From an uncultured Thermoleophilia bacterium (lineage in GTDB: Bacteria > Actinomycetota > Thermoleophilia > UBA2241), in NCBI GenBank assembly GCA_963702475.1, contig CAVPCT010000005.1:1-64000 (forward strand): a DNA stretch of 64,000 bases. The letters are read 5' to 3'. The notes under the pieces are model-generated. The model was not told the DNA's origin. It saw only the letters and a list, made by a program, of their open reading frames with translations, and did not search any database. The position numbers and the translations under genes are program-made. How positions within the stretch are numbered: the first letter of the stretch is position 1; each line of letters begins with the position of its first letter. Of this stretch, positions 1-64,000 are shown piece after piece.

Positions 1-689
1 GGCATTGAAGCGCGCCAGGCGTTCACCTTTGAGGAAGAATGGCAGTACAACTCGTAGTATTCTGCGCCTTTTTTCACTCGCAAGATGATTGACCAAACAA
101 CGTTGTGCCTGCACGTCAGGACTTGAATATCCCCTGGTGCTACCGCAAATTCTGAGACTCTTCATCGTGTTCTCCAGATCTGGGAGGAGACAGCTGATGC
201 GCCCGACAAGACGGAGGCAGTCCAAGTGAGTTGGCCGCCACGGCGGCCCTCTCCATGAAGGACCATCACGCTGTGACTGAACCGGGGGTGAAGGCGGATT
301 GCGGGAGTACCCCGCGCACCCTGTTCTTGAAGCCGCCCGTGGTACGCGTTCATGTTGAACGCGCCGGAGGTGGTTCAGGTGGGCCGGGATTCCCGTCCAG
401 GTGCAGCGCTGAACGCCCATGCGGAAGTGCTCCGTGACAAGGATGGACCTGACCCCGCTCGTTCTTCTACTGCCTATGATCATGCGAGAGAAGCGACTCT
501 CGCACGAGTGCCGGCGGTGTGGCATTGGAGCTGCCCCGCTTCTGCGGACAGGTCAGCACTACGCAGCCTCAGCCTGCAGCCGAGCGGTCGCCAGCATCTT
601 TCTCATAGGCAGCAGGGCCCTTCTTGGCCGAGTCTCTTGTGCCGTCCGCGCGGATTGTAGAACACCGGGATGTGGTGAGGAACCGACGA

Positions 690-985
690 TGAGGTGCCCT
701 TCGTCCTTGGTCTTGAAGCGGCGGCGGTTGATGAGCTGGGTCTTCAGCGAGGCCATGAAGCTCTCCATGGCGACGTTGTAGTAGGCGGCGCAGCGCGAGC
801 CCATGGAGGCCAGCAGGAAGCTGTCCGCGAGCAGCTTGCCGAAGACGAGGCTGCGGTACTGGCTGCCGTGTCCGAATGGTGGATGAGGTCGGCCTGCGGC
901 CTCCGCCGCGTGACGGCCATCCGAATGCCGTCGAAGACGAGGTCGGCGCGGGTCGTCGCGCATGGACCATCCGCACTATGAGCTG
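690..985 (-). mobile_element. IS3-family transposase remnant (integrase core C-terminal half, frameshifted)
   Basis: Joined frames read GWSMRDD..RADLVFDGIRMAVTRRRPQADLIHHSD(H)GSQYRS..SMGSRCAAYYNVAMESFMASLKTQLINRRRFKT, typical of an IS3 rve core. No N-terminus or terminal repeats seen. Confidence 0.8.
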
Positions 986-1089
986 CGGGTGGGCCCGAGT
1001 TCTGCGGGGTCAGGTCCATTGCAGTGGGCCACTCTTCGACTTGGCTGGCGCGAGTGTCTTGCTGCTCCCGAGCAGGTAGACTGACTGAC

Positions 1090-1975
1090 GTGAGCGTGTT
1101 CGTTCATCATTCCAGTCCACAATCGTTTGCATCTCACTCGAGCATGCCTGGCGTCGCTGAGCGAGCAGAGTTTCCGTGACTTCACCGTGGTGGTGGTCGA
1201 CGACGGGTCGACAGGACGGGCGCGAGCGAAAGCCTGGCAAAGGAGTTTCCAGCGGCCAGGGTCCTCAAGGGCGACGGCACGCTCTGGTGGACGGGAGCCA
1301 TGAACGTCGGAGTCGGCTGGGCTTTGGCTCGCGCCGAGCCGCAAGATGTGGTTCTCACTCTCAACAATGACACCACCCCTCCTCCTGAATACCTCGAGCG
1401 CGCCTGATGCGGGCGCACATAGTAGGCTCCCCACACGCTAATCGGCTCGCTAGTGGTGAGCGCAACGGACAGAAAGACAATCGTGGACGGCGGTGTCACG
1501 ATAGACTGGATGACCAGCCAAGTACCGTACCGCCGGGCGCGGCCTTGCCGTGGAGGTCCACGCCGACCTGCATCCAGACCTGCGACCTGTCGATGTGCTA
1601 AGCGGATGCGAGACATAGATCCCCGTGAGTGCCTTCGCGCGAACAGGCCCTTATGACGGAAAGAGGCTGCGGCACTATGCGGCCGACTACGAGTTGTAGC
1701 ACCAGGGCCCTCAACGCTGGCTATGGGCTGTTCGTGGACTGGGCTTCTCCACTGCCGCTTGTGGGAGTCGGAGACCGGAATCCATGCCTCCCCCAGCCAG
1801 CGCGGGATTGTGCGGGCTATTGCGATCGTTCTGGGACATGAGGTCGGCCAATGACTTCCGCAATCGTTGGTGGTTTGCAGTCGCCGCCTGCCCGCGCTGG
1901 GCGCTTCCAACATACGTGCCGTGCGACTACGCGAGGGTCGTCATCGGCAGCATGGTGCGCAGTTGGGTGCGCTGA
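1090..1975 (+). CDS. Glycosyltransferase family 2 (several frameshifts; error or pseudogene)
   Basis: Across frames: IIPVHNRLHLTRACLASL..FTVVVVDDGS..GDGTLWWTGAMNVG..VLTLNNDT; ends VIGSMVRSWVR* at 1975. Confidence 0.8.
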
Positions 1976-2363
1976 CGAATCGGTTCAAAGCGTGACACCA
2001 TCGAACGCGGGCAAGCTGTCCACTCGAGCCCGCGCGGGACCCGCGTGGCACCACAGCGTCGCAAGCGGTGCGGGTCATGCTCGTCACGCCTGCACCGCAT
2101 CCGCCTGCTCCGTCGAAGACCGGCCGACCGCGCCCCTCCTCGTTGTCCGTCTCGACAACGCTGCACGTGGGTGGGAATCTGCGCTCATCGGCATCAGGCC
2201 CTGGGTCAGGCGCCCATGACTGTCGCCCCACGTAGTATTGGTATTCTTGTGTCCGGGGCCTATGACATGCCCAGCCGGACTTGCCAAATATGCATGGACA
2301 GGGCGAACGGGCGGACACGATTGTCCGCACCGCGCCTGCGTGGTGCATGAAGGCGCGCCGGTC

Positions 2364-3522
2364 GTGAGGGCCCTCCTCGTCACGAACTTCGCCACGCACT
2401 ACAGAGCGGCGTTCTTCGAGCGACTGGCGCGCGCGATGGATGTCGAGTTCATCTTCACGTCGGATGGGACGGAGCCTTACTGGCAGCCTCACCTGGGAAC
2501 TACACCTGCTGTCGTCCGAGCCAATAGCGTCGTTGGCCGACGTGTCGCAAACGGCCTCACCTTCAATCCGGCCATCGTGCGGGAGCTGTGGCGCCGCGAC
2601 TGCGACGTGATCATCAAGTGCCTCAACGGCCGCTTCGAACTCGCTGGCGCCTACGGCGTCGCCAAGGCACGCGGCATCCCGTTCGTCTTCTGGATGACCA
2701 TCTGGTGGCATCCCATGAATGTTCGGGTGGCTCCCGTATCCGGCCGTGCTCACCATCGAGCGCGGTGCTGACGCAATCGTCACCGACGGCGCGCAGATCT
2801 CACACTTCGTCGCCGCCAACGGTATCGCTGATGACAAAATCTTCACGGCGCCGCTGGCCGTCGAGAACGAGCGCTTCTTCGCCCCTGTGGACGATGCTGC
2901 GCGCCTCGCCATCCGTCAGATGGTCGGCGCGACCGCCAGGCCACTCGTTCTGGCGATCTCGCGCCTGGTGCCGGAGAAGGGGCTCGAGCGTGCTGCTCCA
3001 TGCGGCGGCCCTGCTCACCGAATGCGCCCCGTGGTCGCAGTTGTCGGCACAGGCCCGCTCGGGCCCGAGCTAGGCGACTGGCCAGGGCGCTGGGTGTGGA
3101 TCTTCACCTGCTCGGTGGCATTCCCCAGACAGAGATGCCTGCGGTCTACGCCGCCGCCGACGTCTACGTGATGCCTTCCGTAACCACCCGGCAAGTGCGC
3201 GAACCGTGGGGCCTCGGTGTGAACGAGGCGATGTGCCAGCGCCTGCCGGTGGTCGTCACCGACGCCGTCGGCGCAGCGGCCGGAGGCCTTGCCGTGCACC
3301 GCGAGACGGCCCTCGTGGTCCCAGAAAGAGAGGCGACCGCGCTGGGCGGCGCCTTCGAATCATGCTCACCGATCATGCGCTCGCTGGGAAGCTCGCGGCC
3401 GCCGGCAACGAGCGCGTTCAGAGCGTCACCATGGACGCCGCTGTACGGCAGTTCGTAGCCGCAGCAGAGTACGCTGTCGCAGCCCGTGAAAGGCGCGCGC
3501 AGCTCGCCGGAGGAGCAGGTGA
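2364..3522 (+). CDS. Glycosyltransferase family 4 (frameshifted)
   Basis: Pieces in ORFs 2238, 2719, 3000 and 3206: LLVTNFATHYR..ISRLVPEKG..YAAADVYVMPS..EPWGLGVNEAM (EX7E). End is approximate. Confidence 0.85.
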
Positions 3523-4313
3523 CAGGATGCCCTCGCGGAGGACCTGCTCTCCCCAGCCGGTTCGTCTTGGGTATGCGTGTCGACCACGTCGAATTCGCTG
3601 CCGCCGCCGATCTCAGTCGTCGACTGGGCCGCCGCGGCCCCGCGCGCGGCCGCACCGTCTGCGCGGCCAATGTCCACATGACGATGGTGGCGCACGACGA
3701 CTCCGCCTTCCGGACGCTGGTCAACGATGCGGACCTCGTGCTCGCCGACGGGGTTCCCATGGTCTGGGCACTACGGGCCCTTGGGCTACCTCAACAGCGC
3801 CGCGTGCGCGTGACGCCCGACCTCCTTGTCGAGCTGTTCGGCGCGTGCGAGGCTCGCGGGCTCAGGCTGGGCCTGTACGGCGGCGCTCCGCAGACCCTCG
3901 CGGCCTTCACCACGTTCCTCGCCGACGCGGCGCCTCGTCTCGCGGTGCCCTACGCGTGGAGCCCGCCCTTTCGCCCGCTCACCGCGCAGAAGACGACGAG
4001 GTCGTTCGCCAGATCAGCTGCGGGAGTGCAGTTGCTCCTCGTCGGTATCGGTTGCCCAGCAGGAGCAGTGGATGGCCGCCCACGCCGATCGGCTAGCTGC
4101 GTCATGTTCGGCGTGGGTGCCGCCTTCGACATGTTCGCAGGCAAGACCGGCAACGCGCCGGCCTGGATGCGCGATCGCGGGCTTGAATGGCTCTACCGCG
4201 TCGCGAGTGAGCCTCGGCGGCTGTGGCGCCGCCACCTCCTCAATGATCCCCGCTTCCTGATGCTCTTCGCCCCTCAAGTGGGCGGGACCACATTGAAGGA
4301 GTACGAGCCGTGA
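3519..4313 (+). CDS. WecB/TagA/CpsF family glycosyltransferase
   Basis: ANVH..ADLVLADGVPMVWA..GVGAAFD..APAWMRDRGLEWLYRVASEPRRLWRR; GGAGGAG RBS before GTG 3519; local compensating indels near 4000-4100. Confidence 0.9.
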   Translation: MTGCPRGGPALPSRFVLGMRVDHVEFAAAADLSRRLGRRGPARGRTVCAANVHMTMVAHDDSAFRTLVNDADLVLADGVPMVWALRALGLPQQRRVRVTPDLLVELFGACEARGLRLGLYGGAPQTLAAFTTFLADAAPRLAVPYAWSPPFRPLTAQKTTRSFARSAAGVQLLLVGIGCPAGAVDGRPRRSASCVMFGVGAAFDMFAGKTGNAPAWMRDRGLEWLYRVASEPRRLWRRHLLNDPRFLMLFAPQVGGTTLKEYEP

Positions 4314-4385
4314 CCGTATGGACTGGCCGACGCTCTGCTCCGCGATGCGGGGTCCGCGACGAACTGCCTCTGCAACTACGCAACG

Positions 4386-4419
4386 GCGGCGGCCCGGGAT
4401 GCATCCCCCGGGCCGCCGC
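4386..4419. terminator. GC-rich hairpin between convergent genes (copy 1 of 3)
   Basis: GCGGCGGCCCGGG-8nt-CCCGGGCCGCCGC, perfect 13-bp stem. Confidence 0.7.
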
Positions 4420-4447
4420 AGCGGACTCGCGCTGTGAGTCTACGAAC

Positions 4448-5415
4448 TCAGGGTATCGTCGCCGCCCCGAAGGGGCTCATGGCGCTGGCCTGCCAGTTGC
4501 CCCACACGGCGGCGTCGGGACGGTAGTAGACCACGGCCGTGTAGGTGCCGGGCGGGATGCCGACCGTGAGAAGCTCTGCGTGTAGACCGTCTGCCGGCGA
4601 CGGGGGCGCTGGAGCCGGCCGCGTACCAGTTGCCGGTGACCGTGTCGATGAGCCAGGCGTTGAACTCGCCGACGCTCACGGCGGGGAGAGCGTGAAGCCG
4701 AGGCTGCCGGTGCCGCCGTGGGCCAGGTGGTGCCGACGGTCGGGGTGCCATGGTGATGGAGAGCGCCGGCGCCGTGATGGTCGCCGCGCCCACGGGGCTC
4801 AAGGCGTTGGCCTGCCAGTTGCCCCACACGGCGGCGTCGGGACGGTAGTAGACCACGGCCGTGTAGGTGCCCTCGCGGGATGCCGACCGTGGAGAAGCTC
4901 TGCGTGTAGATGGTCTGGCCGGCGACGGGGGGCTGGAGCCGGCCCCGTACCAGGTGCCGGTGACCGTGTTGATGAGCCAGGCGTTGAAGCCCGCCGACGC
5001 TGACCGGCGGGGAAGCCGTGAAGCCGAGGCTGCCGCGCTGCCCGAGGGCCAGGTGGTGCCGGCGGTGGGGGCGGTGACGGTGAGCGAGAGCGGCGCCCGG
5101 CACGATCGTCGCCGCGCCCGAAGGGGCTCGAGGCGCTGGCCTGCCCAGTTGCCCCACACGCGGCGTCGGGACGGTAGTAGACCACGGCCGTGTAGGTGCC
5201 CTCCGGGATGCCGACCGTGGAGAAGCTCTGCGTGTAGAGCGGTCTGGCCGGCCACGGGGGGCTGAAGCCGGCCCCGTACCAGGTGCCGGTGAGCGTGTTG
5301 ATGATCCAGGCGTCGAACTCGCCGCCGCTCACCGCGGCGGAGAGCGTGAAGCCGAGGCTGCCGCGTGCCCGAGGGCCAGGTGGTGCCGTCGGTCGGGGCG
5401 GTGACGGTGATGCGC
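4448..5415 (-). repeat. Three tandem ~320-bp coding repeats (YTAVVYYRPD domain)
   Basis: The block cctacacggccgtggtctactaccgtcccgacgcc recurs near 4520, 4840 and 5170. Confidence 0.9.
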
Positions 5416-7127
5416 GAGGCCGGCGGCAGTGACGGTGAAGCTCGCCGCGCTCGTTCCGGTGCCCCCCGGAGTGGTGACGGCGATCGTGCCGGTGGTGGCG
5501 CCGGCCGGCACCGTGGCCGTGATCTGGGTGGCGGAGTCCACGGTGAAGGTCGCCGCGGTGCCGTTGAAGGAGACCGCGGTGGCGCCCTGAAGCCGGTGCC
5601 CGTCACGGTCACGCTGTGCCTACGGCGCCCGAGGTCGGGGCGAAGCCGGTCACCGTGGGCGCCGGTGCGGGGACATACGTATGCTTTCAGGCACACGTTG
5701 GCGTTCGAGACCCGCGTCGTCACGTCGGTCCAGCTCGACCCGGTCGAACTGATGTAGCTCTGTCCTGCCTGCGCGGTGGCGGCGCTGGAGTAGTTGGCGT
5801 AGGGGGCTTCGAAGGGGATCGGGTAGGTGGAGCCGGGCGAGGTGACCTTCACAGCCACGACGAAGGGCTGGCCCTCTGTCACAGCGACGGGCGTCGGCAG
5901 CGAGACGGTGTGGTAGCCCATCGCTGCCTGCGTGCCACTGGTGCGCAGCGTCTTGGACGCCAGGCTGGAGCCGGTGTAGACCTCGTAGCTCGTGCTCGGG
6001 GGCTGCGGTGTAGAAGCCGACGGCGCTCAGGGAAGCGGTCGTCTGAGCGGTGAAGACGTTGGCGAACCATCCGTCGGGCTCGAGTACCCCATGTTGCTGC
6101 AGTTGCCCAACGGGTCGTACTGATAGATGCCGGTGTAGTTGGCCGTCGACTCTGCCCTGTCGACCACCGCCGTGGGATTGCTGGCGCGACCGAACTTGGT
6201 GTCGTAGTAGGAGGCGTAGAAGTAGCCGCCGCTGCCCCACGACGTGCCCCAGCTGTTCTTCACGATGAAGGCGCCGTTGCCTGGGGGAGTCGTGGCGAAG
6301 TTGGCGGCGGGGTAGTTGTCGTCCCAGCCGACGATGAGCACTTCGTGATTGGTGCCCGACGTGCCGTCGTAGTAGTAACTCGCCGTCGCGGCCCTGTACG
6401 CACTGCTGTACCAGCCCATCGAGACATCGGCGCCGCCGTACTGCATGACCGCATTCTTGATGTTGTCGTTGTCGAGCGCCGAACCACGCGGCGGGATCCA
6501 GATCACGTCCTGCACATGCTTTCGCGGTGTGAGACCTGGCGGTGTCGTGCTGTCGCCGTAAGCGTCGTCGCCCTCGTCGACCGGGCCACCCCAGCGCACG
6601 AGGTAGGCGGTGGACATGTAGATATTGCCGCCCCAGTTGTAGGCGCTGCCTCCATTGTCGAAGCCGCTGGTGAGCACCATATTGTCTTCGGCGAAGTCGC
6701 GCGTCTCGCCGGTCAGCAGACATGACTCAAGCGAACCGCACGCGGCAAAGGACCAGCAGGTACCCAAGGCGCCCTGGTTCTTGACGGAGGTGACCCTGCC
6801 GAGCGAGCGCAGGTCGTACGTCGCCGGCAGCGCGCCCAGATCGCCCATGCCGGCCAGCTGCATCCCGCTTGTGGAGGAGAAGTCTTGTGGGGCGGGTCGT
6901 TCGCCGAGGCCGTGCCCCCCGGCTTCGCTCGGCGATGCAGCAGTCGGGAGACCGAGCAGGATCTCGACATAGGCCGGATTCAGCGGCGCCAACGAGACCG
7001 GGGGCTCGTCGCCCACAGGCGGCGCGGTGCGCTGTGCCCCGGACGGTGGGGCAGCACCGACCGCCAGCGCCAGAGCACAGCAGCACAAGGCAACAATGCG
7101 GGCGAAACGACGGGGCCTAGAGCTCAT
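4448..7127 (-). CDS. Secreted C1A (papain-like) cysteine peptidase + lectin-like domain + IPT/TIG + 3 C-terminal repeats (frameshifted in 3' half)
   Basis: Signal peptide; KNQGALGTCWSF (Gln, Cys), NHEVLIVGWDD (His), KNSWG (Asn); then ..NVCLKAY, DSATQITATVPAGATTGTI (IPT); ends SPFGAATIP* at 4448; GGAGGA RBS. Confidence 0.9.
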
Positions 7128-7518
7128 CTCGATGTCCTCCTCCGCTGCACGGCGAGCGTGTGACCGACCCGTGCCCCGTCCTGTCGCAACTAGCCAAGCA
7201 GACCTAGCGATGCGCGGGGCGCACTGCGCACAACCACTCGGTGCCCTCTAGAGCACTGAGGATGTGCCTGTGAAGTGCACTGGCTAGTCTCGGCTCGCGC
7301 GACCACGATGTCCCTTGATGGTCATCGACAAGGCGGCACCTCCTCTGCACCCCCGTTGGTCACTTCGCGGAACGCAAGCGTTGCCCGCCTCGGCAACGCG
7401 AAGACCGGTTCCGCTGACCGCAATGATGGGTTCGGTGCCGCCGCGGAGATTCCCGGCACACCGATGAGGTTCAACCCGAAAGCCTGAGCGATACCGTGGC
7501 GCGATGACCCCCGGCACG

Positions 7519-7556
7519 GCCGCGGCGGCCCGGGATGCTCCCCGGGCCGCCGCGGC
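7519..7556. terminator. GC-rich hairpin (copy 2 of 3)
   Basis: GCCGCGGCGGCCCGGG-6nt-CCCGGGCCGCCGCGGC, 16-bp stem, just downstream of the pseudogene stop at 7582. Confidence 0.7.
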
Positions 7557-7723
7557 GGGCTCTCGCTGTCGGTCTACGAACTCAGGGTATGTTCGCCGCC
7601 CCGTAGGGGCTCGTGGCGCTGGCCTGCCAGGCCGGGGTGAAGCCGGTCACTGCGGGAGCGGCCGGCACTACGCAGGCCTTCAGGCACACGTTGGCGTTGG
7701 CAATCCGGGTCGTCAGGTCGGTC

Positions 7724-8898
7724 TAGTGTCCTGAGTCATAAGTTCGATTGATTTATAGCACCGCCTGTGCTCTCATCGTCGAGAAGCTGCGATGATGGGA
7801 GGCGATCATGGCTGGCAAGGGACGACCGATGGCCGAGCTCGTGCTCACTGGCGGGGAGCGCGAGACCCTCGAGCGCTGGGCGCGGCGGCCCGACGAGCGC
7901 GCAGGCGCTGGCGCAGCGCTGCCGCATCGTCCTGGCCTGCGCCGAGGGGCTGACCAACCAGGAGGTGGCGGCGGCCGAGGGCGTGCACCAGGCCACGGTC
8001 GGCAAGTGGCGCGCGCGTTTCGCCGAGCGGCGCCTCGACGGCCTCCACGACGAGCCGCGCCCCGGGAAGCCGCGCACGATCACGGACGCCGACGTGGAGC
8101 GCGTGCTCGTGAAGACGCTCGAGGAGGCGCCGCGCGACGCGACCCACTGGTCGACGCGGCGCCTGGCCGCGGCCACCGGCATGAGCCAGAGCGCGGTGAG
8201 CCGCATCTGGCGCGCCTTCGCCCTGAAGCCCCACCAGCTCGAGTCCTTCAAGCTCTCGACCGATCCACTCTTCATCGAGAAGGTCAGGGACATCGTCGGC
8301 CTCTACCTCGACCCGCCCGAGGCCGCGGTCGTGCTCTGCGTGGACGAGAAGACGCAGGTCCAGGCGCTCGAGCGCACGGCCCCGATCCTGCCGCTGCTGC
8401 CGACGACGCCGGCCGGGGCCACGCACGACTACCGCCGCCACGGCACGACCAACCTCTACGCCGCCCTCGACGTCGCCTCGGGCTCGTGATCAGCGATCTC
8501 ACGGAACGTCATAGGGCCGAGGAGTTCCGCCGCTTCCTGAACCTCATCGACAAGAGCGTCCCCGAGGGCCTCGACGTGCACGTCATCGTCGACAACTCCT
8601 CGACCCACAAGACGCCCGCCATCCGGCGCTGGCTCCTCCGTCACCCACGCTTCAGCTTCCACTTCACGCCCACCTACTCGTCCTGGCTCAACCTCGTCGA
8701 GCGCTGGTTCGCCGAACTGACCGAACGCTGGCTGCGGCGCGGCTCGCACCGCTCGACCAAGGAGCTGGTCGCCTCCATCCGCAGCTGGGTCGAGGACTGG
8801 AACGAGAACCCCCGGCCCTTCGTCTGGCACAAGAGCGCGGACGAGATCCTGCAGACGCTCGCTGCTTATTGCGAACGGATCTCTGACTCAGGACACTA
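7724..8898 (+). mobile_element. IS630-family insertion sequence
   Basis: Terminal inverted repeats TAGTGTCCTGAGTCA / TGACTCAGGACACTA, CTAG context at both ends (7723-7726, 8896-8899), TA duplication. Confidence 0.95.
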
Positions 8899-8899
8899 G
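7808..8899 (+). CDS. IS630 transposase (two compensating indels)
   Basis: HTH region then DDE motifs CVDEK, IVDNSSTHK and WLNLVERWF; the middle segment is in ORF 7767..8489 and the ends in ORF 7808..8899. Confidence 0.92.
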   Translation: MAGKGRPMAELVLTGGERETLERWARRPDERAGAGAALPHRPGLRRGADQPGGGGGRGRAPGHGRQVARAFRRAAPRRPPRRAAPREAAHDHGRRRGARAREDARGGAARRDPLVDAAPGRGHRHEPERGEPHLARLRPEAPPARVLQALDRSTLHREGQGHRRPLPRPARGRGRALRGREDAGPGARAHGPDPAAAADDAGRGHARLPPPRHDQPLRRPRRRLGLVISDLTERHRAEEFRRFLNLIDKSVPEGLDVHVIVDNSSTHKTPAIRRWLLRHPRFSFHFTPTYSSWLNLVERWFAELTERWLRRGSHRSTKELVASIRSWVEDWNENPRPFVWHKSADEILQTLAAYCERISDSGH

Positions 8900-9822
8900 C
8901 TCGAGCCAGTCGAAGTCACGTAGCTCTCCTGCCTGCGCAGTTGCGGCGCTGGAGTACTTGGCGCATGGGGCTTCGACCGGGATCGGGTAGTTGGAGCCGG
9001 GCAAGGTGACCTTCACAGCAACGATGAAGGTCTGTCCGTTCGTGATGTCCACCCGCGAGGGCAGAGCCACAGTGTGATAGCCCATGTAGACCAGCGTGCC
9101 GCTCGCGCGCAGCGTCTTGCTCGCGAGGGCGGGTCCGGTGTAGACCTTGTAGCTCGTGCCCGGAGACAGGGTAGAGAAGCCGACGGCACCCAGGGCTGCA
9201 GTCGTCTGGGCCGTGAAGACGTTGGCGAACCAGCCAGTGGAGCTCGAATACCCGAATGCGCTGCAGTCGCCAAAGGGGTCGCACTGATAGATGCTGGTGT
9301 AGTTGCTCGTCGACTCAGCGTCGTTGAACACCGCTATGGGACTTGCCCGACCGAACTTCGAGTCGTGGTAGGAGACGTAGAAGTACCCGCCGCTGCCCCA
9401 CGAGGAGCTCCAGCTGTTCTTGACGACAGAGGCACCGTTGCCCGGAGGCGTGGTGGCGAAGCTAGCGGCGGCGTAGTTGGCGTCCCAGCCCACGATGAGG
9501 ACGCCGTGGTTGGTGCCCGACGTGCCAGTGCAGTAGTAGCTCTGCGTTGTTGCGTTGCAGCAGGCAGAGCCCGACGATGAGCCGTACCAGCCCATCGATG
9601 CATTGGCGCCGCCCAACTGCATGACAGCTTCGTTGTCGTTGTCGAGCGCACGAACCCATCACATGGGATGCCATCGACACAACGACGATCAAGCTGAACC
9701 CCTCGTCGAGCGGCGACCGTGGGCTCACTGAGTGAGCTTGCCGTTGCGGCTCCAATCACACACGCGCAGGATGAGGCCGCGGTTGGCCTCGGGTTGCGTG
9801 CTCACCCTGCCGCAGGCCAAAG

Positions 9823-9856
9823 CGCGGCGGCCCGGGATCTCTCCCGGGCCGCCGCG
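9823..9856. terminator. GC-rich hairpin (copy 3 of 3)
   Basis: CGCGGCGGCCCGGGA-TCTC-TCCCGGGCCGCCGCG, 15-bp stem, 25 nt downstream of the MCO stop. Confidence 0.72.
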
Positions 9857-9880
9857 GATGACCTCTCTTCGGCGCGAGGA

Positions 9881-12800
9881 TCAGGGTATGGTCACGGCCC
9901 CGTATGAGCTTGTCGCGCTAGCCGTCCACCCGCCCCACACCGCTGCGTCCGGTCGGTAGTACACGACAGCAGTGTACGTTCCAGGTGGGATCCCAGCGAG
10001 AGAGAAGGTGTCCGTGTATTCGTTGAGGGCGATATCGGGGGCGATGGAGAATCCAGCCGCATACCAGACGCCGGTAACGATGTTGATGACCCAAGCATTG
10101 AAGGCGCCGGCACCGACCGGAGTCGAGACCGTGAAGACGATACTGCCGGTGCCCGAAAGCCAGCTTGTGCCAGCGGCTGGACTCGTCACTGCAAGGGTGA
10201 GTGGTGACGTGATGGTGGCAGCCCCGACCGCGCTCGAGCCGTTTGCCGTCCATCCTCCCCACACCGAGGCGTCCGGGCGATAGTAGACCACTGCAGTGTA
10301 CGTACCGTCCGGAATGCCCGCAATTGAGAAGCTGTGCGTATAGATCGGCAAGCCGGGGACCACAGTGATAGTGGATCCCGCTGCATACCATGTACCCGTG
10401 ACAGTGTTGATGATCCATGCGTTGAAGGCACCGACGCTCACTGGACTCGAGAGCGTGAAGCCGATGCTTGGAGTGTTCGCCGGCCATGCGGTGCCGGCGG
10501 CGGGCGCCGTGACGGTGATTGTCGGTGTCAAGGCCGTGAACGTCGCCGTGATCGTGTGGGGCGCATTGACGCCCGTGAACGTGTACTGGCCGGTCGCTAC
10601 CGCCGTCGGGTCGTTGACGTTGTCGATGAGCACCGTGGCGCGCTGATAGCCGTTGTTCGGCGTGATCGTGTAGGTGAGGCTCCCGCCGATGGCGACCTGC
10701 GTCGCGCCGGCCGGTGTGATGCTGCCGCCGGGGGCCTGCGTCGCCGTGATGGTGACCGCGCCCTGCGCGAACGTCACGTTGATGGAATGAGCGGCCTGCA
10801 CGTTGGTGAACGTGTACGTCCCGTTCGTCAGCACCGCCGGGGCGCCGTCAACCGTCACCGTGTCGACGCGGAAGTTCGCGTTCGGCGTGACGGTGAACGT
10901 CTGGCTGCCGCCCCGGCCGACCACGACTGCCCCGGACGGCGAGATGGTGCCGTTGGCGCCCGCGGTGGCCGTGATGGTGAAGCTCGGACCGACCACACGG
11001 GTGTTCGAGAGCGACTGGACGGTCATCGTCGGGAACTCGGCCCCGTAGCCGACCCGGTTCTGGGCGATGACGCGGTAGTAGCGCGTCGTGATCGTCGGGT
11101 TGAACTGCGACGGGTCGGTGAAGGTCCGGGTCTGATGGACGTTCGGCTGGTCGAGCGGCGACTGGATCGTCGTGAGGGTGGTCCAGGTGCTGCCGAGGTT
11201 GGCGGACCGCTGGACGACGAACGCCGTCTCGGTGATGGAGTTGTCGTTCCAGGTGAGGACCGCCCTCTTCAGGGTCCCACCGCCGCTCAGTGTATTGGTG
11301 AGGTTGCTCGGGGCGACCGGCGGCAAGGCGAGGTTCTGCGGCCGCATCATGTCCATCTCTTCGTGGCTGAGGATGTGGCAGTGCCACACGTACTCCCAGC
11401 CGAAGTTGACGAGCTGGTTGGTGATGGGCGCCGTGGGGTTGCCCTGCGGGTCGATGTTGTTGAAGCCCTTGGTGGCTCCGGTCGGCATCATCGGGCTGAG
11501 GTTGCGGATGGCGTTGGGCAGCTCCCACGGGATCTGCGGGATGATCGGCCGCAAGGCCACGACGGTGTCCTCCAGCGGGGCGACGCGGATGGTGTCCTTC
11601 CAGCCCAGCTCAGCCGGGTCCGTGAGGATGATGATGTTGTCCCACGTCACGCGGTTGACCAGCTGGACGTCGTACAGGTGGAAGTGGATCGGGTGCGTGT
11701 CCACACCGTTGTGGGTGATGCGCCAGATCTGCGTGCCATCGCTGGCGTTGGACAGCGGCTGGATCTTGACGTCGCTCACCGGGTTGCCATCGGCGTCGTA
11801 GGTGATCGCCTCCCTGGGCAGGTTGGTGCCGTCGAGCAGCTCGGTCGCCGGGTTGATGAACGGGTACAGCGTGACGTTCTGGAGTCCAGGCGTCGGCGGC
11901 TGAGCTTCGAGGCCGAGGTTGGACTGCATGCGCCCGAACTCGTCGAACGTGGTGGAGTTCATCTCGTCGTGGATGGCTTTCGGCTGGAGCGGGATGGTGG
12001 TCTTGGTGGTCGGCGCCTTCAGCGTGTTGAAGCCGAAGGTCATGGTGTCGTTCACGCGCACCAGGCCGTCGCAGATGTTGAGCGTGCTGTTGGGGGCGTT
12101 GCAGTTGCTGCCCGTCGAGAAGCCGGTGCCGTAGGCGGAGTTGTAGGCTGCCTGACCGACGATGATGGGGTTCTGGCTGGACTCGAACACGCCGGAGCTG
12201 TCGGCCTTGTGGCTGAAGGCGTTGCGAAGCGCCGTCACGTTGAAGGCCGGGGCGGGCGCGCTTGCTGCGATCTTGACCTGCATCACGGTGCGGGTGTTGG
12301 GCCCGTATCCGGGGATCACGGTCGGGGCGCCGTTCGGGGCCAGGTCGGGTCCGCCGGTGTAGTAATCGTAGGACGGCACGCGGGCCGGGAACGCCGCGGG
12401 GGCGTCGTTGTACAGGATCAGGGTCTGGCCTGCGAATTGCGAGAAATCGACGATGACGTCGGCTCGCTCGGCCGGAGCCAGCAGCAAGGAGTGCAGGTCC
12501 ACATTGCCGACGTCGAAGCGCGTCGGGTCGGTGATCCACGTGGTGGGCTGTTGCCCGTCGACAACGGTGGGAGCCGGCAGGAAGCCGCCCTCGGTGCCGA
12601 TCTGGACCCAGTCAGGGCCGTAGGCGCTGTTGTTCGCACCGACGGGTGTCGGGAAGACCACGGGGTCGGTCTGCGCCTGCTGCAACAGCAGCGGGTCGAG
12701 TGCGACCTCACTCAGGGTGCCGGTGCTGGGGTCGGCCGTGTACCACTGCAGGTTGAAGAAGCGGTCGTTGGCCGCGTTGAGCACACGGAAGCGGTAGGTC

Positions 12801-15142
12801 CTGGGCTGGAGGGTCACCGTCGGATACGCCACCCCGTTGACGATCGGCGTGTCGTTGAACTGCTCCATGCCCGCCGCGATGTTCGGCGTGCCGGGGATCT
12901 GCTGCGGCTCGCAGAACGGGTCGGTCTGGTACGTCCACGTGGCCGGTTTGTTCAAGTCGCAGTTCGGGTCGTAGTACGGGTTTGCGATGGGACCGTATTG
13001 CGTGCCGACGGCGGGTGGCCAGAACCACGGGCCGTACATCCAGCGGCCGTAGGCGCTCATGCCGCTGGGGTCGCCCGGGTTCTGTGCGGGCATGTAGACG
13101 TGGTGGTACCACAAGTCGCCGTAGCTGCCCCACTTGGCCTTGTCCCAGGTCGGGTCTTGACCGTACGTGATGGTCTCCTGGGTGACGGGGTCCTTCACGT
13201 CGTACAGCTGCGCGTCCTGCGGCACGAACGTGCGCTCCTGGACGATCAGCGGGATGGTGTCCGCCGGGCCCGGGATGATGTTGTTGTTGACGAGCTGCTG
13301 TTCCGTCTTGTCGCCGATCAGGTAGCCGGCAGCTTCACCCACGTAGACGTTGAGGCGCGTGATGCCCCAGGCGTGGTCGTGGTAGAAGAGCAGCCGCGCA
13401 CTCTGCTGGTTGGTGTAATAGAAGGTCTGGATGCCGTCCCGAGGCTGATCCATGGGGGTCATGTCCGGGACATCCTTGACGCTGACGCCTTGCGGCCACG
13501 CGGTGTCCTCGTTGGCCGGCGTGACCCACTGGTGCGGCGTGCCGTCGGAGATCCACGGTGTGATGCCGCCGTGCAGATGGAGCGTGGCGCGGTTCTGCTT
13601 GAAGCAGTCCGGATCCTGAGGGTTGTCGGTGCACTTGGGGTTGCGCACACCGTCCATGACGGTGCCGCTGTCGGTGGGCGGCACCATGGCCACAGGACCG
13701 TCGCCTGAACCCATGAGGGTCGTGTCGACGGGAAGGAACAGGTTGCCCTCCACGCCGGTCGGCAACAGGTTGTGGAACGTGATGCGCACCGGCTTGTTCT
13801 TGGTGGCCGCGATGGTCGGGCCGAGCCACTGCGGCGGCGTGACGCCCTCGAGCTGGACGCCATTCTCCATCACCGCGTGCTGTGTGCCGTCCTTCCACTC
13901 GTTGAACAGAGGATACGTGGTGGCGCCGAGATGGGCGGCCTTCCACTCGGCCGTCGCGATCTGGACGTACCCGCGCACCAGAGCCCCGCCTGCCGGCAGG
14001 CTGGAGCTGAACCGCGTACGGTACTGCACCAGCCCTATGTCGTAGACGTCGGCCTTGATGGGCCCCCCGTTGGGCGCTGTGTAGTTCTTCTGGATGGGCG
14101 CTGCCAAGGGGATGTACTTGCCCAGGTTGTTGGCTGCGGCCGCGTCGGGACAGCTGCCAGGCACAGCCGGGTCGCACAGGCCGGGCAGGTCATCGATGAA
14201 CTTCTTGATCCCACCGGCCGTGAGGTACCCGGAGCCGGGATCGATGATCTCGATGGACGTCACACCGCCGGTGTCGACGGTGGCGGTGGCAGTCGCGCCG
14301 GTGCCGGCGCCGACGGCGTCGAAGATGGTGACGGTAGGCGCCGCGGTATAGCCGGCACCGAAGGTGTCGAGGGCGACGCTGAGCACCTTCAGCGTACACG
14401 TCGCGGTGGCGCCGAAGCCTCCGTTGGCGATCGGGTCCATGAGGGTGCCGTCGCGGATGACGACGGTGGGGGCAGAGGAGTAGCCGGATCCCGGATTGTC
14501 CAGCAAGATCGCGGCGATGGAGCCGTTGGGGCCAAGGGTCGCGTGACCCGTGGCAGGCGTGCCGTTCGGGTCATCGGGCAGGTCGAAGTCGACGGTCGGC
14601 AGCGTGTAGCCGCTACCGGGGTTGGCGAGCGTGATGGCATCGACGCCGCCGTACACGGTGCCCGTCGCCGCCGTGGTGGCTCCGCCGCCCGTGAACGAGA
14701 CGCGCGGGCTCTTGTACCCACTGCCGCCCGCGCCGACCGTGACACCTGTGACGGCCCCGGTGCCGGTGACTACCGCCCTCGCCGTGGCTCCCGCGCCAGC
14801 GCCGGCGAAGCTGACGGTGGCGGCAGTGTAGCCGGAGCCGGGGTCGGTGACAGTGATGCCGGTGATCACTCCATTGCTGCCGACCGAGGCGACAGCCGTC
14901 GCCGTGGTCTCATGCGCGCCGTTGATGGTCACTGTGACGTCGGGAAGCGTCAGCGGGCTGAGGGCCCAGTTGGGCCAAGGCCCGAAGTAGTGCGGGACCG
15001 TGGTGTTGTCAGTTGGATTCGCGGGTACGGCTTCGCCCTGGCTCATCTTCACCATGAACAGTGCGGTGAGCACCGCCACGATGACGAAGACCAGGATGCT
15101 CGCCTTTCCCAGCGAGATCCTCCTCAAGACCCGTGCGCTCAT
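9881..15142 (-). CDS. Giant secreted multicopper oxidase (MofA/OmpB-like) with GxGY repeats, FN3, two InlB-B-like repeats and two YYRPD repeats
   Basis: All four copper motifs: HLH (13571), HDH (13373), HPIHFH (11678), HCHILSHEEMDM (~11350-11383); likely start MSARVLRR at 15142 with a hydrophobic signal segment. Confidence 0.92.
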   Translation of the reverse strand: MSARVLRRISLGKASILVFVIVAVLTALFMVKMSQGEAVPANPTDNTTVPHYFGPWPNWALSPLTLPDVTVTINGAHETTATAVASVGSNGVITGITVTDPGSGYTAATVSFAGAGAGATARAVVTGTGAVTGVTVGAGGSGYKSPRVSFTGGGATTAATGTVYGGVDAITLANPGSGYTLPTVDFDLPDDPNGTPATGHATLGPNGSIAAILLDNPGSGYSSAPTVVIRDGTLMDPIANGGFGATATCTLKVLSVALDTFGAGYTAAPTVTIFDAVGAGTGATATATVDTGGVTSIEIIDPGSGYLTAGGIKKFIDDLPGLCDPAVPGSCPDAAAANNLGKYIPLAAPIQKNYTAPNGGPIKADVYDIGLVQYRTRFSSSLPAGGALVRGYVQIATAEWKAAHLGATTYPLFNEWKDGTQHAVMENGVQLEGVTPPQWLGPTIAATKNKPVRITFHNLLPTGVEGNLFLPVDTTLMGSGDGPVAMVPPTDSGTVMDGVRNPKCTDNPQDPDCFKQNRATLHLHGGITPWISDGTPHQWVTPANEDTAWPQGVSVKDVPDMTPMDQPRDGIQTFYYTNQQSARLLFYHDHAWGITRLNVYVGEAAGYLIGDKTEQQLVNNNIIPGPADTIPLIVQERTFVPQDAQLYDVKDPVTQETITYGQDPTWDKAKWGSYGDLWYHHVYMPAQNPGDPSGMSAYGRWMYGPWFWPPAVGTQYGPIANPYYDPNCDLNKPATWTYQTDPFCEPQQIPGTPNIAAGMEQFNDTPIVNGVAYPTVTLQPRTYRFRVLNAANDRFFNLQWYTADPSTGTLSEVALDPLLLQQAQTDPVVFPTPVGANNSAYGPDWVQIGTEGGFLPAPTVVDGQQPTTWITDPTRFDVGNVDLHSLLLAPAERADVIVDFSQFAGQTLILYNDAPAAFPARVPSYDYYTGGPDLAPNGAPTVIPGYGPNTRTVMQVKIAASAPAPAFNVTALRNAFSHKADSSGVFESSQNPIIVGQAAYNSAYGTGFSTGSNCNAPNSTLNICDGLVRVNDTMTFGFNTLKAPTTKTTIPLQPKAIHDEMNSTTFDEFGRMQSNLGLEAQPPTPGLQNVTLYPFINPATELLDGTNLPREAITYDADGNPVSDVKIQPLSNASDGTQIWRITHNGVDTHPIHFHLYDVQLVNRVTWDNIIILTDPAELGWKDTIRVAPLEDTVVALRPIIPQIPWELPNAIRNLSPMMPTGATKGFNNIDPQGNPTAPITNQLVNFGWEYVWHCHILSHEEMDMMRPQNLALPPVAPSNLTNTLSGGGTLKRAVLTWNDNSITETAFVVQRSANLGSTWTTLTTIQSPLDQPNVHQTRTFTDPSQFNPTITTRYYRVIAQNRVGYGAEFPTMTVQSLSNTRVVGPSFTITATAGANGTISPSGAVVVGRGGSQTFTVTPNANFRVDTVTVDGAPAVLTNGTYTFTNVQAAHSINVTFAQGAVTITATQAPGGSITPAGATQVAIGGSLTYTITPNNGYQRATVLIDNVNDPTAVATGQYTFTGVNAPHTITATFTALTPTITVTAPAAGTAWPANTPSIGFTLSSPVSVGAFNAWIINTVTGTWYAAGSTITVVPGLPIYTHSFSIAGIPDGTYTAVVYYRPDASVWGGWTANGSSAVGAATITSPLTLAVTSPAAGTSWLSGTGSIVFTVSTPVGAGAFNAWVINIVTGVWYAAGFSIAPDIALNEYTDTFSLAGIPPGTYTAVVYYRPDAAVWGGWTASATSSYGAVTIP

Positions 15143-15387
15143 CGACAACCCCCATCCCCTTGCGTCCAGGCGAGGCGCCCGGACCGCTGTCGGGAGCGCG
15201 TCGCAGCCTGCCCTTGCCGACCCAGCGCTCCCCAGTACGACTTGACGTTCGTTCTTGTGCTCCTGCCCGATCTGGGCAGGGCTCCCTCGCTGTGCCCGGC
15301 CGCGCATGATGAATCGCCGGCGGCCGGTTGTGAGCAAGCATGCCCCCAAGACAACGCCGCAAGTACTGACCAATTACCTGTCTTGAC

Positions 15388-15403
15388 CTAGACGAAAGGC
15401 ATA
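15388..15403. promoter_or_regulatory. Candidate response-regulator operator, copy A
   Basis: CTAGACGAAAGGCATA, 14/16 identical to 17667-17682; upstream of the MCO gene. Confidence 0.45.
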
Positions 15404-15532
15404 AGTTTCGAGGGTTCCGGGAGGCAAAAAGTGCGATCGCTCTGCAGGCGCGAGCAGCGTCAAGAGTATTCTTCCTGCAAAACGGGGCAAAAACAGGTGC
15501 GCCGCGGCCGGCGCGGCGCCCCCGCGCCGCGG

Positions 15533-16249
15533 TCAGTCCGCGGCCGGAGCCGGGCGGCCGCGGCGGCCCGAGTCGTCGCGCACCGTGCCGTCGGCCATCT
15601 CCAGGTGACGCGTACCCACGGCGATGAGGTGGCGGGCGTGCGTGACCATGAGGACGGTGAGCGCCCGCTCGGCGTGGATGCGCCCAAAGATGTCCATGAT
15701 CTCCGCCTCGGTCTCTTCGTCCAGGTCGCTGCTGGGCTCGTCGGCCAGGAGCAGCGACGGGGCGTTCACCAGCGCTCTGGCGATGACGACGCGCTGCTGC
15801 TGGCCGGCGGAGAGCTGCCGCGGGAGCGCGTCGGCGCGATGGCCGAGGCCGACCAGGTCCAGCAGCTCACGGGCCCGCCCGCGTGCATCGGGGTGCTCGC
15901 CGGAGCCGAAGTCGAGCGGCAGTGTGACGTTCTGTTCCAGCGAGAGTCCGGGGATCAGACTCGGGAACTGGAACACGAAGCCCATCGTGCGGTTGCGCAG
16001 GCGGCTGCGCTCGGCGTCGCTCATGCCCCACAGGTCCTCGCCGTTCACGGTGACGGTGCCGCTGCTCGGCGTGGCCAGCCCCGACGCGACGTTCAGCAAG
16101 GTCGTCTTGCCACATCCGGAGCGGCCGGTGATGACGAGGAACTCGCCGGACTCCACGTCAAGGTCCACGTCGCGGAGCGCCGCGAACGACGCGGCGCCAC
16201 CGTACGACTTGCCCACTCCCCGCAACGAGACCGCCGACATGCCCCTCAC
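15533..16249 (-). CDS. ABC transporter ATP-binding protein (LolD/MacB type)
   Basis: Walker A GRSGCGKT, signature LSAGQQQR, Walker B LLLADEP, VTH switch. Confidence 0.95.
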   Translation of the reverse strand: MRGMSAVSLRGVGKSYGGAASFAALRDVDLDVESGEFLVITGRSGCGKTTLLNVASGLATPSSGTVTVNGEDLWGMSDAERSRLRNRTMGFVFQFPSLIPGLSLEQNVTLPLDFGSGEHPDARGRARELLDLVGLGHRADALPRQLSAGQQQRVVIARALVNAPSLLLADEPSSDLDEETEAEIMDIFGRIHAERALTVLMVTHARHLIAVGTRHLEMADGTVRDDSGRRGRPAPAAD

Positions 16250-17448
16250 TCCCTCATGGAGACGGCCGGCTCCTGGCGCGAGGCGCGGTACGCCGGCACG
16301 AAGGCGGCGGCCGCGGCGACGGCGAGAGCGATGAGCAGACCCACGACGATCAGCCCGATGAGACTCAGGAGCGACGGCAGCAGGATCGGGAAGCCGAGCG
16401 CCGACACGAGCAGGTTGCGGAACAGGTACATGACCACGGCGGCCAGCGCGGCGCCCACGAGGCCGCCGGCGAGCGCCAGCAGACCCGCCTCGGTCATGTA
16501 CGCAAGGAGCACGTACCGCTGCGTCGCGCCGAGCGCCCGCAGCACGCCGATCTGCCGGCGCCGGTCGTGCACCGACATCCAGAAGATGACCGCCATGAGG
16601 GCCAGCGACAGCACCACGGTGAGGACGATGACCACGACCAGCGTGCGCAGCACGCCCGAGATCTGCGTGCCGTACGACCCGAACAGCTCCGCCGCCGGCA
16701 CGGCGTCGACCTCCGGCATGGCCGCCGCGATGTCCGCGGCCACCTGGTAGCGGTCGGCGCCGGCGTCGACCTTCACCAGCACCGAGGACACGTTGTCGGA
16801 CAGCACCGGCAGCTCCATCTTCGCCTTGGTACGCGAGGCGACCGCCATGGCGTCGGCTGTGGGGAACGTCATGAACAGGGTCTGGTCGAGGTTGGTGCCG
16901 GTGGCCTCCAGGTTGCCGACCAGGTCGAAGTCGTAGCCGTACAGCTTGATGTACTCCTGGTCGGCGGGCACGAACACGTCGGAGCCGCCGATCGCCTGAC
17001 CCTCACTGAGATCGCGTCCCAGCTTCTCCGCGAGCCACGGCTCGATGGTGAAATCGGTGACCGGGTCGAACGCGTACATGAACATGAGAGACACGGAGCA
17101 GCAGGAGGAATTGGCCATGGACGTGAGGTAGAGCTGAGGCGACGCGACGGCGACCCCCGGGACGTCGCGGACGCCGTCGACCACGGCGCGAGGCATGTAG
17201 GTGTTGGTCGCGTTGCCCAGGAGCAGCGCTCCCTCGATGCCCATCACCGCGCCGCGCGGGACCACGACGACGTCGGCGCCGAGGCGCTGGCGGGCGAGCC
17301 GCAGGCTCTCCTGCCCGCCGCGCGAGATGATGACGGTGGACATCACCATGCCGGCGACGAGCAGCGCGCAGAGGGCCACCAGCCAGCTGCGCAGCGGGTT
17401 GCCGGCTATGCCGGTGATGGCGATGCGGACGAGACTGCGAGGCCTCAG
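16246..17448 (-). CDS. ABC transporter permease (MacB/FtsX-like)
   Basis: One N-terminal TM, large external domain containing NSSCCS, RRRQIGVLRALGA loop, three C-terminal TMs. The frame is open upstream of GTG 17379 to a CTG at 17448 with an RBS. Confidence 0.9.
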   Translation of the reverse strand: MRPRSLVRIAITGIAGNPLRSWLVALCALLVAGMVMSTVIISRGGQESLRLARQRLGADVVVVPRGAVMGIEGALLLGNATNTYMPRAVVDGVRDVPGVAVASPQLYLTSMANSSCCSVSLMFMYAFDPVTDFTIEPWLAEKLGRDLSEGQAIGGSDVFVPADQEYIKLYGYDFDLVGNLEATGTNLDQTLFMTFPTADAMAVASRTKAKMELPVLSDNVSSVLVKVDAGADRYQVAADIAAAMPEVDAVPAAELFGSYGTQISGVLRTLVVVIVLTVVLSLALMAVIFWMSVHDRRRQIGVLRALGATQRYVLLAYMTEAGLLALAGGLVGAALAAVVMYLFRNLLVSALGFPILLPSLLSLIGLIVVGLLIALAVAAAAAFVPAYRASRQEPAVSMRE

Positions 17449-17657
17449 GTCCGCCCCTTTCTCGATGGACTGCGCCTACCGGCCGTGCCGGGACGTCTCA
17501 CGAGCGCTCCCCTCTGCCGACGCGACGACCGGGAGGATCGCCTGCGGCACCCTGTGCCGGAGTCTCAGCCCCACGGCGTGCAGGGTTTCGTGCACATGGT
17601 ACCGCCGATCCGGGCCGCCGTGCAGCTCGCGCGACTGTTGGAGGTTGACGGACGGCC

Positions 17658-17682
17658 TATGCTTGGCTGGACGAAAAGCATA
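17658..17682. promoter_or_regulatory. Candidate operator, copy B, in the divergent permease/sensor intergenic region
   Basis: CTGGACGAAAAGCATA embedded in the inverted repeat TATGCTT-N11-AAGCATA. Confidence 0.45.
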
Positions 17683-17758
17683 CGCCCCACCGACGTGCGC
17701 GAAAAGGGCGTGCCGCGTCGGCCAAGGTTCCCTGCCACTCGACCTCGATGGACGAAAA

Positions 17759-19616
17759 GTGAACGCCCCGGTCATCGTCATGGCCGTCACGGCCGGTATC
17801 TGCCTCTTCGCGGCGCTGATGAACGGCCTCGACGGACTGTCGCGGCGTCCGCGCGACAAGGTGCGCATCACCTTCGCGCTGCAGGCGCTCGCGGTGACGG
17901 CCGGCGCCCTGTCGGTCATCGCCGTGTACAGCGCGGACGCACCCGGGCAGCACATGGCCGCGATGCGCTGGGGGCTGTTTCCCTCGGGCGCCGCGTGGAC
18001 GATCGCCAGCGTGTGGCTCGTGGCCTTCTACACGGGCGTACGGCCCTTGAAGGCGCTCCTTCCCCTGACTGCAGGCCTCTGCGCGTTCGTCGTGGTGGAC
18101 CTCGCTCTGCCCACCGGGCTGCTGCACGACAGCGTCGGCGCCATCACCACCAGCAGCCTGGCGGGCTCCAAGGTGTCGTCCGTCGTCATGCCCCAGCCGC
18201 ACCCGTTGAACCCGGCCGCCGAGTTGCTCACGCTGGCCGCGTTCGTCTTCATGCTGTACGCGGCCTGGAGGGTCTACCACCGCGGCGAGCAACGCAGAGG
18301 CCTGGTCGTCGGGCTCATCATGGCCGCCCTGCTCGCGGTGAGCGTGTTCGACGCGCTCCACGCCTACGGCGTCGTGTGGGACGTCTACCTCACGCAGCTC
18401 GCCTTCACCGCGTTCGTGGTCGCCGTGAGCGTCGCGCTGCGCCGACAGTCCTCGCGCACTCGAGCGCGAGCTGGTCGCCTATCGGGGGCGCCTGGAGGCT
18501 GTGGTCGACGAGCGCATGCACGACCTCGAAGACGCGCACGAGCGACTCGCCGAGGAGTCGCGGCGGCGCCTGGCCGCGGCGGCGGCGCTGCGCCGCAGGG
18601 TCGCCGATCTCGACGGCCTCCAGCGCATCTCGCGGATCCTGGCCGATCGCAGCGATCTCGACGCGGCGCTGCACGAGGTCGCCCCCAGCGTCGCTGCATT
18701 CCTGGAGGCGGACGACGTGCGCGTCGTGCTCACGAGCGCCACGGCCGACGCCGTCGGCGAGACGACCGACGGGCGTTCCGGCCCGCACCTCGTGCCCGCG
18801 GAGAGCGCGCTCGTCGTTCCCCTCGTGGCGCGCGGTCACACGCTGGGCGCACTCCACATCTCCCGTGCCGGCGGCGAGCCGTTCAGCCAGCACCAGCGCG
18901 GGCTGGCGCAGACGGTGGCCGACGACATCGCGGCGGCCGTGGAGAACGAGGTGCTGCACGCGCAGCAGACGCGGGCCGCGACCGAGGAGGAGCGGCAACG
19001 CCTGGCACGTGAGCTGCATGACGCTGTGGCGCAGACCGTGTACTCGGCGGCCCTCATCGCCGAGGCGCTCCCCGCGGTGTGGGAGCGCGACCAGCGCGAG
19101 GGCCGCGAGAACACCGTGCGTCTCCAGCGGCTCACCCGGGCGGCGCTCGCGGAGACCCGGGCGCTCCTCTTCGAGTTGCGCCCGGCGGCCCTGGAGGCGG
19201 CGCCGCTGGAGTCGCTCCTGGAGCGGCTCGGCGACGCGGTGGCCGGTCAGTTCGGCGGCGCGGTCACCGTGGACGCGGCCGAAGGGCTGGACCTGCCGCC
19301 CGACGTCAAGCTCGCCTTCTACCGCGTCGCCCAGGAGGCGTTCGCCAACGTCGTCAAGCACGCCCGGGCGAGCGCCGTCCACCTCGCGCTCCGCAGGGCA
19401 CGGGACGGCGCCGTGGTCCTCACGGTCGCCGACGACGGCGGCGGCTTCGACCCCGGCGCCGTGCGCGCCACCAGCATGGGCGTCCGCATGATGCACGAGC
19501 GCATGGAGAACCTCGGCGCCACGCTTGTCCTCGACACCAGCCCAGGGGAGGGCACCACCATCACCGCCGTCTGGCCGGGCGCGGCAGCCGGCCGGGCGGC
19601 ACAGGAGACGATGTGA
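17759..19616 (+). CDS. Membrane sensor histidine kinase (multi-TM + GAF + HisKA_3 + HATPase), one frameshift near 18460
   Basis: About 7 hydrophobic segments in ORF 17201; ARELHDAVAQ H-box, QEAFANVVKHA, DDGGGFD and GEGT in ORF 18501; removing one base joins them. Confidence 0.9.
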
Positions 19617-19617
19617 C

Positions 19618-20247
19618 ATGGACGCTGAGCGCGTGCGAGTGATGATCGTGGACGACCACGTGATGGTGCGGGAGGGGCTCAAGGTACTGCTCTCCACCGC
19701 CCCGGACCTGGAGGTGGTCGGCGAGGCCGCCACCGGCGACGAAGCCGTCAGGCTCGTCCCGTCTCTCGAGCCGGACGTCGTGCTCATGGACATCATGATG
19801 CCGGTCATGAACGGGGCGGACGCGACGGCCGTGATCCGCGGCGAGCATCCGCACGTGCAGGTGATCGCCCTGACCAGCTACGCCGATGCCGACCTGGTCG
19901 AACAGACACTGGCGGCCGGCGCCATCAGCTACCTGCTCAAGGACTCGAGGCCCGAGACGCTGGTGCAAGCCGTGCGCGACGCGCGCCACGGGCGGGGCAC
20001 CATCGACAGCAGCGCCATGCATTCGGTCATGGAGCGCCAGCAGGCGGCCGTGGGCGTTGACCTCACCGTACGCGAGCGGGAGGTCCTCTCCCTGCTCGCC
20101 GGCGGCCTGAGCAACAGGGACATTGCCGACGAGCTGACTCTGAGTGTGGGCACGGTCCGCCTGCACGTGAGCAACATCCTCGCCAAACTCGACGCGCCCA
20201 ACCGCACCAGCGCCGCCATCATGGCCGTCAAGCACGGCCTGGTCTGA
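19618..20247 (+). CDS. NarL/LuxR-family response regulator
   Basis: IVDDH, VLMDIMMP, YLLKD, LTVREREVL..TVRLHVSNILAKL. Confidence 0.96.
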   Translation: MDAERVRVMIVDDHVMVREGLKVLLSTAPDLEVVGEAATGDEAVRLVPSLEPDVVLMDIMMPVMNGADATAVIRGEHPHVQVIALTSYADADLVEQTLAAGAISYLLKDSRPETLVQAVRDARHGRGTIDSSAMHSVMERQQAAVGVDLTVREREVLSLLAGGLSNRDIADELTLSVGTVRLHVSNILAKLDAPNRTSAAIMAVKHGLV

Positions 20248-20417
20248 GCGCGGCCGGAACGCCCGCGCGGAGCCCGGCCCGGCCGGCGACACCGAGCGTC
20301 GACGGCCGCGCGGACCCCATCCGCCCACCGTACGGTACACTCCCCGGACCGCCGGGGTGCACCGGACCGGCCGCCGAGGCGTCTCGCCGACGACAGTTCG
20401 ACCGAGGGACGGATCCC

Positions 20418-21065
20418 GTGAGCGCACGCAGCGACCATCGCCTCTTCGCCCGCATCCTCCCCTGGCTCGGGGCGTCCGTGCTGCTGGCGGCCGCCGTGGC
20501 CGGCATCGGCCTCTTCACCGGGGAGGCAATCAGCGAGCCGTCCCGGGTCGCGGCGGCGGCGGCCGGCGACATCTCGTATGGTCCGGCCGACGCCGACCTC
20601 ACGGTGCTCGAGTACTCGGACTTCCAGTGCCCCTTCTGCGCCCAGTACGCCGAGTGGCTCAAGGTCCTCCACGAACGGTACGGCGACCGGGTCAGGTTCG
20701 TCTACCGCTTCTACCCTCTGTCCACCCACGAGTACGCGACCATCTCGGCGCGCGCCGCGTACGCCGCCTGGAGGCAGGACAGGTTCTGGGAGATGCACGA
20801 CCTCCTCTTCCAGAACCAGGACGAGTGGGCTCAGTCCGAGGACCCGCGCCCGTTCTTCGACGCCTACGCCGAGCAACTCGGCCTTGACATTGAGCAGTTC
20901 CACGCCGACGCCGACTCGCAGGCGGCCATCGACTTCATCGAAGGGCAGGCCGCCGAAGGCAAGGCCGGCGGCGTGGAACACACCCCCTGGCTCGTGGTCG
21001 ACGACAAGGTGGTGCTGCCCCGCAGCCTCGAGCAGTTCGACGCCCTCGTGCGGGAGGCCCTGTGA
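20418..21065 (+). CDS. DsbA-family thiol-disulfide oxidoreductase, membrane anchored
   Basis: EYSDFQCPFC, RFYPL, QDRFWEMHDLLF, cis-Pro motif HTP. Confidence 0.93.
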   Translation: MSARSDHRLFARILPWLGASVLLAAAVAGIGLFTGEAISEPSRVAAAAAGDISYGPADADLTVLEYSDFQCPFCAQYAEWLKVLHERYGDRVRFVYRFYPLSTHEYATISARAAYAAWRQDRFWEMHDLLFQNQDEWAQSEDPRPFFDAYAEQLGLDIEQFHADADSQAAIDFIEGQAAEGKAGGVEHTPWLVVDDKVVLPRSLEQFDALVREAL

Positions 21066-21505
21066 CCCTGCGGCGCGGGATCGTGTGGGCGCTCACGGCG
21101 CTCTCGTTCGCCGGCTTCGTCATCTCCACCTACCTGACCTTCGTGCACTTCCGCGGGTACGTCTCGCCGTGCTATCTGGTGAACGGGTGCGAGACGGTAC
21201 AGACCAGCGCGTACTCTGTGGTGCTGGGGGTGCCGGTGGCCCTCGCCGGCGCCTTGTTCTTCGCGCTGATGTTCTACCTCGGCGTCGGTCTGCTGACGGC
21301 GGCGCGTCCCTGGGTGGTACGCACCGTCCAGGTGCTCGCGTTCGTCGCCGCCCTGGCCATGATCCCGCTGTTCTTTCTGCAGGCCATCGTGCTCAAGGCG
21401 TTCTGCAGCTACTGCCTGGCCACCGAGGCCGTCGTGCTCGCCATGTGGGTGCTGACCTTCCTCCTGACCCGGGCGGCGGGGCGAGAGCACGCCGTCGCCG
21501 ACTGA
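21062..21505 (+). CDS. Vitamin K epoxide reductase (VKOR) family protein
   Basis: Four TMs, loop cysteines PCYLVNGCETVQTSAYS, active-site CSYC; GTGA overlap with the DsbA gene. Confidence 0.93.
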   Translation: MTLRRGIVWALTALSFAGFVISTYLTFVHFRGYVSPCYLVNGCETVQTSAYSVVLGVPVALAGALFFALMFYLGVGLLTAARPWVVRTVQVLAFVAALAMIPLFFLQAIVLKAFCSYCLATEAVVLAMWVLTFLLTRAAGREHAVAD

Positions 21506-21509
21506 GGCC

Positions 21510-24500
21510 ATGATGGAGACGCCGGGCCGCCGCCCGCGCACGCTCTCAAGGGCGCTCGCCGCGCTGGTCGCGGCCGCGGCCCTCGCCGTCGCGGCCTGCG
21601 GCGGGGACGAAGCCGGGCCGCAGGCAGGGATCGCCCCCAAGGGCGCCACCGCCGCCGACGCCGGCGTGACCAACGGCGCCATCTCGTACACGACGCTCAA
21701 CCTCGTGACCATGATGGCGGAGCAGCCCGACCAGGTGGACAGGGTCAACGCCGCCCAGCGGGCGATCCAGAGAAGCGCCGGCAAGCCTGCTCCTCCGGCG
21801 GTCGAGCTCGACCCCGGCGGCACGCCCGACTACTTCGGCGGCTCGCCCAACTGGGCCACCAGCCCTCCCCTGCGCAAGTTCGTCGACTCCCTGCCCGGGC
21901 TCGGCGCCGGCGCGGCCAACGACCTCGGCCAGTTCATCCCGGTCGCCGTCCCCGACACGGTCACGTACCCGGGGTCTGACTACTACGAGATCGCCGTGCG
22001 TGAGTACGCGGAGCGGTTGCACAGCGACCTGCCCGCGACGACGCTGCGCGGCTACGTGCAGATGAACGTCGGCACGGGCGCGGACGGGCGCAACACGGTG
22101 CGGCCCGCGGGCATCCACTACCTCGGGCCGCTCATCCGCGCCCGCAAGGGACGCCCCGTGCGCATCAAGTTCGTGAACCAGCTGCCCACGGGCGCTGCCG
22201 GCAAGCTCTTTCTGCCGGTCGACACCACGGTGACCGGCGCGGGCACGGGCCCGGACGAGGGCGACGCGCTCTATCCGCAGAACCGGGCCTCCCTGCACCT
22301 GCAGGGCGGGCTCACGCCGTGGATCAGCGGTGGCTCGCCCTATCAGTGGGCCACCCCGAAGGGCGAGCGCTCACCGTACGCCTCGGGCCCGGGCCTCTTC
22401 CCCGTCCCGGACATGTGGTTCGACGCCGACGGCAGGCCCGTGCCCGCGGGCACGCCGGGCGCCACCAACGACCCCGGGCCCGGCGCCACGACGCTGTACT
22501 TCACCAACGCGCAGAGCGCCCGTTTCCTCTACCTGCACGACGACACCTTCGGCCTCACCCGGCTCAGCGTGTACGCCGGCGAGGCGGCGCCGTACTTCGT
22601 CGGCGACGAGGTCGAAGACGAGCTCGTCGCCGGCAACCTCGGCGACCCCGCCGGAAGCCGGGTCATCGACCGTGAGGTCCAGCCCGGCACGCTGCCGGCC
22701 GCCGAGCTCCCCCTGCTCATCGAGGACAAGACCTTCGTCCCCGGCCCGGAGCAGCTCGTGACCCAGGACCCCACGTGGGACACGCCGGCGTGGGGCGGCC
22801 TGGGCGCGCTCTGGTACCCGCACGTCTACATGCCCAACCAGAACAATGCCGACGTGAAGGACCTGAACCCGATGGGCCGCTGGGACTACCTGCCCTGGTT
22901 CTGGAAGGGGTACACGGGCACCGTGAACGGGCCGGTCGCCAACCCCCTGTACCGGCTTGCCGTCTACGAGCCCAGCGACAACCCGGGCACCCCCAACCCG
23001 TCGGCGGTCCCGAACGCCTTCTTCGACACCATGCTGGTCAACGGCACCGCCTACCCCTACGTGCGGGTCGAACGCAAGGCGTATCGCCTGCGCATCCTGA
23101 ACGCCTGCCCCGACCGCTCGCTCAACCTGCAGCTCTACTACGCCAGCTCCAACGAGTACGCCGAGACCGGCGCCGGAGGAAAGCCGCTGCTGCAGACCGA
23201 CTCCGGCGAGGTGCCGATGCTGGCGGCCGTCCCACCGGTGGCCGGCGGCTGGCCGGTCGGCTGGCCGACCGATGGGCGCGACGGCGGCGTCCCCGACCCT
23301 CGCGCCGCAGGACCCGACATGATACAGATCGCCGACGGCGGCGGCCTGCTCCCCCAGGCCGTGCCGCTGCCGACCACGCCGGTCGGGTACCTGAGGCAGA
23401 CCAAGCCCGCGGGCAGCATGGGCGGCGGCATGGGCCGGGGCACCGCGGCGGAGCGCGTGGTCGTCGACATCACGACCCGCACGCTCTGGCTGAGCCCGGG
23501 ACAGCGCGCCGACGTCGTGGTCGACTTCTCGCAGGTGCCTGCCGGCTCCAAGCTGATCCTGTACAACGACGCGCCCGCACCCTCGCCCGTCGCGGACAGC
23601 CGCCTGGACTACTACACCGGCGGCGCGGACCTCCGGGTCATCGGCGGCGGCGCTCCCACCGTGGCGGGCTACGGCCCGAACACACGCACGGTCCTGCAGT
23701 TCCAGGTGGACGGGCCGGCGGCGCCGGCATTCGACGTCGCGAGACTGCGGACCGCGCTGCCGGCAGCCTACGCCGCGGCCCAGGACCCGGTGCTGGTCCC
23801 CACCGCGGAGTACACGGCCGTGTACGGCGACGCCGCGGCCGCGGCCCCCTACTCCGAGGAGACCAGCGGCACGCTGACGTTCACGCCGCTGGACCGCGGC
23901 TACCGCCTCACGCTGCCGGTGCAGGGCAAGATGGTCAGCGAGCTCTTCGATCCGGCCTACGGGCGCAAGACGGCGACGCTCGGCGTGGACGCGCCTCTCT
24001 CCGCCAGCGGGGCACGAACCGGCGTGCCCTACTCGGCCATCGACCCGGCCACCGAGTTCGCCGCGGTCTCACTCATGGCGGACGTCCCCAAGCTCGGCGA
24101 CGGCACGCAGATCTGGCGCATCACGCACGACGGACTGCTGGAGCACAGCATCAGCTTCACGGGGGTCCAGGTGCAGGTCATCGCCCGCGGCCGCCGCGAC
24201 GGCGAGAGCATCCCGCCCGACCCCAGGGACCTCGGCTGGAAGGACACCGTGCGCCTCGACCCGCTCGAGTGGTGCCTCCTGGCGCTCAGACCGGTGGTCC
24301 CCGAGCTTCCGTTCGCGCTGCCGGCCAGCGAGCGCCTGTTCGACGTGACCAGGCCCGAGGGCGCCGAGGGCGGGTTCACCGAGCTCGACCCGGTCACCGC
24401 GGCGCCTGCCGTCGTGGTCAACGGCTCGGGTGACTACAGCTGGGAGTACGCGTGGAGCATCCACCTGCCGGGAGGTGAGGAGAGCCACATGGTCCGCCCG

Positions 24501-24803
24501 CTGGTCCTGACCGGAAGCCCGCAGGCGCCCGACGGCCTCACCGCTTCGGCGACGGGCGGGGCGGGCGTCGAGCTGCGCTGGTCCCCGTCCATCTTCCCGC
24601 CTCCGGCGAGCGGGTTCGAGGTGCAGCGGGCCACCGACGAAGGCTTCACCGAGGATCTGGAGTCGTTCGCCGTGCCGGGGGATGCCGTCACGTACAGCGA
24701 CGACGGCGCGCCGGGCGGCCGCACGAGCCACTACCGGGTGCGCGCCCAGACCGCCGCGGGATCGTCACCGTGGTCGGCTGCGGCCGACGTGGACGTGCCG
24801 TAG
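21510..24803 (+). CDS. Lipoprotein multicopper-oxidase paralogue with degenerate copper sites, C-terminal FN3
   Basis: Lipobox LAVAAC-GG; collinear with the 9881 MCO (RKFVDSLPGL, YGPNTRT, DGTQIWRITH, GWKDT) but motifs read HLQ, HDD, HSISFT and SIHLPGGEESHM. Confidence 0.9.
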   Translation: MMETPGRRPRTLSRALAALVAAAALAVAACGGDEAGPQAGIAPKGATAADAGVTNGAISYTTLNLVTMMAEQPDQVDRVNAAQRAIQRSAGKPAPPAVELDPGGTPDYFGGSPNWATSPPLRKFVDSLPGLGAGAANDLGQFIPVAVPDTVTYPGSDYYEIAVREYAERLHSDLPATTLRGYVQMNVGTGADGRNTVRPAGIHYLGPLIRARKGRPVRIKFVNQLPTGAAGKLFLPVDTTVTGAGTGPDEGDALYPQNRASLHLQGGLTPWISGGSPYQWATPKGERSPYASGPGLFPVPDMWFDADGRPVPAGTPGATNDPGPGATTLYFTNAQSARFLYLHDDTFGLTRLSVYAGEAAPYFVGDEVEDELVAGNLGDPAGSRVIDREVQPGTLPAAELPLLIEDKTFVPGPEQLVTQDPTWDTPAWGGLGALWYPHVYMPNQNNADVKDLNPMGRWDYLPWFWKGYTGTVNGPVANPLYRLAVYEPSDNPGTPNPSAVPNAFFDTMLVNGTAYPYVRVERKAYRLRILNACPDRSLNLQLYYASSNEYAETGAGGKPLLQTDSGEVPMLAAVPPVAGGWPVGWPTDGRDGGVPDPRAAGPDMIQIADGGGLLPQAVPLPTTPVGYLRQTKPAGSMGGGMGRGTAAERVVVDITTRTLWLSPGQRADVVVDFSQVPAGSKLILYNDAPAPSPVADSRLDYYTGGADLRVIGGGAPTVAGYGPNTRTVLQFQVDGPAAPAFDVARLRTALPAAYAAAQDPVLVPTAEYTAVYGDAAAAAPYSEETSGTLTFTPLDRGYRLTLPVQGKMVSELFDPAYGRKTATLGVDAPLSASGARTGVPYSAIDPATEFAAVSLMADVPKLGDGTQIWRITHDGLLEHSISFTGVQVQVIARGRRDGESIPPDPRDLGWKDTVRLDPLEWCLLALRPVVPELPFALPASERLFDVTRPEGAEGGFTELDPVTAAPAVVVNGSGDYSWEYAWSIHLPGGEESHMVRPLVLTGSPQAPDGLTASATGGAGVELRWSPSIFPPPASGFEVQRATDEGFTEDLESFAVPGDAVTYSDDGAPGGRTSHYRVRAQTAAGSSPWSAAADVDVP

Positions 24804-25074
24804 GGACGACCCACGACCCGGCGCTGCCGATGCCGCGACCTCGACGGAGCCCCGGGAAACAAGGGCGCGACGCGTGCCGGGCTTGGCGGACCGGGGTGCA
24901 GCGTGTCGGGCACTCAGCCCTGATCGCTTGAAAGCTGTCAGGCCCGAGGGCCCGAACAGGGACAACCGTCACGGCGCGCGGTAACGGTACACGACCTCCA
25001 CTCGGTCACGAAACGGCGCCCGAACTGTCGCCCGGGCGCCGGAAACGCGGGTGAGGATGTGGGCGTTTCGCGGA

Positions 25075-25218
25075 TCAGGCGGGGCCCGAGACGACGAAGA
25101 ACAGCACCAGCGCGACGAGGAACGCCACCATACCGCCGCTGGCCAGCACCGAGCTTGCCGTCGCGGTGTGCGCACGCTCCAGGACTCTCACCTGCTCCCT
25201 CTGCCCCGCCCGTTCCAT
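25075..25218 (-). CDS. Small (47 aa) protein with a C-terminal TM helix
   Basis: GGGAGGAG RBS immediately before ATG; ends GGMVAFLVALVLFFVVSGPA; hairpin near 25017-25040 downstream. Confidence 0.55.
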   Translation of the reverse strand: MERAGQREQVRVLERAHTATASSVLASGGMVAFLVALVLFFVVSGPA

Positions 25219-25269
25219 GGCTCCTCCCGCGCTTCTGTCCTCACGGTCCACTTCGGACCTCTGGTCCAA

Positions 25270-25296
25270 GTATCGACAGGAGGGGACGGAACCTAA
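25270..25296 (-). promoter_or_regulatory. Candidate sigma-28 (FliA/WhiG) promoter
   Basis: TTAG-N15-GTCGATAC versus consensus TAAA-N15-GCCGATAA. Confidence 0.4.
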
Positions 25297-25412
25297 GCGC
25301 GTTAGACGTTTGTTCCGGGAGGACTCGGCATCTGCGCGCAGGCGGGAAGGAGGGCCGGCGTGCGCGCGGCGGGACGCGGCGCACGCCTGTGGTCGTCCGG
25401 CGAGGGCGCGCG

Positions 25413-26579
25413 TCAGGCCCGGGCCGGCGAGGAGCGGTGCGCGCCGCGGATGAGCTCGAGGAGCGCGTCGACCAGCTGCCCCTCGGGCAGCGTCCCGACG
25501 CGCTCACCGTGATCGAAGAGCACGCCCTCGCCCGATCCCGCGGCGATGCCGTAGTCGGCGTGCCTCGCCTCTTCCGGGCCGTTCACGCGACAGCCCATCA
25601 CGGCCACCGTGATGACCTCGCCGGCCAGCGCCGGGTCGGCGCCCAGCCGGAGCTCCACCTGCTCGGCCAGCCGCACGATGTCGACCTCGGTGCGGCCGCA
25701 GGTGGGACACGAGATCACGTCGGGGCCGCGCCGCCGCAGGTCCAGCGCGGCCAGGATCTTCCAGGCGACCCGCACCTCTTCGACGGGGTCGCCGGTGAGC
25801 GACACGCGCAGCGTGTCCCCGATGCCGTCGGCCAGCAGCGCCCCGATGCCGACGGCGCTCTTGATCGTGCCGCCCCACACCGTCCCCGCCTCGGTGACAC
25901 CCACGTGGAGCGGCGCCTGCGAGCGCCGGGCGAGGAGACGGTAGGCGGCGATCGTCACCGGCACGCTCGAGCTCTTCACGCTGAGCTTGTACTCGTGGAA
26001 GCCCCAGTCGTCGAACTGCGCCGCCCAGCGCAGCGCCGCCTCGACAAGCGCTTCGGCCGGCTCGTGCGCCGCGCGGTCGCGCAGCTCGCGCGGCAGCGAG
26101 CCGGCGTTCACGCCGATGCGGATGGCCACCGGCGCCTCGCCGGCGCCCGCGGGCGGCGTGCCGCCGCCCTGCACGGCCGCAGCACCCGCCGGCACGCGCG
26201 CCTCGGCCGCCGCGCGCACGATCTCGCGGACATGCTTCTCGGCCATCGTGCCGGGGTTGATGCGGATGCCGGCGGCGCCGGCCTCGACGGCCGCCAGGGC
26301 GAGGCGCCAGTCGTAGTGGATGTCGGCGATCACCGGCACCGGGAGGCCACCCGGGGCTGGCGCCGGAGCCTCGCGCACGATGCGCGCGAACGCCGGCGCC
26401 TCCTCCGCCGTCGGCAGGCTCACGCGCACGATCTCGCAGCCGGCGGCGGCCAGGGCGCGGACCTGCGCGAGCGTCGCGTCGGCGTCCCCGGTCCGCGTGC
26501 AGGTCATGGACTGCACGGCGACCGGGGCGCCGCCACCGACCGGCACCGGGCCGACCATGATGCGCCGCGCGCTGCTCAC
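25413..26579 (-). CDS. ispG: HMBPP synthase (flavodoxin-dependent)
   Basis: VAVQSMT, ADIHYD, RINPG, IRIGVNAGSL, PLHVGVTEAG, GIGDTLRVSL, SCPTCGR, MGCRVNGP. Confidence 0.97.
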   Translation of the reverse strand: MSSARRIMVGPVPVGGGAPVAVQSMTCTRTGDADATLAQVRALAAAGCEIVRVSLPTAEEAPAFARIVREAPAPAPGGLPVPVIADIHYDWRLALAAVEAGAAGIRINPGTMAEKHVREIVRAAAEARVPAGAAAVQGGGTPPAGAGEAPVAIRIGVNAGSLPRELRDRAAHEPAEALVEAALRWAAQFDDWGFHEYKLSVKSSSVPVTIAAYRLLARRSQAPLHVGVTEAGTVWGGTIKSAVGIGALLADGIGDTLRVSLTGDPVEEVRVAWKILAALDLRRRGPDVISCPTCGRTEVDIVRLAEQVELRLGADPALAGEVITVAVMGCRVNGPEEARHADYGIAAGSGEGVLFDHGERVGTLPEGQLVDALLELIRGAHRSSPARA

Positions 26580-27535
26580 GAGCGGCCCCGGTACCACTCC
26601 CAGGTGGCGGCCATGCCGTCGGCGAAGCTCCGCGACGCCTCCCAGTTCAGCACCCACCTGGCGCGGCCGGTGTCGGCGCGCGAACGGCGGATGTCCCCCT
26701 CGCGCGGCGCCGCGTGCTCGCGAGGCATCGCCCGGCCGCTCAGCGTCTCGAGCACCCCGAGCACGGCGAGCACGCTGGTCTCCACACCCGAGCCCACGTT
26801 CACGACCGCGACCCCGGCGGCGGGCCGCCGCAGCGCGCGACCGATGGCCTCCACCACATCGCCGACGAAGACGAAGTCGCGGGTCTGCTCGCCGTCTCCG
26901 TGCACGGTGACGCCCTCGCCGGCGACGGCCGCCGCCATGAAGCGGCTAATGACCCCCGAGTACTCCGAGCCGGGGTCCTGACGGGGGCCGAACACGTTGA
27001 AGAACCGCAGGCAGGCGGCCGCGAGCTGGCCGGCATCGGCCGCGGCCGCACAGACCTCCTCCGCCGCCAGCTTGTGCTCGGCGTAGGGGCTCAGCGGGCG
27101 CGGCGGAGCCATCTCGGCGACGGGCAGCTCCCTCGCATCGCCGTACACCGCGCAACTGGAGGCCAGTACGATGCGAGGGACCTCCGCGTCCACGGCCCAG
27201 CGCACCACGTTGACGGTGCCGCCGTGCGTCACGCTTCCCGTGCCCACCGGGTCGGCCACGGAGCGGGACACCGACGCGACGGCCGCGAGGTGACAGACGG
27301 CCGCGCAGCCGTCCACCGCCTCGCGGACCTTGACCTCGTCCCGCACGTCGCCGGCGATGAGCTGGAAGCTGCCGCCGTGCATGGCGGCCAGGGCCTCGGC
27401 GCCGCGCAGGTTCTGCGTCTTGCCGGTGCTGAAGTCGTCGAGCACGCGCACGTCGTGGCCCGCCGTCAGGAGGGCGTCCACGAGGTGGGAGCCGATGAAG
27501 CCGGCGCCGCCGGTGACCAGGATCACATCGTCCAC
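26576..27535 (-). CDS. NAD-dependent epimerase/dehydratase (UDP-Glc/GlcNAc 4-epimerase-like)
   Basis: TGGAGFIG, SPYAEHK, RFFNVFGPRQDP..YSGVI, GDGEQTRDF. Confidence 0.93.
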   Translation of the reverse strand: MDDVILVTGGAGFIGSHLVDALLTAGHDVRVLDDFSTGKTQNLRGAEALAAMHGGSFQLIAGDVRDEVKVREAVDGCAAVCHLAAVASVSRSVADPVGTGSVTHGGTVNVVRWAVDAEVPRIVLASSCAVYGDARELPVAEMAPPRPLSPYAEHKLAAEEVCAAAADAGQLAAACLRFFNVFGPRQDPGSEYSGVISRFMAAAVAGEGVTVHGDGEQTRDFVFVGDVVEAIGRALRRPAAGVAVVNVGSGVETSVLAVLGVLETLSGRAMPREHAAPREGDIRRSRADTGRARWVLNWEASRSFADGMAATWEWYRGRS

Positions 27536-27639
27536 GAACTCATCTTACCGTTCCGGGAAGCCGCGGCGGCCCGGCGGCCCGCCCGTGGCGGCGCCTCGGG
27601 CGGCGCTCCGTCGGCGAGCGCCGCCGGGGACCCGCGCCG

Positions 27640-28878
27640 TCACCCCCCGAACAGGCGCTTGACGTCGTTGAACGTCAGGAAGATGAACAGCATCACCAGC
27701 AGCACTGTGCCGAAGGCGATCATGCGTTCGAACATCTTGGCGTTCACACGCTTGCCGCGCAGGCGCTCCAGGATGTTGAGGGCGATATGTCCCCCGTCGA
27801 ACGGCAGGATGGGCAGCAGGTTGATGAGCCCGAGGTTGAAGCTCAGGAACGCCAGCAGCACCGGGTACCAGCTCTGCTCCACTGCCTGCCGGCTGACGTT
27901 GACGATGCCGACCGGCCCCACGGCTCCCTCCGGACCCGTGGCGTCGATCTTGCCGGAAGCCAGCCACCAGAAGCCGGTGACCGTACCCACCGCTACGTCG
28001 CGGAAGCCCTCCGCGCCGAGCTTCACGGCCCCCACGAAGCCGGGGTACTCTCGGACGACGGACGCGCCTACGCCAAGGTAGCCGCTCCCGGGCGCCTGTG
28101 GATTCTCGCTGAGCGTCACCGTGACGGTCCGCACACCGGACTCGCCCTCGGGCCGGTACGTGAGCTCGATGGTCTCGTTGGGATGGTCGCGGAAGTACGC
28201 GGAAGCCTCGTCCCACGTCGTCCACCGCTGCCCGTCCGCACCGACGAGCGTGTCGCCGGCCACCAGACCGATCGTGCCGGCCGGCGCCTCCTTGACCACC
28301 TCCTCCAGCGTGAGGCTGGCTTCGGGAACGCCGCCGATGCCGACGAAAAGGATGAGGATGACCGCAGCGGCGATGAAGTTCATGAGGGGGCCGGCGAAGA
28401 TGGTGATGTTGCGCTTCCAGACCGCCTTCTTGTAGTACACGCGGTCACCGACGTCCTCGGGGACCTCCTCCTCCGGCGTCATGCCGCTGATCTTGCAGAA
28501 GCCGCCGAGGGGGATGATGCCGATGCCGTACTCCGTCTCGCCCCAGGTGTGGCGCAGAGCCGCCGGAGGGAAGCCGACGTAGAACTTCTCGACGCGCATG
28601 CCGAACGCCTTGGCGGCGATGAAGTGGCCGAGCTCGTGCACGGTGATGAGCAGGGCGAGCCCGAGGATGGCGATGACCCACACCCACTGGCCCATGATGA
28701 GGGCGACGAGGATGGCGCCGCCCAGCAGGAGCGACCAGGGGCTGATGATCCTCGCCTTGCCGTCGGGCTGCGAGGGCTGCGACGCCGAGGTCGACGTCGA
28801 GTGCGGTGCGACAGACGAAGGCCGCGGCGCGGGGTGCCGCTCGGACGTCTTCTTCTGGGGCGTCGTGTCGTCGTCCAT
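27640..28878 (-). CDS. rseP: Site-2 (M50) intramembrane zinc protease with PDZ-like domain
   Basis: HELGH, PLGGFCKI, AGPLMN, NLLPILPFDGG; canonical position after dxr. Confidence 0.93.
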   Translation of the reverse strand: MDDDTTPQKKTSERHPAPRPSSVAPHSTSTSASQPSQPDGKARIISPWSLLLGGAILVALIMGQWVWVIAILGLALLITVHELGHFIAAKAFGMRVEKFYVGFPPAALRHTWGETEYGIGIIPLGGFCKISGMTPEEEVPEDVGDRVYYKKAVWKRNITIFAGPLMNFIAAAVILILFVGIGGVPEASLTLEEVVKEAPAGTIGLVAGDTLVGADGQRWTTWDEASAYFRDHPNETIELTYRPEGESGVRTVTVTLSENPQAPGSGYLGVGASVVREYPGFVGAVKLGAEGFRDVAVGTVTGFWWLASGKIDATGPEGAVGPVGIVNVSRQAVEQSWYPVLLAFLSFNLGLINLLPILPFDGGHIALNILERLRGKRVNAKMFERMIAFGTVLLVMLFIFLTFNDVKRLFGG

Positions 28879-29161
28879 GCGCTCTCTGTCACACTCCTCC
28901 GCCACCGGACCGTTCGTGCGCGTGGCTCTCGACGCCGTGCCGCGCCTTGGCGGCCCGGTTCCTGCGGTGCTGGCTTCCTGCTCTAGTGTGAGTGGTACCC
29001 GTCGCGGAAACCACCCGGACGCCGTCGCGGTGACCCTCGTCACGAGCAGACGACGACCTCTGGGGGCGAGACGCCGCGTCGGATGAGCCGGTTCGCGGCT
29101 CCACGTGGTTCACAGCAGCCTCTCAGGAACGGCTCCGCGCGTCACGAGCCCGCCGGCGCGG

Positions 29162-30529
29162 TCAGCCCAGCCCGGCGACGGCCTGGCGCGCGAACCGCCG
29201 GGCCTCGTCGTCGCAGGCGTAGACGTCCTCGAGGCTCGCCACCGGCTCGTCGCCGAGCCAGGTGAGGCACTTCTCCACCACCTCGGCGATGGCCAGGAAG
29301 CCGACGGCGCCGTCCAGGAACGCCTGGACGGCGACCTCGTTGGCGGCGTTGAGCACGATGGGCGCCGCCACCGTCCGCGGCCCGGCGCCGGCACCGGGCT
29401 GTCGCGGACCACCGGCGCTCGCGACCAGCTCGGCCTCGGCCGCGGCCATGCCCGCCTCCTCGGCAAGCGCCAGGCAGCGGAAGGTCTCCCGGTCCGGCTT
29501 GCTGAAGGTGAGCTCGGTGGCGAACACGTCGAGCTTCTTGACCGCCGGCAGCGCCGGCCGCTGGGGGTACGCCAGGGCGAAGCCGATGGGCGTGCGCATG
29601 TCGGGTGCGCCGAGGTGCGCGAACACGGCGCCGTCGGCGAGGCGGACCATGCTGTGCACGATGCTCTGCGGGCTGATGACGACGGTGATGTGCTCGTAGG
29701 GCACGCCGAACAGGTAGTGGGCCTCGATGATCTCGAGACCCTTGTTCATCAGGGTCGCGGAGTCGATCGTGATCTTGGGCCCCATGGACCAGTTCGGGTG
29801 CTTGAGGGCCTGCTCGGGGGTGACGGCGGCCAGGTCCGCGGCCGTGCGGCCGCGGAAGGGCCCGCCGGAGCCGGTCAGGAGCAGCTCTTCGGCGGCGGAC
29901 GTCGGCGCGGCGCCGGGGATGTGCGCGAGCCGCGCCGCGGCCGACTCGCCTGCGGCGGCGCCCGAGCCGGCGGCAGCCGCCGCACCAGCTTCTCCCCCGG
30001 CCCGCTCACCGCCGGCCAGCAGGCACTGGAACAGGGCGCTGTGCTCGCTGTCGACGGGCAGGATCGGCGAGCCGCTGCGGCGGGCCGCGTCAAGCACGAA
30101 CGGCCCGCCCGCCACCATGCTTTCCTTGTTGGCGAGCGCCAGCGTGGCGCCGGCCTCCAGCGTCGCCATGGTGGCGCGCAGACCGGCGGCGCCGACGATG
30201 CCGTTGAGCACGGTCAGCGGCGCACCGTCGGCGGCCGCCCGCTCGGCTGCGCGCGCCACGAGCTCGCGCACGCCGGCTTCGCCGGCGAGCACCGCGAGCT
30301 CGGGCCCCCGCGCGGCCACCTCGGCCGCGGCCGCCGGATCGCTCATGCACACGTCGGTGACGCGGAAGCGCGCCGCCTGCTCCAGCACCAGGTCGGCGCC
30401 TCGCCCGGCCGCCAAGCCCACGAGCCGGGCGCCCGGCACCGCGTCGAGGATTTCCAGCGCCTGCCTGCCGATGGACCCCGTCGAGCCGAGCACGAGGATG
30501 TGCTTCGCCGCCGCGTCGCGCTGTGTCAC
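29162..30529 (-). CDS. dxr: 1-deoxy-D-xylulose-5-phosphate reductoisomerase
   Basis: LGSTGSIG, LALANKES, PVDSEH, HPNWSMGPKITIDSAT, NKGLEIIEA, NAANE. Confidence 0.98.
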   Translation of the reverse strand: MTQRDAAAKHILVLGSTGSIGRQALEILDAVPGARLVGLAAGRGADLVLEQAARFRVTDVCMSDPAAAAEVAARGPELAVLAGEAGVRELVARAAERAAADGAPLTVLNGIVGAAGLRATMATLEAGATLALANKESMVAGGPFVLDAARRSGSPILPVDSEHSALFQCLLAGGERAGGEAGAAAAAGSGAAAGESAAARLAHIPGAAPTSAAEELLLTGSGGPFRGRTAADLAAVTPEQALKHPNWSMGPKITIDSATLMNKGLEIIEAHYLFGVPYEHITVVISPQSIVHSMVRLADGAVFAHLGAPDMRTPIGFALAYPQRPALPAVKKLDVFATELTFSKPDRETFRCLALAEEAGMAAAEAELVASAGGPRQPGAGAGPRTVAAPIVLNAANEVAVQAFLDGAVGFLAIAEVVEKCLTWLGDEPVASLEDVYACDDEARRFARQAVAGLG

Positions 30530-32001
30530 GTCGTCTCCTCCTCCACGTCGGGCGCCGCCACGCCGTCCTTCTCATCCTTGGGACCTCGGACCACTCCCCC
30601 ATTCTCCGTCATCAAGACGACGATGAGCAGGAGCACCTGCACGAGGACGATCATCAGGTACTTGCTGTTCTGGAGCGACGGCGCGATCACCATCGAGGAC
30701 CGCGCCAGCTGGATCATGGCCCACGACAGCAGGCCGAACAACAGCGCCCAAACCAGCGTTCCCCGCCCCCTCATCGTGGCGAGCGCGGCGGCCAGCACCG
30801 CCAGCGGAAGGACGTACACGACCAGCTTGTAGTCGTGGCTGATGGCCGGGACGACGCTCATCACCGGCACGCAGACGGCTGCCGCGAGGACGGCGCGCCG
30901 CTCGCTCCAGCCCCGGCGGACGAGGAGCACCATGGTCGCGAGCCACAGGAGGAGCGGCACGACGAGCAGCAGCCAGTAGATCCAGGATGGCCACGATGCG
31001 GAGAGCTGACGCAGGACGACGGACATCGACGCGGCGGAGTGGTTGCCCCACCAGTACGGCTTGCTGGCGGACTCCACGGCGGCCTGCCCGTTGATGGTGT
31101 TCATCAGGTTCCCCGGACCGGCGACCAGCAGGAGGACGACGTTGGTGACCAGTGCCGGCACGATGGCCTTCCAGCGATAGCGCCACAACAAAAGGGCGAG
31201 CAAGACACCCGGGTACAGCTTGAGATTGATGGCGACCGCGAGCGCCAGTGCGGGCCACCATGCCGAGAGCCGAGGCCGCAGCATGAGCCAGACGGCGAGG
31301 AGGGAGAAGGCGAGGGCGAAGAGGTCGATGTTGCCGCGCTCCATCTCGTACATGAAGCCGGCCGACGTGGCCAGCCAGAGGCCGGCGACGAGGCCGAGCT
31401 GCAGCTGGCCGAGGTGGCCGGAGTCCCCGCCGGGTTCGTCCCCAACGCGGTCCGGCCGGGCCACGCGAGCCGCCAGGACGGCGCTCAGCACCACCGCTAC
31501 AGCGGCAGCCACGACGAGCAACGCCACCTCGACCGCGTGGGCCGCGGAGAACCCCAATAGCGTGAACGGCTTGCCGAGGATGAGCGTGAACGGTGGCCAG
31601 CCACTACTGATCGTGGTGAAGGCGCGGGCGGGCTCGTACAGCCCGTCGCGGAAGTCGATGCCGGTGGGCTTGGCCAGAGGGATGAGGAGTCCCCATGTTG
31701 CGTTGCCGAAACGGAACCAATAGACGAAGAAGTTCCAGGCGGCACCCGCCGCAGCGATGACGATGAGCCAGAGGACGGGAGTGGCCGCCGGCCGGCCCAC
31801 ACCGGACGACGCAAGCGCCGTGACGGTGCCCGTCACGGCCAGAGGAAGCACTACCGCCAGGTGCGGGACGACCACGAGGTAGCCGCCGCCGCGCGCGAGG
31901 ACGACGGCCGAGAGGACCCAGCCGAGGGCGCCGACGGCCGCGCCAAGCCAGACGCCGGCTTGCACCCAACCGCCGGACGTGCGCGCCCGCTGGCTGGTCA
32001 C
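30526..32001 (-). CDS. Polytopic membrane protein, GT87/DUF2029-like GT-C glycosyltransferase
   Basis: Many TMs; IDFRDGLY, WPPF, ERGNID, NLKLYP motifs. Confidence 0.72.
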   Translation of the reverse strand: MTSQRARTSGGWVQAGVWLGAAVGALGWVLSAVVLARGGGYLVVVPHLAVVLPLAVTGTVTALASSGVGRPAATPVLWLIVIAAAGAAWNFFVYWFRFGNATWGLLIPLAKPTGIDFRDGLYEPARAFTTISSGWPPFTLILGKPFTLLGFSAAHAVEVALLVVAAAVAVVLSAVLAARVARPDRVGDEPGGDSGHLGQLQLGLVAGLWLATSAGFMYEMERGNIDLFALAFSLLAVWLMLRPRLSAWWPALALAVAINLKLYPGVLLALLLWRYRWKAIVPALVTNVVLLLVAGPGNLMNTINGQAAVESASKPYWWGNHSAASMSVVLRQLSASWPSWIYWLLLVVPLLLWLATMVLLVRRGWSERRAVLAAAVCVPVMSVVPAISHDYKLVVYVLPLAVLAAALATMRGRGTLVWALLFGLLSWAMIQLARSSMVIAPSLQNSKYLMIVLVQVLLLIVVLMTENGGVVRGPKDEKDGVAAPDVEEETT

Positions 32002-32031
32002 CCCACCACCCCTCTCACGTCATCCTCCACT

Positions 32032-33918
32032 CTATCTCGGCGCCAGACGTGGAAGCCTGGCCAGCACGGTCGCTGTACTCTCGTCCGACGGTTTGCGCAG
32101 GAAGACGTACGTCGGCCTCAGGAGTGTGGGGGGATAGTCGAGCCCGCCGCCCGCCGCACGGAGCTCGGCATCGCTGGCGCCGACCGTGACGCCGATGCGG
32201 CAAACGAGCGTCGGCACGAGACGACGACGCCGATAGTAGCTCACCGTGGACTGCGGCAACTGTCCATCCCTCGTCGGCCACAGCCAGTAGCCATTCGACG
32301 CGATGCTCCCTCTCCAATACAGGTAGTAGCCGCTCCCCCCGAAGAAGATCAGGAGCTGGTCGTCAGGGCGAGCCTGCGCAGTGAGATCGGCCGCGAACGT
32401 GTCGAGGAGCTTGCGCCTCTCGGGGGTGACCTTGATACCCCACCAGGGCCCTGAGGTGAAGCGGCTGGTCAGCTCGCGGCGCGCGATGTCGCGCTGCTGG
32501 AACTGGAACTGGAACACGACCGTGACGGCGACGACGGCCACGAGCACGATCGCCGCCGACCACACGCCAGCCGACGGATTCCGCGAACGGCGATCGTCCC
32601 CGCCGACGGGGCTTTCTGGCGCCGGCGTCATCGCTTCGAGAGCCCAGCAGAGGAAGACGCCGCCGGCCAGCATTGCCGGCGCCAGCCCCACCGCCGCCTG
32701 GTAGTAGCCGTTGGCGCTGGTATAGGCGGTCATGGCCCCGGCGATGAGCGAGGGTACCCAGGCCCAGATCAGCAGGCGGGCGCCCGGTTCTCGCCGCTCC
32801 CGGGGCACGAACAGATACAGATACGGGACCAGCAAGGCATAGAGCAACACGTAGCCCGCCCCCCACACGAGCGGTCGCTGCGCCGCAAACCACAGCACCA
32901 CCGGCACGAACGCCAGGAGCCCCCTCCCCACGCGCGGCCAGCGCCGGTAGACGAGATACACGCCGAGAGCGACGAGAAACACCCACGGCCGCCACGAGAA
33001 GAACCGCCAGAACCCCTCGGCGATGCCGATGGCCTTGGCGGCGCCCCCGAGTTGGTGGATGACCTGGGCACCGGCCATGGTTGACTGCCAGCTCCGCCAG
33101 AGATTCCGCAGGCCGAATGACGCGAACAGCAGCCCGAACGGCACCAGGACGACGACTCCCCCGAGGACCCACAGACTGAGGGCGCGCCAGGCGAGCCGCC
33201 CGGTGGGAGGACCTTCGGGGTCCGGTGGATGCGCAAACGCGGCTTCCGCGATCATGGCCGGGGCGCGCAGCCCTAAGGCGAAGGCGAGCAACACGCCCCA
33301 GAACGGCACGATGAACAGCAGCGACGGGTAGGCGATCACGGCGAACCCCAACGACACCCCGGAAGCAAGCGCGAACCTGGGACCCCCCAGCCCCATGACG
33401 ACCCAGCCGCCAAGCGTCACGCTGAGGGTGAGAAAGGCGATGGCCAGCGTGTTGTAGCTGAGCTGCGGCGTGGCCCAGAAGATGTACGTGACGTACACGC
33501 AGGCCACGAGCAGGGCGAGCTGCCAGCGCACCAGCCGCCGCAGCAGCAGGAAGACCGCGGCGGCCACGCCGATCATGAGCAGGAGATAGAGGTGCCGCGT
33601 GTACAGCATGAGCCCGGTGACGTCGTAGCCGCGCACCAGCCCGAAGGCCTTGACGAACGGGTAGACGATGAAGCCCGGGAGCTGCAGCAGGTTCTGCTCG
33701 TTCACGAACGGCCGGTCGCCGAGAGCCCAGCGCCACGGGACCAGGACGTAGTAGCTCTCGTCCTGCAGGTCCATGCCGATGAACAGCCGCCGCCAAGTCA
33801 AGACGACGGCCGCGGCGGCGACGCACAGGGAGAACGCCGAGAGGGCTGAGGTGGCGACGCGCGAGGCCACCCGCGTACCGGGCGCCGCGCCTGCGTCCGT
33901 CACGACCGACTCATCCAT
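32032..33918 (-). CDS. Polytopic membrane protein, probable GT-C glycosyltransferase
   Basis: Acidic motif GMDLQDESYY after TM1, LSYN, more than 10 TMs, soluble C-terminal domain; GAGGAAGG RBS before ATG 33918. Confidence 0.62.
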   Translation of the reverse strand: MDESVVTDAGAAPGTRVASRVATSALSAFSLCVAAAAVVLTWRRLFIGMDLQDESYYVLVPWRWALGDRPFVNEQNLLQLPGFIVYPFVKAFGLVRGYDVTGLMLYTRHLYLLLMIGVAAAVFLLLRRLVRWQLALLVACVYVTYIFWATPQLSYNTLAIAFLTLSVTLGGWVVMGLGGPRFALASGVSLGFAVIAYPSLLFIVPFWGVLLAFALGLRAPAMIAEAAFAHPPDPEGPPTGRLAWRALSLWVLGGVVVLVPFGLLFASFGLRNLWRSWQSTMAGAQVIHQLGGAAKAIGIAEGFWRFFSWRPWVFLVALGVYLVYRRWPRVGRGLLAFVPVVLWFAAQRPLVWGAGYVLLYALLVPYLYLFVPRERREPGARLLIWAWVPSLIAGAMTAYTSANGYYQAAVGLAPAMLAGGVFLCWALEAMTPAPESPVGGDDRRSRNPSAGVWSAAIVLVAVVAVTVVFQFQFQQRDIARRELTSRFTSGPWWGIKVTPERRKLLDTFAADLTAQARPDDQLLIFFGGSGYYLYWRGSIASNGYWLWPTRDGQLPQSTVSYYRRRRLVPTLVCRIGVTVGASDAELRAAGGGLDYPPTLLRPTYVFLRKPSDESTATVLARLPRLAPR

Positions 33919-33985
33919 CGCCTTCCTCGCCGGCGCCCGCGTCCTCCAGGGCAGCGAACGGCTCTCAGCCCAGCAGTGCCGCCGC

Positions 33986-33991
33986 ATTGTA
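33986..33991 (-). promoter_or_regulatory. Candidate -10 hexamer TACAAT in the divergent intergenic region
   Basis: Minus strand reads ATCCGA-TACAAT-GCGG about 70 nt upstream of ATG 33918; -35 is weak. Confidence 0.4.
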
Positions 33992-34056
33992 TCGGATGCC
34001 GATCCTGCGGCATGAGCCCAAGGGTCAGTTGACTCGTGCACCCTCGCGACGGCAGG

Positions 34057-34980
34057 ATGCTTCCAGCGGCGGACAGGACGGCAGCGGGGGGCAGCATCAA
34101 GACCATCCTCATCGCAGGGGCGACCGGGTTTCTCGGCAGTACGGTGGCCCGCAGGTCGCTCGCCCGGGGCCACCGGGTCCTTGCTCTCGTGAGGGACCCG
34201 CTCAGCCCCGGGCGTCTGGCAGACGTCAAGGACGCCGTCGAGTGGTTCGGGTGGACGGACGGCATCGACGCCGCGTTCGCCGCCCCGCGGACACCGGACG
34301 CCGTCGTCTACGCCGCGGCGTCCTTCGCACGCGGGGTCGAGCCGCCCTCGAGCGTGTGCGAAGCCAACACGTTGCTCCCTCTCCGGGTGCTCGAGCGGTC
34401 ACTGCATGCGTCGGTGCCCCTCTTCTTGAACGCCGACACGGCGCTCCACAACGTCCTCAACCCCTACTCGCTGTCCAAGCACCAGTTCGCGGAGTGGGGA
34501 CGTCTGCTTGCGGCCGACCGGGGTCTGCGGTTCGTGAACGTGCGCCTCGAGCACCTGTACGGCCCCGGCGACGACGAGAGCAAGTTCCCCGCATTCGTGG
34601 TCGCGTCGCTTCTGCGCAACGAGCCGGAGCTGCGACTGACACAGGGCGAGCAGCAGCGCGACTTCGTCTTCATCGACGACGTGGGAGACGCCTACGACGT
34701 GCTGCTCGACGCGGACGCCAGACTGGCGTCCGGGTACCATGAGATCTCCGTGGGCAGCGGCCGGCCCGTGCGCGTCCGCGACTTCGTCGAGACCGTGAGG
34801 GACATGACCGGATCGACGACGGTCCTACGGTTCGGGGCTCTTCCCTACCGGCCTCACGAGGTCATGCGCTCGGCGGCCGAACTGGACGCCATCCACGCCC
34901 TCGGCTGGACGCCGCGAACGAGCCTTGACGATGGCCTGAAGGCGACCATCGCCGCGGAGCGAGAACGATGCGCGTCCTGA
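34057..34980 (+). CDS. CDP-3,6-dideoxyhexose 4-reductase (CDP-paratose/abequose synthase-like)
   Basis: [38 protein letters not shown]; adjacent to rfbE. Confidence 0.8.
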
Positions 34981-36008
34981 TCACCGGCGGGTGCGGGTTC
35001 CTGGGCTGCAACCTGGCGGCCGCGTTGCTGCGCGATGGCGAAGACGTCATCGTCTTCGACAACCTCTCCCGCGCCGGATCCACCCAGAACCTCGAGTGGC
35101 TGCGCCTGATCGGAGATCCGGTGTTCCTTCACGGCGACGTGAGGTCTTGCGATGACGTCGATCACGCCGTCGCCAGCGTGAAGCCGGACGCCGTCCTCCA
35201 CCTCGCCGGCCAGGTGGCGATGACCACGTCGATCCTGCAGCCCATTCGCGACTTCCGGGTCAACAGCCTCGGCACCCTCAACGTGCTCGAGGCGGTGCGC
35301 GCCCACGCCTGCTCGGCCCCTGTCCTGTATTCGTCCACGAACAAGGTCTACGGGGATCTGGAGCAGTACAGGTACGATGAGACCGAGACGCGGTACGTGT
35401 GCCGGGACCGCCCGAACGGCTTCGACGAGAGTACCCCGCTCGACTTCCGGTCGCCGTACGGCTGCTCCAAGGGCGCCGCCGACCAGTACGTGCTCGACTA
35501 CCACCACACGTTCGGGCTGCGGACCGTCGTCTTCCGCCACTCGTCGATGTATGGAGGCCGCCAGTTCGCCACGGAGGACCAGGGCTGGGTCGGCTGGTTT
35601 TGCGCCCGGGCGCGCGACCTGCGCCGCGGCGAGAGCGACGGGGAGTTCACCATCTCGGGCAACGGCAAGCAGGTCCGCGACCTGCTCCACGCCGACGATA
35701 TGGTGACGTTGTACCGGGCGGCACTGGAGCACATCGACGCCGCCCAAGGCACGGTCTTCAACGTCGGCGGGGGGCCCGCCAACAGCCTCTCCCTCATCGA
35801 GCTGTTCCGGGAGCTCGAGACGTACGCGGGCCGACCGATCACCTGCCGTTCCCTGCCCCCTCGTCAGAGCGACCAGCGCGTCTTCATCGCGGACATCTCA
35901 AAAGCCAGACAGCGCCTGCACTGGGAGCCGCGCGTGGACCGGCAGACGGGGTTGGCACGCATGCTGGAGTGGGTCGAGGGCGACCCAGAGGGCCAGGACC
36001 GGCCCTGA
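34968..36008 (+). CDS. rfbE: CDP-paratose 2-epimerase (CDP-tyvelose epimerase)
   Basis: [63 protein letters not shown]. Confidence 0.92.
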
Positions 36009-36025
36009 GCCGGCCCGCCGAAGCC

Positions 36026-37042
36026 GTGCACGAGCTCGCCGTCTGCGTCCCCACCTATGAGCGGGCCGGCTACCTCGAGGAGCTCGTGACGTCGTTCCTC
36101 GCCGGCCTCCCGGACTCCGTCCAGCTCGTGGTGAGCGACAACGCCTCCGCCGACGGCACTCAGTTGCTGATGGACGCGTGTGCGCGGCACGACGATCGCG
36201 TCAAGTACGTCCGTTCGCCGGTGAACCTGGGCCCGGACCGCAACTACCTGCGGGCCGTTGAGGCGGCCGATGCGCGCTACTGCTGGCTGTTCGGGAGCGA
36301 CGACCTGCCGTCGCCCGGCGCCCTGCGCCGCATCCTCGCCGTCATCTCCCAGACTGCGCCCGACATCCTGCTGTTCGACCGGGTGTGGTGCGACATCGCC
36401 ATGCGGCCGTTGCGCGGTGACGCCATGTTCAGCCCGCACCGGCCCTTGCTGTTCGACACCGCCCGCGTCGGGGGCTCGATCGCGTACCTGGACCATGCCG
36501 TGACGATCATGGCGCTCTTCAGCTACTTGTCGTCCATCGTCGTGAGCAAGGACCGATGGGACCGCACCGACCCGCGCGAGGAGTTCGTCGGCTCAGCGTA
36601 CGTCCACAGCGCCCGGCTGCTGTCCGTGCTCGATGAGGGCGCTCGCCTCTGCTATCTGCCGGAGGCGCTGGTGCGCTGCCGCGGCGACAACGACTTCTTC
36701 CTCGAGAAGGGTGCCTTCAACCGGGTCCGCATCGACCTGGCGGGGTACCGCCGGCTCAATGACACGTTCTTTCCGCACGGCCGCGCTCGCGCGGCGGCGC
36801 TGCGCGTGATGCGGCGTGAGTATGGCGCGCTGCGCCTGCTGCTCGTGCTGGCGACCGCCGACGACGGCGAGTGCGACGAACTGCTGCAGTACCTCGAGTA
36901 CTACGAGTACCCGCCGTCCCTCCGCCGGCTCCTGAGCCTCCTCAGCGAGCCGGCACCCAGAAGGCTCCTCGCGGCGGCGGCTCCCTGCGGTCGCCGTGCG
37001 TGGTGGGCGTGGCAGGCTGCGCGGGCGCACCACTCACCGTGA
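36026..37042 (+). CDS. GT2 dideoxyhexosyltransferase (RfbV/WbaV-like)
   Basis: VPTYER, SDNASAD, NLGPDRNY, YCWLFGSDD, LFSYLSSIVV, RGDNDFF. Confidence 0.8.
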   Translation: MHELAVCVPTYERAGYLEELVTSFLAGLPDSVQLVVSDNASADGTQLLMDACARHDDRVKYVRSPVNLGPDRNYLRAVEAADARYCWLFGSDDLPSPGALRRILAVISQTAPDILLFDRVWCDIAMRPLRGDAMFSPHRPLLFDTARVGGSIAYLDHAVTIMALFSYLSSIVVSKDRWDRTDPREEFVGSAYVHSARLLSVLDEGARLCYLPEALVRCRGDNDFFLEKGAFNRVRIDLAGYRRLNDTFFPHGRARAAALRVMRREYGALRLLLVLATADDGECDELLQYLEYYEYPPSLRRLLSLLSEPAPRRLLAAAAPCGRRAWWAWQAARAHHSP

Positions 37043-38319
37043 GCGAGCGCCTCGGCCTCGAGCGGACGGCCGCGCCCGCGTTCGCCCGCTCCGGCGTGGT
37101 CATGTTCGTCGGCAACACCCTCGCCGGGGTCTTCGTGTACGCCCTGCAGGTCGTCATGGGCCGCCTGCTGCAGGTGCAGGACTACGGCCTGTTCACGGCG
37201 CTGCTGGGCATCTTCAACGTCACGGCGCTGCCGCTCACGGCCCTCCTCCTGGTGGTGACGAGGGGCGTGGCCGGCGACCTCGGGCACGGGCGGCCCGGCG
37301 CTGCCGCGGCCCTGCGCAGGCAGGCGGTCCGCGAGCTCGCCCTCGGAGGCGGCGCTGTGGTGCTCGTGGCGCTCGCCCTGAGCCCGCTGTTCGCTCGCCT
37401 CCTCGACGCTCCCTCAGTCGTACCCGTCGCGCTGCTCTGGGTGGCCGTCGTGGTCAACCTGTTCACGGCCCTCGGATCCGCCGTGCTGCAGGGCATGAGC
37501 CGGTTCGCGACGCTGGCCGCGGTGAGCGCCGGCGTCGCGGCCGCGCGCCTCGCCGCGTGCGCGGCGCTCGTGGCGGCCGGGCTCGGGGTCGCCGGCTCCA
37601 TGGCCGGCCTCGTTGTGGCGGCCGCGGCCGGAGCCGCGGCCGCCTGGATCGTGGTCGAGCGAGCTCTGCCGGGGAGGATCAGCGACCACTCACGGCGACG
37701 GCTCTTCGCCTCGCGTGAGGGCTTGCTCCTCGCCACCAGCAACCTCGCCTTCATCGCCCTCACGCAGCTGGACTACATCATCGTGAGGGTCTTCTGCAGC
37801 CCTGACGAAGCCAGCCTGTACTCGGCCGGTGCTGTGCTCGCCAAGGCCGTGCTCTGGCTGCCGGTTGGCATCGCCATCGCCGTCTTCCCGACTGTGGCAA
37901 CGCATCAGGCGAGAGGGGAGCGCAGCAGGCACGTGCTCTTCCAGGCCCTCGGCATGGCGCTGCTCACCTCCGGCGCGCTGGCCGGCGTCCTGGCCGTGGG
38001 GGCCAAGTTCTGGATCGACCTGTTGTACGGTCCCGAGTACGCCGGAGCCGCCGTGTACCTCAGCTGGCTGAGCGTCGTCTACCTCCCGTTGGCCCTCGTG
38101 CTCGTGGTCGACAACTACCAGCTTGCACTCGGAAGGGCGAGGTTCATCTGGCTGTACGCCCTCGGCGCGGCCGCGCAGGTCGTCGTCTTCTCCGCCGTCG
38201 GCGGTACGCCGCTGCGACTCGTCTGGATCCTCGCGGCTGCCTCCGCCGCGTGCTTCGCCTGGGCCGTGTGGGTCGTGGCGAGCACCCGGGCCCGGCGACC
38301 GGCGGAAGCGGCCTCCTGA
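37039..38319 (+). CDS. Wzx-like oligosaccharide flippase
   Basis: About 12 TMs, GRLLQVQDYG, TQLDYIIVR..ASLYSA, FPTVA, LYGPEY. Confidence 0.85.
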   Translation: MSERLGLERTAAPAFARSGVVMFVGNTLAGVFVYALQVVMGRLLQVQDYGLFTALLGIFNVTALPLTALLLVVTRGVAGDLGHGRPGAAAALRRQAVRELALGGGAVVLVALALSPLFARLLDAPSVVPVALLWVAVVVNLFTALGSAVLQGMSRFATLAAVSAGVAAARLAACAALVAAGLGVAGSMAGLVVAAAAGAAAAWIVVERALPGRISDHSRRRLFASREGLLLATSNLAFIALTQLDYIIVRVFCSPDEASLYSAGAVLAKAVLWLPVGIAIAVFPTVATHQARGERSRHVLFQALGMALLTSGALAGVLAVGAKFWIDLLYGPEYAGAAVYLSWLSVVYLPLALVLVVDNYQLALGRARFIWLYALGAAAQVVVFSAVGGTPLRLVWILAAASAACFAWAVWVVASTRARRPAEAAS

Positions 38320-38436
38320 CGCAGGACCGTGGCCCCGGGTCAGAACCGGGACACCCGTGCGGGCGGTTGCCCGCATCAGCGGGTCGCACCGCCGCGCGAT
38401 GCTCAACGAGCCACGCCGCCGGCCTCGGGCCGCCGC

Positions 38437-39795
38437 TCAGACGGCGGCGTACGCGACCGTCTCGTACTGCAACTGGGTGTGGTGGCGCAGGTAGAGGCGG
38501 TACCCGGCATTGAGGCTGTCTATCCAGGCGGGCAGGCGCCACAGGTCCGCGGCCCGGTGATAGACGGCCACTGCCAGGACCGGGCGCGACGCCAGGATGG
38601 TGAGCCGGGCTCCGTTGAGCGCAGCCTCCTCGGCACCCTCCACGTCCAGCTTGATGTACGTCGCCCGCCGGCTGAGGGCATCGTCAAGGGAGACGATCGG
38701 CACGAGCCTGCGACCGTTCTCCCCGAAGGCTCCATCCATGCCTCCCGTGGGCGTGTACGAGCCGGTACCCGCACGGGCGCCGAGCCCCGCGCGGTGGACG
38801 CGCACCTGCGGCCAGCCGTCGAACCGCGCCTCGGCCCGCCCGCAGAGGTCCTCGTCAGGCTCGAACAGATCGAGCACCCTGCCGGGTCCAGCATTGCGGC
38901 GCACGAACTCGGCCGCGGAATCGCCGTCGTATGCCCCGCCATCAGCGTACCGCGCCTCCGGATCAGCCCGGAAGACTTCGGGCACGAACCACTGGTCGCC
39001 AGTGCACACCGACCGCAGGGGTTCGGATGCGAGAGTGACCCGGTGCCGCAGCACCGCAGCCAGCACGACTCTGGACCGGTCGTCGGCGAGCCGCGCAGCC
39101 AGGCCAAGGTACCTCACGGCGTTGTGTGCGAGGTCGGCCGCGTACCCGCGTTCCGGCTCCGCCGGCAGGCCGAGCAGGACGGTCAGCTCAGGGAGACTCA
39201 GCGGCCTGACCCCGAGGCGGGCGAGCTGCGCCAGGATGTCCTCGTGGTGCCGTCCGGTGCAGATGACGACCGTCGCCTCCCCGCGCGCCGCATCCTCCGG
39301 CTTCAGGACCGGAAGCCCGTCGACGGTGGCGCCGCGCAGGCCGGCGTCGTTGTCCAGAAAGCCGGCGGCCGGCCGGCCCTGCGCCGCCATGAGCCCAGCG
39401 ACCTGGCGGCCCACCAGGCCGGCCCCGAACAGCCACACCGGCCCTGAGGCGCCGCACGGGCCCACTCGTTCGCGGAGCGCCGCCTCCGCCTTGCCGCCGA
39501 CGACCGCCAGCAGCTCGGCCGCGAGGCCCGGCAGCCCGCCCACGAGGCGCACGACCTCGTCGAGGTCACGGCACTCCACGGCCCTGTCCCACTCCCACCA
39601 CGGACGGGGCCGGCGACGGAGTATGGCTCGAGCGCGCGCCCGCTGGGCTTCCGGCGTCGGGGGGTGCTCCGCCCCTGCCCACTCCGGCACCAGCTCGAAG
39701 CCCTCGCCGGCAAGCCGCCGGGCCGCAGCCGTAAGTTCCTCAGGACCGGGGGGGTCCGCCGCCGTCCGATCGAGGCTGAGGACCAGGGGCAGCAT
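38437..39795 (-). CDS. FkbM-family methyltransferase with N-terminal extension
   Basis: DGGAYDGDS, FEPD, IKLDVEGAE, LAVAVYH, LRHH..ETVAYA; upstream LFGAGLVG Rossmann-like segment. Confidence 0.88.
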   Translation of the reverse strand: MLPLVLSLDRTAADPPGPEELTAAARRLAGEGFELVPEWAGAEHPPTPEAQRARARAILRRRPRPWWEWDRAVECRDLDEVVRLVGGLPGLAAELLAVVGGKAEAALRERVGPCGASGPVWLFGAGLVGRQVAGLMAAQGRPAAGFLDNDAGLRGATVDGLPVLKPEDAARGEATVVICTGRHHEDILAQLARLGVRPLSLPELTVLLGLPAEPERGYAADLAHNAVRYLGLAARLADDRSRVVLAAVLRHRVTLASEPLRSVCTGDQWFVPEVFRADPEARYADGGAYDGDSAAEFVRRNAGPGRVLDLFEPDEDLCGRAEARFDGWPQVRVHRAGLGARAGTGSYTPTGGMDGAFGENGRRLVPIVSLDDALSRRATYIKLDVEGAEEAALNGARLTILASRPVLAVAVYHRAADLWRLPAWIDSLNAGYRLYLRHHTQLQYETVAYAAV

Positions 39796-40862
39796 CACTC
39801 CGCGGCAGGTGCAGCGGGCAGCTGGGCGGTGGTCGCCGGCACGGATTCCCGCGCGACCTCCAACGGCGCGGCCGCCACGCCGCACGGTCCGCCTGTCGTG
39901 AGCAGCGGGATGGCGTCTGCAGCCTCGAAGTTGACCCGCTCCTTCTCCACGACGAGGGGCCGGTGCCGAACCTGCTCGAAGATCAGGCCGACGTACTCGC
40001 CCACCAGCCCGAGGCAGAACAGCTGCACCGCGGCGAAGAAGAACGTCCCGATGAGGATCGGGGCGGTGCCGACGGTGAACCAGTTCCAGAAGAGCAGTTT
40101 CGCGACGAGGTAGCCCACGGCGATGACGAAGAACACCGCGGCTATCAGCAGGCCCGCCAGGGTCATGATGCGCAGCGGCGTGCGCGAGTAGCTCGTGATG
40201 CCGAGCATGGCCAGGTCGAAGAGGTCGAAGAAGCTGTGGCGCGACTTGCCGTGCTTCCTCACAGGCTGCTCGTACTCCACGAAAGCCTTCTCGAAGCCGA
40301 TCTCGCTCACCATGCCACGGAAGTACGGGGCCGGGTCGTCAAGCGACCGGAGGATCTCGACGATCTGGCGGTCGAACAGCCCGAACCCTATGAAGTTGCG
40401 GATCTGCTCGACGTGCGACATCCGGCGGATCAGCGAGTAGAACGTCCGCCGGGCCAGGCGCAGCAACAGGCCCTCCTTGGCGCCCTTCCTGACGGCGATC
40501 ACCATGAGGTAGCCCTGCTCCCACAGCTCGACGAACCGGCCGATACAGCCGACCGGGGTCTGCAGATCGGCGACGAGCGGCACGACCGCGTCGCCGGTGC
40601 ACTGCAGCATGCCGTAGTAGGGCGACCGGCTCAGCCCGAAGTTGCGGCTGTTGACGATGATCTTGACGCGCCGGTCGGTGGCGGCGATCTCCTTCAGGAC
40701 GCGCACGGTGCCGTCGGTCGAGGCATTGTCGATGAAGACGTGCTCGAGGTCGTACTGCGGCAGGTGCGTCGCGAAGTAGTCCCGAACCGCCTCGTAGCAC
40801 TCCCGGATCCCTGGTTCTTCGTTATAGCAGGGGGTCAGGACCGAGATCGTTCTGCGTGTCAC
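39795..40862 (-). CDS. GT2 polyprenyl-phosphate glycosyltransferase (GtrB/DPM1-like)
   Basis: TPCYNEE, IDNASTD, SRNFG, ADLQTP, RKHGKS, two C-terminal TMs, VGEY..RP. Confidence 0.9.
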   Translation of the reverse strand: MTRRTISVLTPCYNEEPGIRECYEAVRDYFATHLPQYDLEHVFIDNASTDGTVRVLKEIAATDRRVKIIVNSRNFGLSRSPYYGMLQCTGDAVVPLVADLQTPVGCIGRFVELWEQGYLMVIAVRKGAKEGLLLRLARRTFYSLIRRMSHVEQIRNFIGFGLFDRQIVEILRSLDDPAPYFRGMVSEIGFEKAFVEYEQPVRKHGKSRHSFFDLFDLAMLGITSYSRTPLRIMTLAGLLIAAVFFVIAVGYLVAKLLFWNWFTVGTAPILIGTFFFAAVQLFCLGLVGEYVGLIFEQVRHRPLVVEKERVNFEAADAIPLLTTGGPCGVAAAPLEVARESVPATTAQLPAAPAAE

Positions 40863-42094
40863 CCCGTCACCGCCGTGCTCGGATAGCCGAAGCGCTGTAA
40901 GGACTGTCGAACCAGCTTCTCGATGTCATGGTCGCCGAACGGCACCGGGCCCTCCTTCTCGGCCCACACCCTGTCTGCCCTCACGCGAGCCACGATGTGA
41001 TTCTCCAATTCGCCCGAGGGCAGGCCGACCCTGCCGAGGCCGCCCGCGATGTGGCGTCGCAGGCCTGCCAAGTCGAAGGCGCGCACCCACCACGCCACGA
41101 GGTCGTCGAGGGTGGCGACGCCCGCTTCGGGCACCCGTGCCTCGAGCTGCGGCAGGAGGAGGGCGAGCCGGTCGGTGACCGCGTCCCTGTACCGGTCGAC
41201 CGCCGTCTCGAAGAACACGAACAGGGTCTCCGGATGCGACAGGGACGAGTGTTCGAGCAACGCGCCCGCCGCCTCGTGGATGTCGCCGGTGCGGACGTTC
41301 GAGATGGCCACCCCTCCGAGACTCGCCCCGTACTGGAGTTCGAGCAGGCCGTCGGCACGGGAGGGGCCACCCGCCAGGACGGTGCTCAGACCGTGGAGCA
41401 CGCGGCAGATGCCCTCCACGCTGAGCATCTCGTTGAACCAGGAACGCTCCCCCCTGCAGAGCAGCGACTCCCAGAGGTGCACGTAGGCGTCGAACGCGCA
41501 GGCAACCAGCAGGTCGAGCGGGCTCTCGAGAAGGAAGTGCGGGTCGAGCAGGACCCAGTCAGCGAGCAGGCGCCACGACTTGCCGTGGATCTTGGCGCGG
41601 GTCACGGAATCGTAGGTCACGTAGTAGCGGCTGGCCTCGGCGCCCGTGCCGGCCGTCGTCGGAAGCGCGACGAACAACGGACGCGCTGCGTCCGGGAGGA
41701 CCGGCATGCCGCGCCGCTCGCCCATGCCGACCCCGTCGTAGGTGCCGTAGAGCATCCCGGCCATGACCGCCTTCGCGGCGTCGATGGTGCTGCCGCCGCC
41801 AAGAGCCACGACAGCCGCCACGTCTCCCACGCCCTCCCTGAGGGCGGCATCGACGTCGCCGCTGAGGGGCATGCCCCGGACGACGCGCTCTGCCGTCAGA
41901 CGGAGCCCGAGGCGCTCGCGCAAGCCTTCCACGAAGGGCGCCGCCACGAACACCTCGTCCACCCACAGTGCCACGCTGGGTGCCACCCTCAGCAGGCCGT
42001 CGAGCTTCTCCCGGCACCCGAGCCCCCACACGAGCGTGGCCGGGCACGAGAACCGCTTGGTGGACGGGACGTTGTAGAAGGTCTCGAGGTCCAC
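40859..42094 (-). CDS. Iron-containing alcohol dehydrogenase family protein
   Basis: GGGSTIDAAK, PTTAGTGAE, candidate metal ligands DAYVH, IHE and SHP. Confidence 0.88.
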   Translation of the reverse strand: MDLETFYNVPSTKRFSCPATLVWGLGCREKLDGLLRVAPSVALWVDEVFVAAPFVEGLRERLGLRLTAERVVRGMPLSGDVDAALREGVGDVAAVVALGGGSTIDAAKAVMAGMLYGTYDGVGMGERRGMPVLPDAARPLFVALPTTAGTGAEASRYYVTYDSVTRAKIHGKSWRLLADWVLLDPHFLLESPLDLLVACAFDAYVHLWESLLCRGERSWFNEMLSVEGICRVLHGLSTVLAGGPSRADGLLELQYGASLGGVAISNVRTGDIHEAAGALLEHSSLSHPETLFVFFETAVDRYRDAVTDRLALLLPQLEARVPEAGVATLDDLVAWWVRAFDLAGLRRHIAGGLGRVGLPSGELENHIVARVRADRVWAEKEGPVPFGDHDIEKLVRQSLQRFGYPSTAVTG

Positions 42095-42097
42095 CGC

Positions 42098-43006
42098 TCA
42101 CTCCTCCCCGGCGAGCAGCCACACGCGTTCGCGCAGCGTGTCGGGGTCGATCCCGGACTGGTGCGCCTCATACCACGCGTACAGGCCGGCGACCTCGCGC
42201 TCCAGCTCGTCCGGCCGCCACCCCGACTCGTCGCGGAAGAGGGAGGGATCGCCAACATAGGCAGCACCCCTGCTGGGACGATGCACTACGAGCCCGCAAT
42301 CGCGTCCCGACACGTCGATGACCAAGCGTGCCAGGTCGAGCAGTGACACTGGCGTGCCGCGGCACACGTTGTAGCTCGCGCACCGCGGCTCGTGCTCCAC
42401 GCACCACACCACCGCCGCCGCCACGTCGTCTACCGACACGTAATCGAAGAGCGAGTCCCTTCCGACCTCCACCGGCAGACCGAGAAGTGCGTGACAGCAG
42501 GCGTTGGAGACGAACCGCAGGCGCCAGTCCTCGCGCGGCCCGAACACGCCGAACAACGTCAGCGTGACGAACCCGGGCGTCGCCTCACAGTGCTTGCGGA
42601 TGAGGTACTTCGCGAATCCGTACTGGTCGGCCGGCACCACGTCGTCGAACTCGATCTCACGCACGCCGAGCAGCTCCCGGCCGCGGTCGTACTCCGCGCC
42701 GGACCCGAGATGGACGAGCCTTCCGAAGGAGCCGCGCTCCCGTGCGACGTTGTTGAACATCCTCAGCGTGTTCTCGAGCACGAGGCGAGGGTCCTTGCGC
42801 GACGTCGCCGTCGCGTCCCACGTGGCAGCGTGCACGACGACATCGAAGCGCCGGTGGCGCAGGTAGTCGCGCACCGCCGCACCGTCGAGCAGGTCGAGTT
42901 CGTCACTCGAGGGTGCGGCCACCACCTCGAACCGCGCCCGCAGCACCGCCTCGAGCGTGCTCCCGATGAAGCCGCTCCCGCCGGTAACGAGGACCCTGGC
43001 GCTCAC
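42098..43006 (-). CDS. NAD(P)-dependent sugar epimerase/reductase (YerF-like position)
   Basis: TGGSGFIG, GSGAEYD, YGFAKY, LFGVFGPRE; directly downstream of the ThDP enzyme. Confidence 0.88.
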   Translation of the reverse strand: MSARVLVTGGSGFIGSTLEAVLRARFEVVAAPSSDELDLLDGAAVRDYLRHRRFDVVVHAATWDATATSRKDPRLVLENTLRMFNNVARERGSFGRLVHLGSGAEYDRGRELLGVREIEFDDVVPADQYGFAKYLIRKHCEATPGFVTLTLFGVFGPREDWRLRFVSNACCHALLGLPVEVGRDSLFDYVSVDDVAAAVVWCVEHEPRCASYNVCRGTPVSLLDLARLVIDVSGRDCGLVVHRPSRGAAYVGDPSLFRDESGWRPDELEREVAGLYAWYEAHQSGIDPDTLRERVWLLAGEE

Positions 43007-43010
43007 GGCG

Positions 43011-44780
43011 TCACCCGTCCATGATGGCGGCGAACTCGCCCCTGTCGAGGAATGGCCAAAGGTCTTCGAAGGGGCTCGACAGGATGCGCCCGTCGGGGTC
43101 CACGGTCGTAGCGAGTCTCGGCTGTGTAGCCACGTCCGGCTGCACCATGAGCTCGCAGAACACGGGTCCCGGCTCGGACAAGGCTCGGCGCACACCTTCG
43201 GCGAGCTCCGCGTTCGCCTCAACGCGGAAGGCTGTCAACCTGTAGGCGCGAGCGAGATCCTGGAGATCGGGCAGCGTGAGGCCGCTGCTCGCGTCTGCCG
43301 CCAGCAGACCGCCGAAGTGGTGTCGCTGAGACGACCGAATCGACCCGTAGCCATCGTTGTTCAGCACGAAGAGCTTGACCGGCAGGCCGAGCCGGCGCAG
43401 GGTCTGCAGTTCCTGCACGTTGTGCTGGAGGCCGCCGTCCCCGATCACGCTGACGACCCGGCGGCCGCTCGCCACAGCCGCACCGATACTGGCCGGCAAA
43501 CCGAAGCCCATCGAGCCCAGGCCTGGTGAGTTGAACACCCGTTGCCCGGCCTTCACGCGGAAGGCCTGCAGAGTGATCTCCGCGCACCCTCCGGAGCTGC
43601 CCGGCACGAACACGTCCTCCTCCGAGAGCTCCTCGCTGAGGACGTCGACGAGGGCGTAAGTGTCGACGAGCCCGGTCTGGTCGTGCGATCCCTCCGGAAT
43701 GACAGGCCACCTGCGACGCCACTCACGGCAGCGTGCCAGCCAGCCGTCCCGGTCCTTCCATACCGTCGAGTGAGCCGACAGCTGGCGCAGGAACACTCCC
43801 GCGTCGCCCTGGACCGCGACCGTCATGTCGAAACGCAGCTTGGCGAGCTCGTCCGCGTCGGCATCGACGACGACCTTGCGGGCGCGAGGCGCGAAGCCGG
43901 CCGAGTCGAAGCCGATCTGCGCCAGGTCGAGACGTGCGCCGAGGACGATGACAAGGTCCGCCGTCTGCTGGGCGAAGTTGGCCGCCCGCTGACCGACGGA
44001 GCCGGGACGGCCGACGAACAGCGGGTGGTCGTTCGCCACGAAGTCGGCCGCCTTCCAGGTGGTGAGGAGCGGCAGGCCGACAGCTTCCAGCCACGCCAGG
44101 AACTCGCGGACGGCGCCGGCCTGGCGCACGCCGTTGCCGGCGAGCACGACCGGGCGGCGCGCCTCGGCGATCAGCTGCGCCGTCGCCGCCGCCGCCTGCG
44201 CGAGCTCCGCCTCGCCCGGACCAGACTCACACCCGTCTCCACCGGGCTCGAGTCCTTCGGTCTGTACGGTCGCCCCCTGCACGTCGAGCGGCACGTCGAT
44301 CCACACCGGGCCGGGACGCCCGGATCGGCAGGCAGCCAGGGCGTCGTCCAGGTGGCGCCGTATGGACTCCGGCTCCCGCACCAGTGCCGCGTACTTGGTG
44401 ATGGGGGCGACGAGCGCCGTGATGTCCACCTCCTGCACGCCCATCTGCCGCACGTGCCAGTCGGCGATCAGCTCGCCGGTCTTCGCTTGCCCGGACACGA
44501 CCACCACGGGGATGGAGTCGATCCACGACGCGGCCACGCCGGTGATGGCGTTGGTGGACCCCGGACCGGCGGTCACCAGCGCCGCGCCGATACCTCCGGT
44601 GTACTGGCTGTACGCGTCGGCCGCGATGGCCGCAGCCTGCTCGTGAAGGCAGACGACGGGGCTGAGGGCCTGCTGCGTGCGCAGCGCCTCCACGAGGTGC
44701 ATGCACCCGCCCCCCGGCAGGAAGAAGACGTGCCGCGTCTCCGCCGCGAGCCGCTGCATCACGTAGTCCGCGACCTTCAT
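43011..44780 (-). CDS. Thiamine-diphosphate-dependent enzyme, acetolactate-synthase fold (YerE-like)
   Basis: MKVADY, GGGCMHL, HEQAA, TAGPGSTN, RQMGVQEVDI, GSMGFGLP, GDGG..NNDGYGSI. Confidence 0.9.
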   Translation of the reverse strand: MKVADYVMQRLAAETRHVFFLPGGGCMHLVEALRTQQALSPVVCLHEQAAAIAADAYSQYTGGIGAALVTAGPGSTNAITGVAASWIDSIPVVVVSGQAKTGELIADWHVRQMGVQEVDITALVAPITKYAALVREPESIRRHLDDALAACRSGRPGPVWIDVPLDVQGATVQTEGLEPGGDGCESGPGEAELAQAAAATAQLIAEARRPVVLAGNGVRQAGAVREFLAWLEAVGLPLLTTWKAADFVANDHPLFVGRPGSVGQRAANFAQQTADLVIVLGARLDLAQIGFDSAGFAPRARKVVVDADADELAKLRFDMTVAVQGDAGVFLRQLSAHSTVWKDRDGWLARCREWRRRWPVIPEGSHDQTGLVDTYALVDVLSEELSEEDVFVPGSSGGCAEITLQAFRVKAGQRVFNSPGLGSMGFGLPASIGAAVASGRRVVSVIGDGGLQHNVQELQTLRRLGLPVKLFVLNNDGYGSIRSSQRHHFGGLLAADASSGLTLPDLQDLARAYRLTAFRVEANAELAEGVRRALSEPGPVFCELMVQPDVATQPRLATTVDPDGRILSSPFEDLWPFLDRGEFAAIMDG

Positions 44781-44782
44781 CC

Positions 44783-45427
44783 TCACGAGGATCCCTCCGC
44801 TCCACACGCCGCGGTCGCCGTCGGGTCCGCGTGTGCGGGCTGGCGCACGAGGCCAGTGAGCTCCTCCAGGAGGTCGCTCACCGGCCTCCCCGCATCCGCG
44901 TTCCACGGCCGCGGGAACAGGAGTCCACGCAGCCCCAGGGCCAGCGCCGCAGTCACGTTCTCCGGGCCGTCGTCGACGAGGACGTCCGCGCCGCCGAACC
45001 AGGCCAGCCATTGCCCCTTGTCGCGCTCCGGCGGACCGGGAGGATCACCCGGGCGCGCCGACGGCACCACATGGACGCCGCGGATCCAGCGTCCGTAGTG
45101 ACGCAGCACCCATTCCGCCGACACGTGCACGGCGTGCAGCGGCACGGCGGTGAGAGCCAGGTGACGAGCCTCTCCGCCGTGCGCCTCGAACCAGGCGAGC
45201 ACGTCCGGACGCGGCGGCTGCGACGCGTACGCACCGCTGTGCCGGTAGGCGTCGAGAGACTCCAGATACGCCTCCCGGGTGGTCCCCAGCACCACCTCCG
45301 GCGGCGCGCCGGCGAGGCCGTCGAAGCATGCGACGCAGTCGGGATGCCCCGGCAGCCACGCCTCGGCGAACCAGAGCGCCGCGAGGTCGTTCAGCACGTC
45401 GTCGACGTCCCAGACAATCGTCAGCAT
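44783..45427 (-). CDS. HAD-superfamily phosphatase (NT5C-like)
   Basis: WDVDDVL motif I, LTA, K, LVDDGPEN, PRPWN. Confidence 0.75.
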   Translation of the reverse strand: MLTIVWDVDDVLNDLAALWFAEAWLPGHPDCVACFDGLAGAPPEVVLGTTREAYLESLDAYRHSGAYASQPPRPDVLAWFEAHGGEARHLALTAVPLHAVHVSAEWVLRHYGRWIRGVHVVPSARPGDPPGPPERDKGQWLAWFGGADVLVDDGPENVTAALALGLRGLLFPRPWNADAGRPVSDLLEELTGLVRQPAHADPTATAACGAEGSS

Positions 45428-45439
45428 CGAGTCACCGGG

Positions 45440-46963
45440 TCAGTGCGGCGGCGCCACAAGCCAGTCGGCCCAGAACGTCATCTCGGTCTTGCGGTGAGCG
45501 TTCGCGCCGACCGCATCGTCCTCGTAGTACGAGTCGTCCTTGTGGTGCGTCGTCGAGATCTCCTCGATGATCACGCCGTCGACCGTGGAGAAGGCGTGCG
45601 GCACGTGTCGCTCGACCACGGCGACCTCGCCGGCCCCATAGGTGTGGTCCTCCCCGTCCAGGGTGAGCGTCATGTCCCCGTACAGCACGTGGAAGGTCTC
45701 CTCCTTGATCTTGTGCGCGTGGGAGGGGTGCCGCTGCCCGGGGACCAAGATGAGCAGCTTCTTGCAGTACTCGCGGTTCACGATGTTGATGATGCAGGCG
45801 CCGCACTCCTCGAAACGCTCGATGCCGTAGTGGTGCGAGATCTCGAAGTCGAGACGGTCCGGCAGCGCGATCCCCGAGTCACGGAGCAGGACGCTGACCT
45901 GCGTCACGATCTCGAGGATCCGGTCGCGGCGGTCCTCACGGGCGACGGTGGCAACGGTCAGCGCCTCGTCGGCGGCGACGGGCCCCAGCGTGGTCAGCAC
46001 CGCGTACTTGGAGAGGTCGTTGGCCACCACCTGGTCGTCCGCGCACGGGATGGCGAGGAACACGTCGTCCATGGTGACTCGATGTCCGACGGGCAGTGCG
46101 GTGCGGGCGAAGGCGCCGCGCTTCAGCCCGCGCAGGTCGTCGAGTTCCTTCGCGGGCAGATCGCGCCGGCGCCCGCTCACGCCGCACATCAGATAGGCCT
46201 GCTCCGCCGACTCGAGCCACGCGCGCACCTGCCCGGGGTCGGCCGAATAGGCGTTCTTGCGATACCGCTCGGTGGGCAGGGCGACGTGCTTCTCGAAGAT
46301 CGTTGCACCCTTCGCGATCGCGAGCCGCACCGCCTCAGTTTCGTCCGGGGGCTCGTGCGTGGAGTACCCCACGGAGGCGCGCGGATAGCGTTCGCGCAGC
46401 AGGTCGATCTGGTTGAGCTCGAGGTGTTCGGGCGCGGTCGGGTACTCGCCGACGCAGTGCATGAGCGCGAACTCCTTGTCGCGGTGTTCCAGGAACAAGG
46501 CGACGCGGTCGATCTCGTCCAAGGCCTCGCCGGCCGTGGATGCGATGACCGGCAGGTCCGTCTGCACGACACGCTCGAGGAGCGGCCAGTCCGTCAACGA
46601 GCAGCTCGCCACCTTGAGGATGTCGTAGCCCTCCTCCGCGACCCGCTGGACGGAGACTTCGTCGAACGGAGTGCACACCGCGAGCATGCCGTGCTCGCGA
46701 ACGCGCTCACGCAGCCGGCGGAACTCGTCGCCGCTCAGCCGGGTCTCGCTGAAGCGCTTGACGTACTTGACGTCCTCCCTGCCCCGGTAGGCAGGGTGGA
46801 TGAACGTGTCGAGGTCGCGATACTGGAACTTGACCGCGAAGCGGAACGGCAGGCCGGACGACGCGTCGTGCAAGGCGTCGATGAGGCGCAGGCCGTGCTC
46901 CACATCGCCCATGTGGTTGTTGGCCATCTCGAAGATGAACAACGGTCGTGTGTCAGCGAACAT
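45440..46963 (-). CDS. NeuB-family PEP-dependent synthase fused to SAF and C-terminal cupin domains
   Basis: EMANNHMG, VKFQ, TPFD, KVAS, MHCVGEYP, GYSTHE, FEKH; cupin YCKK..HPSHAHKIKEETFH..HAF..EEIST. Confidence 0.9.
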   Translation of the reverse strand: MFADTRPLFIFEMANNHMGDVEHGLRLIDALHDASSGLPFRFAVKFQYRDLDTFIHPAYRGREDVKYVKRFSETRLSGDEFRRLRERVREHGMLAVCTPFDEVSVQRVAEEGYDILKVASCSLTDWPLLERVVQTDLPVIASTAGEALDEIDRVALFLEHRDKEFALMHCVGEYPTAPEHLELNQIDLLRERYPRASVGYSTHEPPDETEAVRLAIAKGATIFEKHVALPTERYRKNAYSADPGQVRAWLESAEQAYLMCGVSGRRRDLPAKELDDLRGLKRGAFARTALPVGHRVTMDDVFLAIPCADDQVVANDLSKYAVLTTLGPVAADEALTVATVAREDRRDRILEIVTQVSVLLRDSGIALPDRLDFEISHHYGIERFEECGACIINIVNREYCKKLLILVPGQRHPSHAHKIKEETFHVLYGDMTLTLDGEDHTYGAGEVAVVERHVPHAFSTVDGVIIEEISTTHHKDDSYYEDDAVGANAHRKTEMTFWADWLVAPPH

Positions 46964-48344
46964 AGCCGGCTCCGTCCTTTGCATTGGCCTCCACCGCCGC
47001 CACCGTCGCGGCCGCCATGTACTCAATCATCTCGCCGGTCAGCCCCGGATACACGCCAACCCAGAACGCCTCGTCCATGAGCCGGTCCGTCTCGGTGAGC
47101 TCGCCGGCGATGCGGTAGCCGGCGCCGGCGCCTGGCTTGCCTGCGGCACGCATGCCGTCGAAGCATGGCTGCCGTACCATGTTGCCCGCGAACAACATGC
47201 GGGTCTGGACCCTCGCGGCCTCGAGTTGCGACACGATGCCGGCGCGCGTCAGGCCGGCGGCCTTCGCCTCCTCCGTCAGCGTGAGCAGGAGGCCGAACCA
47301 GCTCGGCTCGGAGCCTGGCGTCGGCTCCTGCACGTGCAGCAGACGCGAGACCGGCGCGAGCAGGCGCGACAGGGTCGCGTGATGCTCGCGCCGCAGGCGT
47401 GTGAACTCGGGCAGGCGGCCGAGCTGGGCACAGCCCACGGCCGCCTGCATCTCCGTCACCTTGAGGTTGTAGCCGAACTCACCGAAGACATACTTGTGGT
47501 CGTAGCCGTACGGTAACGTGCCGAACTGGTGGCTGAAGCGGTGGCCGCACCTGTCGTCCTGGCCGCTCCGGCAGATACAGTCCCGGCCCCAGTCGCGGAG
47601 CGAGGCGACGATCGCGGCAAGCCGCTCGTCGTCGGTGTAGACGGCGCCGCCCTCGCCGAGCGTCATGTGGTGCGGCGGGTAGAAGCTCGAGGTCGCGACA
47701 TCGCCGAACGTGCCGGTCGCGCGGCCCCGGTACAGTGACCCGAGCGCGTCGCAGTTGTCCTCGATGAGCCAGAGACCGTGCCTCTCACAGAGTCCCAGCA
47801 CGGCGTCCACGTCGAACGGGTCTCCGAGCGTGTGCGCCAGGAAGACGGCGCGCGTCCGCGGAGTGACGGCCGCGGCCAGAGCCTCCGTATCCACGTTCGC
47901 CGTGTCACCCCGTACGTCCACGAACACCGGCACTGCGCCGTACTGGACGATGGGGGCGACCGTCGTGGGAAAGCCGGCCGCCACCGTGAGGACCTCGTCC
48001 CCGCGGGCGAGACGCCGTTCCCCGAGCTTCTCGGACGTGAGCGCCATGAAGGCGAGAAGGTTGGCCGAGGAGCCCGAGTTGACCAGCACGCAGTGGCGTA
48101 CGCCGAGGTATGCGGCGAGCTCGGCCTCGAAACGCTCGGAGTAGCGGCCGTAGGTCAACCAGAAGTCGAGAGCAGCGTCGACGAGCAGGTCGAGCTCCTC
48201 CGCGCCGAACACCCGGCCGCCATAGGGCACCCGCGTCTCGCCGGGCACGAACTCGCGTGGCGCCCCCCAGGTGGCCTCGTGATACTCGGCCACCAGGGCG
48301 CGGATCGCCGCGCGCAGCTCCTCGCTGCTTGACGGCGCGCTCAC
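46953..48344 (-). CDS. rfbH: CDP-4-keto-6-deoxyglucose 3-dehydrase (E1, DdhC)
   Basis: NSGSSAN, IEDNCDA, SFYPPHHMT (His at the usual PLP-Lys site), WGRDCIC..DRC, GYDHKY. Confidence 0.95.
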   Translation of the reverse strand: MSAPSSSEELRAAIRALVAEYHEATWGAPREFVPGETRVPYGGRVFGAEELDLLVDAALDFWLTYGRYSERFEAELAAYLGVRHCVLVNSGSSANLLAFMALTSEKLGERRLARGDEVLTVAAGFPTTVAPIVQYGAVPVFVDVRGDTANVDTEALAAAVTPRTRAVFLAHTLGDPFDVDAVLGLCERHGLWLIEDNCDALGSLYRGRATGTFGDVATSSFYPPHHMTLGEGGAVYTDDERLAAIVASLRDWGRDCICRSGQDDRCGHRFSHQFGTLPYGYDHKYVFGEFGYNLKVTEMQAAVGCAQLGRLPEFTRLRREHHATLSRLLAPVSRLLHVQEPTPGSEPSWFGLLLTLTEEAKAAGLTRAGIVSQLEAARVQTRMLFAGNMVRQPCFDGMRAAGKPGAGAGYRIAGELTETDRLMDEAFWVGVYPGLTGEMIEYMAAATVAAVEANAKDGAGYVR

Positions 48345-49510
48345 AGTACCGCCCCCGTGGCGACCCAAGACGCACCTGCACTCGCGGCGGCATTCCCGTA
48401 GGCCGCCACATCCTCGCGGCAAAGCTCCGCCAGCCGCTCGGCGCCGGAGCCGCCGGCCCACGCGGCGTACCAGCGCATCGTGGCCGCGACCGTCTCGTCC
48501 ACGTCCCACACCGGCCGCCAGCCGAGCTCGCGCTCGGCCTTGCCGGCGTCCAGCACCAGCAGCCCCGCCTCGTGCCGCTGCTCGGCCGCTCCCGGCGCGG
48601 GCCGCCATTCCCCCGCGCCCCACGCCTGAAGAACGGCCTCGACGACCTCACGGACCGTGACGAGGCAGGCGGCGCCGGGGCCGAAGTTCCAGGCGCCGGA
48701 GGCCGGGCCTGTGGACCGCTCGCCGGCCTCCCGTCCTTCCAGCAAGGCGGCGGCTAGACACAGGTACCCGGAGAGCGGCTCCAGTACGTGCTGCCAGGGG
48801 CGCACCGCCTGCGGACTGCGCACCTCCACGACGTCTCCGCGCACCAGCGCTCGCACGCAGTCGGGAACGATTCGATCCTCGCCCCAGTCACCCCCTCCAA
48901 GGACGTTGCCGGCACGGGCCGACGCGACCGCCGGGCTCTCCGACCCAGCGAAGTAGCTGCGCCGGTAGGCCGAGGTAACGAGCTCAGAACAGGCTTTGCT
49001 CGAGCTGTACGGGTCGTAGCCGCCCAGCGCATCGCTCTCCACGTAGGCGCGTCTGGTCTCCAGGTTCTCATAGCACTTGTCGGTGGTCACGTTGACCACG
49101 GCACGCGGCCCCCGTCCCGCGCCCACGGACTCCCGCACGGCCTCCAGGAGGTTCACCGTACCGATCACGTTGGTCTCGTACGTGAGGCGAGGCTCCAGAT
49201 AGGAACGCCGCACCATGGGCTGTGCGGCAAGGTGGAGGACTATCTCCGGCTCCGTCTCGGCGACCACCCGGCGCAGGCCGCCGGCATCTCGCACGTCGCC
49301 TCGACGGTCGTCAAGGAGCCCACCGTACTGCGCCAGCCCGATCGCCTCGAACAGGTTCGGCTCCGTCGGTGGATCCAAGGCGTACCCGGTGACCTGCGCT
49401 CCCAGCTCGAGCAGCCACAACGTGAGCCACGAGCCCTTGAAGCCCGTGTGGCCGGTCACGAGCATGCGTCGCCCGCGGAACACGCCCCCGAACGTCACCA
49501 CGTCTTCCAT
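48341..49510 (-). CDS. rfbG: CDP-glucose 4,6-dehydratase
   Basis: TGHTGFKGSWL, HLAAQP, TTDKCYEN, DPYSSSK, RAGNVLGGGDW, RPWQHVLEP. Confidence 0.97.
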   Translation of the reverse strand: MEDVVTFGGVFRGRRMLVTGHTGFKGSWLTLWLLELGAQVTGYALDPPTEPNLFEAIGLAQYGGLLDDRRGDVRDAGGLRRVVAETEPEIVLHLAAQPMVRRSYLEPRLTYETNVIGTVNLLEAVRESVGAGRGPRAVVNVTTDKCYENLETRRAYVESDALGGYDPYSSSKACSELVTSAYRRSYFAGSESPAVASARAGNVLGGGDWGEDRIVPDCVRALVRGDVVEVRSPQAVRPWQHVLEPLSGYLCLAAALLEGREAGERSTGPASGAWNFGPGAACLVTVREVVEAVLQAWGAGEWRPAPGAAEQRHEAGLLVLDAGKAERELGWRPVWDVDETVAATMRWYAAWAGGSGAERLAELCREDVAAYGNAAASAGASWVATGAVL

Positions 49511-50268
49511 GGCGCCTTCCCGGAGTCCCAAAGCTCTTCGAGCAGGCGTTTTTCGCGCAGCGTATCCATCGGCTGCCAGAAGCCATTGTGACGATACGCG
49601 CCGAGCTGACCGTCGGCGGCGAGGTGCTCCAGGGGCTCCTGCTCGAACACGATGTGGTCGCCCTCGATGTAGTCCAGTACGCCGGGCTCGAGCACGAAGA
49701 AGCCGCCGTTCATCCAGGCGCCGTCGCCGCGCGGCTTCTCGATGAAGCAGCTCACCTCGGCCTCGTCCTCGCCCAACTCGAGCGCGCCGAAGCGCCCCGG
49801 TGGCTGTACTGCCGTCACCGTCGCCAGTCGCCCGTGCTGCTCGTGGAAGGCGAGCAGCGCGTGCAGGTCCACGTCGGAGACGCCGTCGCCGTAGGTCATC
49901 ATGAAGCGCTGCCCGTCGAGATACCGCGCGACACGCTTGACGCGGCCGCCCGTGTCGGTGAGCGCCCCTGTGTCGACCAGGGTCACGCGCCACGGCTCCA
50001 CCGCGTTCTCATGCACCTCCATACCTTGCCCCTGCAGGTCGAAGGTCACGTCGCAATTGTGCAGGAAGTAGTTGGCGAAGTACTCCTTGATCACGTAGCC
50101 CTTGTAGCCCAGGCAGATGACGAAGTCGCAGAACCCCTGCTCCCCATACCCCTTCATGATGTGCCAGAGGATCGGGAACTCACCGATCTCGGCCATGGGC
50201 TTGGGCTTGACCTGCGTCTCCTCGGCGAGACGTGTGCCGAGGCCGCCGGCGAGGATGACGACCTTCAT
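49495..50268 (-). CDS. rfbF: Glucose-1-phosphate cytidylyltransferase
   Basis: MKVVILAGGLGTRLAEET..PKPM, TYGDG, MNGGFFV, FWQPMDTLR, APWKTW. Confidence 0.97.
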   Translation of the reverse strand: MKVVILAGGLGTRLAEETQVKPKPMAEIGEFPILWHIMKGYGEQGFCDFVICLGYKGYVIKEYFANYFLHNCDVTFDLQGQGMEVHENAVEPWRVTLVDTGALTDTGGRVKRVARYLDGQRFMMTYGDGVSDVDLHALLAFHEQHGRLATVTAVQPPGRFGALELGEDEAEVSCFIEKPRGDGAWMNGGFFVLEPGVLDYIEGDHIVFEQEPLEHLAADGQLGAYRHNGFWQPMDTLREKRLLEELWDSGKAPWKTW

Positions 50269-50401
50269 AGGGCCTCCGCGACTGCCAGACTGTGTGGAGT
50301 TCATCGGCGCGTCTCGACGAACGCTGTAGCGCGCCACATCAAGCAAGAATTCGACGTGCGACCGGGCTCCCCTCGGGCTGGCGAGCAACCCCAGCGCCGG
50401 G

Positions 50402-51736
50402 TCAAGCGAGCGCCACCCTGAGCGTCCAGGCCACGGATACCGCCACGACGGCGGCCCAGCGCAGGATGTCGACGCGCCCCACCGGCCGTCCACCCGCCGC
50501 GACGAGAGCGAGCAGGCTGAGGAGCACCGCGAAATCAACGTAGCGCTGGAACCACACGGTGTTCGCGGCCGTACTGAGCACGACGGCCAGCAGCGCGGCA
50601 ACGAACAGCCGGTCCACGGGCTCCCTGGTACGGGTGAGCGCCAGAGCCGCCAGAACGGCGAGCCCGGCCGGCACGCACAGCCACCACACGATGCTGACGC
50701 CGCCGACGCCCGGCCAGGCGTCGAGCAGCGGACTCAGCAGCCCGATCCCGTACGGATCGCGACCGCCCAGCTCACCCATGCCCCCGATGGCGACGGCGAC
50801 CACACCGAGCACAATCGCCGCGAGCACGGCGGCGAGCCCGCGGCGGCCCAGGCGCGACGGAAGCTCCCGCACCTCGGCGGCGGGCGCCAGCAGGACCCCC
50901 CACACGCCGACGACTGCGAGGCTCAACAGGACACTGTGCAGGCGCGCGGAGGCCGGCTCCGTTTGTGCGCTCCCCGAGGGCAGCAGTCCGCCCCAGCTGA
51001 CGAGGAGTGCCGCGAGGGGCACCAGACCGGCGGCGACGAACGCGAGAGCGACCAACTTGCGTCGCGGCGTACAGGCGGCCGCGGCGACCGCGACCACAGC
51101 GGGCACGTACAGCCACACGGCGACCTGACGCATGAGGCTGGCAACGCAGGCACACACGACCGCGAGCGCGAACCGCCACAGCTGAGGCGTGCGGACCCAC
51201 GCCACGAGGCCCGCCAGCGACAGCACCACGAACAGCCAGGTGGGGTTGTCCGTGAGCACGTAGAACGACTCACCGAAGAAGAACGGCGAGACTGCCAGCA
51301 TGAAGGCGAACGCGAGGGCGACAGCCGGCCGCGCCTTGAGCCCGTCGCGGAACAGCTCGTAGGCGGCGACGCACGTCGCCCACGACAGGACGGCCACGAC
51401 GACCCGGGTGGCCTCCAGTGAGGAGCCGAGCGGGCGGGCGAGCCCCGCGAGCAGCCAGTACACCAGAGGCCCTGACCAGGACTCATACCCGTTCGTCACC
51501 AGCCGGGGCCAGGCTGCCGCCACCCGCTCCACAGCCCCGTAGAAGTGGTGCAGCTCGTCGTACGACTGGTAGACCTGGAACGGGTGCCTCAGCCCACCGC
51601 TGGCGACCACGACGGCGACGAAGGGCAGGGCGAGCGCAATGACGTGGACGAGCCGGGAGGTCGCGAGCAGACGCCGAAGGTCGCGGCGGCGGGAGACAGC
51701 CGGCCCGCCGCTCACCGCCACGTGGTCGCCAGCCAT
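50402..51736 (-). CDS. Polytopic membrane protein, probable GT-C (ArnT/PMT-like) glycosyltransferase
   Basis: YDELHH after TM1, GPLVYW, LTDNP, MRQ, FQRY; more than 10 TMs. Confidence 0.62.
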   Translation of the reverse strand: MAGDHVAVSGGPAVSRRRDLRRLLATSRLVHVIALALPFVAVVVASGGLRHPFQVYQSYDELHHFYGAVERVAAAWPRLVTNGYESWSGPLVYWLLAGLARPLGSSLEATRVVVAVLSWATCVAAYELFRDGLKARPAVALAFAFMLAVSPFFFGESFYVLTDNPTWLFVVLSLAGLVAWVRTPQLWRFALAVVCACVASLMRQVAVWLYVPAVVAVAAAACTPRRKLVALAFVAAGLVPLAALLVSWGGLLPSGSAQTEPASARLHSVLLSLAVVGVWGVLLAPAAEVRELPSRLGRRGLAAVLAAIVLGVVAVAIGGMGELGGRDPYGIGLLSPLLDAWPGVGGVSIVWWLCVPAGLAVLAALALTRTREPVDRLFVAALLAVVLSTAANTVWFQRYVDFAVLLSLLALVAAGGRPVGRVDILRWAAVVAVSVAWTLRVALA

Positions 51737-51767
51737 GGAGCCCCTCGCGCCCGGCGGAGGCCGCCGG

Positions 51768-52550
51768 TCAGAACCCCAACGCGACGGTCAGCAGGAAGTA
51801 GGCAGCCACAGCAGTCCACATCAGCGCATCGAAGCGGTCGAGCACGCCGCCGTGGCCGGGGATGCCGCGGCCCGAGTCCTTGATCTGCACGTCGCGCTTC
51901 ACGAGACTCTCGAAGAGGTCGCCGAGCGGGCCTACGACGGCGATCACGGCGCCGAGGGCGAGCGAGTCGACCGGGCCGAGCGGCGTGTACAGGCCGATGA
52001 AGACCACGAGCAGCACGGTGCCGATGGCGCCTCCCGCGAAGCCCTCCCAGGTCTTCTTGGGCGAGAGTTTGGGCGCCATGGGCGTGGACCCGAAGAAGCG
52101 GCCGGTGAAGTAGGCCATGGTGTCGCCGGCCCAGGTGCCGAACACGACAGTGAGCACCGCGGCCGTGCCCACGTCGAGGCGGCGCATCAGGAGCAACGCG
52201 CTGAACCCGAGGCCGAGGTAGAGGATGCCGAGCAGCGTGACGGCCATGCGAACCGTGATGCCCGGGCGCGGTCCGGAGAAGATGCCCATCAACGCGACCA
52301 GCAACACGCTCAAGGCCATCGCCCCGAACACGCCGACCGGTGAGCGGAACCAGGCCATGTACAGCATCGCCGCGACGGAGATGAACCCGGCCAGCGGCAG
52401 CGGGTGGTACATCTTGGTCAGCCGGTAGAACTCGTTGAGCCCGAGGATGGCCAGGGCGAGCATCAGGAAGAAGTAGACGAGCCCGCCGTGGACGACCACC
52501 ACGACTGCCAGGACGGCGAGGACGACGCCGGTGATGATGCGGGTGGTCAC
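51768..52550 (-). CDS. cdsA: Phosphatidate cytidylyltransferase
   Basis: DTMAYFTGR, SPKKTWEG, GDLFESLVKR..KDSG..PGHGGVLDRFD. Confidence 0.97.
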   Translation of the reverse strand: MTTRIITGVVLAVLAVVVVVHGGLVYFFLMLALAILGLNEFYRLTKMYHPLPLAGFISVAAMLYMAWFRSPVGVFGAMALSVLLVALMGIFSGPRPGITVRMAVTLLGILYLGLGFSALLLMRRLDVGTAAVLTVVFGTWAGDTMAYFTGRFFGSTPMAPKLSPKKTWEGFAGGAIGTVLLVVFIGLYTPLGPVDSLALGAVIAVVGPLGDLFESLVKRDVQIKDSGRGIPGHGGVLDRFDALMWTAVAAYFLLTVALGF

Positions 52551-53437
52551 GAGGCGGCCTCCGGAGGAGCCGAGCCGGCCGCCTCGTGCAGGTCCGCGGC
52601 GCCGCGCGCCGGCGCGGATCCGCCGTCGCCGGCCGCGTCCCGGCCCCCGAAGCGCCGCTGGCGGCGCGCGTACTCGGCCAGCGCCTCGTCCAGCTCCGCC
52701 TCGTCGAAGTCCGGCCACAGGCGGTCGCTGAAGTACAACTCGGAGTAGGCGCACTGCCAGAGGAGGAAGTTACTGATGCGGAGCTCCCCGGACGTGCGGA
52801 TCAGGAGCTCCGGGTCGTGCATCTCGGGTGCGTAGAGGTGACGGCGAAAGTCGTCGTCGGTCAGGACCGGCGCGGCCGCGCCTGCGGCCGCCGCGCCCGA
52901 CCCTGCGCCCCGCGCAACCGCCTCGGCAACCAGCCCCGCGGCCGCGTCCAGCAGCTCACGGCGTCCGCCGTAGTTGAAGGCGATGTACAGCGTCATGCGC
53001 GTGTTGGCGGCGGTGAGCGCCTCGGCCTCCTCGATGCGACGCGCCAGCTTCTCCGGCACGCCCTGGCGACTCCCGACGAAGCGCACGCGCGCGCCGCGCT
53101 CGTGCATGTCGGGCACCTGCGAATCTATCATCTCGACGAAGAGGTCCATGAGCGCGGCCACCTCTCCCTGTGGCCGGTTCCAGTTCTCGGTCGAGAACGA
53201 GTAGACGGTGACCTCCCTGATTCCCAGGTCGAGCGCGTGCTCAAGCACGCGGCGCAGCGTCTTCGCGCCTGCCCGATGGCCGGCGGCCACCGGCAGGCGC
53301 CGGCGCTGCGCCCAGCGTCCGTTGCCGTCCATGATGATGGCGATGTAACGGGCGGTGGCGCCGCCCGCCGCAGGCTCGGCGGCGCCGCGCGCGCCCCGCA
53401 GGCGCCAGCGCACGAGCCACGTCCGCAGTGAGGCCAT
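52547..53437 (-). CDS. uppS: Undecaprenyl/polyprenyl diphosphate synthase
   Basis: IMDGNGRWA, FSTENWNR, NYGGR, IRTSGELRISNFLLWQ, RRFGG. Confidence 0.97.
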   Translation of the reverse strand: MASLRTWLVRWRLRGARGAAEPAAGGATARYIAIIMDGNGRWAQRRRLPVAAGHRAGAKTLRRVLEHALDLGIREVTVYSFSTENWNRPQGEVAALMDLFVEMIDSQVPDMHERGARVRFVGSRQGVPEKLARRIEEAEALTAANTRMTLYIAFNYGGRRELLDAAAGLVAEAVARGAGSGAAAAGAAAPVLTDDDFRRHLYAPEMHDPELLIRTSGELRISNFLLWQCAYSELYFSDRLWPDFDEAELDEALAEYARRQRRFGGRDAAGDGGSAPARGAADLHEAAGSAPPEAAS

Positions 53438-53486
53438 CGCCGTCGTCGTCCCGAGAGGCGTCGCGGCCGCCGCAGCGGCCCCGGCG

Positions 53487-54044
53487 TCAGACCTCGAGGA
53501 TCTCCGCTTCCTTGCGCTTCAGGAGGTCGTCGATCTGGTGGACGTGGTCGTCGGTGTACTTCTGGAGCTCCTTCTCGGCGCGCACCTCGGCGTCCTCGCC
53601 GACCTCACCCTCGTGCACCAGGTCCTTGAGGTCCTTCATACAGTCGCGGCGGATGTTGCGCACGGCCACCTTGCCGTCCTCGGCGAGCCGGTGGACCAGC
53701 TTGACCAGGTCGCGCCGGCGCTCCTCCGTCAGCGTCGGGATCGGCAGACGGATCACCGTGCCGTCGCTGCTGGGATTGAGGCCCAGGTCCGACTCCATGA
53801 TGGCCTTCTCGATGCTTCTCATGGCCGTCTTGTCGAACGGCTGCACCGTGAGCAGGCGCGCTTCCGGCGCGGCGATGTTCGCCATCTGCTTGAGAGGAGT
53901 GGACGTGCCGTAGTAGTCCACGTGGATGCGGTCCAGCAGGCCGACGCTGGCGCGGCCGCTGCGGACCGTGTTGAACTCCGTCTTCACGGCCTCGGCCGCC
54001 TTGTCCATGCGGTGCCTCGCGTCGGCGAGCAGCTCTTTCTCCAC
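53487..54044 (-). CDS. frr: Ribosome recycling factor
   Basis: VRSGRA, DYYG, LGLNP, LTEERRRDLVK, VRNIRRD. Confidence 0.98.
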   Translation of the reverse strand: MEKELLADARHRMDKAAEAVKTEFNTVRSGRASVGLLDRIHVDYYGTSTPLKQMANIAAPEARLLTVQPFDKTAMRSIEKAIMESDLGLNPSSDGTVIRLPIPTLTEERRRDLVKLVHRLAEDGKVAVRNIRRDCMKDLKDLVHEGEVGEDAEVRAEKELQKYTDDHVHQIDDLLKRKEAEILEV

Positions 54045-54066
54045 GGGGTCCTCCCTTGTCCCGGGG

Positions 54067-54804
54067 TCAGCAGTCTGCGGGCGTGCGGACCACCGTGCCC
54101 ACGCGTTCCCCGCACAGCACGCGCACGATGTTGTCGCCCGTCATCTTGAAGACGTGTATCGGCATGTTGTTGTCCATGCAGAGACTGAGCGCGGTGGTGT
54201 CCATCACCGCCAGACCCCGATCAATGGCCTCGAGGTGCGTGAGCTCCGGGATGAAGACGGCGCTCGGGTCCTTCTCCGGGTCGGCCGTGTACACGCCGTC
54301 GTAGGTGCGTTTGGCCATGAGGATGGCGTCGGCTTCGAGCTCGAGGGCGCGCAGCGCGGCCGCGGAGTCGGTGCTGAAGTACGGGTTGCCGGTGCCGGCG
54401 GCGCAGATGACCACACGTCCCCTCTCCAGGTGACGCATGGCCCGGCGGCGGATGTACGGCTCGCACACGGCGCGGATCTCGAGGGCGCTCACGACACGGG
54501 TGTCGACACCGGCGTCCTCCAGCGCGTTCTGCAACGCCAGGGCGTTCTGTACTGTGGCCAGCATGCCGATGTGGTCGCCGGTGGTGCGGTCCATACCACC
54601 CGCGGCGGCGGCCATGCCGCGGAAGATGTTGCCGCCGCCGACAACGATGGCGATGTCGACGTCAAGGCCGCGGGCGACCTTGATGGACTCGGCCAGGCGC
54701 TGGGTGGTCGCGGGGTCGATGGCCCGCGACTCGCCGCCCAGCGCCTGGCCGCTCAGTTTGAGAAGGACGCGGTGGAAGGCGCTGCTGAGGTGATCGCCTT
54801 CCAC
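54067..54804 (-). CDS. pyrH: UMP kinase
   Basis: LKLSG, VGGGNIFRG, GMLAT, GTGNPYFSTD, VMDTTA. Confidence 0.98.
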   Translation of the reverse strand: MEGDHLSSAFHRVLLKLSGQALGGESRAIDPATTQRLAESIKVARGLDVDIAIVVGGGNIFRGMAAAAGGMDRTTGDHIGMLATVQNALALQNALEDAGVDTRVVSALEIRAVCEPYIRRRAMRHLERGRVVICAAGTGNPYFSTDSAAALRALELEADAILMAKRTYDGVYTADPEKDPSAVFIPELTHLEAIDRGLAVMDTTALSLCMDNNMPIHVFKMTGDNIVRVLCGERVGTVVRTPADC

Positions 54805-54809
54805 GACCG

Positions 54810-55421
54810 TCAGCCCGCTACCGTGGTCTCGCCGAGCTGGAAGCGCACGAAGCGGCGCACCTCGACGTTCTCGCCGATGACGCCGATGAGGTCGGTGCGG
54901 ACCTGCTCGATGGTGCGGTCCGGGTCCTTGACGAAGGCCTGCTCCATGAGGCAGGTCTCGGCGAAGAACTTCTCCAGCTTGCCGGTGATGATCTTCTCGA
55001 CCACATTCTCGGGCTTGCCTTTGATCTGGTCGGACTCCGCGTAGATCGCCTTCTCGCGGGCGATGACGTCCTCGGGGACCTCGTCGCGCGCGACCCAGAG
55101 CGGCGCCGACGCGGCGACCTGCATCGCGAGGTCATGGGTGAACTCGCGGAACGGCTCGCTGCGCGAGACGAAGTCGGTCTCCACGCCGACCTCCACGAGT
55201 ACGCCGATCTTGCCGCCGGCGTGGATGTACGAATCCACGGCGCCATCCTTGGTGACCCGGGTGCTCTTCTTCTGGGCGGTGGCGAGACCCTGCTTGCGCA
55301 GCTCGTCCATGGCCATCTCCAGGTCGCCGGCGGTCGCGGCCAGGGCCTTCTTGCAGTCCATCATCCCGGCCCCGCTCTTCTCGCGGAGCTCCTTTACCAG
55401 TGCAGCGGTGATCTCAGCCAC
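54810..55421 (-). CDS. tsf: Elongation factor Ts (short ~200-aa form)
   Basis: VKELREKSGAGMMDCKKAL, ETDFV, RFVRFQLGE. Confidence 0.98.
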   Translation of the reverse strand: MAEITAALVKELREKSGAGMMDCKKALAATAGDLEMAMDELRKQGLATAQKKSTRVTKDGAVDSYIHAGGKIGVLVEVGVETDFVSRSEPFREFTHDLAMQVAASAPLWVARDEVPEDVIAREKAIYAESDQIKGKPENVVEKIITGKLEKFFAETCLMEQAFVKDPDRTIEQVRTDLIGVIGENVEVRRFVRFQLGETTVAG

Positions 55422-55463
55422 AGCACGTTCCTTTCGTAAGGTCGGCGTTGTTGCGCGTCGGGG

Positions 55464-56576
55464 TCACTCGGCCGGCTTGTCGCCCTCGGCGGGCTCGGCG
55501 GCCGAGGCCTCGGCGGGCTTGTCGTCGGCCTTGGGCTCGGCGGCGGGCTCCTTGGTCTTCGCGGAGGCGGCGGGCTTGTCGTCGGCCTTGGGCTCGGCCT
55601 TCTTGGCAGCCGGCTTCTTGACGGCCGGCTTGTCGGCGGCCGGCTTCTCGGCGGCAGGCTTGTCGGCCTTGGGCTCGGCCTTCTTGGCAGCCGGCTTGAC
55701 CTCAGCGGTCGCGGCGACCGGCGCGGCCGACGCCTTCTCCGTGGCGGCCTTTTCGGCGGCCTTGGCCTCGGCGTCGGCGGTGGCCTCGAGAGCGGCCTTC
55801 TCAGCGGCAGCCACGGCCTCGGCCACGGCGGCCTCTTCAGCGGCCTTACGCTCGGCCTCCGCCTTCATCTCAGCCTCGGTGAGGAGCTGCCGGCCCTCGG
55901 CGACGGCGTCGGCCATGACGCGCACGATGAGGTCGCAACTGCGGATGGCGTCGTCGTTGCCGGGGATGATGTAGTCGACCTCGTCGGGATCGCAGTTGGT
56001 GTCGACCAGGGCGACGATCGGGATCTTGAGCTTGCGCGCTTCCTTGACCACGATGGCCTCTTTGCGCGGGTCCACCACGAACACGGCCGCCGGGACGCGG
56101 TCCATGCCGGAGACGCCGCCGAGGTTCTGCTCGAGCTTGCGCAGATCGCCGCGCAGCTGCATGGCCTCGCGCGTGGGCAGCAGGTCGAGCGACCCGTCTT
56201 CTGAGAGCTGGCGGAGCTCGTGCATGCGCTTGATGCGCTTGCTGAGCGTGCTGAAGTTGGTCAGCAGGCCGCCCAGCCAGCGGTTGCACACGTACGGCAT
56301 GCCGATGCGCTGGGCCTGCTCCTTGATGACCTCCTGGCACTGTTTCTTGGTGCCCACGAAGAGCACGCCGCCGCCACGCTCGGACGTCTTCTTAAGGAAG
56401 GTGTAGGCCTCGTCGATGAGGACGGTGGTCTTCTGCAGGTCGATGATGTAGATACCGCCGCGCTCGCCGAAGATGTACTGCTTCATCTTCGGGTTCCAAC
56501 GGCGGGTCTGGTGGCCGAAGTGGACGCCGCTGGTGAGCAGGTCCTTCATGCTTACGGTGTGCTGGGTCGCAGCCAA
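55464..56576 (-). CDS. rpsB: 30S ribosomal protein S2 with a long Ala/Lys/Pro/Glu-rich tail
   Basis: [41 protein letters not shown]; AAGGAGG RBS before TTG 56576. Confidence 0.98.
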
Positions 56577-56579
56577 CGC

Positions 56580-56775
56580 TGCCTCCTTCGGAGACGGTTC
56601 TCCGGCGGCGAGCTTCCGGCGCGGGAGCGCCGGCGGCCTGCGCCGCCACATGTCGGCCGGCGGACGGTCAGTGGAATCGGGCGGGCGGGCGCTCGCAAGC
56701 GCCTCCCGCCCGACACCGCCACGGACCGGGAGGTCCGCCGGGTCGGGGTGGGCACAACGGCCAAAAATGATACCA
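56580..56775 (-). promoter_or_regulatory. rpsB promoter (extended -10 TGgTATCAT) and structured 5' leader
   Basis: TGGTATCAT at 56775-56767 followed by a ~180-nt GC-rich leader with hairpins; S2 autoregulatory leaders are known at this position. Confidence 0.5.
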
Positions 56776-56874
56776 GAAGATCTGGGCGGCGCGCCAGTGC
56801 GACGGCGGTATACACTCGACCGAGAAGCGTCACAGGCGCGGGCGCGCCCGGGTGAGCCCTCCGGCGACCGGCCG

Positions 56875-57666
56875 TCAGCCGATGGCAGCCGGTTCGATCT
56901 CGTCGCGCAGCCGGCCCTTGAGGCGCAGGATGGCCTTGGTGTGCAGCTGCGAGACGCGCGACTCGGTGACCCCGAGCACCTCCCCGATCTCGCGCAGGGT
57001 GAGGTTCTCGTAGTAGTACAGCGCGATGACGATCTTCTCGCGCTTGGGCAACGCGTCGATGGCGGAGGCCAACCTGGCCTTCATCTCCGAGAGGTCGAGC
57101 AGCCGCGAAGGGTCGCGGCCCTTCGGGTCCTCGAGCGTGTCGATGAGCGACGCCTGGTCGCCGTCTGACCCCGAGATGGACCACAGCTCATCGAGAGCCA
57201 CGATGCTGGTGTTGGCGATCTGCGTGAGCGAGTGCTGGAACTCCGGCACGGAGATGCTGAGCTCGCGCGCGATCTCCTCGTCCGTCGGCGCACGCTGCAG
57301 GCGGTTCTCGAGGATGGCGCACACCTTCTCGATCTCGCGGGCCTTGCTGCGCACCGAGCGCGGCACCCAGTCCAGGGAACGCAGCTCGTCGATGATCGAC
57401 CCCTTGATGCGAGAGATGGCGTACGTCTCGAACTTGATCTCTCGCGACGGGTCGAACCGCTCGAGCGCCCCGATGAGCCCCAGCAGACCGTAGCTGATGA
57501 GGTCGGACTCCTCGATGTGGGAGGGCAGGCCGTTGCTCATGCGCCCGGCCACGTACTTGACCAGGGGCGAATACGCCAGGATGAGGCGGTCACGCGCCGC
57601 CCTGTCGCCCTGGTACTTATAGCGCTCCCAGAGTTCGCGCACCTTGTCCTCGTCCAGTCTCGCCAT
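56875..57666 (-). CDS. whiG: FliA/WhiG family sigma factor (sigma-28)
   Basis: [58 protein letters not shown]. Confidence 0.93.
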
Positions 57667-57703
57667 GATCAGCTCGTTGCAGCGCCAGCTCCGCGGGCAG
57701 GAC

Positions 57704-58723
57704 TCACGCCCGCGGGTGATGCAAGTCGTACACCCGCCGCAGGTGTGCCCCGCTCACGTGCGTGTACACCTGGGTCGTCGCCACCGACGCGTGGCCCAAC
57801 AGTTCCTGGATCGCCCGTAGATCTGCGCCCCTCTCAAGCATATGCGTAGCATAGGCATGACGCAGCATGTGCGGTGAAGCCGCGTCGATGCCTGCACGTT
57901 GCGAGTATTTTACAACGAGCCGGCGTATGTCCGAAGTGAGCAGTGCGCGTCCCGCTCGAGAGAGGAACACTCTGCCTTCGTCGGCCGCCCCCCTGGCGAG
58001 CAGCCGGGGGCGGCCACGCTCCAGGTACCGGCGCACCGACCCGGCGGCCTCCTCTCCGAGCGGCACCACCCTGGTCTTGGCGCCCTTGCCGTGCACGAGC
58101 AGCTGCGCCTGGGCCATGTCGACGTCAGCCAGGCGCAGCCCCACCGCCTCCTGGCTGCGCAGCCCGCAGCCGTAGAGCAGCTCGAGGACCGTGCGGTCCC
58201 GCAGAGCAAGCGGCTCCGTGCCGTCGGCCGCGGCCAGCATCGCCTCGACGTCGCTCAGGCTGAGCACGCGCGGCAGACGGCGGCGGCGGCGCGGCCCCGG
58301 CAGCAGACGCGTGGGGTCGGCCGGCAGCACGCCGCGCTCGCTGAGAAAGCGGCAGAGGCCACGCAGCGTGGAGAGCTTGCGGGCGAGCGTCGCCGGCGCG
58401 TACCCGCGCCGGCCCAGCTCGCCCGAGAAGGCGCGCGCGCTGCGGCGGTCGAGATCGTCCACCGTCTGGCCACGCCCCTCCAGCCAGTCGAGCAACTGGC
58501 GAAGGTCCGATGCGTAGGAACGCCGGGTCGCCGCGCTGCCGCCTCGAACCTGCAAATCACGGAGGAAGGCGGCACAGCGTCCCTGGGGATCGGCGGCCCG
58601 GATGACGGCAGGACCGGCCTCGATGTCCGTTCCGGAGCCGGCCCGGTCCACGGCGTCGCGGGGCCGGGCGGCAACGCTCTGGGACTGTGGGACTCGCGGT
58701 CGCTGCGGAACAGGCAAGGGCAC
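57704..58723 (-). CDS. xerC: Tyrosine recombinase XerC/XerD family (start uncertain)
   Basis: YGCGLRSQE, GKGAKTR, HMLRHAYATH, LLGH, TQVYTH; housekeeping position after dprA. Confidence 0.9.
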   Translation of the reverse strand: MPLPVPQRPRVPQSQSVAARPRDAVDRAGSGTDIEAGPAVIRAADPQGRCAAFLRDLQVRGGSAATRRSYASDLRQLLDWLEGRGQTVDDLDRRSARAFSGELGRRGYAPATLARKLSTLRGLCRFLSERGVLPADPTRLLPGPRRRRRLPRVLSLSDVEAMLAAADGTEPLALRDRTVLELLYGCGLRSQEAVGLRLADVDMAQAQLLVHGKGAKTRVVPLGEEAAGSVRRYLERGRPRLLARGAADEGRVFLSRAGRALLTSDIRRLVVKYSQRAGIDAASPHMLRHAYATHMLERGADLRAIQELLGHASVATTQVYTHVSGAHLRRVYDLHHPRA

Positions 58724-58834
58724 CCCCCTGAGGCGCCCTACCTTTCAACGCGCCGCCGCGGCACTCCTTCCGACTGCGTGGCAGTTCTCGCTGGCGCCGG
58801 CACCGGCGACCGGCGTTGCCCCGCGCCGGACCGT

Positions 58835-60088
58835 CTACACCCGGCGCAGCCTGTAGGTACCCGGCCCGCTCATCGCAGCCAGGCCTTCAATCTCCAGCTC
58901 GCTGAGCAGCGCAGCCGCCTCGGACACACCCAGCCCGCACGCGGCGGCCACCGCGTCCACGGTGAACACGCCGCCGTCGAGCGCACGGAGCACCGCGGCC
59001 AGGCGACCGTCGTCCGAGCGCGCCTCGAGCAGCCGCGCCACGGTGTCGGCACCCACGTCCCCGGCGAGCAGCTCCGCATCGAGCTCCACGCCGGCCACCG
59101 CGTTGAGCACGTCGTCGGCCGATTCGCAGAGGGCGGCGCCGTGGCGGAGCAGCGCATGAGGCGCTTGCGTCAGCCGCCGCCCGGCCTCGCCGGGAACGGC
59201 CAGCACCTCGTTGCCGATGTCGTCGGCGAACCCGGCCGTGATCCGGGCGCCGCTACGCAGCGTGCCCTCCACCACCACGACGGCCCGCGCAAGCCCTGCC
59301 ATCACGCGGTTGCGGGCGGGGAACCGCCACGTCCTTGCCGGCACCCCCCAGGCGAACTCGGAGACCACCAGCCCTGCGTCGAGCACGCGCCGGTACAGGC
59401 CGGCGTTGCTGCGCGGATAGGCGACGTCGGCGCCGCAGCCGAGGACGGCGACGGTCGGGAGGCCCGCCCCGTCGCCGGCCCGCAGGGCGGCCGCCTGCGC
59501 CAGGGCGTCGACCCCGAGCGCCAGACCGCTGACGACCACCACGCCGCGGAGCGCCAGGTCTCGCCCCAGCAGCGCAGCCATCTCGGCCCCGTAGGGCGAG
59601 GGCCCACGCGTGCCGACCACCGCGACGGCCAGCGAGCCGCAGAGGATGGTGAGGCGAGCGCGGATCACGGCGTCGGCGGCACGAGCCGCCACGAACAGGC
59701 AGAGGGGCGGATCGCTGAGTCGGCGCAGTGACGGTGGGTAGAGGGCGTCCGCCCACGCGACCTGGAGCCGCCCTGCGGCCGGAGTGATGGAGGCGCACGC
59801 GGCGGGCGCCGCCGCGAGCACCTCCGCGTAGCTGTCGCTCTCAGCGGCGCGCTCATCCGCGCCCAGGGCGGACGCGCCGCTGCTCACACGCCGACAGCGG
59901 AGGAAGGCGCGCAACTCGGCGACGGGGCGGTCCAGCACCTCGCTCACCGACCCGTACTCTTTGACGAGTCGCCCCACGAGGCCACCCCTCCACGACGCGA
60001 GGGTGCCGAGCCACACGCAGAGCTCGCGGCGGCGGGGATCGGCCACGGCCTCGTCTCTCCGCCGGCGCTCCACGCCCGCCGTCACCAC
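58835..60088 (-). CDS. dprA: DNA-processing protein DprA
   Basis: YPPSL..DPP, VVGTR, VSGLALGVD, FPARNR, SGARITA, C-terminal winged helix LELEIEG-like. Confidence 0.96.
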   Translation of the reverse strand: MVTAGVERRRRDEAVADPRRRELCVWLGTLASWRGGLVGRLVKEYGSVSEVLDRPVAELRAFLRCRRVSSGASALGADERAAESDSYAEVLAAAPAACASITPAAGRLQVAWADALYPPSLRRLSDPPLCLFVAARAADAVIRARLTILCGSLAVAVVGTRGPSPYGAEMAALLGRDLALRGVVVVSGLALGVDALAQAAALRAGDGAGLPTVAVLGCGADVAYPRSNAGLYRRVLDAGLVVSEFAWGVPARTWRFPARNRVMAGLARAVVVVEGTLRSGARITAGFADDIGNEVLAVPGEAGRRLTQAPHALLRHGAALCESADDVLNAVAGVELDAELLAGDVGADTVARLLEARSDDGRLAAVLRALDGGVFTVDAVAAACGLGVSEAAALLSELEIEGLAAMSGPGTYRLRRV

Positions 60089-61617
60089 ACGTCCGCGCCG
60101 GCGCTGCGGTAGCTGAGGGCCTCGCGCACGTGGACGTCGGTGACCTCGCCGCTGCCCTCGAGGTCGGCGATGGTCTGGGCCATCTTGAGCACCCTGTCGC
60201 AGGCGCGAGCGCTCAGATGCAGACGCTCGTAGGCTCGATCGAGCGCGACGGTCGCGTCGGGCTGAAGCCGGCAGTAGCGGCGCAGATGCCGCGAGGTCAT
60301 GTGGGCATTGGCGTACGCCCCCGTTCCCGCGAGCCTGGCGAGCTGGCGCTCGCGCGCCGCGACCACGCGTTCACGCACCGCAGCCGACGGCTCCTGGCGG
60401 TGAGCCGCCCGGCGCTCTACCGGAGGCACACGGGGCACGGCGACGCGCAGATCGATACGGTCCAGCAGCGGGCCGCTGAGCCGCGATGCGTACTGCCGCA
60501 CGCGGTGAGGGGGGCACGTGCACTCCCTGCCCCCGTCGCCGCGGTACCCGCAGGGGCACGGGTTCATGGCGGCGACCAGCATGAGCCTGGCCGGGAAGGT
60601 GAGGGAGACCAGGCGCCGGCTGATGGTGACCTCGCCATCCTCGAGCGGCTGCCGCAAACCCTCGAGGGCGGAGAGCCGGAACTCGGGGAACTCATCGAGG
60701 AACAGCACGCCGAGGTGGGCGAGGCTGACCTCGCCGGGGCGCGGCGTGCCACCGCCGCCGACGAGGCCCGGCGAGGAGATGCTGTGGTGCGGCGCCCGAA
60801 ACGGACGCGCGGTGACCAGCGGCGCGCCGGGAGGAAGCATCCCCGCCACGCTGTAGACGCGGGTGACGTCGACGGCCTCGTCCAGCGACAGGGGGGGCAT
60901 GATGGTCGGCAGGCGCCGGGCGAGCATGGTCTTGCCCGCACCCGGCGGACCGGACATGAGCACGTTGTGGGCGCCGGCGACCGCCACCTCGAGCGCCCGC
61001 TTGACCTGGCCCTGCCCGACGATGTCGGCGAGATCGGCGCCGCCGACGGAAGCCGACGACAGGAGAGCGGTGGGATCGGCCGGCGCGGCGGTCTCGGCGC
61101 CACCCGCCGCCAGCTGGCGCACGGCGTCCTGCAGCGTTCGTGCCGGGTAGACCTCGAGGCCCGGCACCAGCGCAGCCTCCGCCGCGTTACCGGCCGGGAG
61201 GATGACGCCGCGGACGCCGCGTCGCCGCAGGCTCTCGGCGAGCACGAGCGCGCCGGCGACGGGGCGCACCGACCCGTCGAGCCCGAGCTCGCCGAGCGCG
61301 GCGAGCGGCCCGCGCCCGTCGCACCCGTCCTCCGCCTGCCCGGTCGCCAGCAGGAACGCCAGGGCGATGGGAAGGTCGAACGACGGACCCTCCTTACGCA
61401 GGTCGGCGGGCGCCAGGTTCACCGTCAGGCGGCGCGAAGGGAACTTGTACGCGGAATTGACGATGGCGGCGCGCACGCGCTCCCTGCTCTCCTGCACCGC
61501 CGCGTCGGGGAGTCCGACGATGCTGAAGGCAGGAGCGGCGGCGACCACGTCGGCCTCCACGCGCACGGGGTGCCCGTCCAGGCCGCTCAGCGCCTCGCTG
61601 GCAACGCTCGCGAGCAT
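60082..61617 (-). CDS. comM: YifB/ComM Mg-chelatase-like AAA+ ATPase
   Basis: VGLPD, NLAPADLRKEG, GPPGAGKT, FRAPHHS, LFLDE, AMNPCPCG, SGPLLDRID. Confidence 0.95.
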   Translation of the reverse strand: MLASVASEALSGLDGHPVRVEADVVAAAPAFSIVGLPDAAVQESRERVRAAIVNSAYKFPSRRLTVNLAPADLRKEGPSFDLPIALAFLLATGQAEDGCDGRGPLAALGELGLDGSVRPVAGALVLAESLRRRGVRGVILPAGNAAEAALVPGLEVYPARTLQDAVRQLAAGGAETAAPADPTALLSSASVGGADLADIVGQGQVKRALEVAVAGAHNVLMSGPPGAGKTMLARRLPTIMPPLSLDEAVDVTRVYSVAGMLPPGAPLVTARPFRAPHHSISSPGLVGGGGTPRPGEVSLAHLGVLFLDEFPEFRLSALEGLRQPLEDGEVTISRRLVSLTFPARLMLVAAMNPCPCGYRGDGGRECTCPPHRVRQYASRLSGPLLDRIDLRVAVPRVPPVERRAAHRQEPSAAVRERVVAARERQLARLAGTGAYANAHMTSRHLRRYCRLQPDATVALDRAYERLHLSARACDRVLKMAQTIADLEGSGEVTDVHVREALSYRSAGADVW

Positions 61618-61621
61618 CCCG

Positions 61622-61996
61622 TCACCGATCCCCGGTGAAGGCGGCCGGCAGGTGCCGCACCGAGACGGGTGCGACGGTGGCGTCGACGGCGACGATGTCG
61701 TACCGCACGTCGGTGACGCCGTTCAACGCCCACGGGCGCAGCGCCAGCCACAGGCCGGCGAGCCGCGCGACCTGCCGCCGCTTGCGAGGGGTCACGGCGT
61801 CTTCGGGTGCGCCGGCCCGGGCCGAACGGCGCGCCTTGACCTCCACGAAGGCCAGCACCGGTCCGCGCCGGACGATGAGATCCAGCTCGCCGCGGCCGAT
61901 GCGCACGTTGCGGCCGAGCAGGCGCCACCCGCGCCTCTCGAGATACCGGGCCGCAGCCTCTTCGGCCGCGCGGCCGAACTGTTGCTGTTCGTTCAT
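61622..61996 (-). CDS. yraN: YraN family (UPF0102) nuclease-like protein
   Basis: GRAAEEAAARYL, GELDLI, FVEVKAR, RYDIV. Confidence 0.95.
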   Translation of the reverse strand: MNEQQQFGRAAEEAAARYLERRGWRLLGRNVRIGRGELDLIVRRGPVLAFVEVKARRSARAGAPEDAVTPRKRRQVARLAGLWLALRPWALNGVTDVRYDIVAVDATVAPVSVRHLPAAFTGDR

Positions 61997-62122
61997 GACG
62001 GCCACGGTACCGCGGCGGGCGACGCCGGCCGAGGGTGCCGATAGCGGGTGAGCGGTGACGTTCGCCAACGTCCACCCACCGCACCCCCGACCCACCCGGC
62101 GCCGGCCACACCCCGCGGCGAG

Positions 62123-62800
62123 TCAGCCCCCGGCGATGTCGCCCCTCGCCTCGCTCCCCCCTGCCTCGGCCAGCAGGTCGAGCTGGCGGTACGCCACTGA
62201 GGCGAAGGACAGGCGGTGCAACTCGCAGACCCCGTGCGTCTCGATGGCCTCTCTGTGCACCGCCGTGGCGTAGCCGACGTGGCGGTCGAAGCCGTACGCC
62301 GGATACCGCTCGTGCAGCCGCAGCATCACCCTGTCGCGGGTGACCTTGGCGACGACAGAGGCGGCGGCGACGGCCGCGGACTTGCCGTCGCCGCCGACCA
62401 CCGCCCGGTGCTCTCCCGCGTACCCGGGGAGGCGGAAGCCGTCGACGAGGCACAGTGCCGGACGCGGGCACAGGGCGTCGAGGGCGGCGCCGAGCCCGTC
62501 CAGGTTGCAGCGGTGCAGGCCTCGCCTGTCGATGGTCGCCGGAGAGCAGCTCACGACGGTCACCTGCCGGGCGCGCCGCACGATCTCACCGTACAGCTCC
62601 TCGCGCCGCTCGCGGGTAAGCTTCTTGGAATCGTCAAGGGCCTGGAGCGCGGCGAAGTCGCCGTCGTCCAGGACCGCGTAGTCGAGACAGACGGCCGCCG
62701 TGACCAGCGGGCCGGCCAGACAGCCGCGGCCCGCCTCGTCGGCGCCGGCCACGGTGACGCGGCCGGCGAGCACGAGGTCGAAGGCGAACCGCTGGTTCAC
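62123..62800 (-). CDS. rnhB: Ribonuclease HII
   Basis: GADEAGRGCLAGP, DDSKKL, LVDG, AAASVVAKVTRD, HRLSF. Confidence 0.96.
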   Translation of the reverse strand: MNQRFAFDLVLAGRVTVAGADEAGRGCLAGPLVTAAVCLDYAVLDDGDFAALQALDDSKKLTRERREELYGEIVRRARQVTVVSCSPATIDRRGLHRCNLDGLGAALDALCPRPALCLVDGFRLPGYAGEHRAVVGGDGKSAAVAAASVVAKVTRDRVMLRLHERYPAYGFDRHVGYATAVHREAIETHGVCELHRLSFASVAYRQLDLLAEAGGSEARGDIAGG

Positions 62801-62900
62801 ACGCGTGCGCCGGCGCGAAGCCGTCAGGCGGCCCCGCCGCGCCCCGTCCGCGCGCCGCGCACACGGCGGGCGAGCGGCACACGAAGGGCGCCGCGGCGCA

Positions 62901-63479
62901 TCAGTCGATGCCGCCGATGCTGCCCGGCGGCCAGTACTTGGCGAAGGCACGGCCCACGAACTGCCCCCGCTCCACAGGCCCGAACTCGCGACTGTCGCCG
63001 CTGTCGGTGCGGTTGTCGCCCATCACGAAGTACGTGCCATCGGGTACGAGGTACGGGCTCTGCAGCGACCACGGGAGCCCGTTGGTGAACGGCTGGCTGG
63101 GCACCTGCTGGCCGTTGATGACGCGCACGTAGGGTTCGTCGAGGAGCTTGTCGTTGATGTACACCGAACCGTCGCGGAGCGAGATCACGTCGCCGGGCAG
63201 GCCGACGATGCGCTTGATGAGCACGGGCCCGTCGAACGGCGGGTGGAAGACGACGATGTCGCCGCGCTGAGGCTCGGAGAACCGCCAGGAGATGCGGTCG
63301 ACGAGCACGCGGTCGCCGATGAGGAGCGTGTCCTCCATCGAGGCCGACGGGATCCGGTACGGCTTGACGAGGAACTGCTGGATGAGCAGCGCCACGGCGA
63401 TGGCCACGACCGCAAGGATCACGTACTCGAGGATGGTGCGGGTGGTGGACGACCGCTTGCCCTTGTCTGCCTTGCCCAT
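62901..63479 (-). CDS. lepB: Signal peptidase I
   Basis: IPSASM (Ser), IKRIVGLPGD (Lys), MGDNR..SGDSR. Confidence 0.96.
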   Translation of the reverse strand: MGKADKGKRSSTTRTILEYVILAVVAIAVALLIQQFLVKPYRIPSASMEDTLLIGDRVLVDRISWRFSEPQRGDIVVFHPPFDGPVLIKRIVGLPGDVISLRDGSVYINDKLLDEPYVRVINGQQVPSQPFTNGLPWSLQSPYLVPDGTYFVMGDNRTDSGDSREFGPVERGQFVGRAFAKYWPPGSIGGID

Positions 63480-63509
63480 GCTCTCCTTCGCAGGTCTCGC
63501 GGGAGTGTA

Positions 63510-64000
63510 TCAGAGGGTGTGGAGCCGCGAGAGCGGCCAGTAGGTGACGAACGCCTCGCCGATGATGTCGCGGCGCGGGGCCGGACCCCAGTCGCGGCTG
63601 TCGTCGCTCACCGTCCGGTTGTCTCCCATCAGGAAGTAGTGACCCTCCGGGACCCGGTACGGTTCCTCGAGCGACCACGGCTCCCCCGTCCCCCGGAACG
63701 GTTCGGTGGGTTCCTGGCGTCCGTCCACGCGGCGCACGTACGGCTCGCGGAGCCGCTTGCCGTCGATGTACACGCGTCCACGGCGCAGGGAGATGACGTC
63801 GCCCGGCATGCCCACGATGCGCTTGATGAGCACGTGCCCGAGGGCGGTGCAGTCGAAGACCACGATGTCGCCGCGCCGGGGCCCGTGCAGCTTGTACACC
63901 ACGCGGTTGACCAACACCCTGTCCTGGGGCACGAGCGTGGCCGCCATGGACTCTGACGGGATGCGGTACGGCTTGACGATGTACGCCTGGAGCAGGAGGG
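63510..64000 (-). CDS. lepB: Signal peptidase I, second copy (5' end outside the window)
   Basis: QAYIVKPYRIPSESM, IKRIVGMPGD, MGDNR..SDDSR. Confidence 0.95.
   Translation of the reverse strand, partial: LLLQAYIVKPYRIPSESMAATLVPQDRVLVNRVVYKLHGPRRGDIVVFDCTALGHVLIKRIVGMPGDVISLRRGRVYIDGKRLREPYVRRVDGRQEPTEPFRGTGEPWSLEEPYRVPEGHYFLMGDNRTVSDDSRDWGPAPRRDIIGEAFVTYWPLSRLHTL

Follow-up and report, generated by a model that had tools for sequence, protein, structure and literature searches.

A candidate module for a large surface multicopper oxidase in a Thermoleophilia bacterium

Genes and features of the cluster

We analyzed a window of 64,000 nucleotides at the start of contig CAVPCT010000005.1 from an uncultured Thermoleophilia bacterium, a soil and sediment actinobacterium. 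Genes were called from Pfam and NCBIfam profiles together with translations of the open reading frames (ORFs), and all eight genes claimed in a first-pass annotation were found, in two divergent arms. The outermost gene on the reverse strand encodes a large multicopper oxidase (MCOact; 9881..15142). Its ORF covers 9881-15373, and we corrected the start to the ATG at 15142, giving a protein of 1753 aa equal to a database entry (P0124). Upstream of it, on the same strand, lie a 30-nt operator-like motif (15375..15404), 233-262 nt 5' of the oxidase ATG, and a terminator-like hairpin with a T run (15499..15519; 8 G-C pairs), 14 nt past the stop codon of the gene for an ABC ATPase of the LolD/MacB/FtsE-like branch (15533..16249; PF00005, E 2.5e-34). 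The adjoining reverse-strand gene encodes an FtsX/MacB-type permease (16246..17446; PF02687, E 5.8e-19). Its first common start codon is at 17379, and no ATG, GTG or TTG lies ahead of the conserved N-terminus, which reaches to ~17446. A second copy of the operator-like motif (17654..17683, reverse strand) is located in the permease/kinase intergenic region, 76 nt 5' of the kinase start. Four terminator-like sites were found, a number equal to chance, the only strong one being that past the ABC gene. This hairpin separates the oxidase gene from the ABC genes, and transcription of the oxidase probably starts from a separate promoter. A sigma-70 consensus scan of 9500-25400 returned 0 sites, and an Rfam scan of 9000-26000 with E up to 1 gave three sub-threshold chance matches, none at the conserved upstream motif.

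The forward-strand arm begins with a sensor kinase (17759..19616) composed of seven transmembrane helices (7-TM) followed by GAF, HisKA_3 and HATPase domains, and a NarL/LuxR-type response regulator with receiver and GerE helix-turn-helix domains (19618..20247; likely start Met32 of an ORF opening at 19525). Next are a membrane-anchored DsbA-like oxidoreductase (20418..21065; PF13462, E 6.8e-25, 88.6 bits) and VKOR (21062..21505; PF07884, E 6.5e-23, 81.8 bits), both scoring above the Pfam cut-off and with intact catalytic cysteines (Cys71-x-x-Cys74 in DsbA; Cys37/Cys43 and Cys115-x-x-Cys118 in VKOR), and finally a copper-ligand-deficient lipoprotein of multicopper oxidase (MCO) fold (MCOdeg; 21510..24803; 1097 aa) with a lipobox Cys30 and a putative C-terminal fn3-like domain. 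The tight spacing noted earlier for the last three genes is real: the DsbA gene runs 4 nt into VKOR, and the lipoprotein start lies 4 nt past the VKOR stop.

One extra base near 18461 breaks the kinase frame. The membrane domain (229 aa, seven helices; 17759-18445) is in another frame, making the kinase longer than the first-pass annotation had seen. Orthologues carry both parts in one frame (741 nt, versus 742 nt in the window), and independent short-read contigs from two studies have one base fewer at 18461/18462, indicating that the frameshift is an assembly error or a rare variant. Pfam returned nothing significant for the membrane domain; Atlas suggests HisKA_7TM (score 0.91), which we take as a lead only. 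The kinase has no outer sensor domain, its GAF domain being cytoplasmic.

The gene order is not misassembled, since contigs from other samples bridge the permease/kinase junction. DNA of the locus is present in sediment and wastewater metagenome runs, with near-identical contigs in the three runs examined; none of the runs listed for 15000-24900 is an RNA run. The left flank contains an IS-like ORF and broken protease genes. The genome is 93.8% complete and no Omp85 gene was found in it, in keeping with the monoderm host assumed earlier.

An active oxidase and a copper-less relative

The copper site of the large oxidase is complete, as had been claimed: all twelve ligand positions are occupied (H599, H601, H665, H667, H1227, H1230, H1232, H1331, C1332, H1333, H1337 and M1342, ORF numbering). 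These ligands and four Cys pairs are invariant in an alignment of 23/23 oxidase orthologues. A signal peptide or anchor is followed by six Gly-rich repeats, a CotA-like three-domain core, and putative fn3-like domains and repeat domains. The sequence match to CotA (E 2.3e-30) predicts a three-cupredoxin fold; Pfam found nothing significant in the N-terminal and C-terminal repeats. The core is 67-78% identical across several phyla, where it is annotated just as a 'multicopper oxidase domain' protein, and the family occurs on contigs labelled Anaeromyxobacter, Polyangia, Desulfobacterales, methanogens and other anaerobes. A plasmid search with the core returned 62 records, all below 60% identity, with no sign of a plasmid-borne copy; the plasmid records among the matches listed are ordinary MCOs with ~30% identity over one third of the query.

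The first-pass annotation had read the locus as a mineral or metal redox system resembling OmpB of Geobacter and MofA of Leptothrix. On such a reading the surface oxidase would oxidize Mn(II) or Fe(II), or would contact metal oxides, with the copper-less copy as its binding subunit. OmpB and MofA, too, are very large extracellular MCOs; as described in the part of the source consulted, they have fn3-type domains, putative counterparts of which occur here, and presumed folding or copper helper genes adjacent (PMC5566968); the surface repeats also recall OmpB, and the occurrence of the DNA in sediment and wastewater would suit such a function. However, the clusters as described there comprise a peptidyl-prolyl isomerase, a cytochrome c-like protein or a SCO1/SenC chaperone, in diderm hosts (PMC5566968). 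The cluster has none of these helper genes, and the two are likened by description only; no mofB-like isomerase, mofC-like cytochrome or SCO1/SenC chaperone is found among the cluster genes or their conserved neighbours, and the cluster encodes no other cytochrome or copper chaperone either. Moreover, the nearest solved relatives of the oxidases, CotA laccase and bilirubin oxidase, both act on organic substrates, and the sequence holds nothing in favour of a metal substrate. We therefore consider a mineral or metal redox enzyme of the OmpB/MofA kind unlikely.

The lipoprotein lacks the type-1 Cys and most His of the trinuclear site, retaining 4/10 His at the ligand columns (H263, Q265, H343, D345, H879, S882, T884, S983, I984, H985, G989 and M994). 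All 22/22 aligned clade members have Ile, Val or Leu at the type-1 Cys position, and the replacements are conserved. The predicted structure (pLDDT 82.5, pTM 0.86) matches CotA (5zlj) in Foldseek with E 1.9e-36 and a target TM of 0.82. Sequence and model thus indicate an MCO-fold protein unable to hold type-1 copper. The fn3 profile PF00041 scores 19 bits on the lipoprotein, below the cut-off of 25, and is precomputed on many homologues. In the tree the copper-less proteins form a single clade (support 100) apart from the active one. Of the earlier description as a degenerate MCO paralogue, the ligand loss is thus borne out, whereas a close paralogy with the neighbouring oxidase is not: the two belong to different subfamilies and hence are not recent duplicates. 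One locus (L032; 47% identity) was considered as retaining an active oxidase in the lipoprotein position, the ancestral state; it is actually a frameshift-ridden orthologue of the copper-less type.

FtsP (SufI), a soluble, periplasmic protein of the E. coli divisome, also has a copper-less MCO fold. FtsP is a precedent for retention of the three-domain oxidase fold in a copper-free protein with a structural or binding role. Unlike FtsP, the 1097-aa window protein is a lipoprotein, and it is encoded in the cluster of an active oxidase. Orthology to FtsP was rejected: the lipoprotein scores 35.7 bits against a cut-off of 581 and nests among active large MCOs in the tree.

Conservation, regulation and accessory machinery

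Orthologues of the copper-less protein were found in 18 further loci (L001-L016, L032 and L113), nearly all labelled Thermoleophilia. Kinase and regulator are present in 15 of the 18, the FtsX/ABC pair in 13 (L032 has permease fragments only) and the active oxidase in 11. Each missing component corresponds to a contig that ends too early, and loci with sufficient flank miss none of oxidase, FtsX/ABC and kinase/regulator. Three different gene orders share one gene content, which supports a conserved unit beyond chance. The related genomes are close kin and the locus counts are not independent. A metagenome scan with the lipoprotein found 7 loci, one of them informative (L113), with the window gene order in none. 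Searches of 20 less closely related Actinomycetota neighbourhoods, with window proteins as queries, detected neither DsbA nor VKOR nor DUF4418. The first-pass annotation had proposed to look for co-occurrence across Actinomycetota and Chloroflexota; the full eight-gene set turned up in a single Thermoleophilia clade, and outside it we saw sub-modules only. As judged from this recurrence in related genomes, the cluster is a real functional unit of uncharacterised function, and a literature search gave no description of the combination, as had been supposed.

The FtsX-type system shows the features of type VII (MacB/LolCDE/FtsEX) ABC systems, which perform mechanotransmission on the external face of the membrane and several of which act on lipoproteins or activate extracellular enzymes. 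Its permease combines an FtsX C-terminal domain with a large outer domain (~225 residues) between the first two hydrophobic stretches, and the ATPase is a separate LolD/FtsE-like protein. The pair is not a named equivalog (LolCDE, FtsEX, MacB, DevCA), with every score well short of the curated cut-off, for example 45 versus 362 for LolCE and 202 versus 308 for LolD. In contrast to known type VII systems, there is no MacA-type adaptor here, the outer domain carries a vicinal Cys93-Cys94 pair and a Met-rich stretch, and relatives have a partner gene for DUF4418, a membrane protein with four Cys. The Cys pair is invariant in 10/10 orthologues. It is seen again in permeases encoded next to active oxidases of this type, on contigs labelled Actinomycetota (L069), Anaerolineales (L080) and Methanomicrobiales (L070). 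DUF4418 is also encoded on L070 and L080, and DUF4418–FtsX–ABC genes sit beside active oxidase genes on contigs from Chloroflexota and from Methanomicrobiales. Most relatives have both DUF4418 and a lone receiver gene. Since the window lacks both and its permease has no ordinary start codon, the local copy of the cluster may be partly decayed.

The operator-like motif consists of inverted 5-nt half-sites with a 6-nt spacer and is found 5' of the oxidase gene in 12/12 loci, independent of gene order. We scanned the 4.31-Mb genome with a matrix built from the other 11 genomes only. The two best matches were the two cluster sites, at 37.4 and 29.4 bits, the next scoring 16.6; the second copy had also been detected with a matrix trained on oxidase-upstream sites only. 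This shared predicted operator argues for the self-regulation that had been proposed for the module. The DUF4418/MCOdeg intergenic region contains no operator-like site, and the regulon of most relatives may not include the copper-less gene. In the source genome the motif also lies 5' of the permease genes.

These data bear on whether the genes are merely chance neighbours or a decaying remnant, with the copper-less gene a dying duplicate and the rest unrelated housekeeping genes. The signs of rearrangement (the missing DUF4418, the permease start, the IS-like ORF and the broken protease genes) and the lower G+C content of the oxidase gene (65%, versus 71-73% in its neighbours) would fit. However, the conservation data contradict this reading, with equal gene content in three orders over the 18 further loci. 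Across its clade the copper-less protein remains full length, at 62-85% identity, with conserved replacements at the former copper sites; the kinase frameshift is missing from independent contigs, and the operator-like motif is specific to the cluster. A decaying or accidental assemblage is accordingly highly improbable.

The actinobacterial DsbA-VKOR disulfide pathway is known from work on Mycobacterium. The window shares with it the pairing of a membrane-anchored DsbA-like protein with VKOR, with the full set of catalytic cysteines. The difference lies in the linkage: here the pair sits within, or is inherited together with, a single oxidase cluster, and the family mostly has no VKOR. VKOR was detected in 10/35 sampled genomes of the family, 8 of which also hold a large MCO; 7/15 large-MCO holders in the sample lack VKOR. 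A single VKOR copy is present in 12/12 holder genomes examined; it sits within the locus in 7 of them and outside it in the other 5. In one genome (G171, 82% complete), which has a 61% identity match to the copper-less protein, VKOR was not found. The suggestion that the cluster brings its own folding machinery thus gains support for its disulfide part, from the linked DsbA and VKOR, the four invariant oxidase Cys pairs and the co-travelling of VKOR. The window VKOR is the only one in the genome, and no second DsbA/VKOR pair was found there, just a weak Thioredoxin_4 match at C3:118334. As the sole such pair it may also serve other proteins, or it may be general housekeeping placed here by chance.

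An actinobacterial precedent exists for a quite different function, a copper-stress island. In Corynebacterium glutamicum, copRS is divergent from an operon encoding a thioredoxin-like protein together with a secreted MCO; copper induces all of these genes in a CopR-dependent manner, and the regulator binds the shared intergenic region, as set out in the part of the source consulted (PMC3140484). By analogy, the oxidase would detoxify Cu(I) like CueO or CopO and the two-component system would sense copper, while DsbA/VKOR would repair or replace copper-damaged thiols, the ABC system strip copper from the membrane surface and the copper-less protein buffer it. Like CopRS/CopO/TlpA, the window has a divergent two-component system, a secreted MCO and a thiol-disulfide protein in an actinobacterium (PMC3140484). 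A link between copper and disulfides is reviewed for Scs proteins, in the part of that review consulted (PMC10907172), and the Cys-Cys and Met-rich patch of the permease and the four Cys of DUF4418 would suit soft-metal binding. However, the C. glutamicum system, in the part of the account consulted, has an OmpR-type regulator, an oxidase of ordinary size and a copper P-type ATPase in its regulon, and the same part mentions no copper-less oxidase homologue, VKOR or FtsX-type ABC system (PMC3140484). The window instead encodes a NarL-type regulator and a 7-TM/GAF kinase without an outer sensor domain, unlike CopRS or CusRS. No P-type ATPase was found in 9881-24803 or the flanks, and no P-type ATPase, CopZ, CsoR or CopC/D in the cluster or in the conserved gene groups of orthologous loci. 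The 1753-aa multidomain surface oxidase, with its repeats and fn3-like domains, is also far above cuprous-oxidase size, and family members occur on contigs labelled methanogens and other anaerobes. We regard copper stress as possible but unlikely.

A proposed role for the cluster

We favor, with moderate confidence, the view that the cluster is a conserved, self-regulated module that produces and controls a single large surface oxidase. The 7-TM/GAF kinase would phosphorylate the NarL-type regulator, which would bind the 30-nt inverted repeat 5' of the oxidase gene and beside its own operon. The oxidase would be exported unfolded via Sec; its orthologues share no twin-arginine motif. Outside the cell, its four Cys pairs would be oxidized by the membrane-anchored DsbA, and VKOR would re-oxidize DsbA. 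The FtsX-type ABC system, with DUF4418 added in most relatives, may act in oxidase maturation at the external face of the membrane. Because the outer domain of the permease has an invariant Cys-Cys pair and a Met-rich patch, its likeliest roles would be copper hand-over, or release and positioning. As substrate we guess a phenolic compound or a metal ion at interfaces between oxic and anoxic conditions.

The copper-less lipoprotein would be a non-catalytic, membrane-tethered accessory. It could provide a docking site to the oxidase or the ABC system, or serve the kinase as co-sensor. MtrAB-LpqB is an example of an actinobacterial two-component system modulated by a lipoprotein that is encoded alongside it. 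As in that system, the lipoprotein gene adjoins the kinase and regulator genes in related loci, lying directly 5' of them on the same strand in 10. Unlike MtrAB-LpqB, there is no homology and the gene order is different, the window lipoprotein gene coming after VKOR.

A bolder scheme, which we consider speculative and rather improbable, is that pseudo-oxidase, Cys-Cys FtsX-type ABC system and DUF4418 form an extracytoplasmic ATP-driven machine that metallates or activates Sec-exported giant oxidases, with the pseudo-oxidase as template or dock. If true, this would be a new route of copper-enzyme biogenesis, with an ABC/DUF4418 core common to bacteria and methanogenic archaea.

Folding and copper loading of large secreted oxidases are poorly understood in Gram-positive-type bacteria. 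The module that we favor joins an oxidase and a conserved pseudo-enzyme with a mechanotransducing ABC system, a pathway for disulfide formation and a regulator of its own, in a defined gene set with a predicted operator. The copper-less clade offers a clean case of a pseudo-enzyme kept beside an active relative. Given the high identity of the oxidase core across phyla, a function found for the cluster oxidase would transfer to thousands of environmental proteins.

Gene models of the cluster

We called the genes of the cluster (9881-24803) from ORFs in all six frames, G+C at third codon positions and scans against protein families. The large multicopper oxidase (MCO) is encoded on the minus strand at 9881-15142; its ORF opens at 15373, and the ATG at 15142 agrees with a 1753-residue database protein (P0124). 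The same strand carries the genes for an ABC ATPase (15533-16249) and an FtsX-type permease (from 16246), for which no ATG, GTG or TTG before the conserved N-terminus was found in the window's genome. A terminator-like hairpin, with eight G-C pairs and a T run, is located 14 nt past the ABC stop, and the oxidase is probably transcribed from a promoter of its own. The plus strand encodes a sensor kinase (17759-19616), a NarL/LuxR-type regulator (probably 19618-20247), DsbA (20418-21065), VKOR (21062-21505) and a lipoprotein of 1097 residues (21510-24803). The spacing of the last three genes had been read correctly in the first-pass annotation: an overlap of 4 nt is followed by a gap of 4 nt.

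The kinase was found to possess a further seven-helix membrane domain of 229 residues, located 5' of the part recognized initially and in another frame. In orthologues the two parts share one frame, with a start-to-start distance of 741 nt versus 742 nt in the window. Logan short-read contigs from two different studies have one base fewer at 18461/18462, and the frame break is therefore an extra base of the assembly or a rare variant. Note that one of these contigs is 561 nt long and carries two other differences. Long genes are similarly fragmented in several related long-read loci (L006, L010, L016 and L032). The permease/kinase intergenic region is covered by contigs of three studies, and a single 1838-nt contig of 97% identity reaches from the permease into the kinase. 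The unusual gene order of the window is real.

Gene content and order in related loci

A search with the lipoprotein, using one genome per species, returned 585 relatives, from which the best 80 loci were retained. Sixteen of these (L001-L016; 62-73% identity) are copper-less-type orthologues, and two more, a frameshift-ridden one (L032) and one from a metagenome (L113), brought the set to 18 loci. Record titles give Thermoleophilia or 'Actinomycetes' in all but three (L004 and L015, labelled otherwise, and the untitled L113). L004 and L015 are short contigs titled Phycisphaerae and Deltaproteobacteria, with copper-less orthologues of 67-68% identity; these labels are probably binning errors and not the true hosts.

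The window proteins were compared against all 18 orthologue loci. The FtsX/ABC pair was found in 13 (L032 having permease fragments only), the kinase and regulator in 15, the active oxidase (61-75% identical) in 11, and DsbA and/or VKOR in 6. For the FtsX/ABC pair, the kinase/regulator and the active oxidase, each absence coincides with a contig ending before the expected place, and none of the 18 loci with sufficient flank lacks any of the three. Two arrangements recur. In order A (L007-L009, L013, L014, L016 and L113) the oxidase, ABC ATPase and permease genes run leftward and the lipoprotein, kinase and regulator genes rightward, with DsbA-VKOR, if there, beyond the oxidase. In order B (L002, L006, L010 and L011) the oxidase is divergent from kinase-regulator-DsbA-VKOR, as are the permease and ABC genes from the lipoprotein gene. 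The window's order resembles order B, except that the permease and ABC genes seem to have moved between oxidase and kinase. The strongest case for a functional unit comes from this gene content, which stays the same while the order changes. The right flank in the window is housekeeping (25413-30571, minus strand: IspG/GcpE, an NAD-dependent epimerase, an RseP-type M50 protease and Dxr). Different genes flank the cluster in related loci, which places the window copy in another genomic context.

ORF clustering of 14 fetched loci with the window revealed two additional conserved genes that are absent from the window. The first encodes a DUF4418 membrane protein of ~160 residues with four Cys, immediately upstream of the permease (PF14387, E 1.8e-20). 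It was found in L003, L005-L011, L013, L014, L016, L032 and L113, and as fragments at contig edges in L004 and L012, and was not found in the window cluster or in L002. The second codes for a stand-alone receiver domain and lies after the regulator gene in 11 of the clustered loci as well as in L113. The only DUF4418 gene of the window's genome lies 516 kb away (L090; contig C5, 533487-533759), next to another pair of ABC ATPase and FtsX permease genes, and its product shares 47% identity with the cluster-linked DUF4418 protein of the relatives. DUF4418-FtsX-ABC looks like a recurring trio. In order-A loci a PocR-PAS-HATPase protein is conserved just past the receiver gene (minus strand; L008, 16346-17902; L014, 16377-19642), mostly with a DUF2252 protein. 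It occupies the same place in L006, L009, L012, L013, L016, L032 and L113, and neither gene was found in the window.

When the 260 nt preceding the oxidase gene were aligned for 11 loci, to which a later matrix scan added L016, a conserved 30-nt block emerged, with two inverted 5-nt half-sites and a 6-nt spacer. It lies 150-260 nt 5' of the oxidase start in 12 of 12 loci, whatever the gene order. The window has a second site at 17654-17683, between permease and kinase, scoring 27.9 bits with a matrix from oxidase-upstream sites only. When the matrix was built from the 11 other genomes alone, the two cluster sites ranked first and second in the 4.31-Mb genome (37.4 and 29.4 bits; next, 16.6 bits). 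Order-A loci, L006 and L032 have their second site 5' of the stand-alone receiver gene. The single site of order-B loci, 10-40 nt from the kinase start, could control both divergent operons. No such site was found in the DUF4418/lipoprotein intergenic region, and Rfam found no RNA family at the conserved motif. The cluster's NarL-type regulator is predicted to bind it.

The two oxidase-fold proteins and the disulfide pair

All 12 copper ligands are present in the large oxidase, and without variation in 23 of 23 orthologues. Of the aligned residues in the lipoprotein, four His remain, and Ile takes the place of the type-1 Cys. The lipoprotein had been described as a degenerate MCO paralogue. 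In a FastTree analysis of 63 large MCOs, the copper-less proteins group together (support 100, stem 0.45), in a clade placed among active enzymes of ~1100-1200 residues; the active oxidase of the window falls in another clade (support 100, stem 0.77). It and the lipoprotein are thus not close paralogues; their identity over the core is 44%. The loss pattern is common to 22 of 22 members of the copper-less clade, all full length, and the residues that replace the ligands are conserved, among them an invariant Asp-Asp. An AlphaFold model of the lipoprotein from a 65-sequence alignment (pLDDT 82.5, pTM 0.86) superposes on the complete CotA chain (E 1.9e-36, target TM 0.82). The gene of the copper-less lipoprotein is not in decay but encodes a pseudo-enzyme that has been maintained. 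An independent second loss of the type-1 Cys, with Gly at the column, occurs elsewhere in the large-MCO family (P0080, P0091, P0096 and P0102, the named ones being labelled Micromonospora). The Micromonospora loci L019 and L029 each have a single large MCO within 23 kb.

Over 1041 residues the core of the active oxidase shares 67-78% identity with proteins labelled Anaerolineales, Myxococcales, Georgenia, Terrabacter, Tessaracoccus and Caldilinea, and its gene has a G+C content of 65% versus 71-73% in the neighbours. Together these features suggest horizontal spread of a strongly constrained enzyme. Between signal sequence and oxidase core (14170-15142, minus strand; ORF residues ~130-400) are six repeats of ~40 residues with a Gly-Ser-Gly-Tyr-like core, for which no Pfam family match was found. 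Elsewhere in the window are two papain-family (C1) peptidase plus lectin-like genes or fragments around an ORF with IS630-like helix-turn-helix domains (4440-7127, minus; 7752-8489, plus; 8888-9622, minus). The ORF at 4440-5921 has C-terminal repeats in common with the last ~370 residues of the giant oxidase, and the same repeats occur on two other contigs of the genome (C9, 356612-358621; C3, 736129-736818). These repeats could form a common module for retention at the surface.

The catalytic Cys of DsbA and VKOR are all intact. The active oxidase has four Cys pairs invariant in 23 of 23 orthologues, besides the type-1 Cys; in the lipoprotein clade only the lipobox Cys and one other are conserved. 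VKOR is present in one copy in the window's genome. Among sampled genomes, VKOR occurred in 105 of 201 from the class and in only 10 of 35 from the window's family, where a large MCO was present in 15 (both, 8; VKOR only, 2; MCO only, 7; neither, 18). All 12 examinable genomes with a copper-less orthologue have exactly one complete VKOR (G062 with a partial second match), inside the locus in seven (window, L002, L003, L010, L011, L013 and L014) and elsewhere in five. VKOR was not found in G171 (82% complete), which has a 61%-identical match to the copper-less protein. VKOR adjoins a large MCO in three more genomes of the class (G056, G028 and G193). The genomes are closely related, which makes these counts non-independent, and several of those numbered G are the same as those of the L loci. 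The DsbA/VKOR pair may also serve other secreted proteins.

Wider distribution and proposed function

Co-occurrence of all eight genes across Actinomycetota and Chloroflexota, which the first-pass annotation proposed as a check, was not supported: among the loci compared, the full set was confined to the Thermoleophilia clade of copper-less orthologues, beyond which sub-modules alone were seen. The seven-helix kinase and regulator adjoin a same-type active oxidase in L055 and L064 (both titled Thermoleophilia) and in L093, all within the class. Permeases with the same vicinal Cys pair as that of the window adjoin active oxidases with the same motifs in L069 (Actinomycetota), L080 (Anaerolineales) and L070 (Methanomicrobiales), the latter two also with DUF4418. 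Of 20 additional Actinomycetota neighbourhoods, four contained FtsX/ABC pairs belonging to another subtype, three more an ABC ATPase alone, and one the kinase plus regulator; DsbA, VKOR and DUF4418 were not detectable there with these queries. In our reading, the kinase/regulator and the DUF4418-FtsX-ABC trio are each tied to the active oxidase type, and the copper-less lipoprotein and VKOR link are specific to this clade. The large-MCO family also occurs in contigs assigned to methanogens (Methanomicrobiales/Methanoregula; L070, L072 and L073) and other anaerobes (Aminicenantes, L040, L041 and L049; Coriobacteriia, L039 and L046), where an enzyme that reduces O2 is puzzling; some of these assignments may be binning errors. 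The oxidase of L070 has all copper motifs, and its neighbours are DUF4418, an ABC ATPase and two FtsX permeases.

The first-pass annotation knew of no description of this combination, and none was found in the openly accessible literature searched. Among described arrangements, the CopRS/CopO/TlpA regulon in C. glutamicum comes closest (PMC3140484). The helpers of the OmpB and MofA clusters differ from those of this cluster (PMC5566968). In the literature covered, no paper was found on an MCO together with VKOR and DsbA, nothing relevant on DUF4418, and no cluster of an MCO with FtsX, lipoprotein and two-component genes; nor was this gene set found in the titles and abstract openings of papers on Thermoleophilia MCOs, or among papers on copper-less paralogues.

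Oxidase orthologues have a common hydrophobic N-terminal signal, in which no conserved twin-arginine pair was found, pointing to Sec export. Folding, disulfide formation and copper insertion would then occur outside the cell, which would make the oxidase an obvious client for DsbA/VKOR. Among solved structures, its nearest relatives are CotA and bilirubin oxidase. Type VII ABC systems act on the membrane's outer face; from this, the cross-phylum adjacency to oxidases of this type and a Cys-Cys/Met-rich patch in the outer domain, we infer that the ABC system has a role with the oxidase. In most loci the lipoprotein gene and the permease operon are transcribed divergently, and in 10 loci this gene lies immediately 5' of the kinase. 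The lipoprotein, whose role is the least certain, might be a dock or a co-sensor. In conclusion, the cluster is real, conserved and apparently undescribed, a new combination of known families for which we infer the function outlined here.
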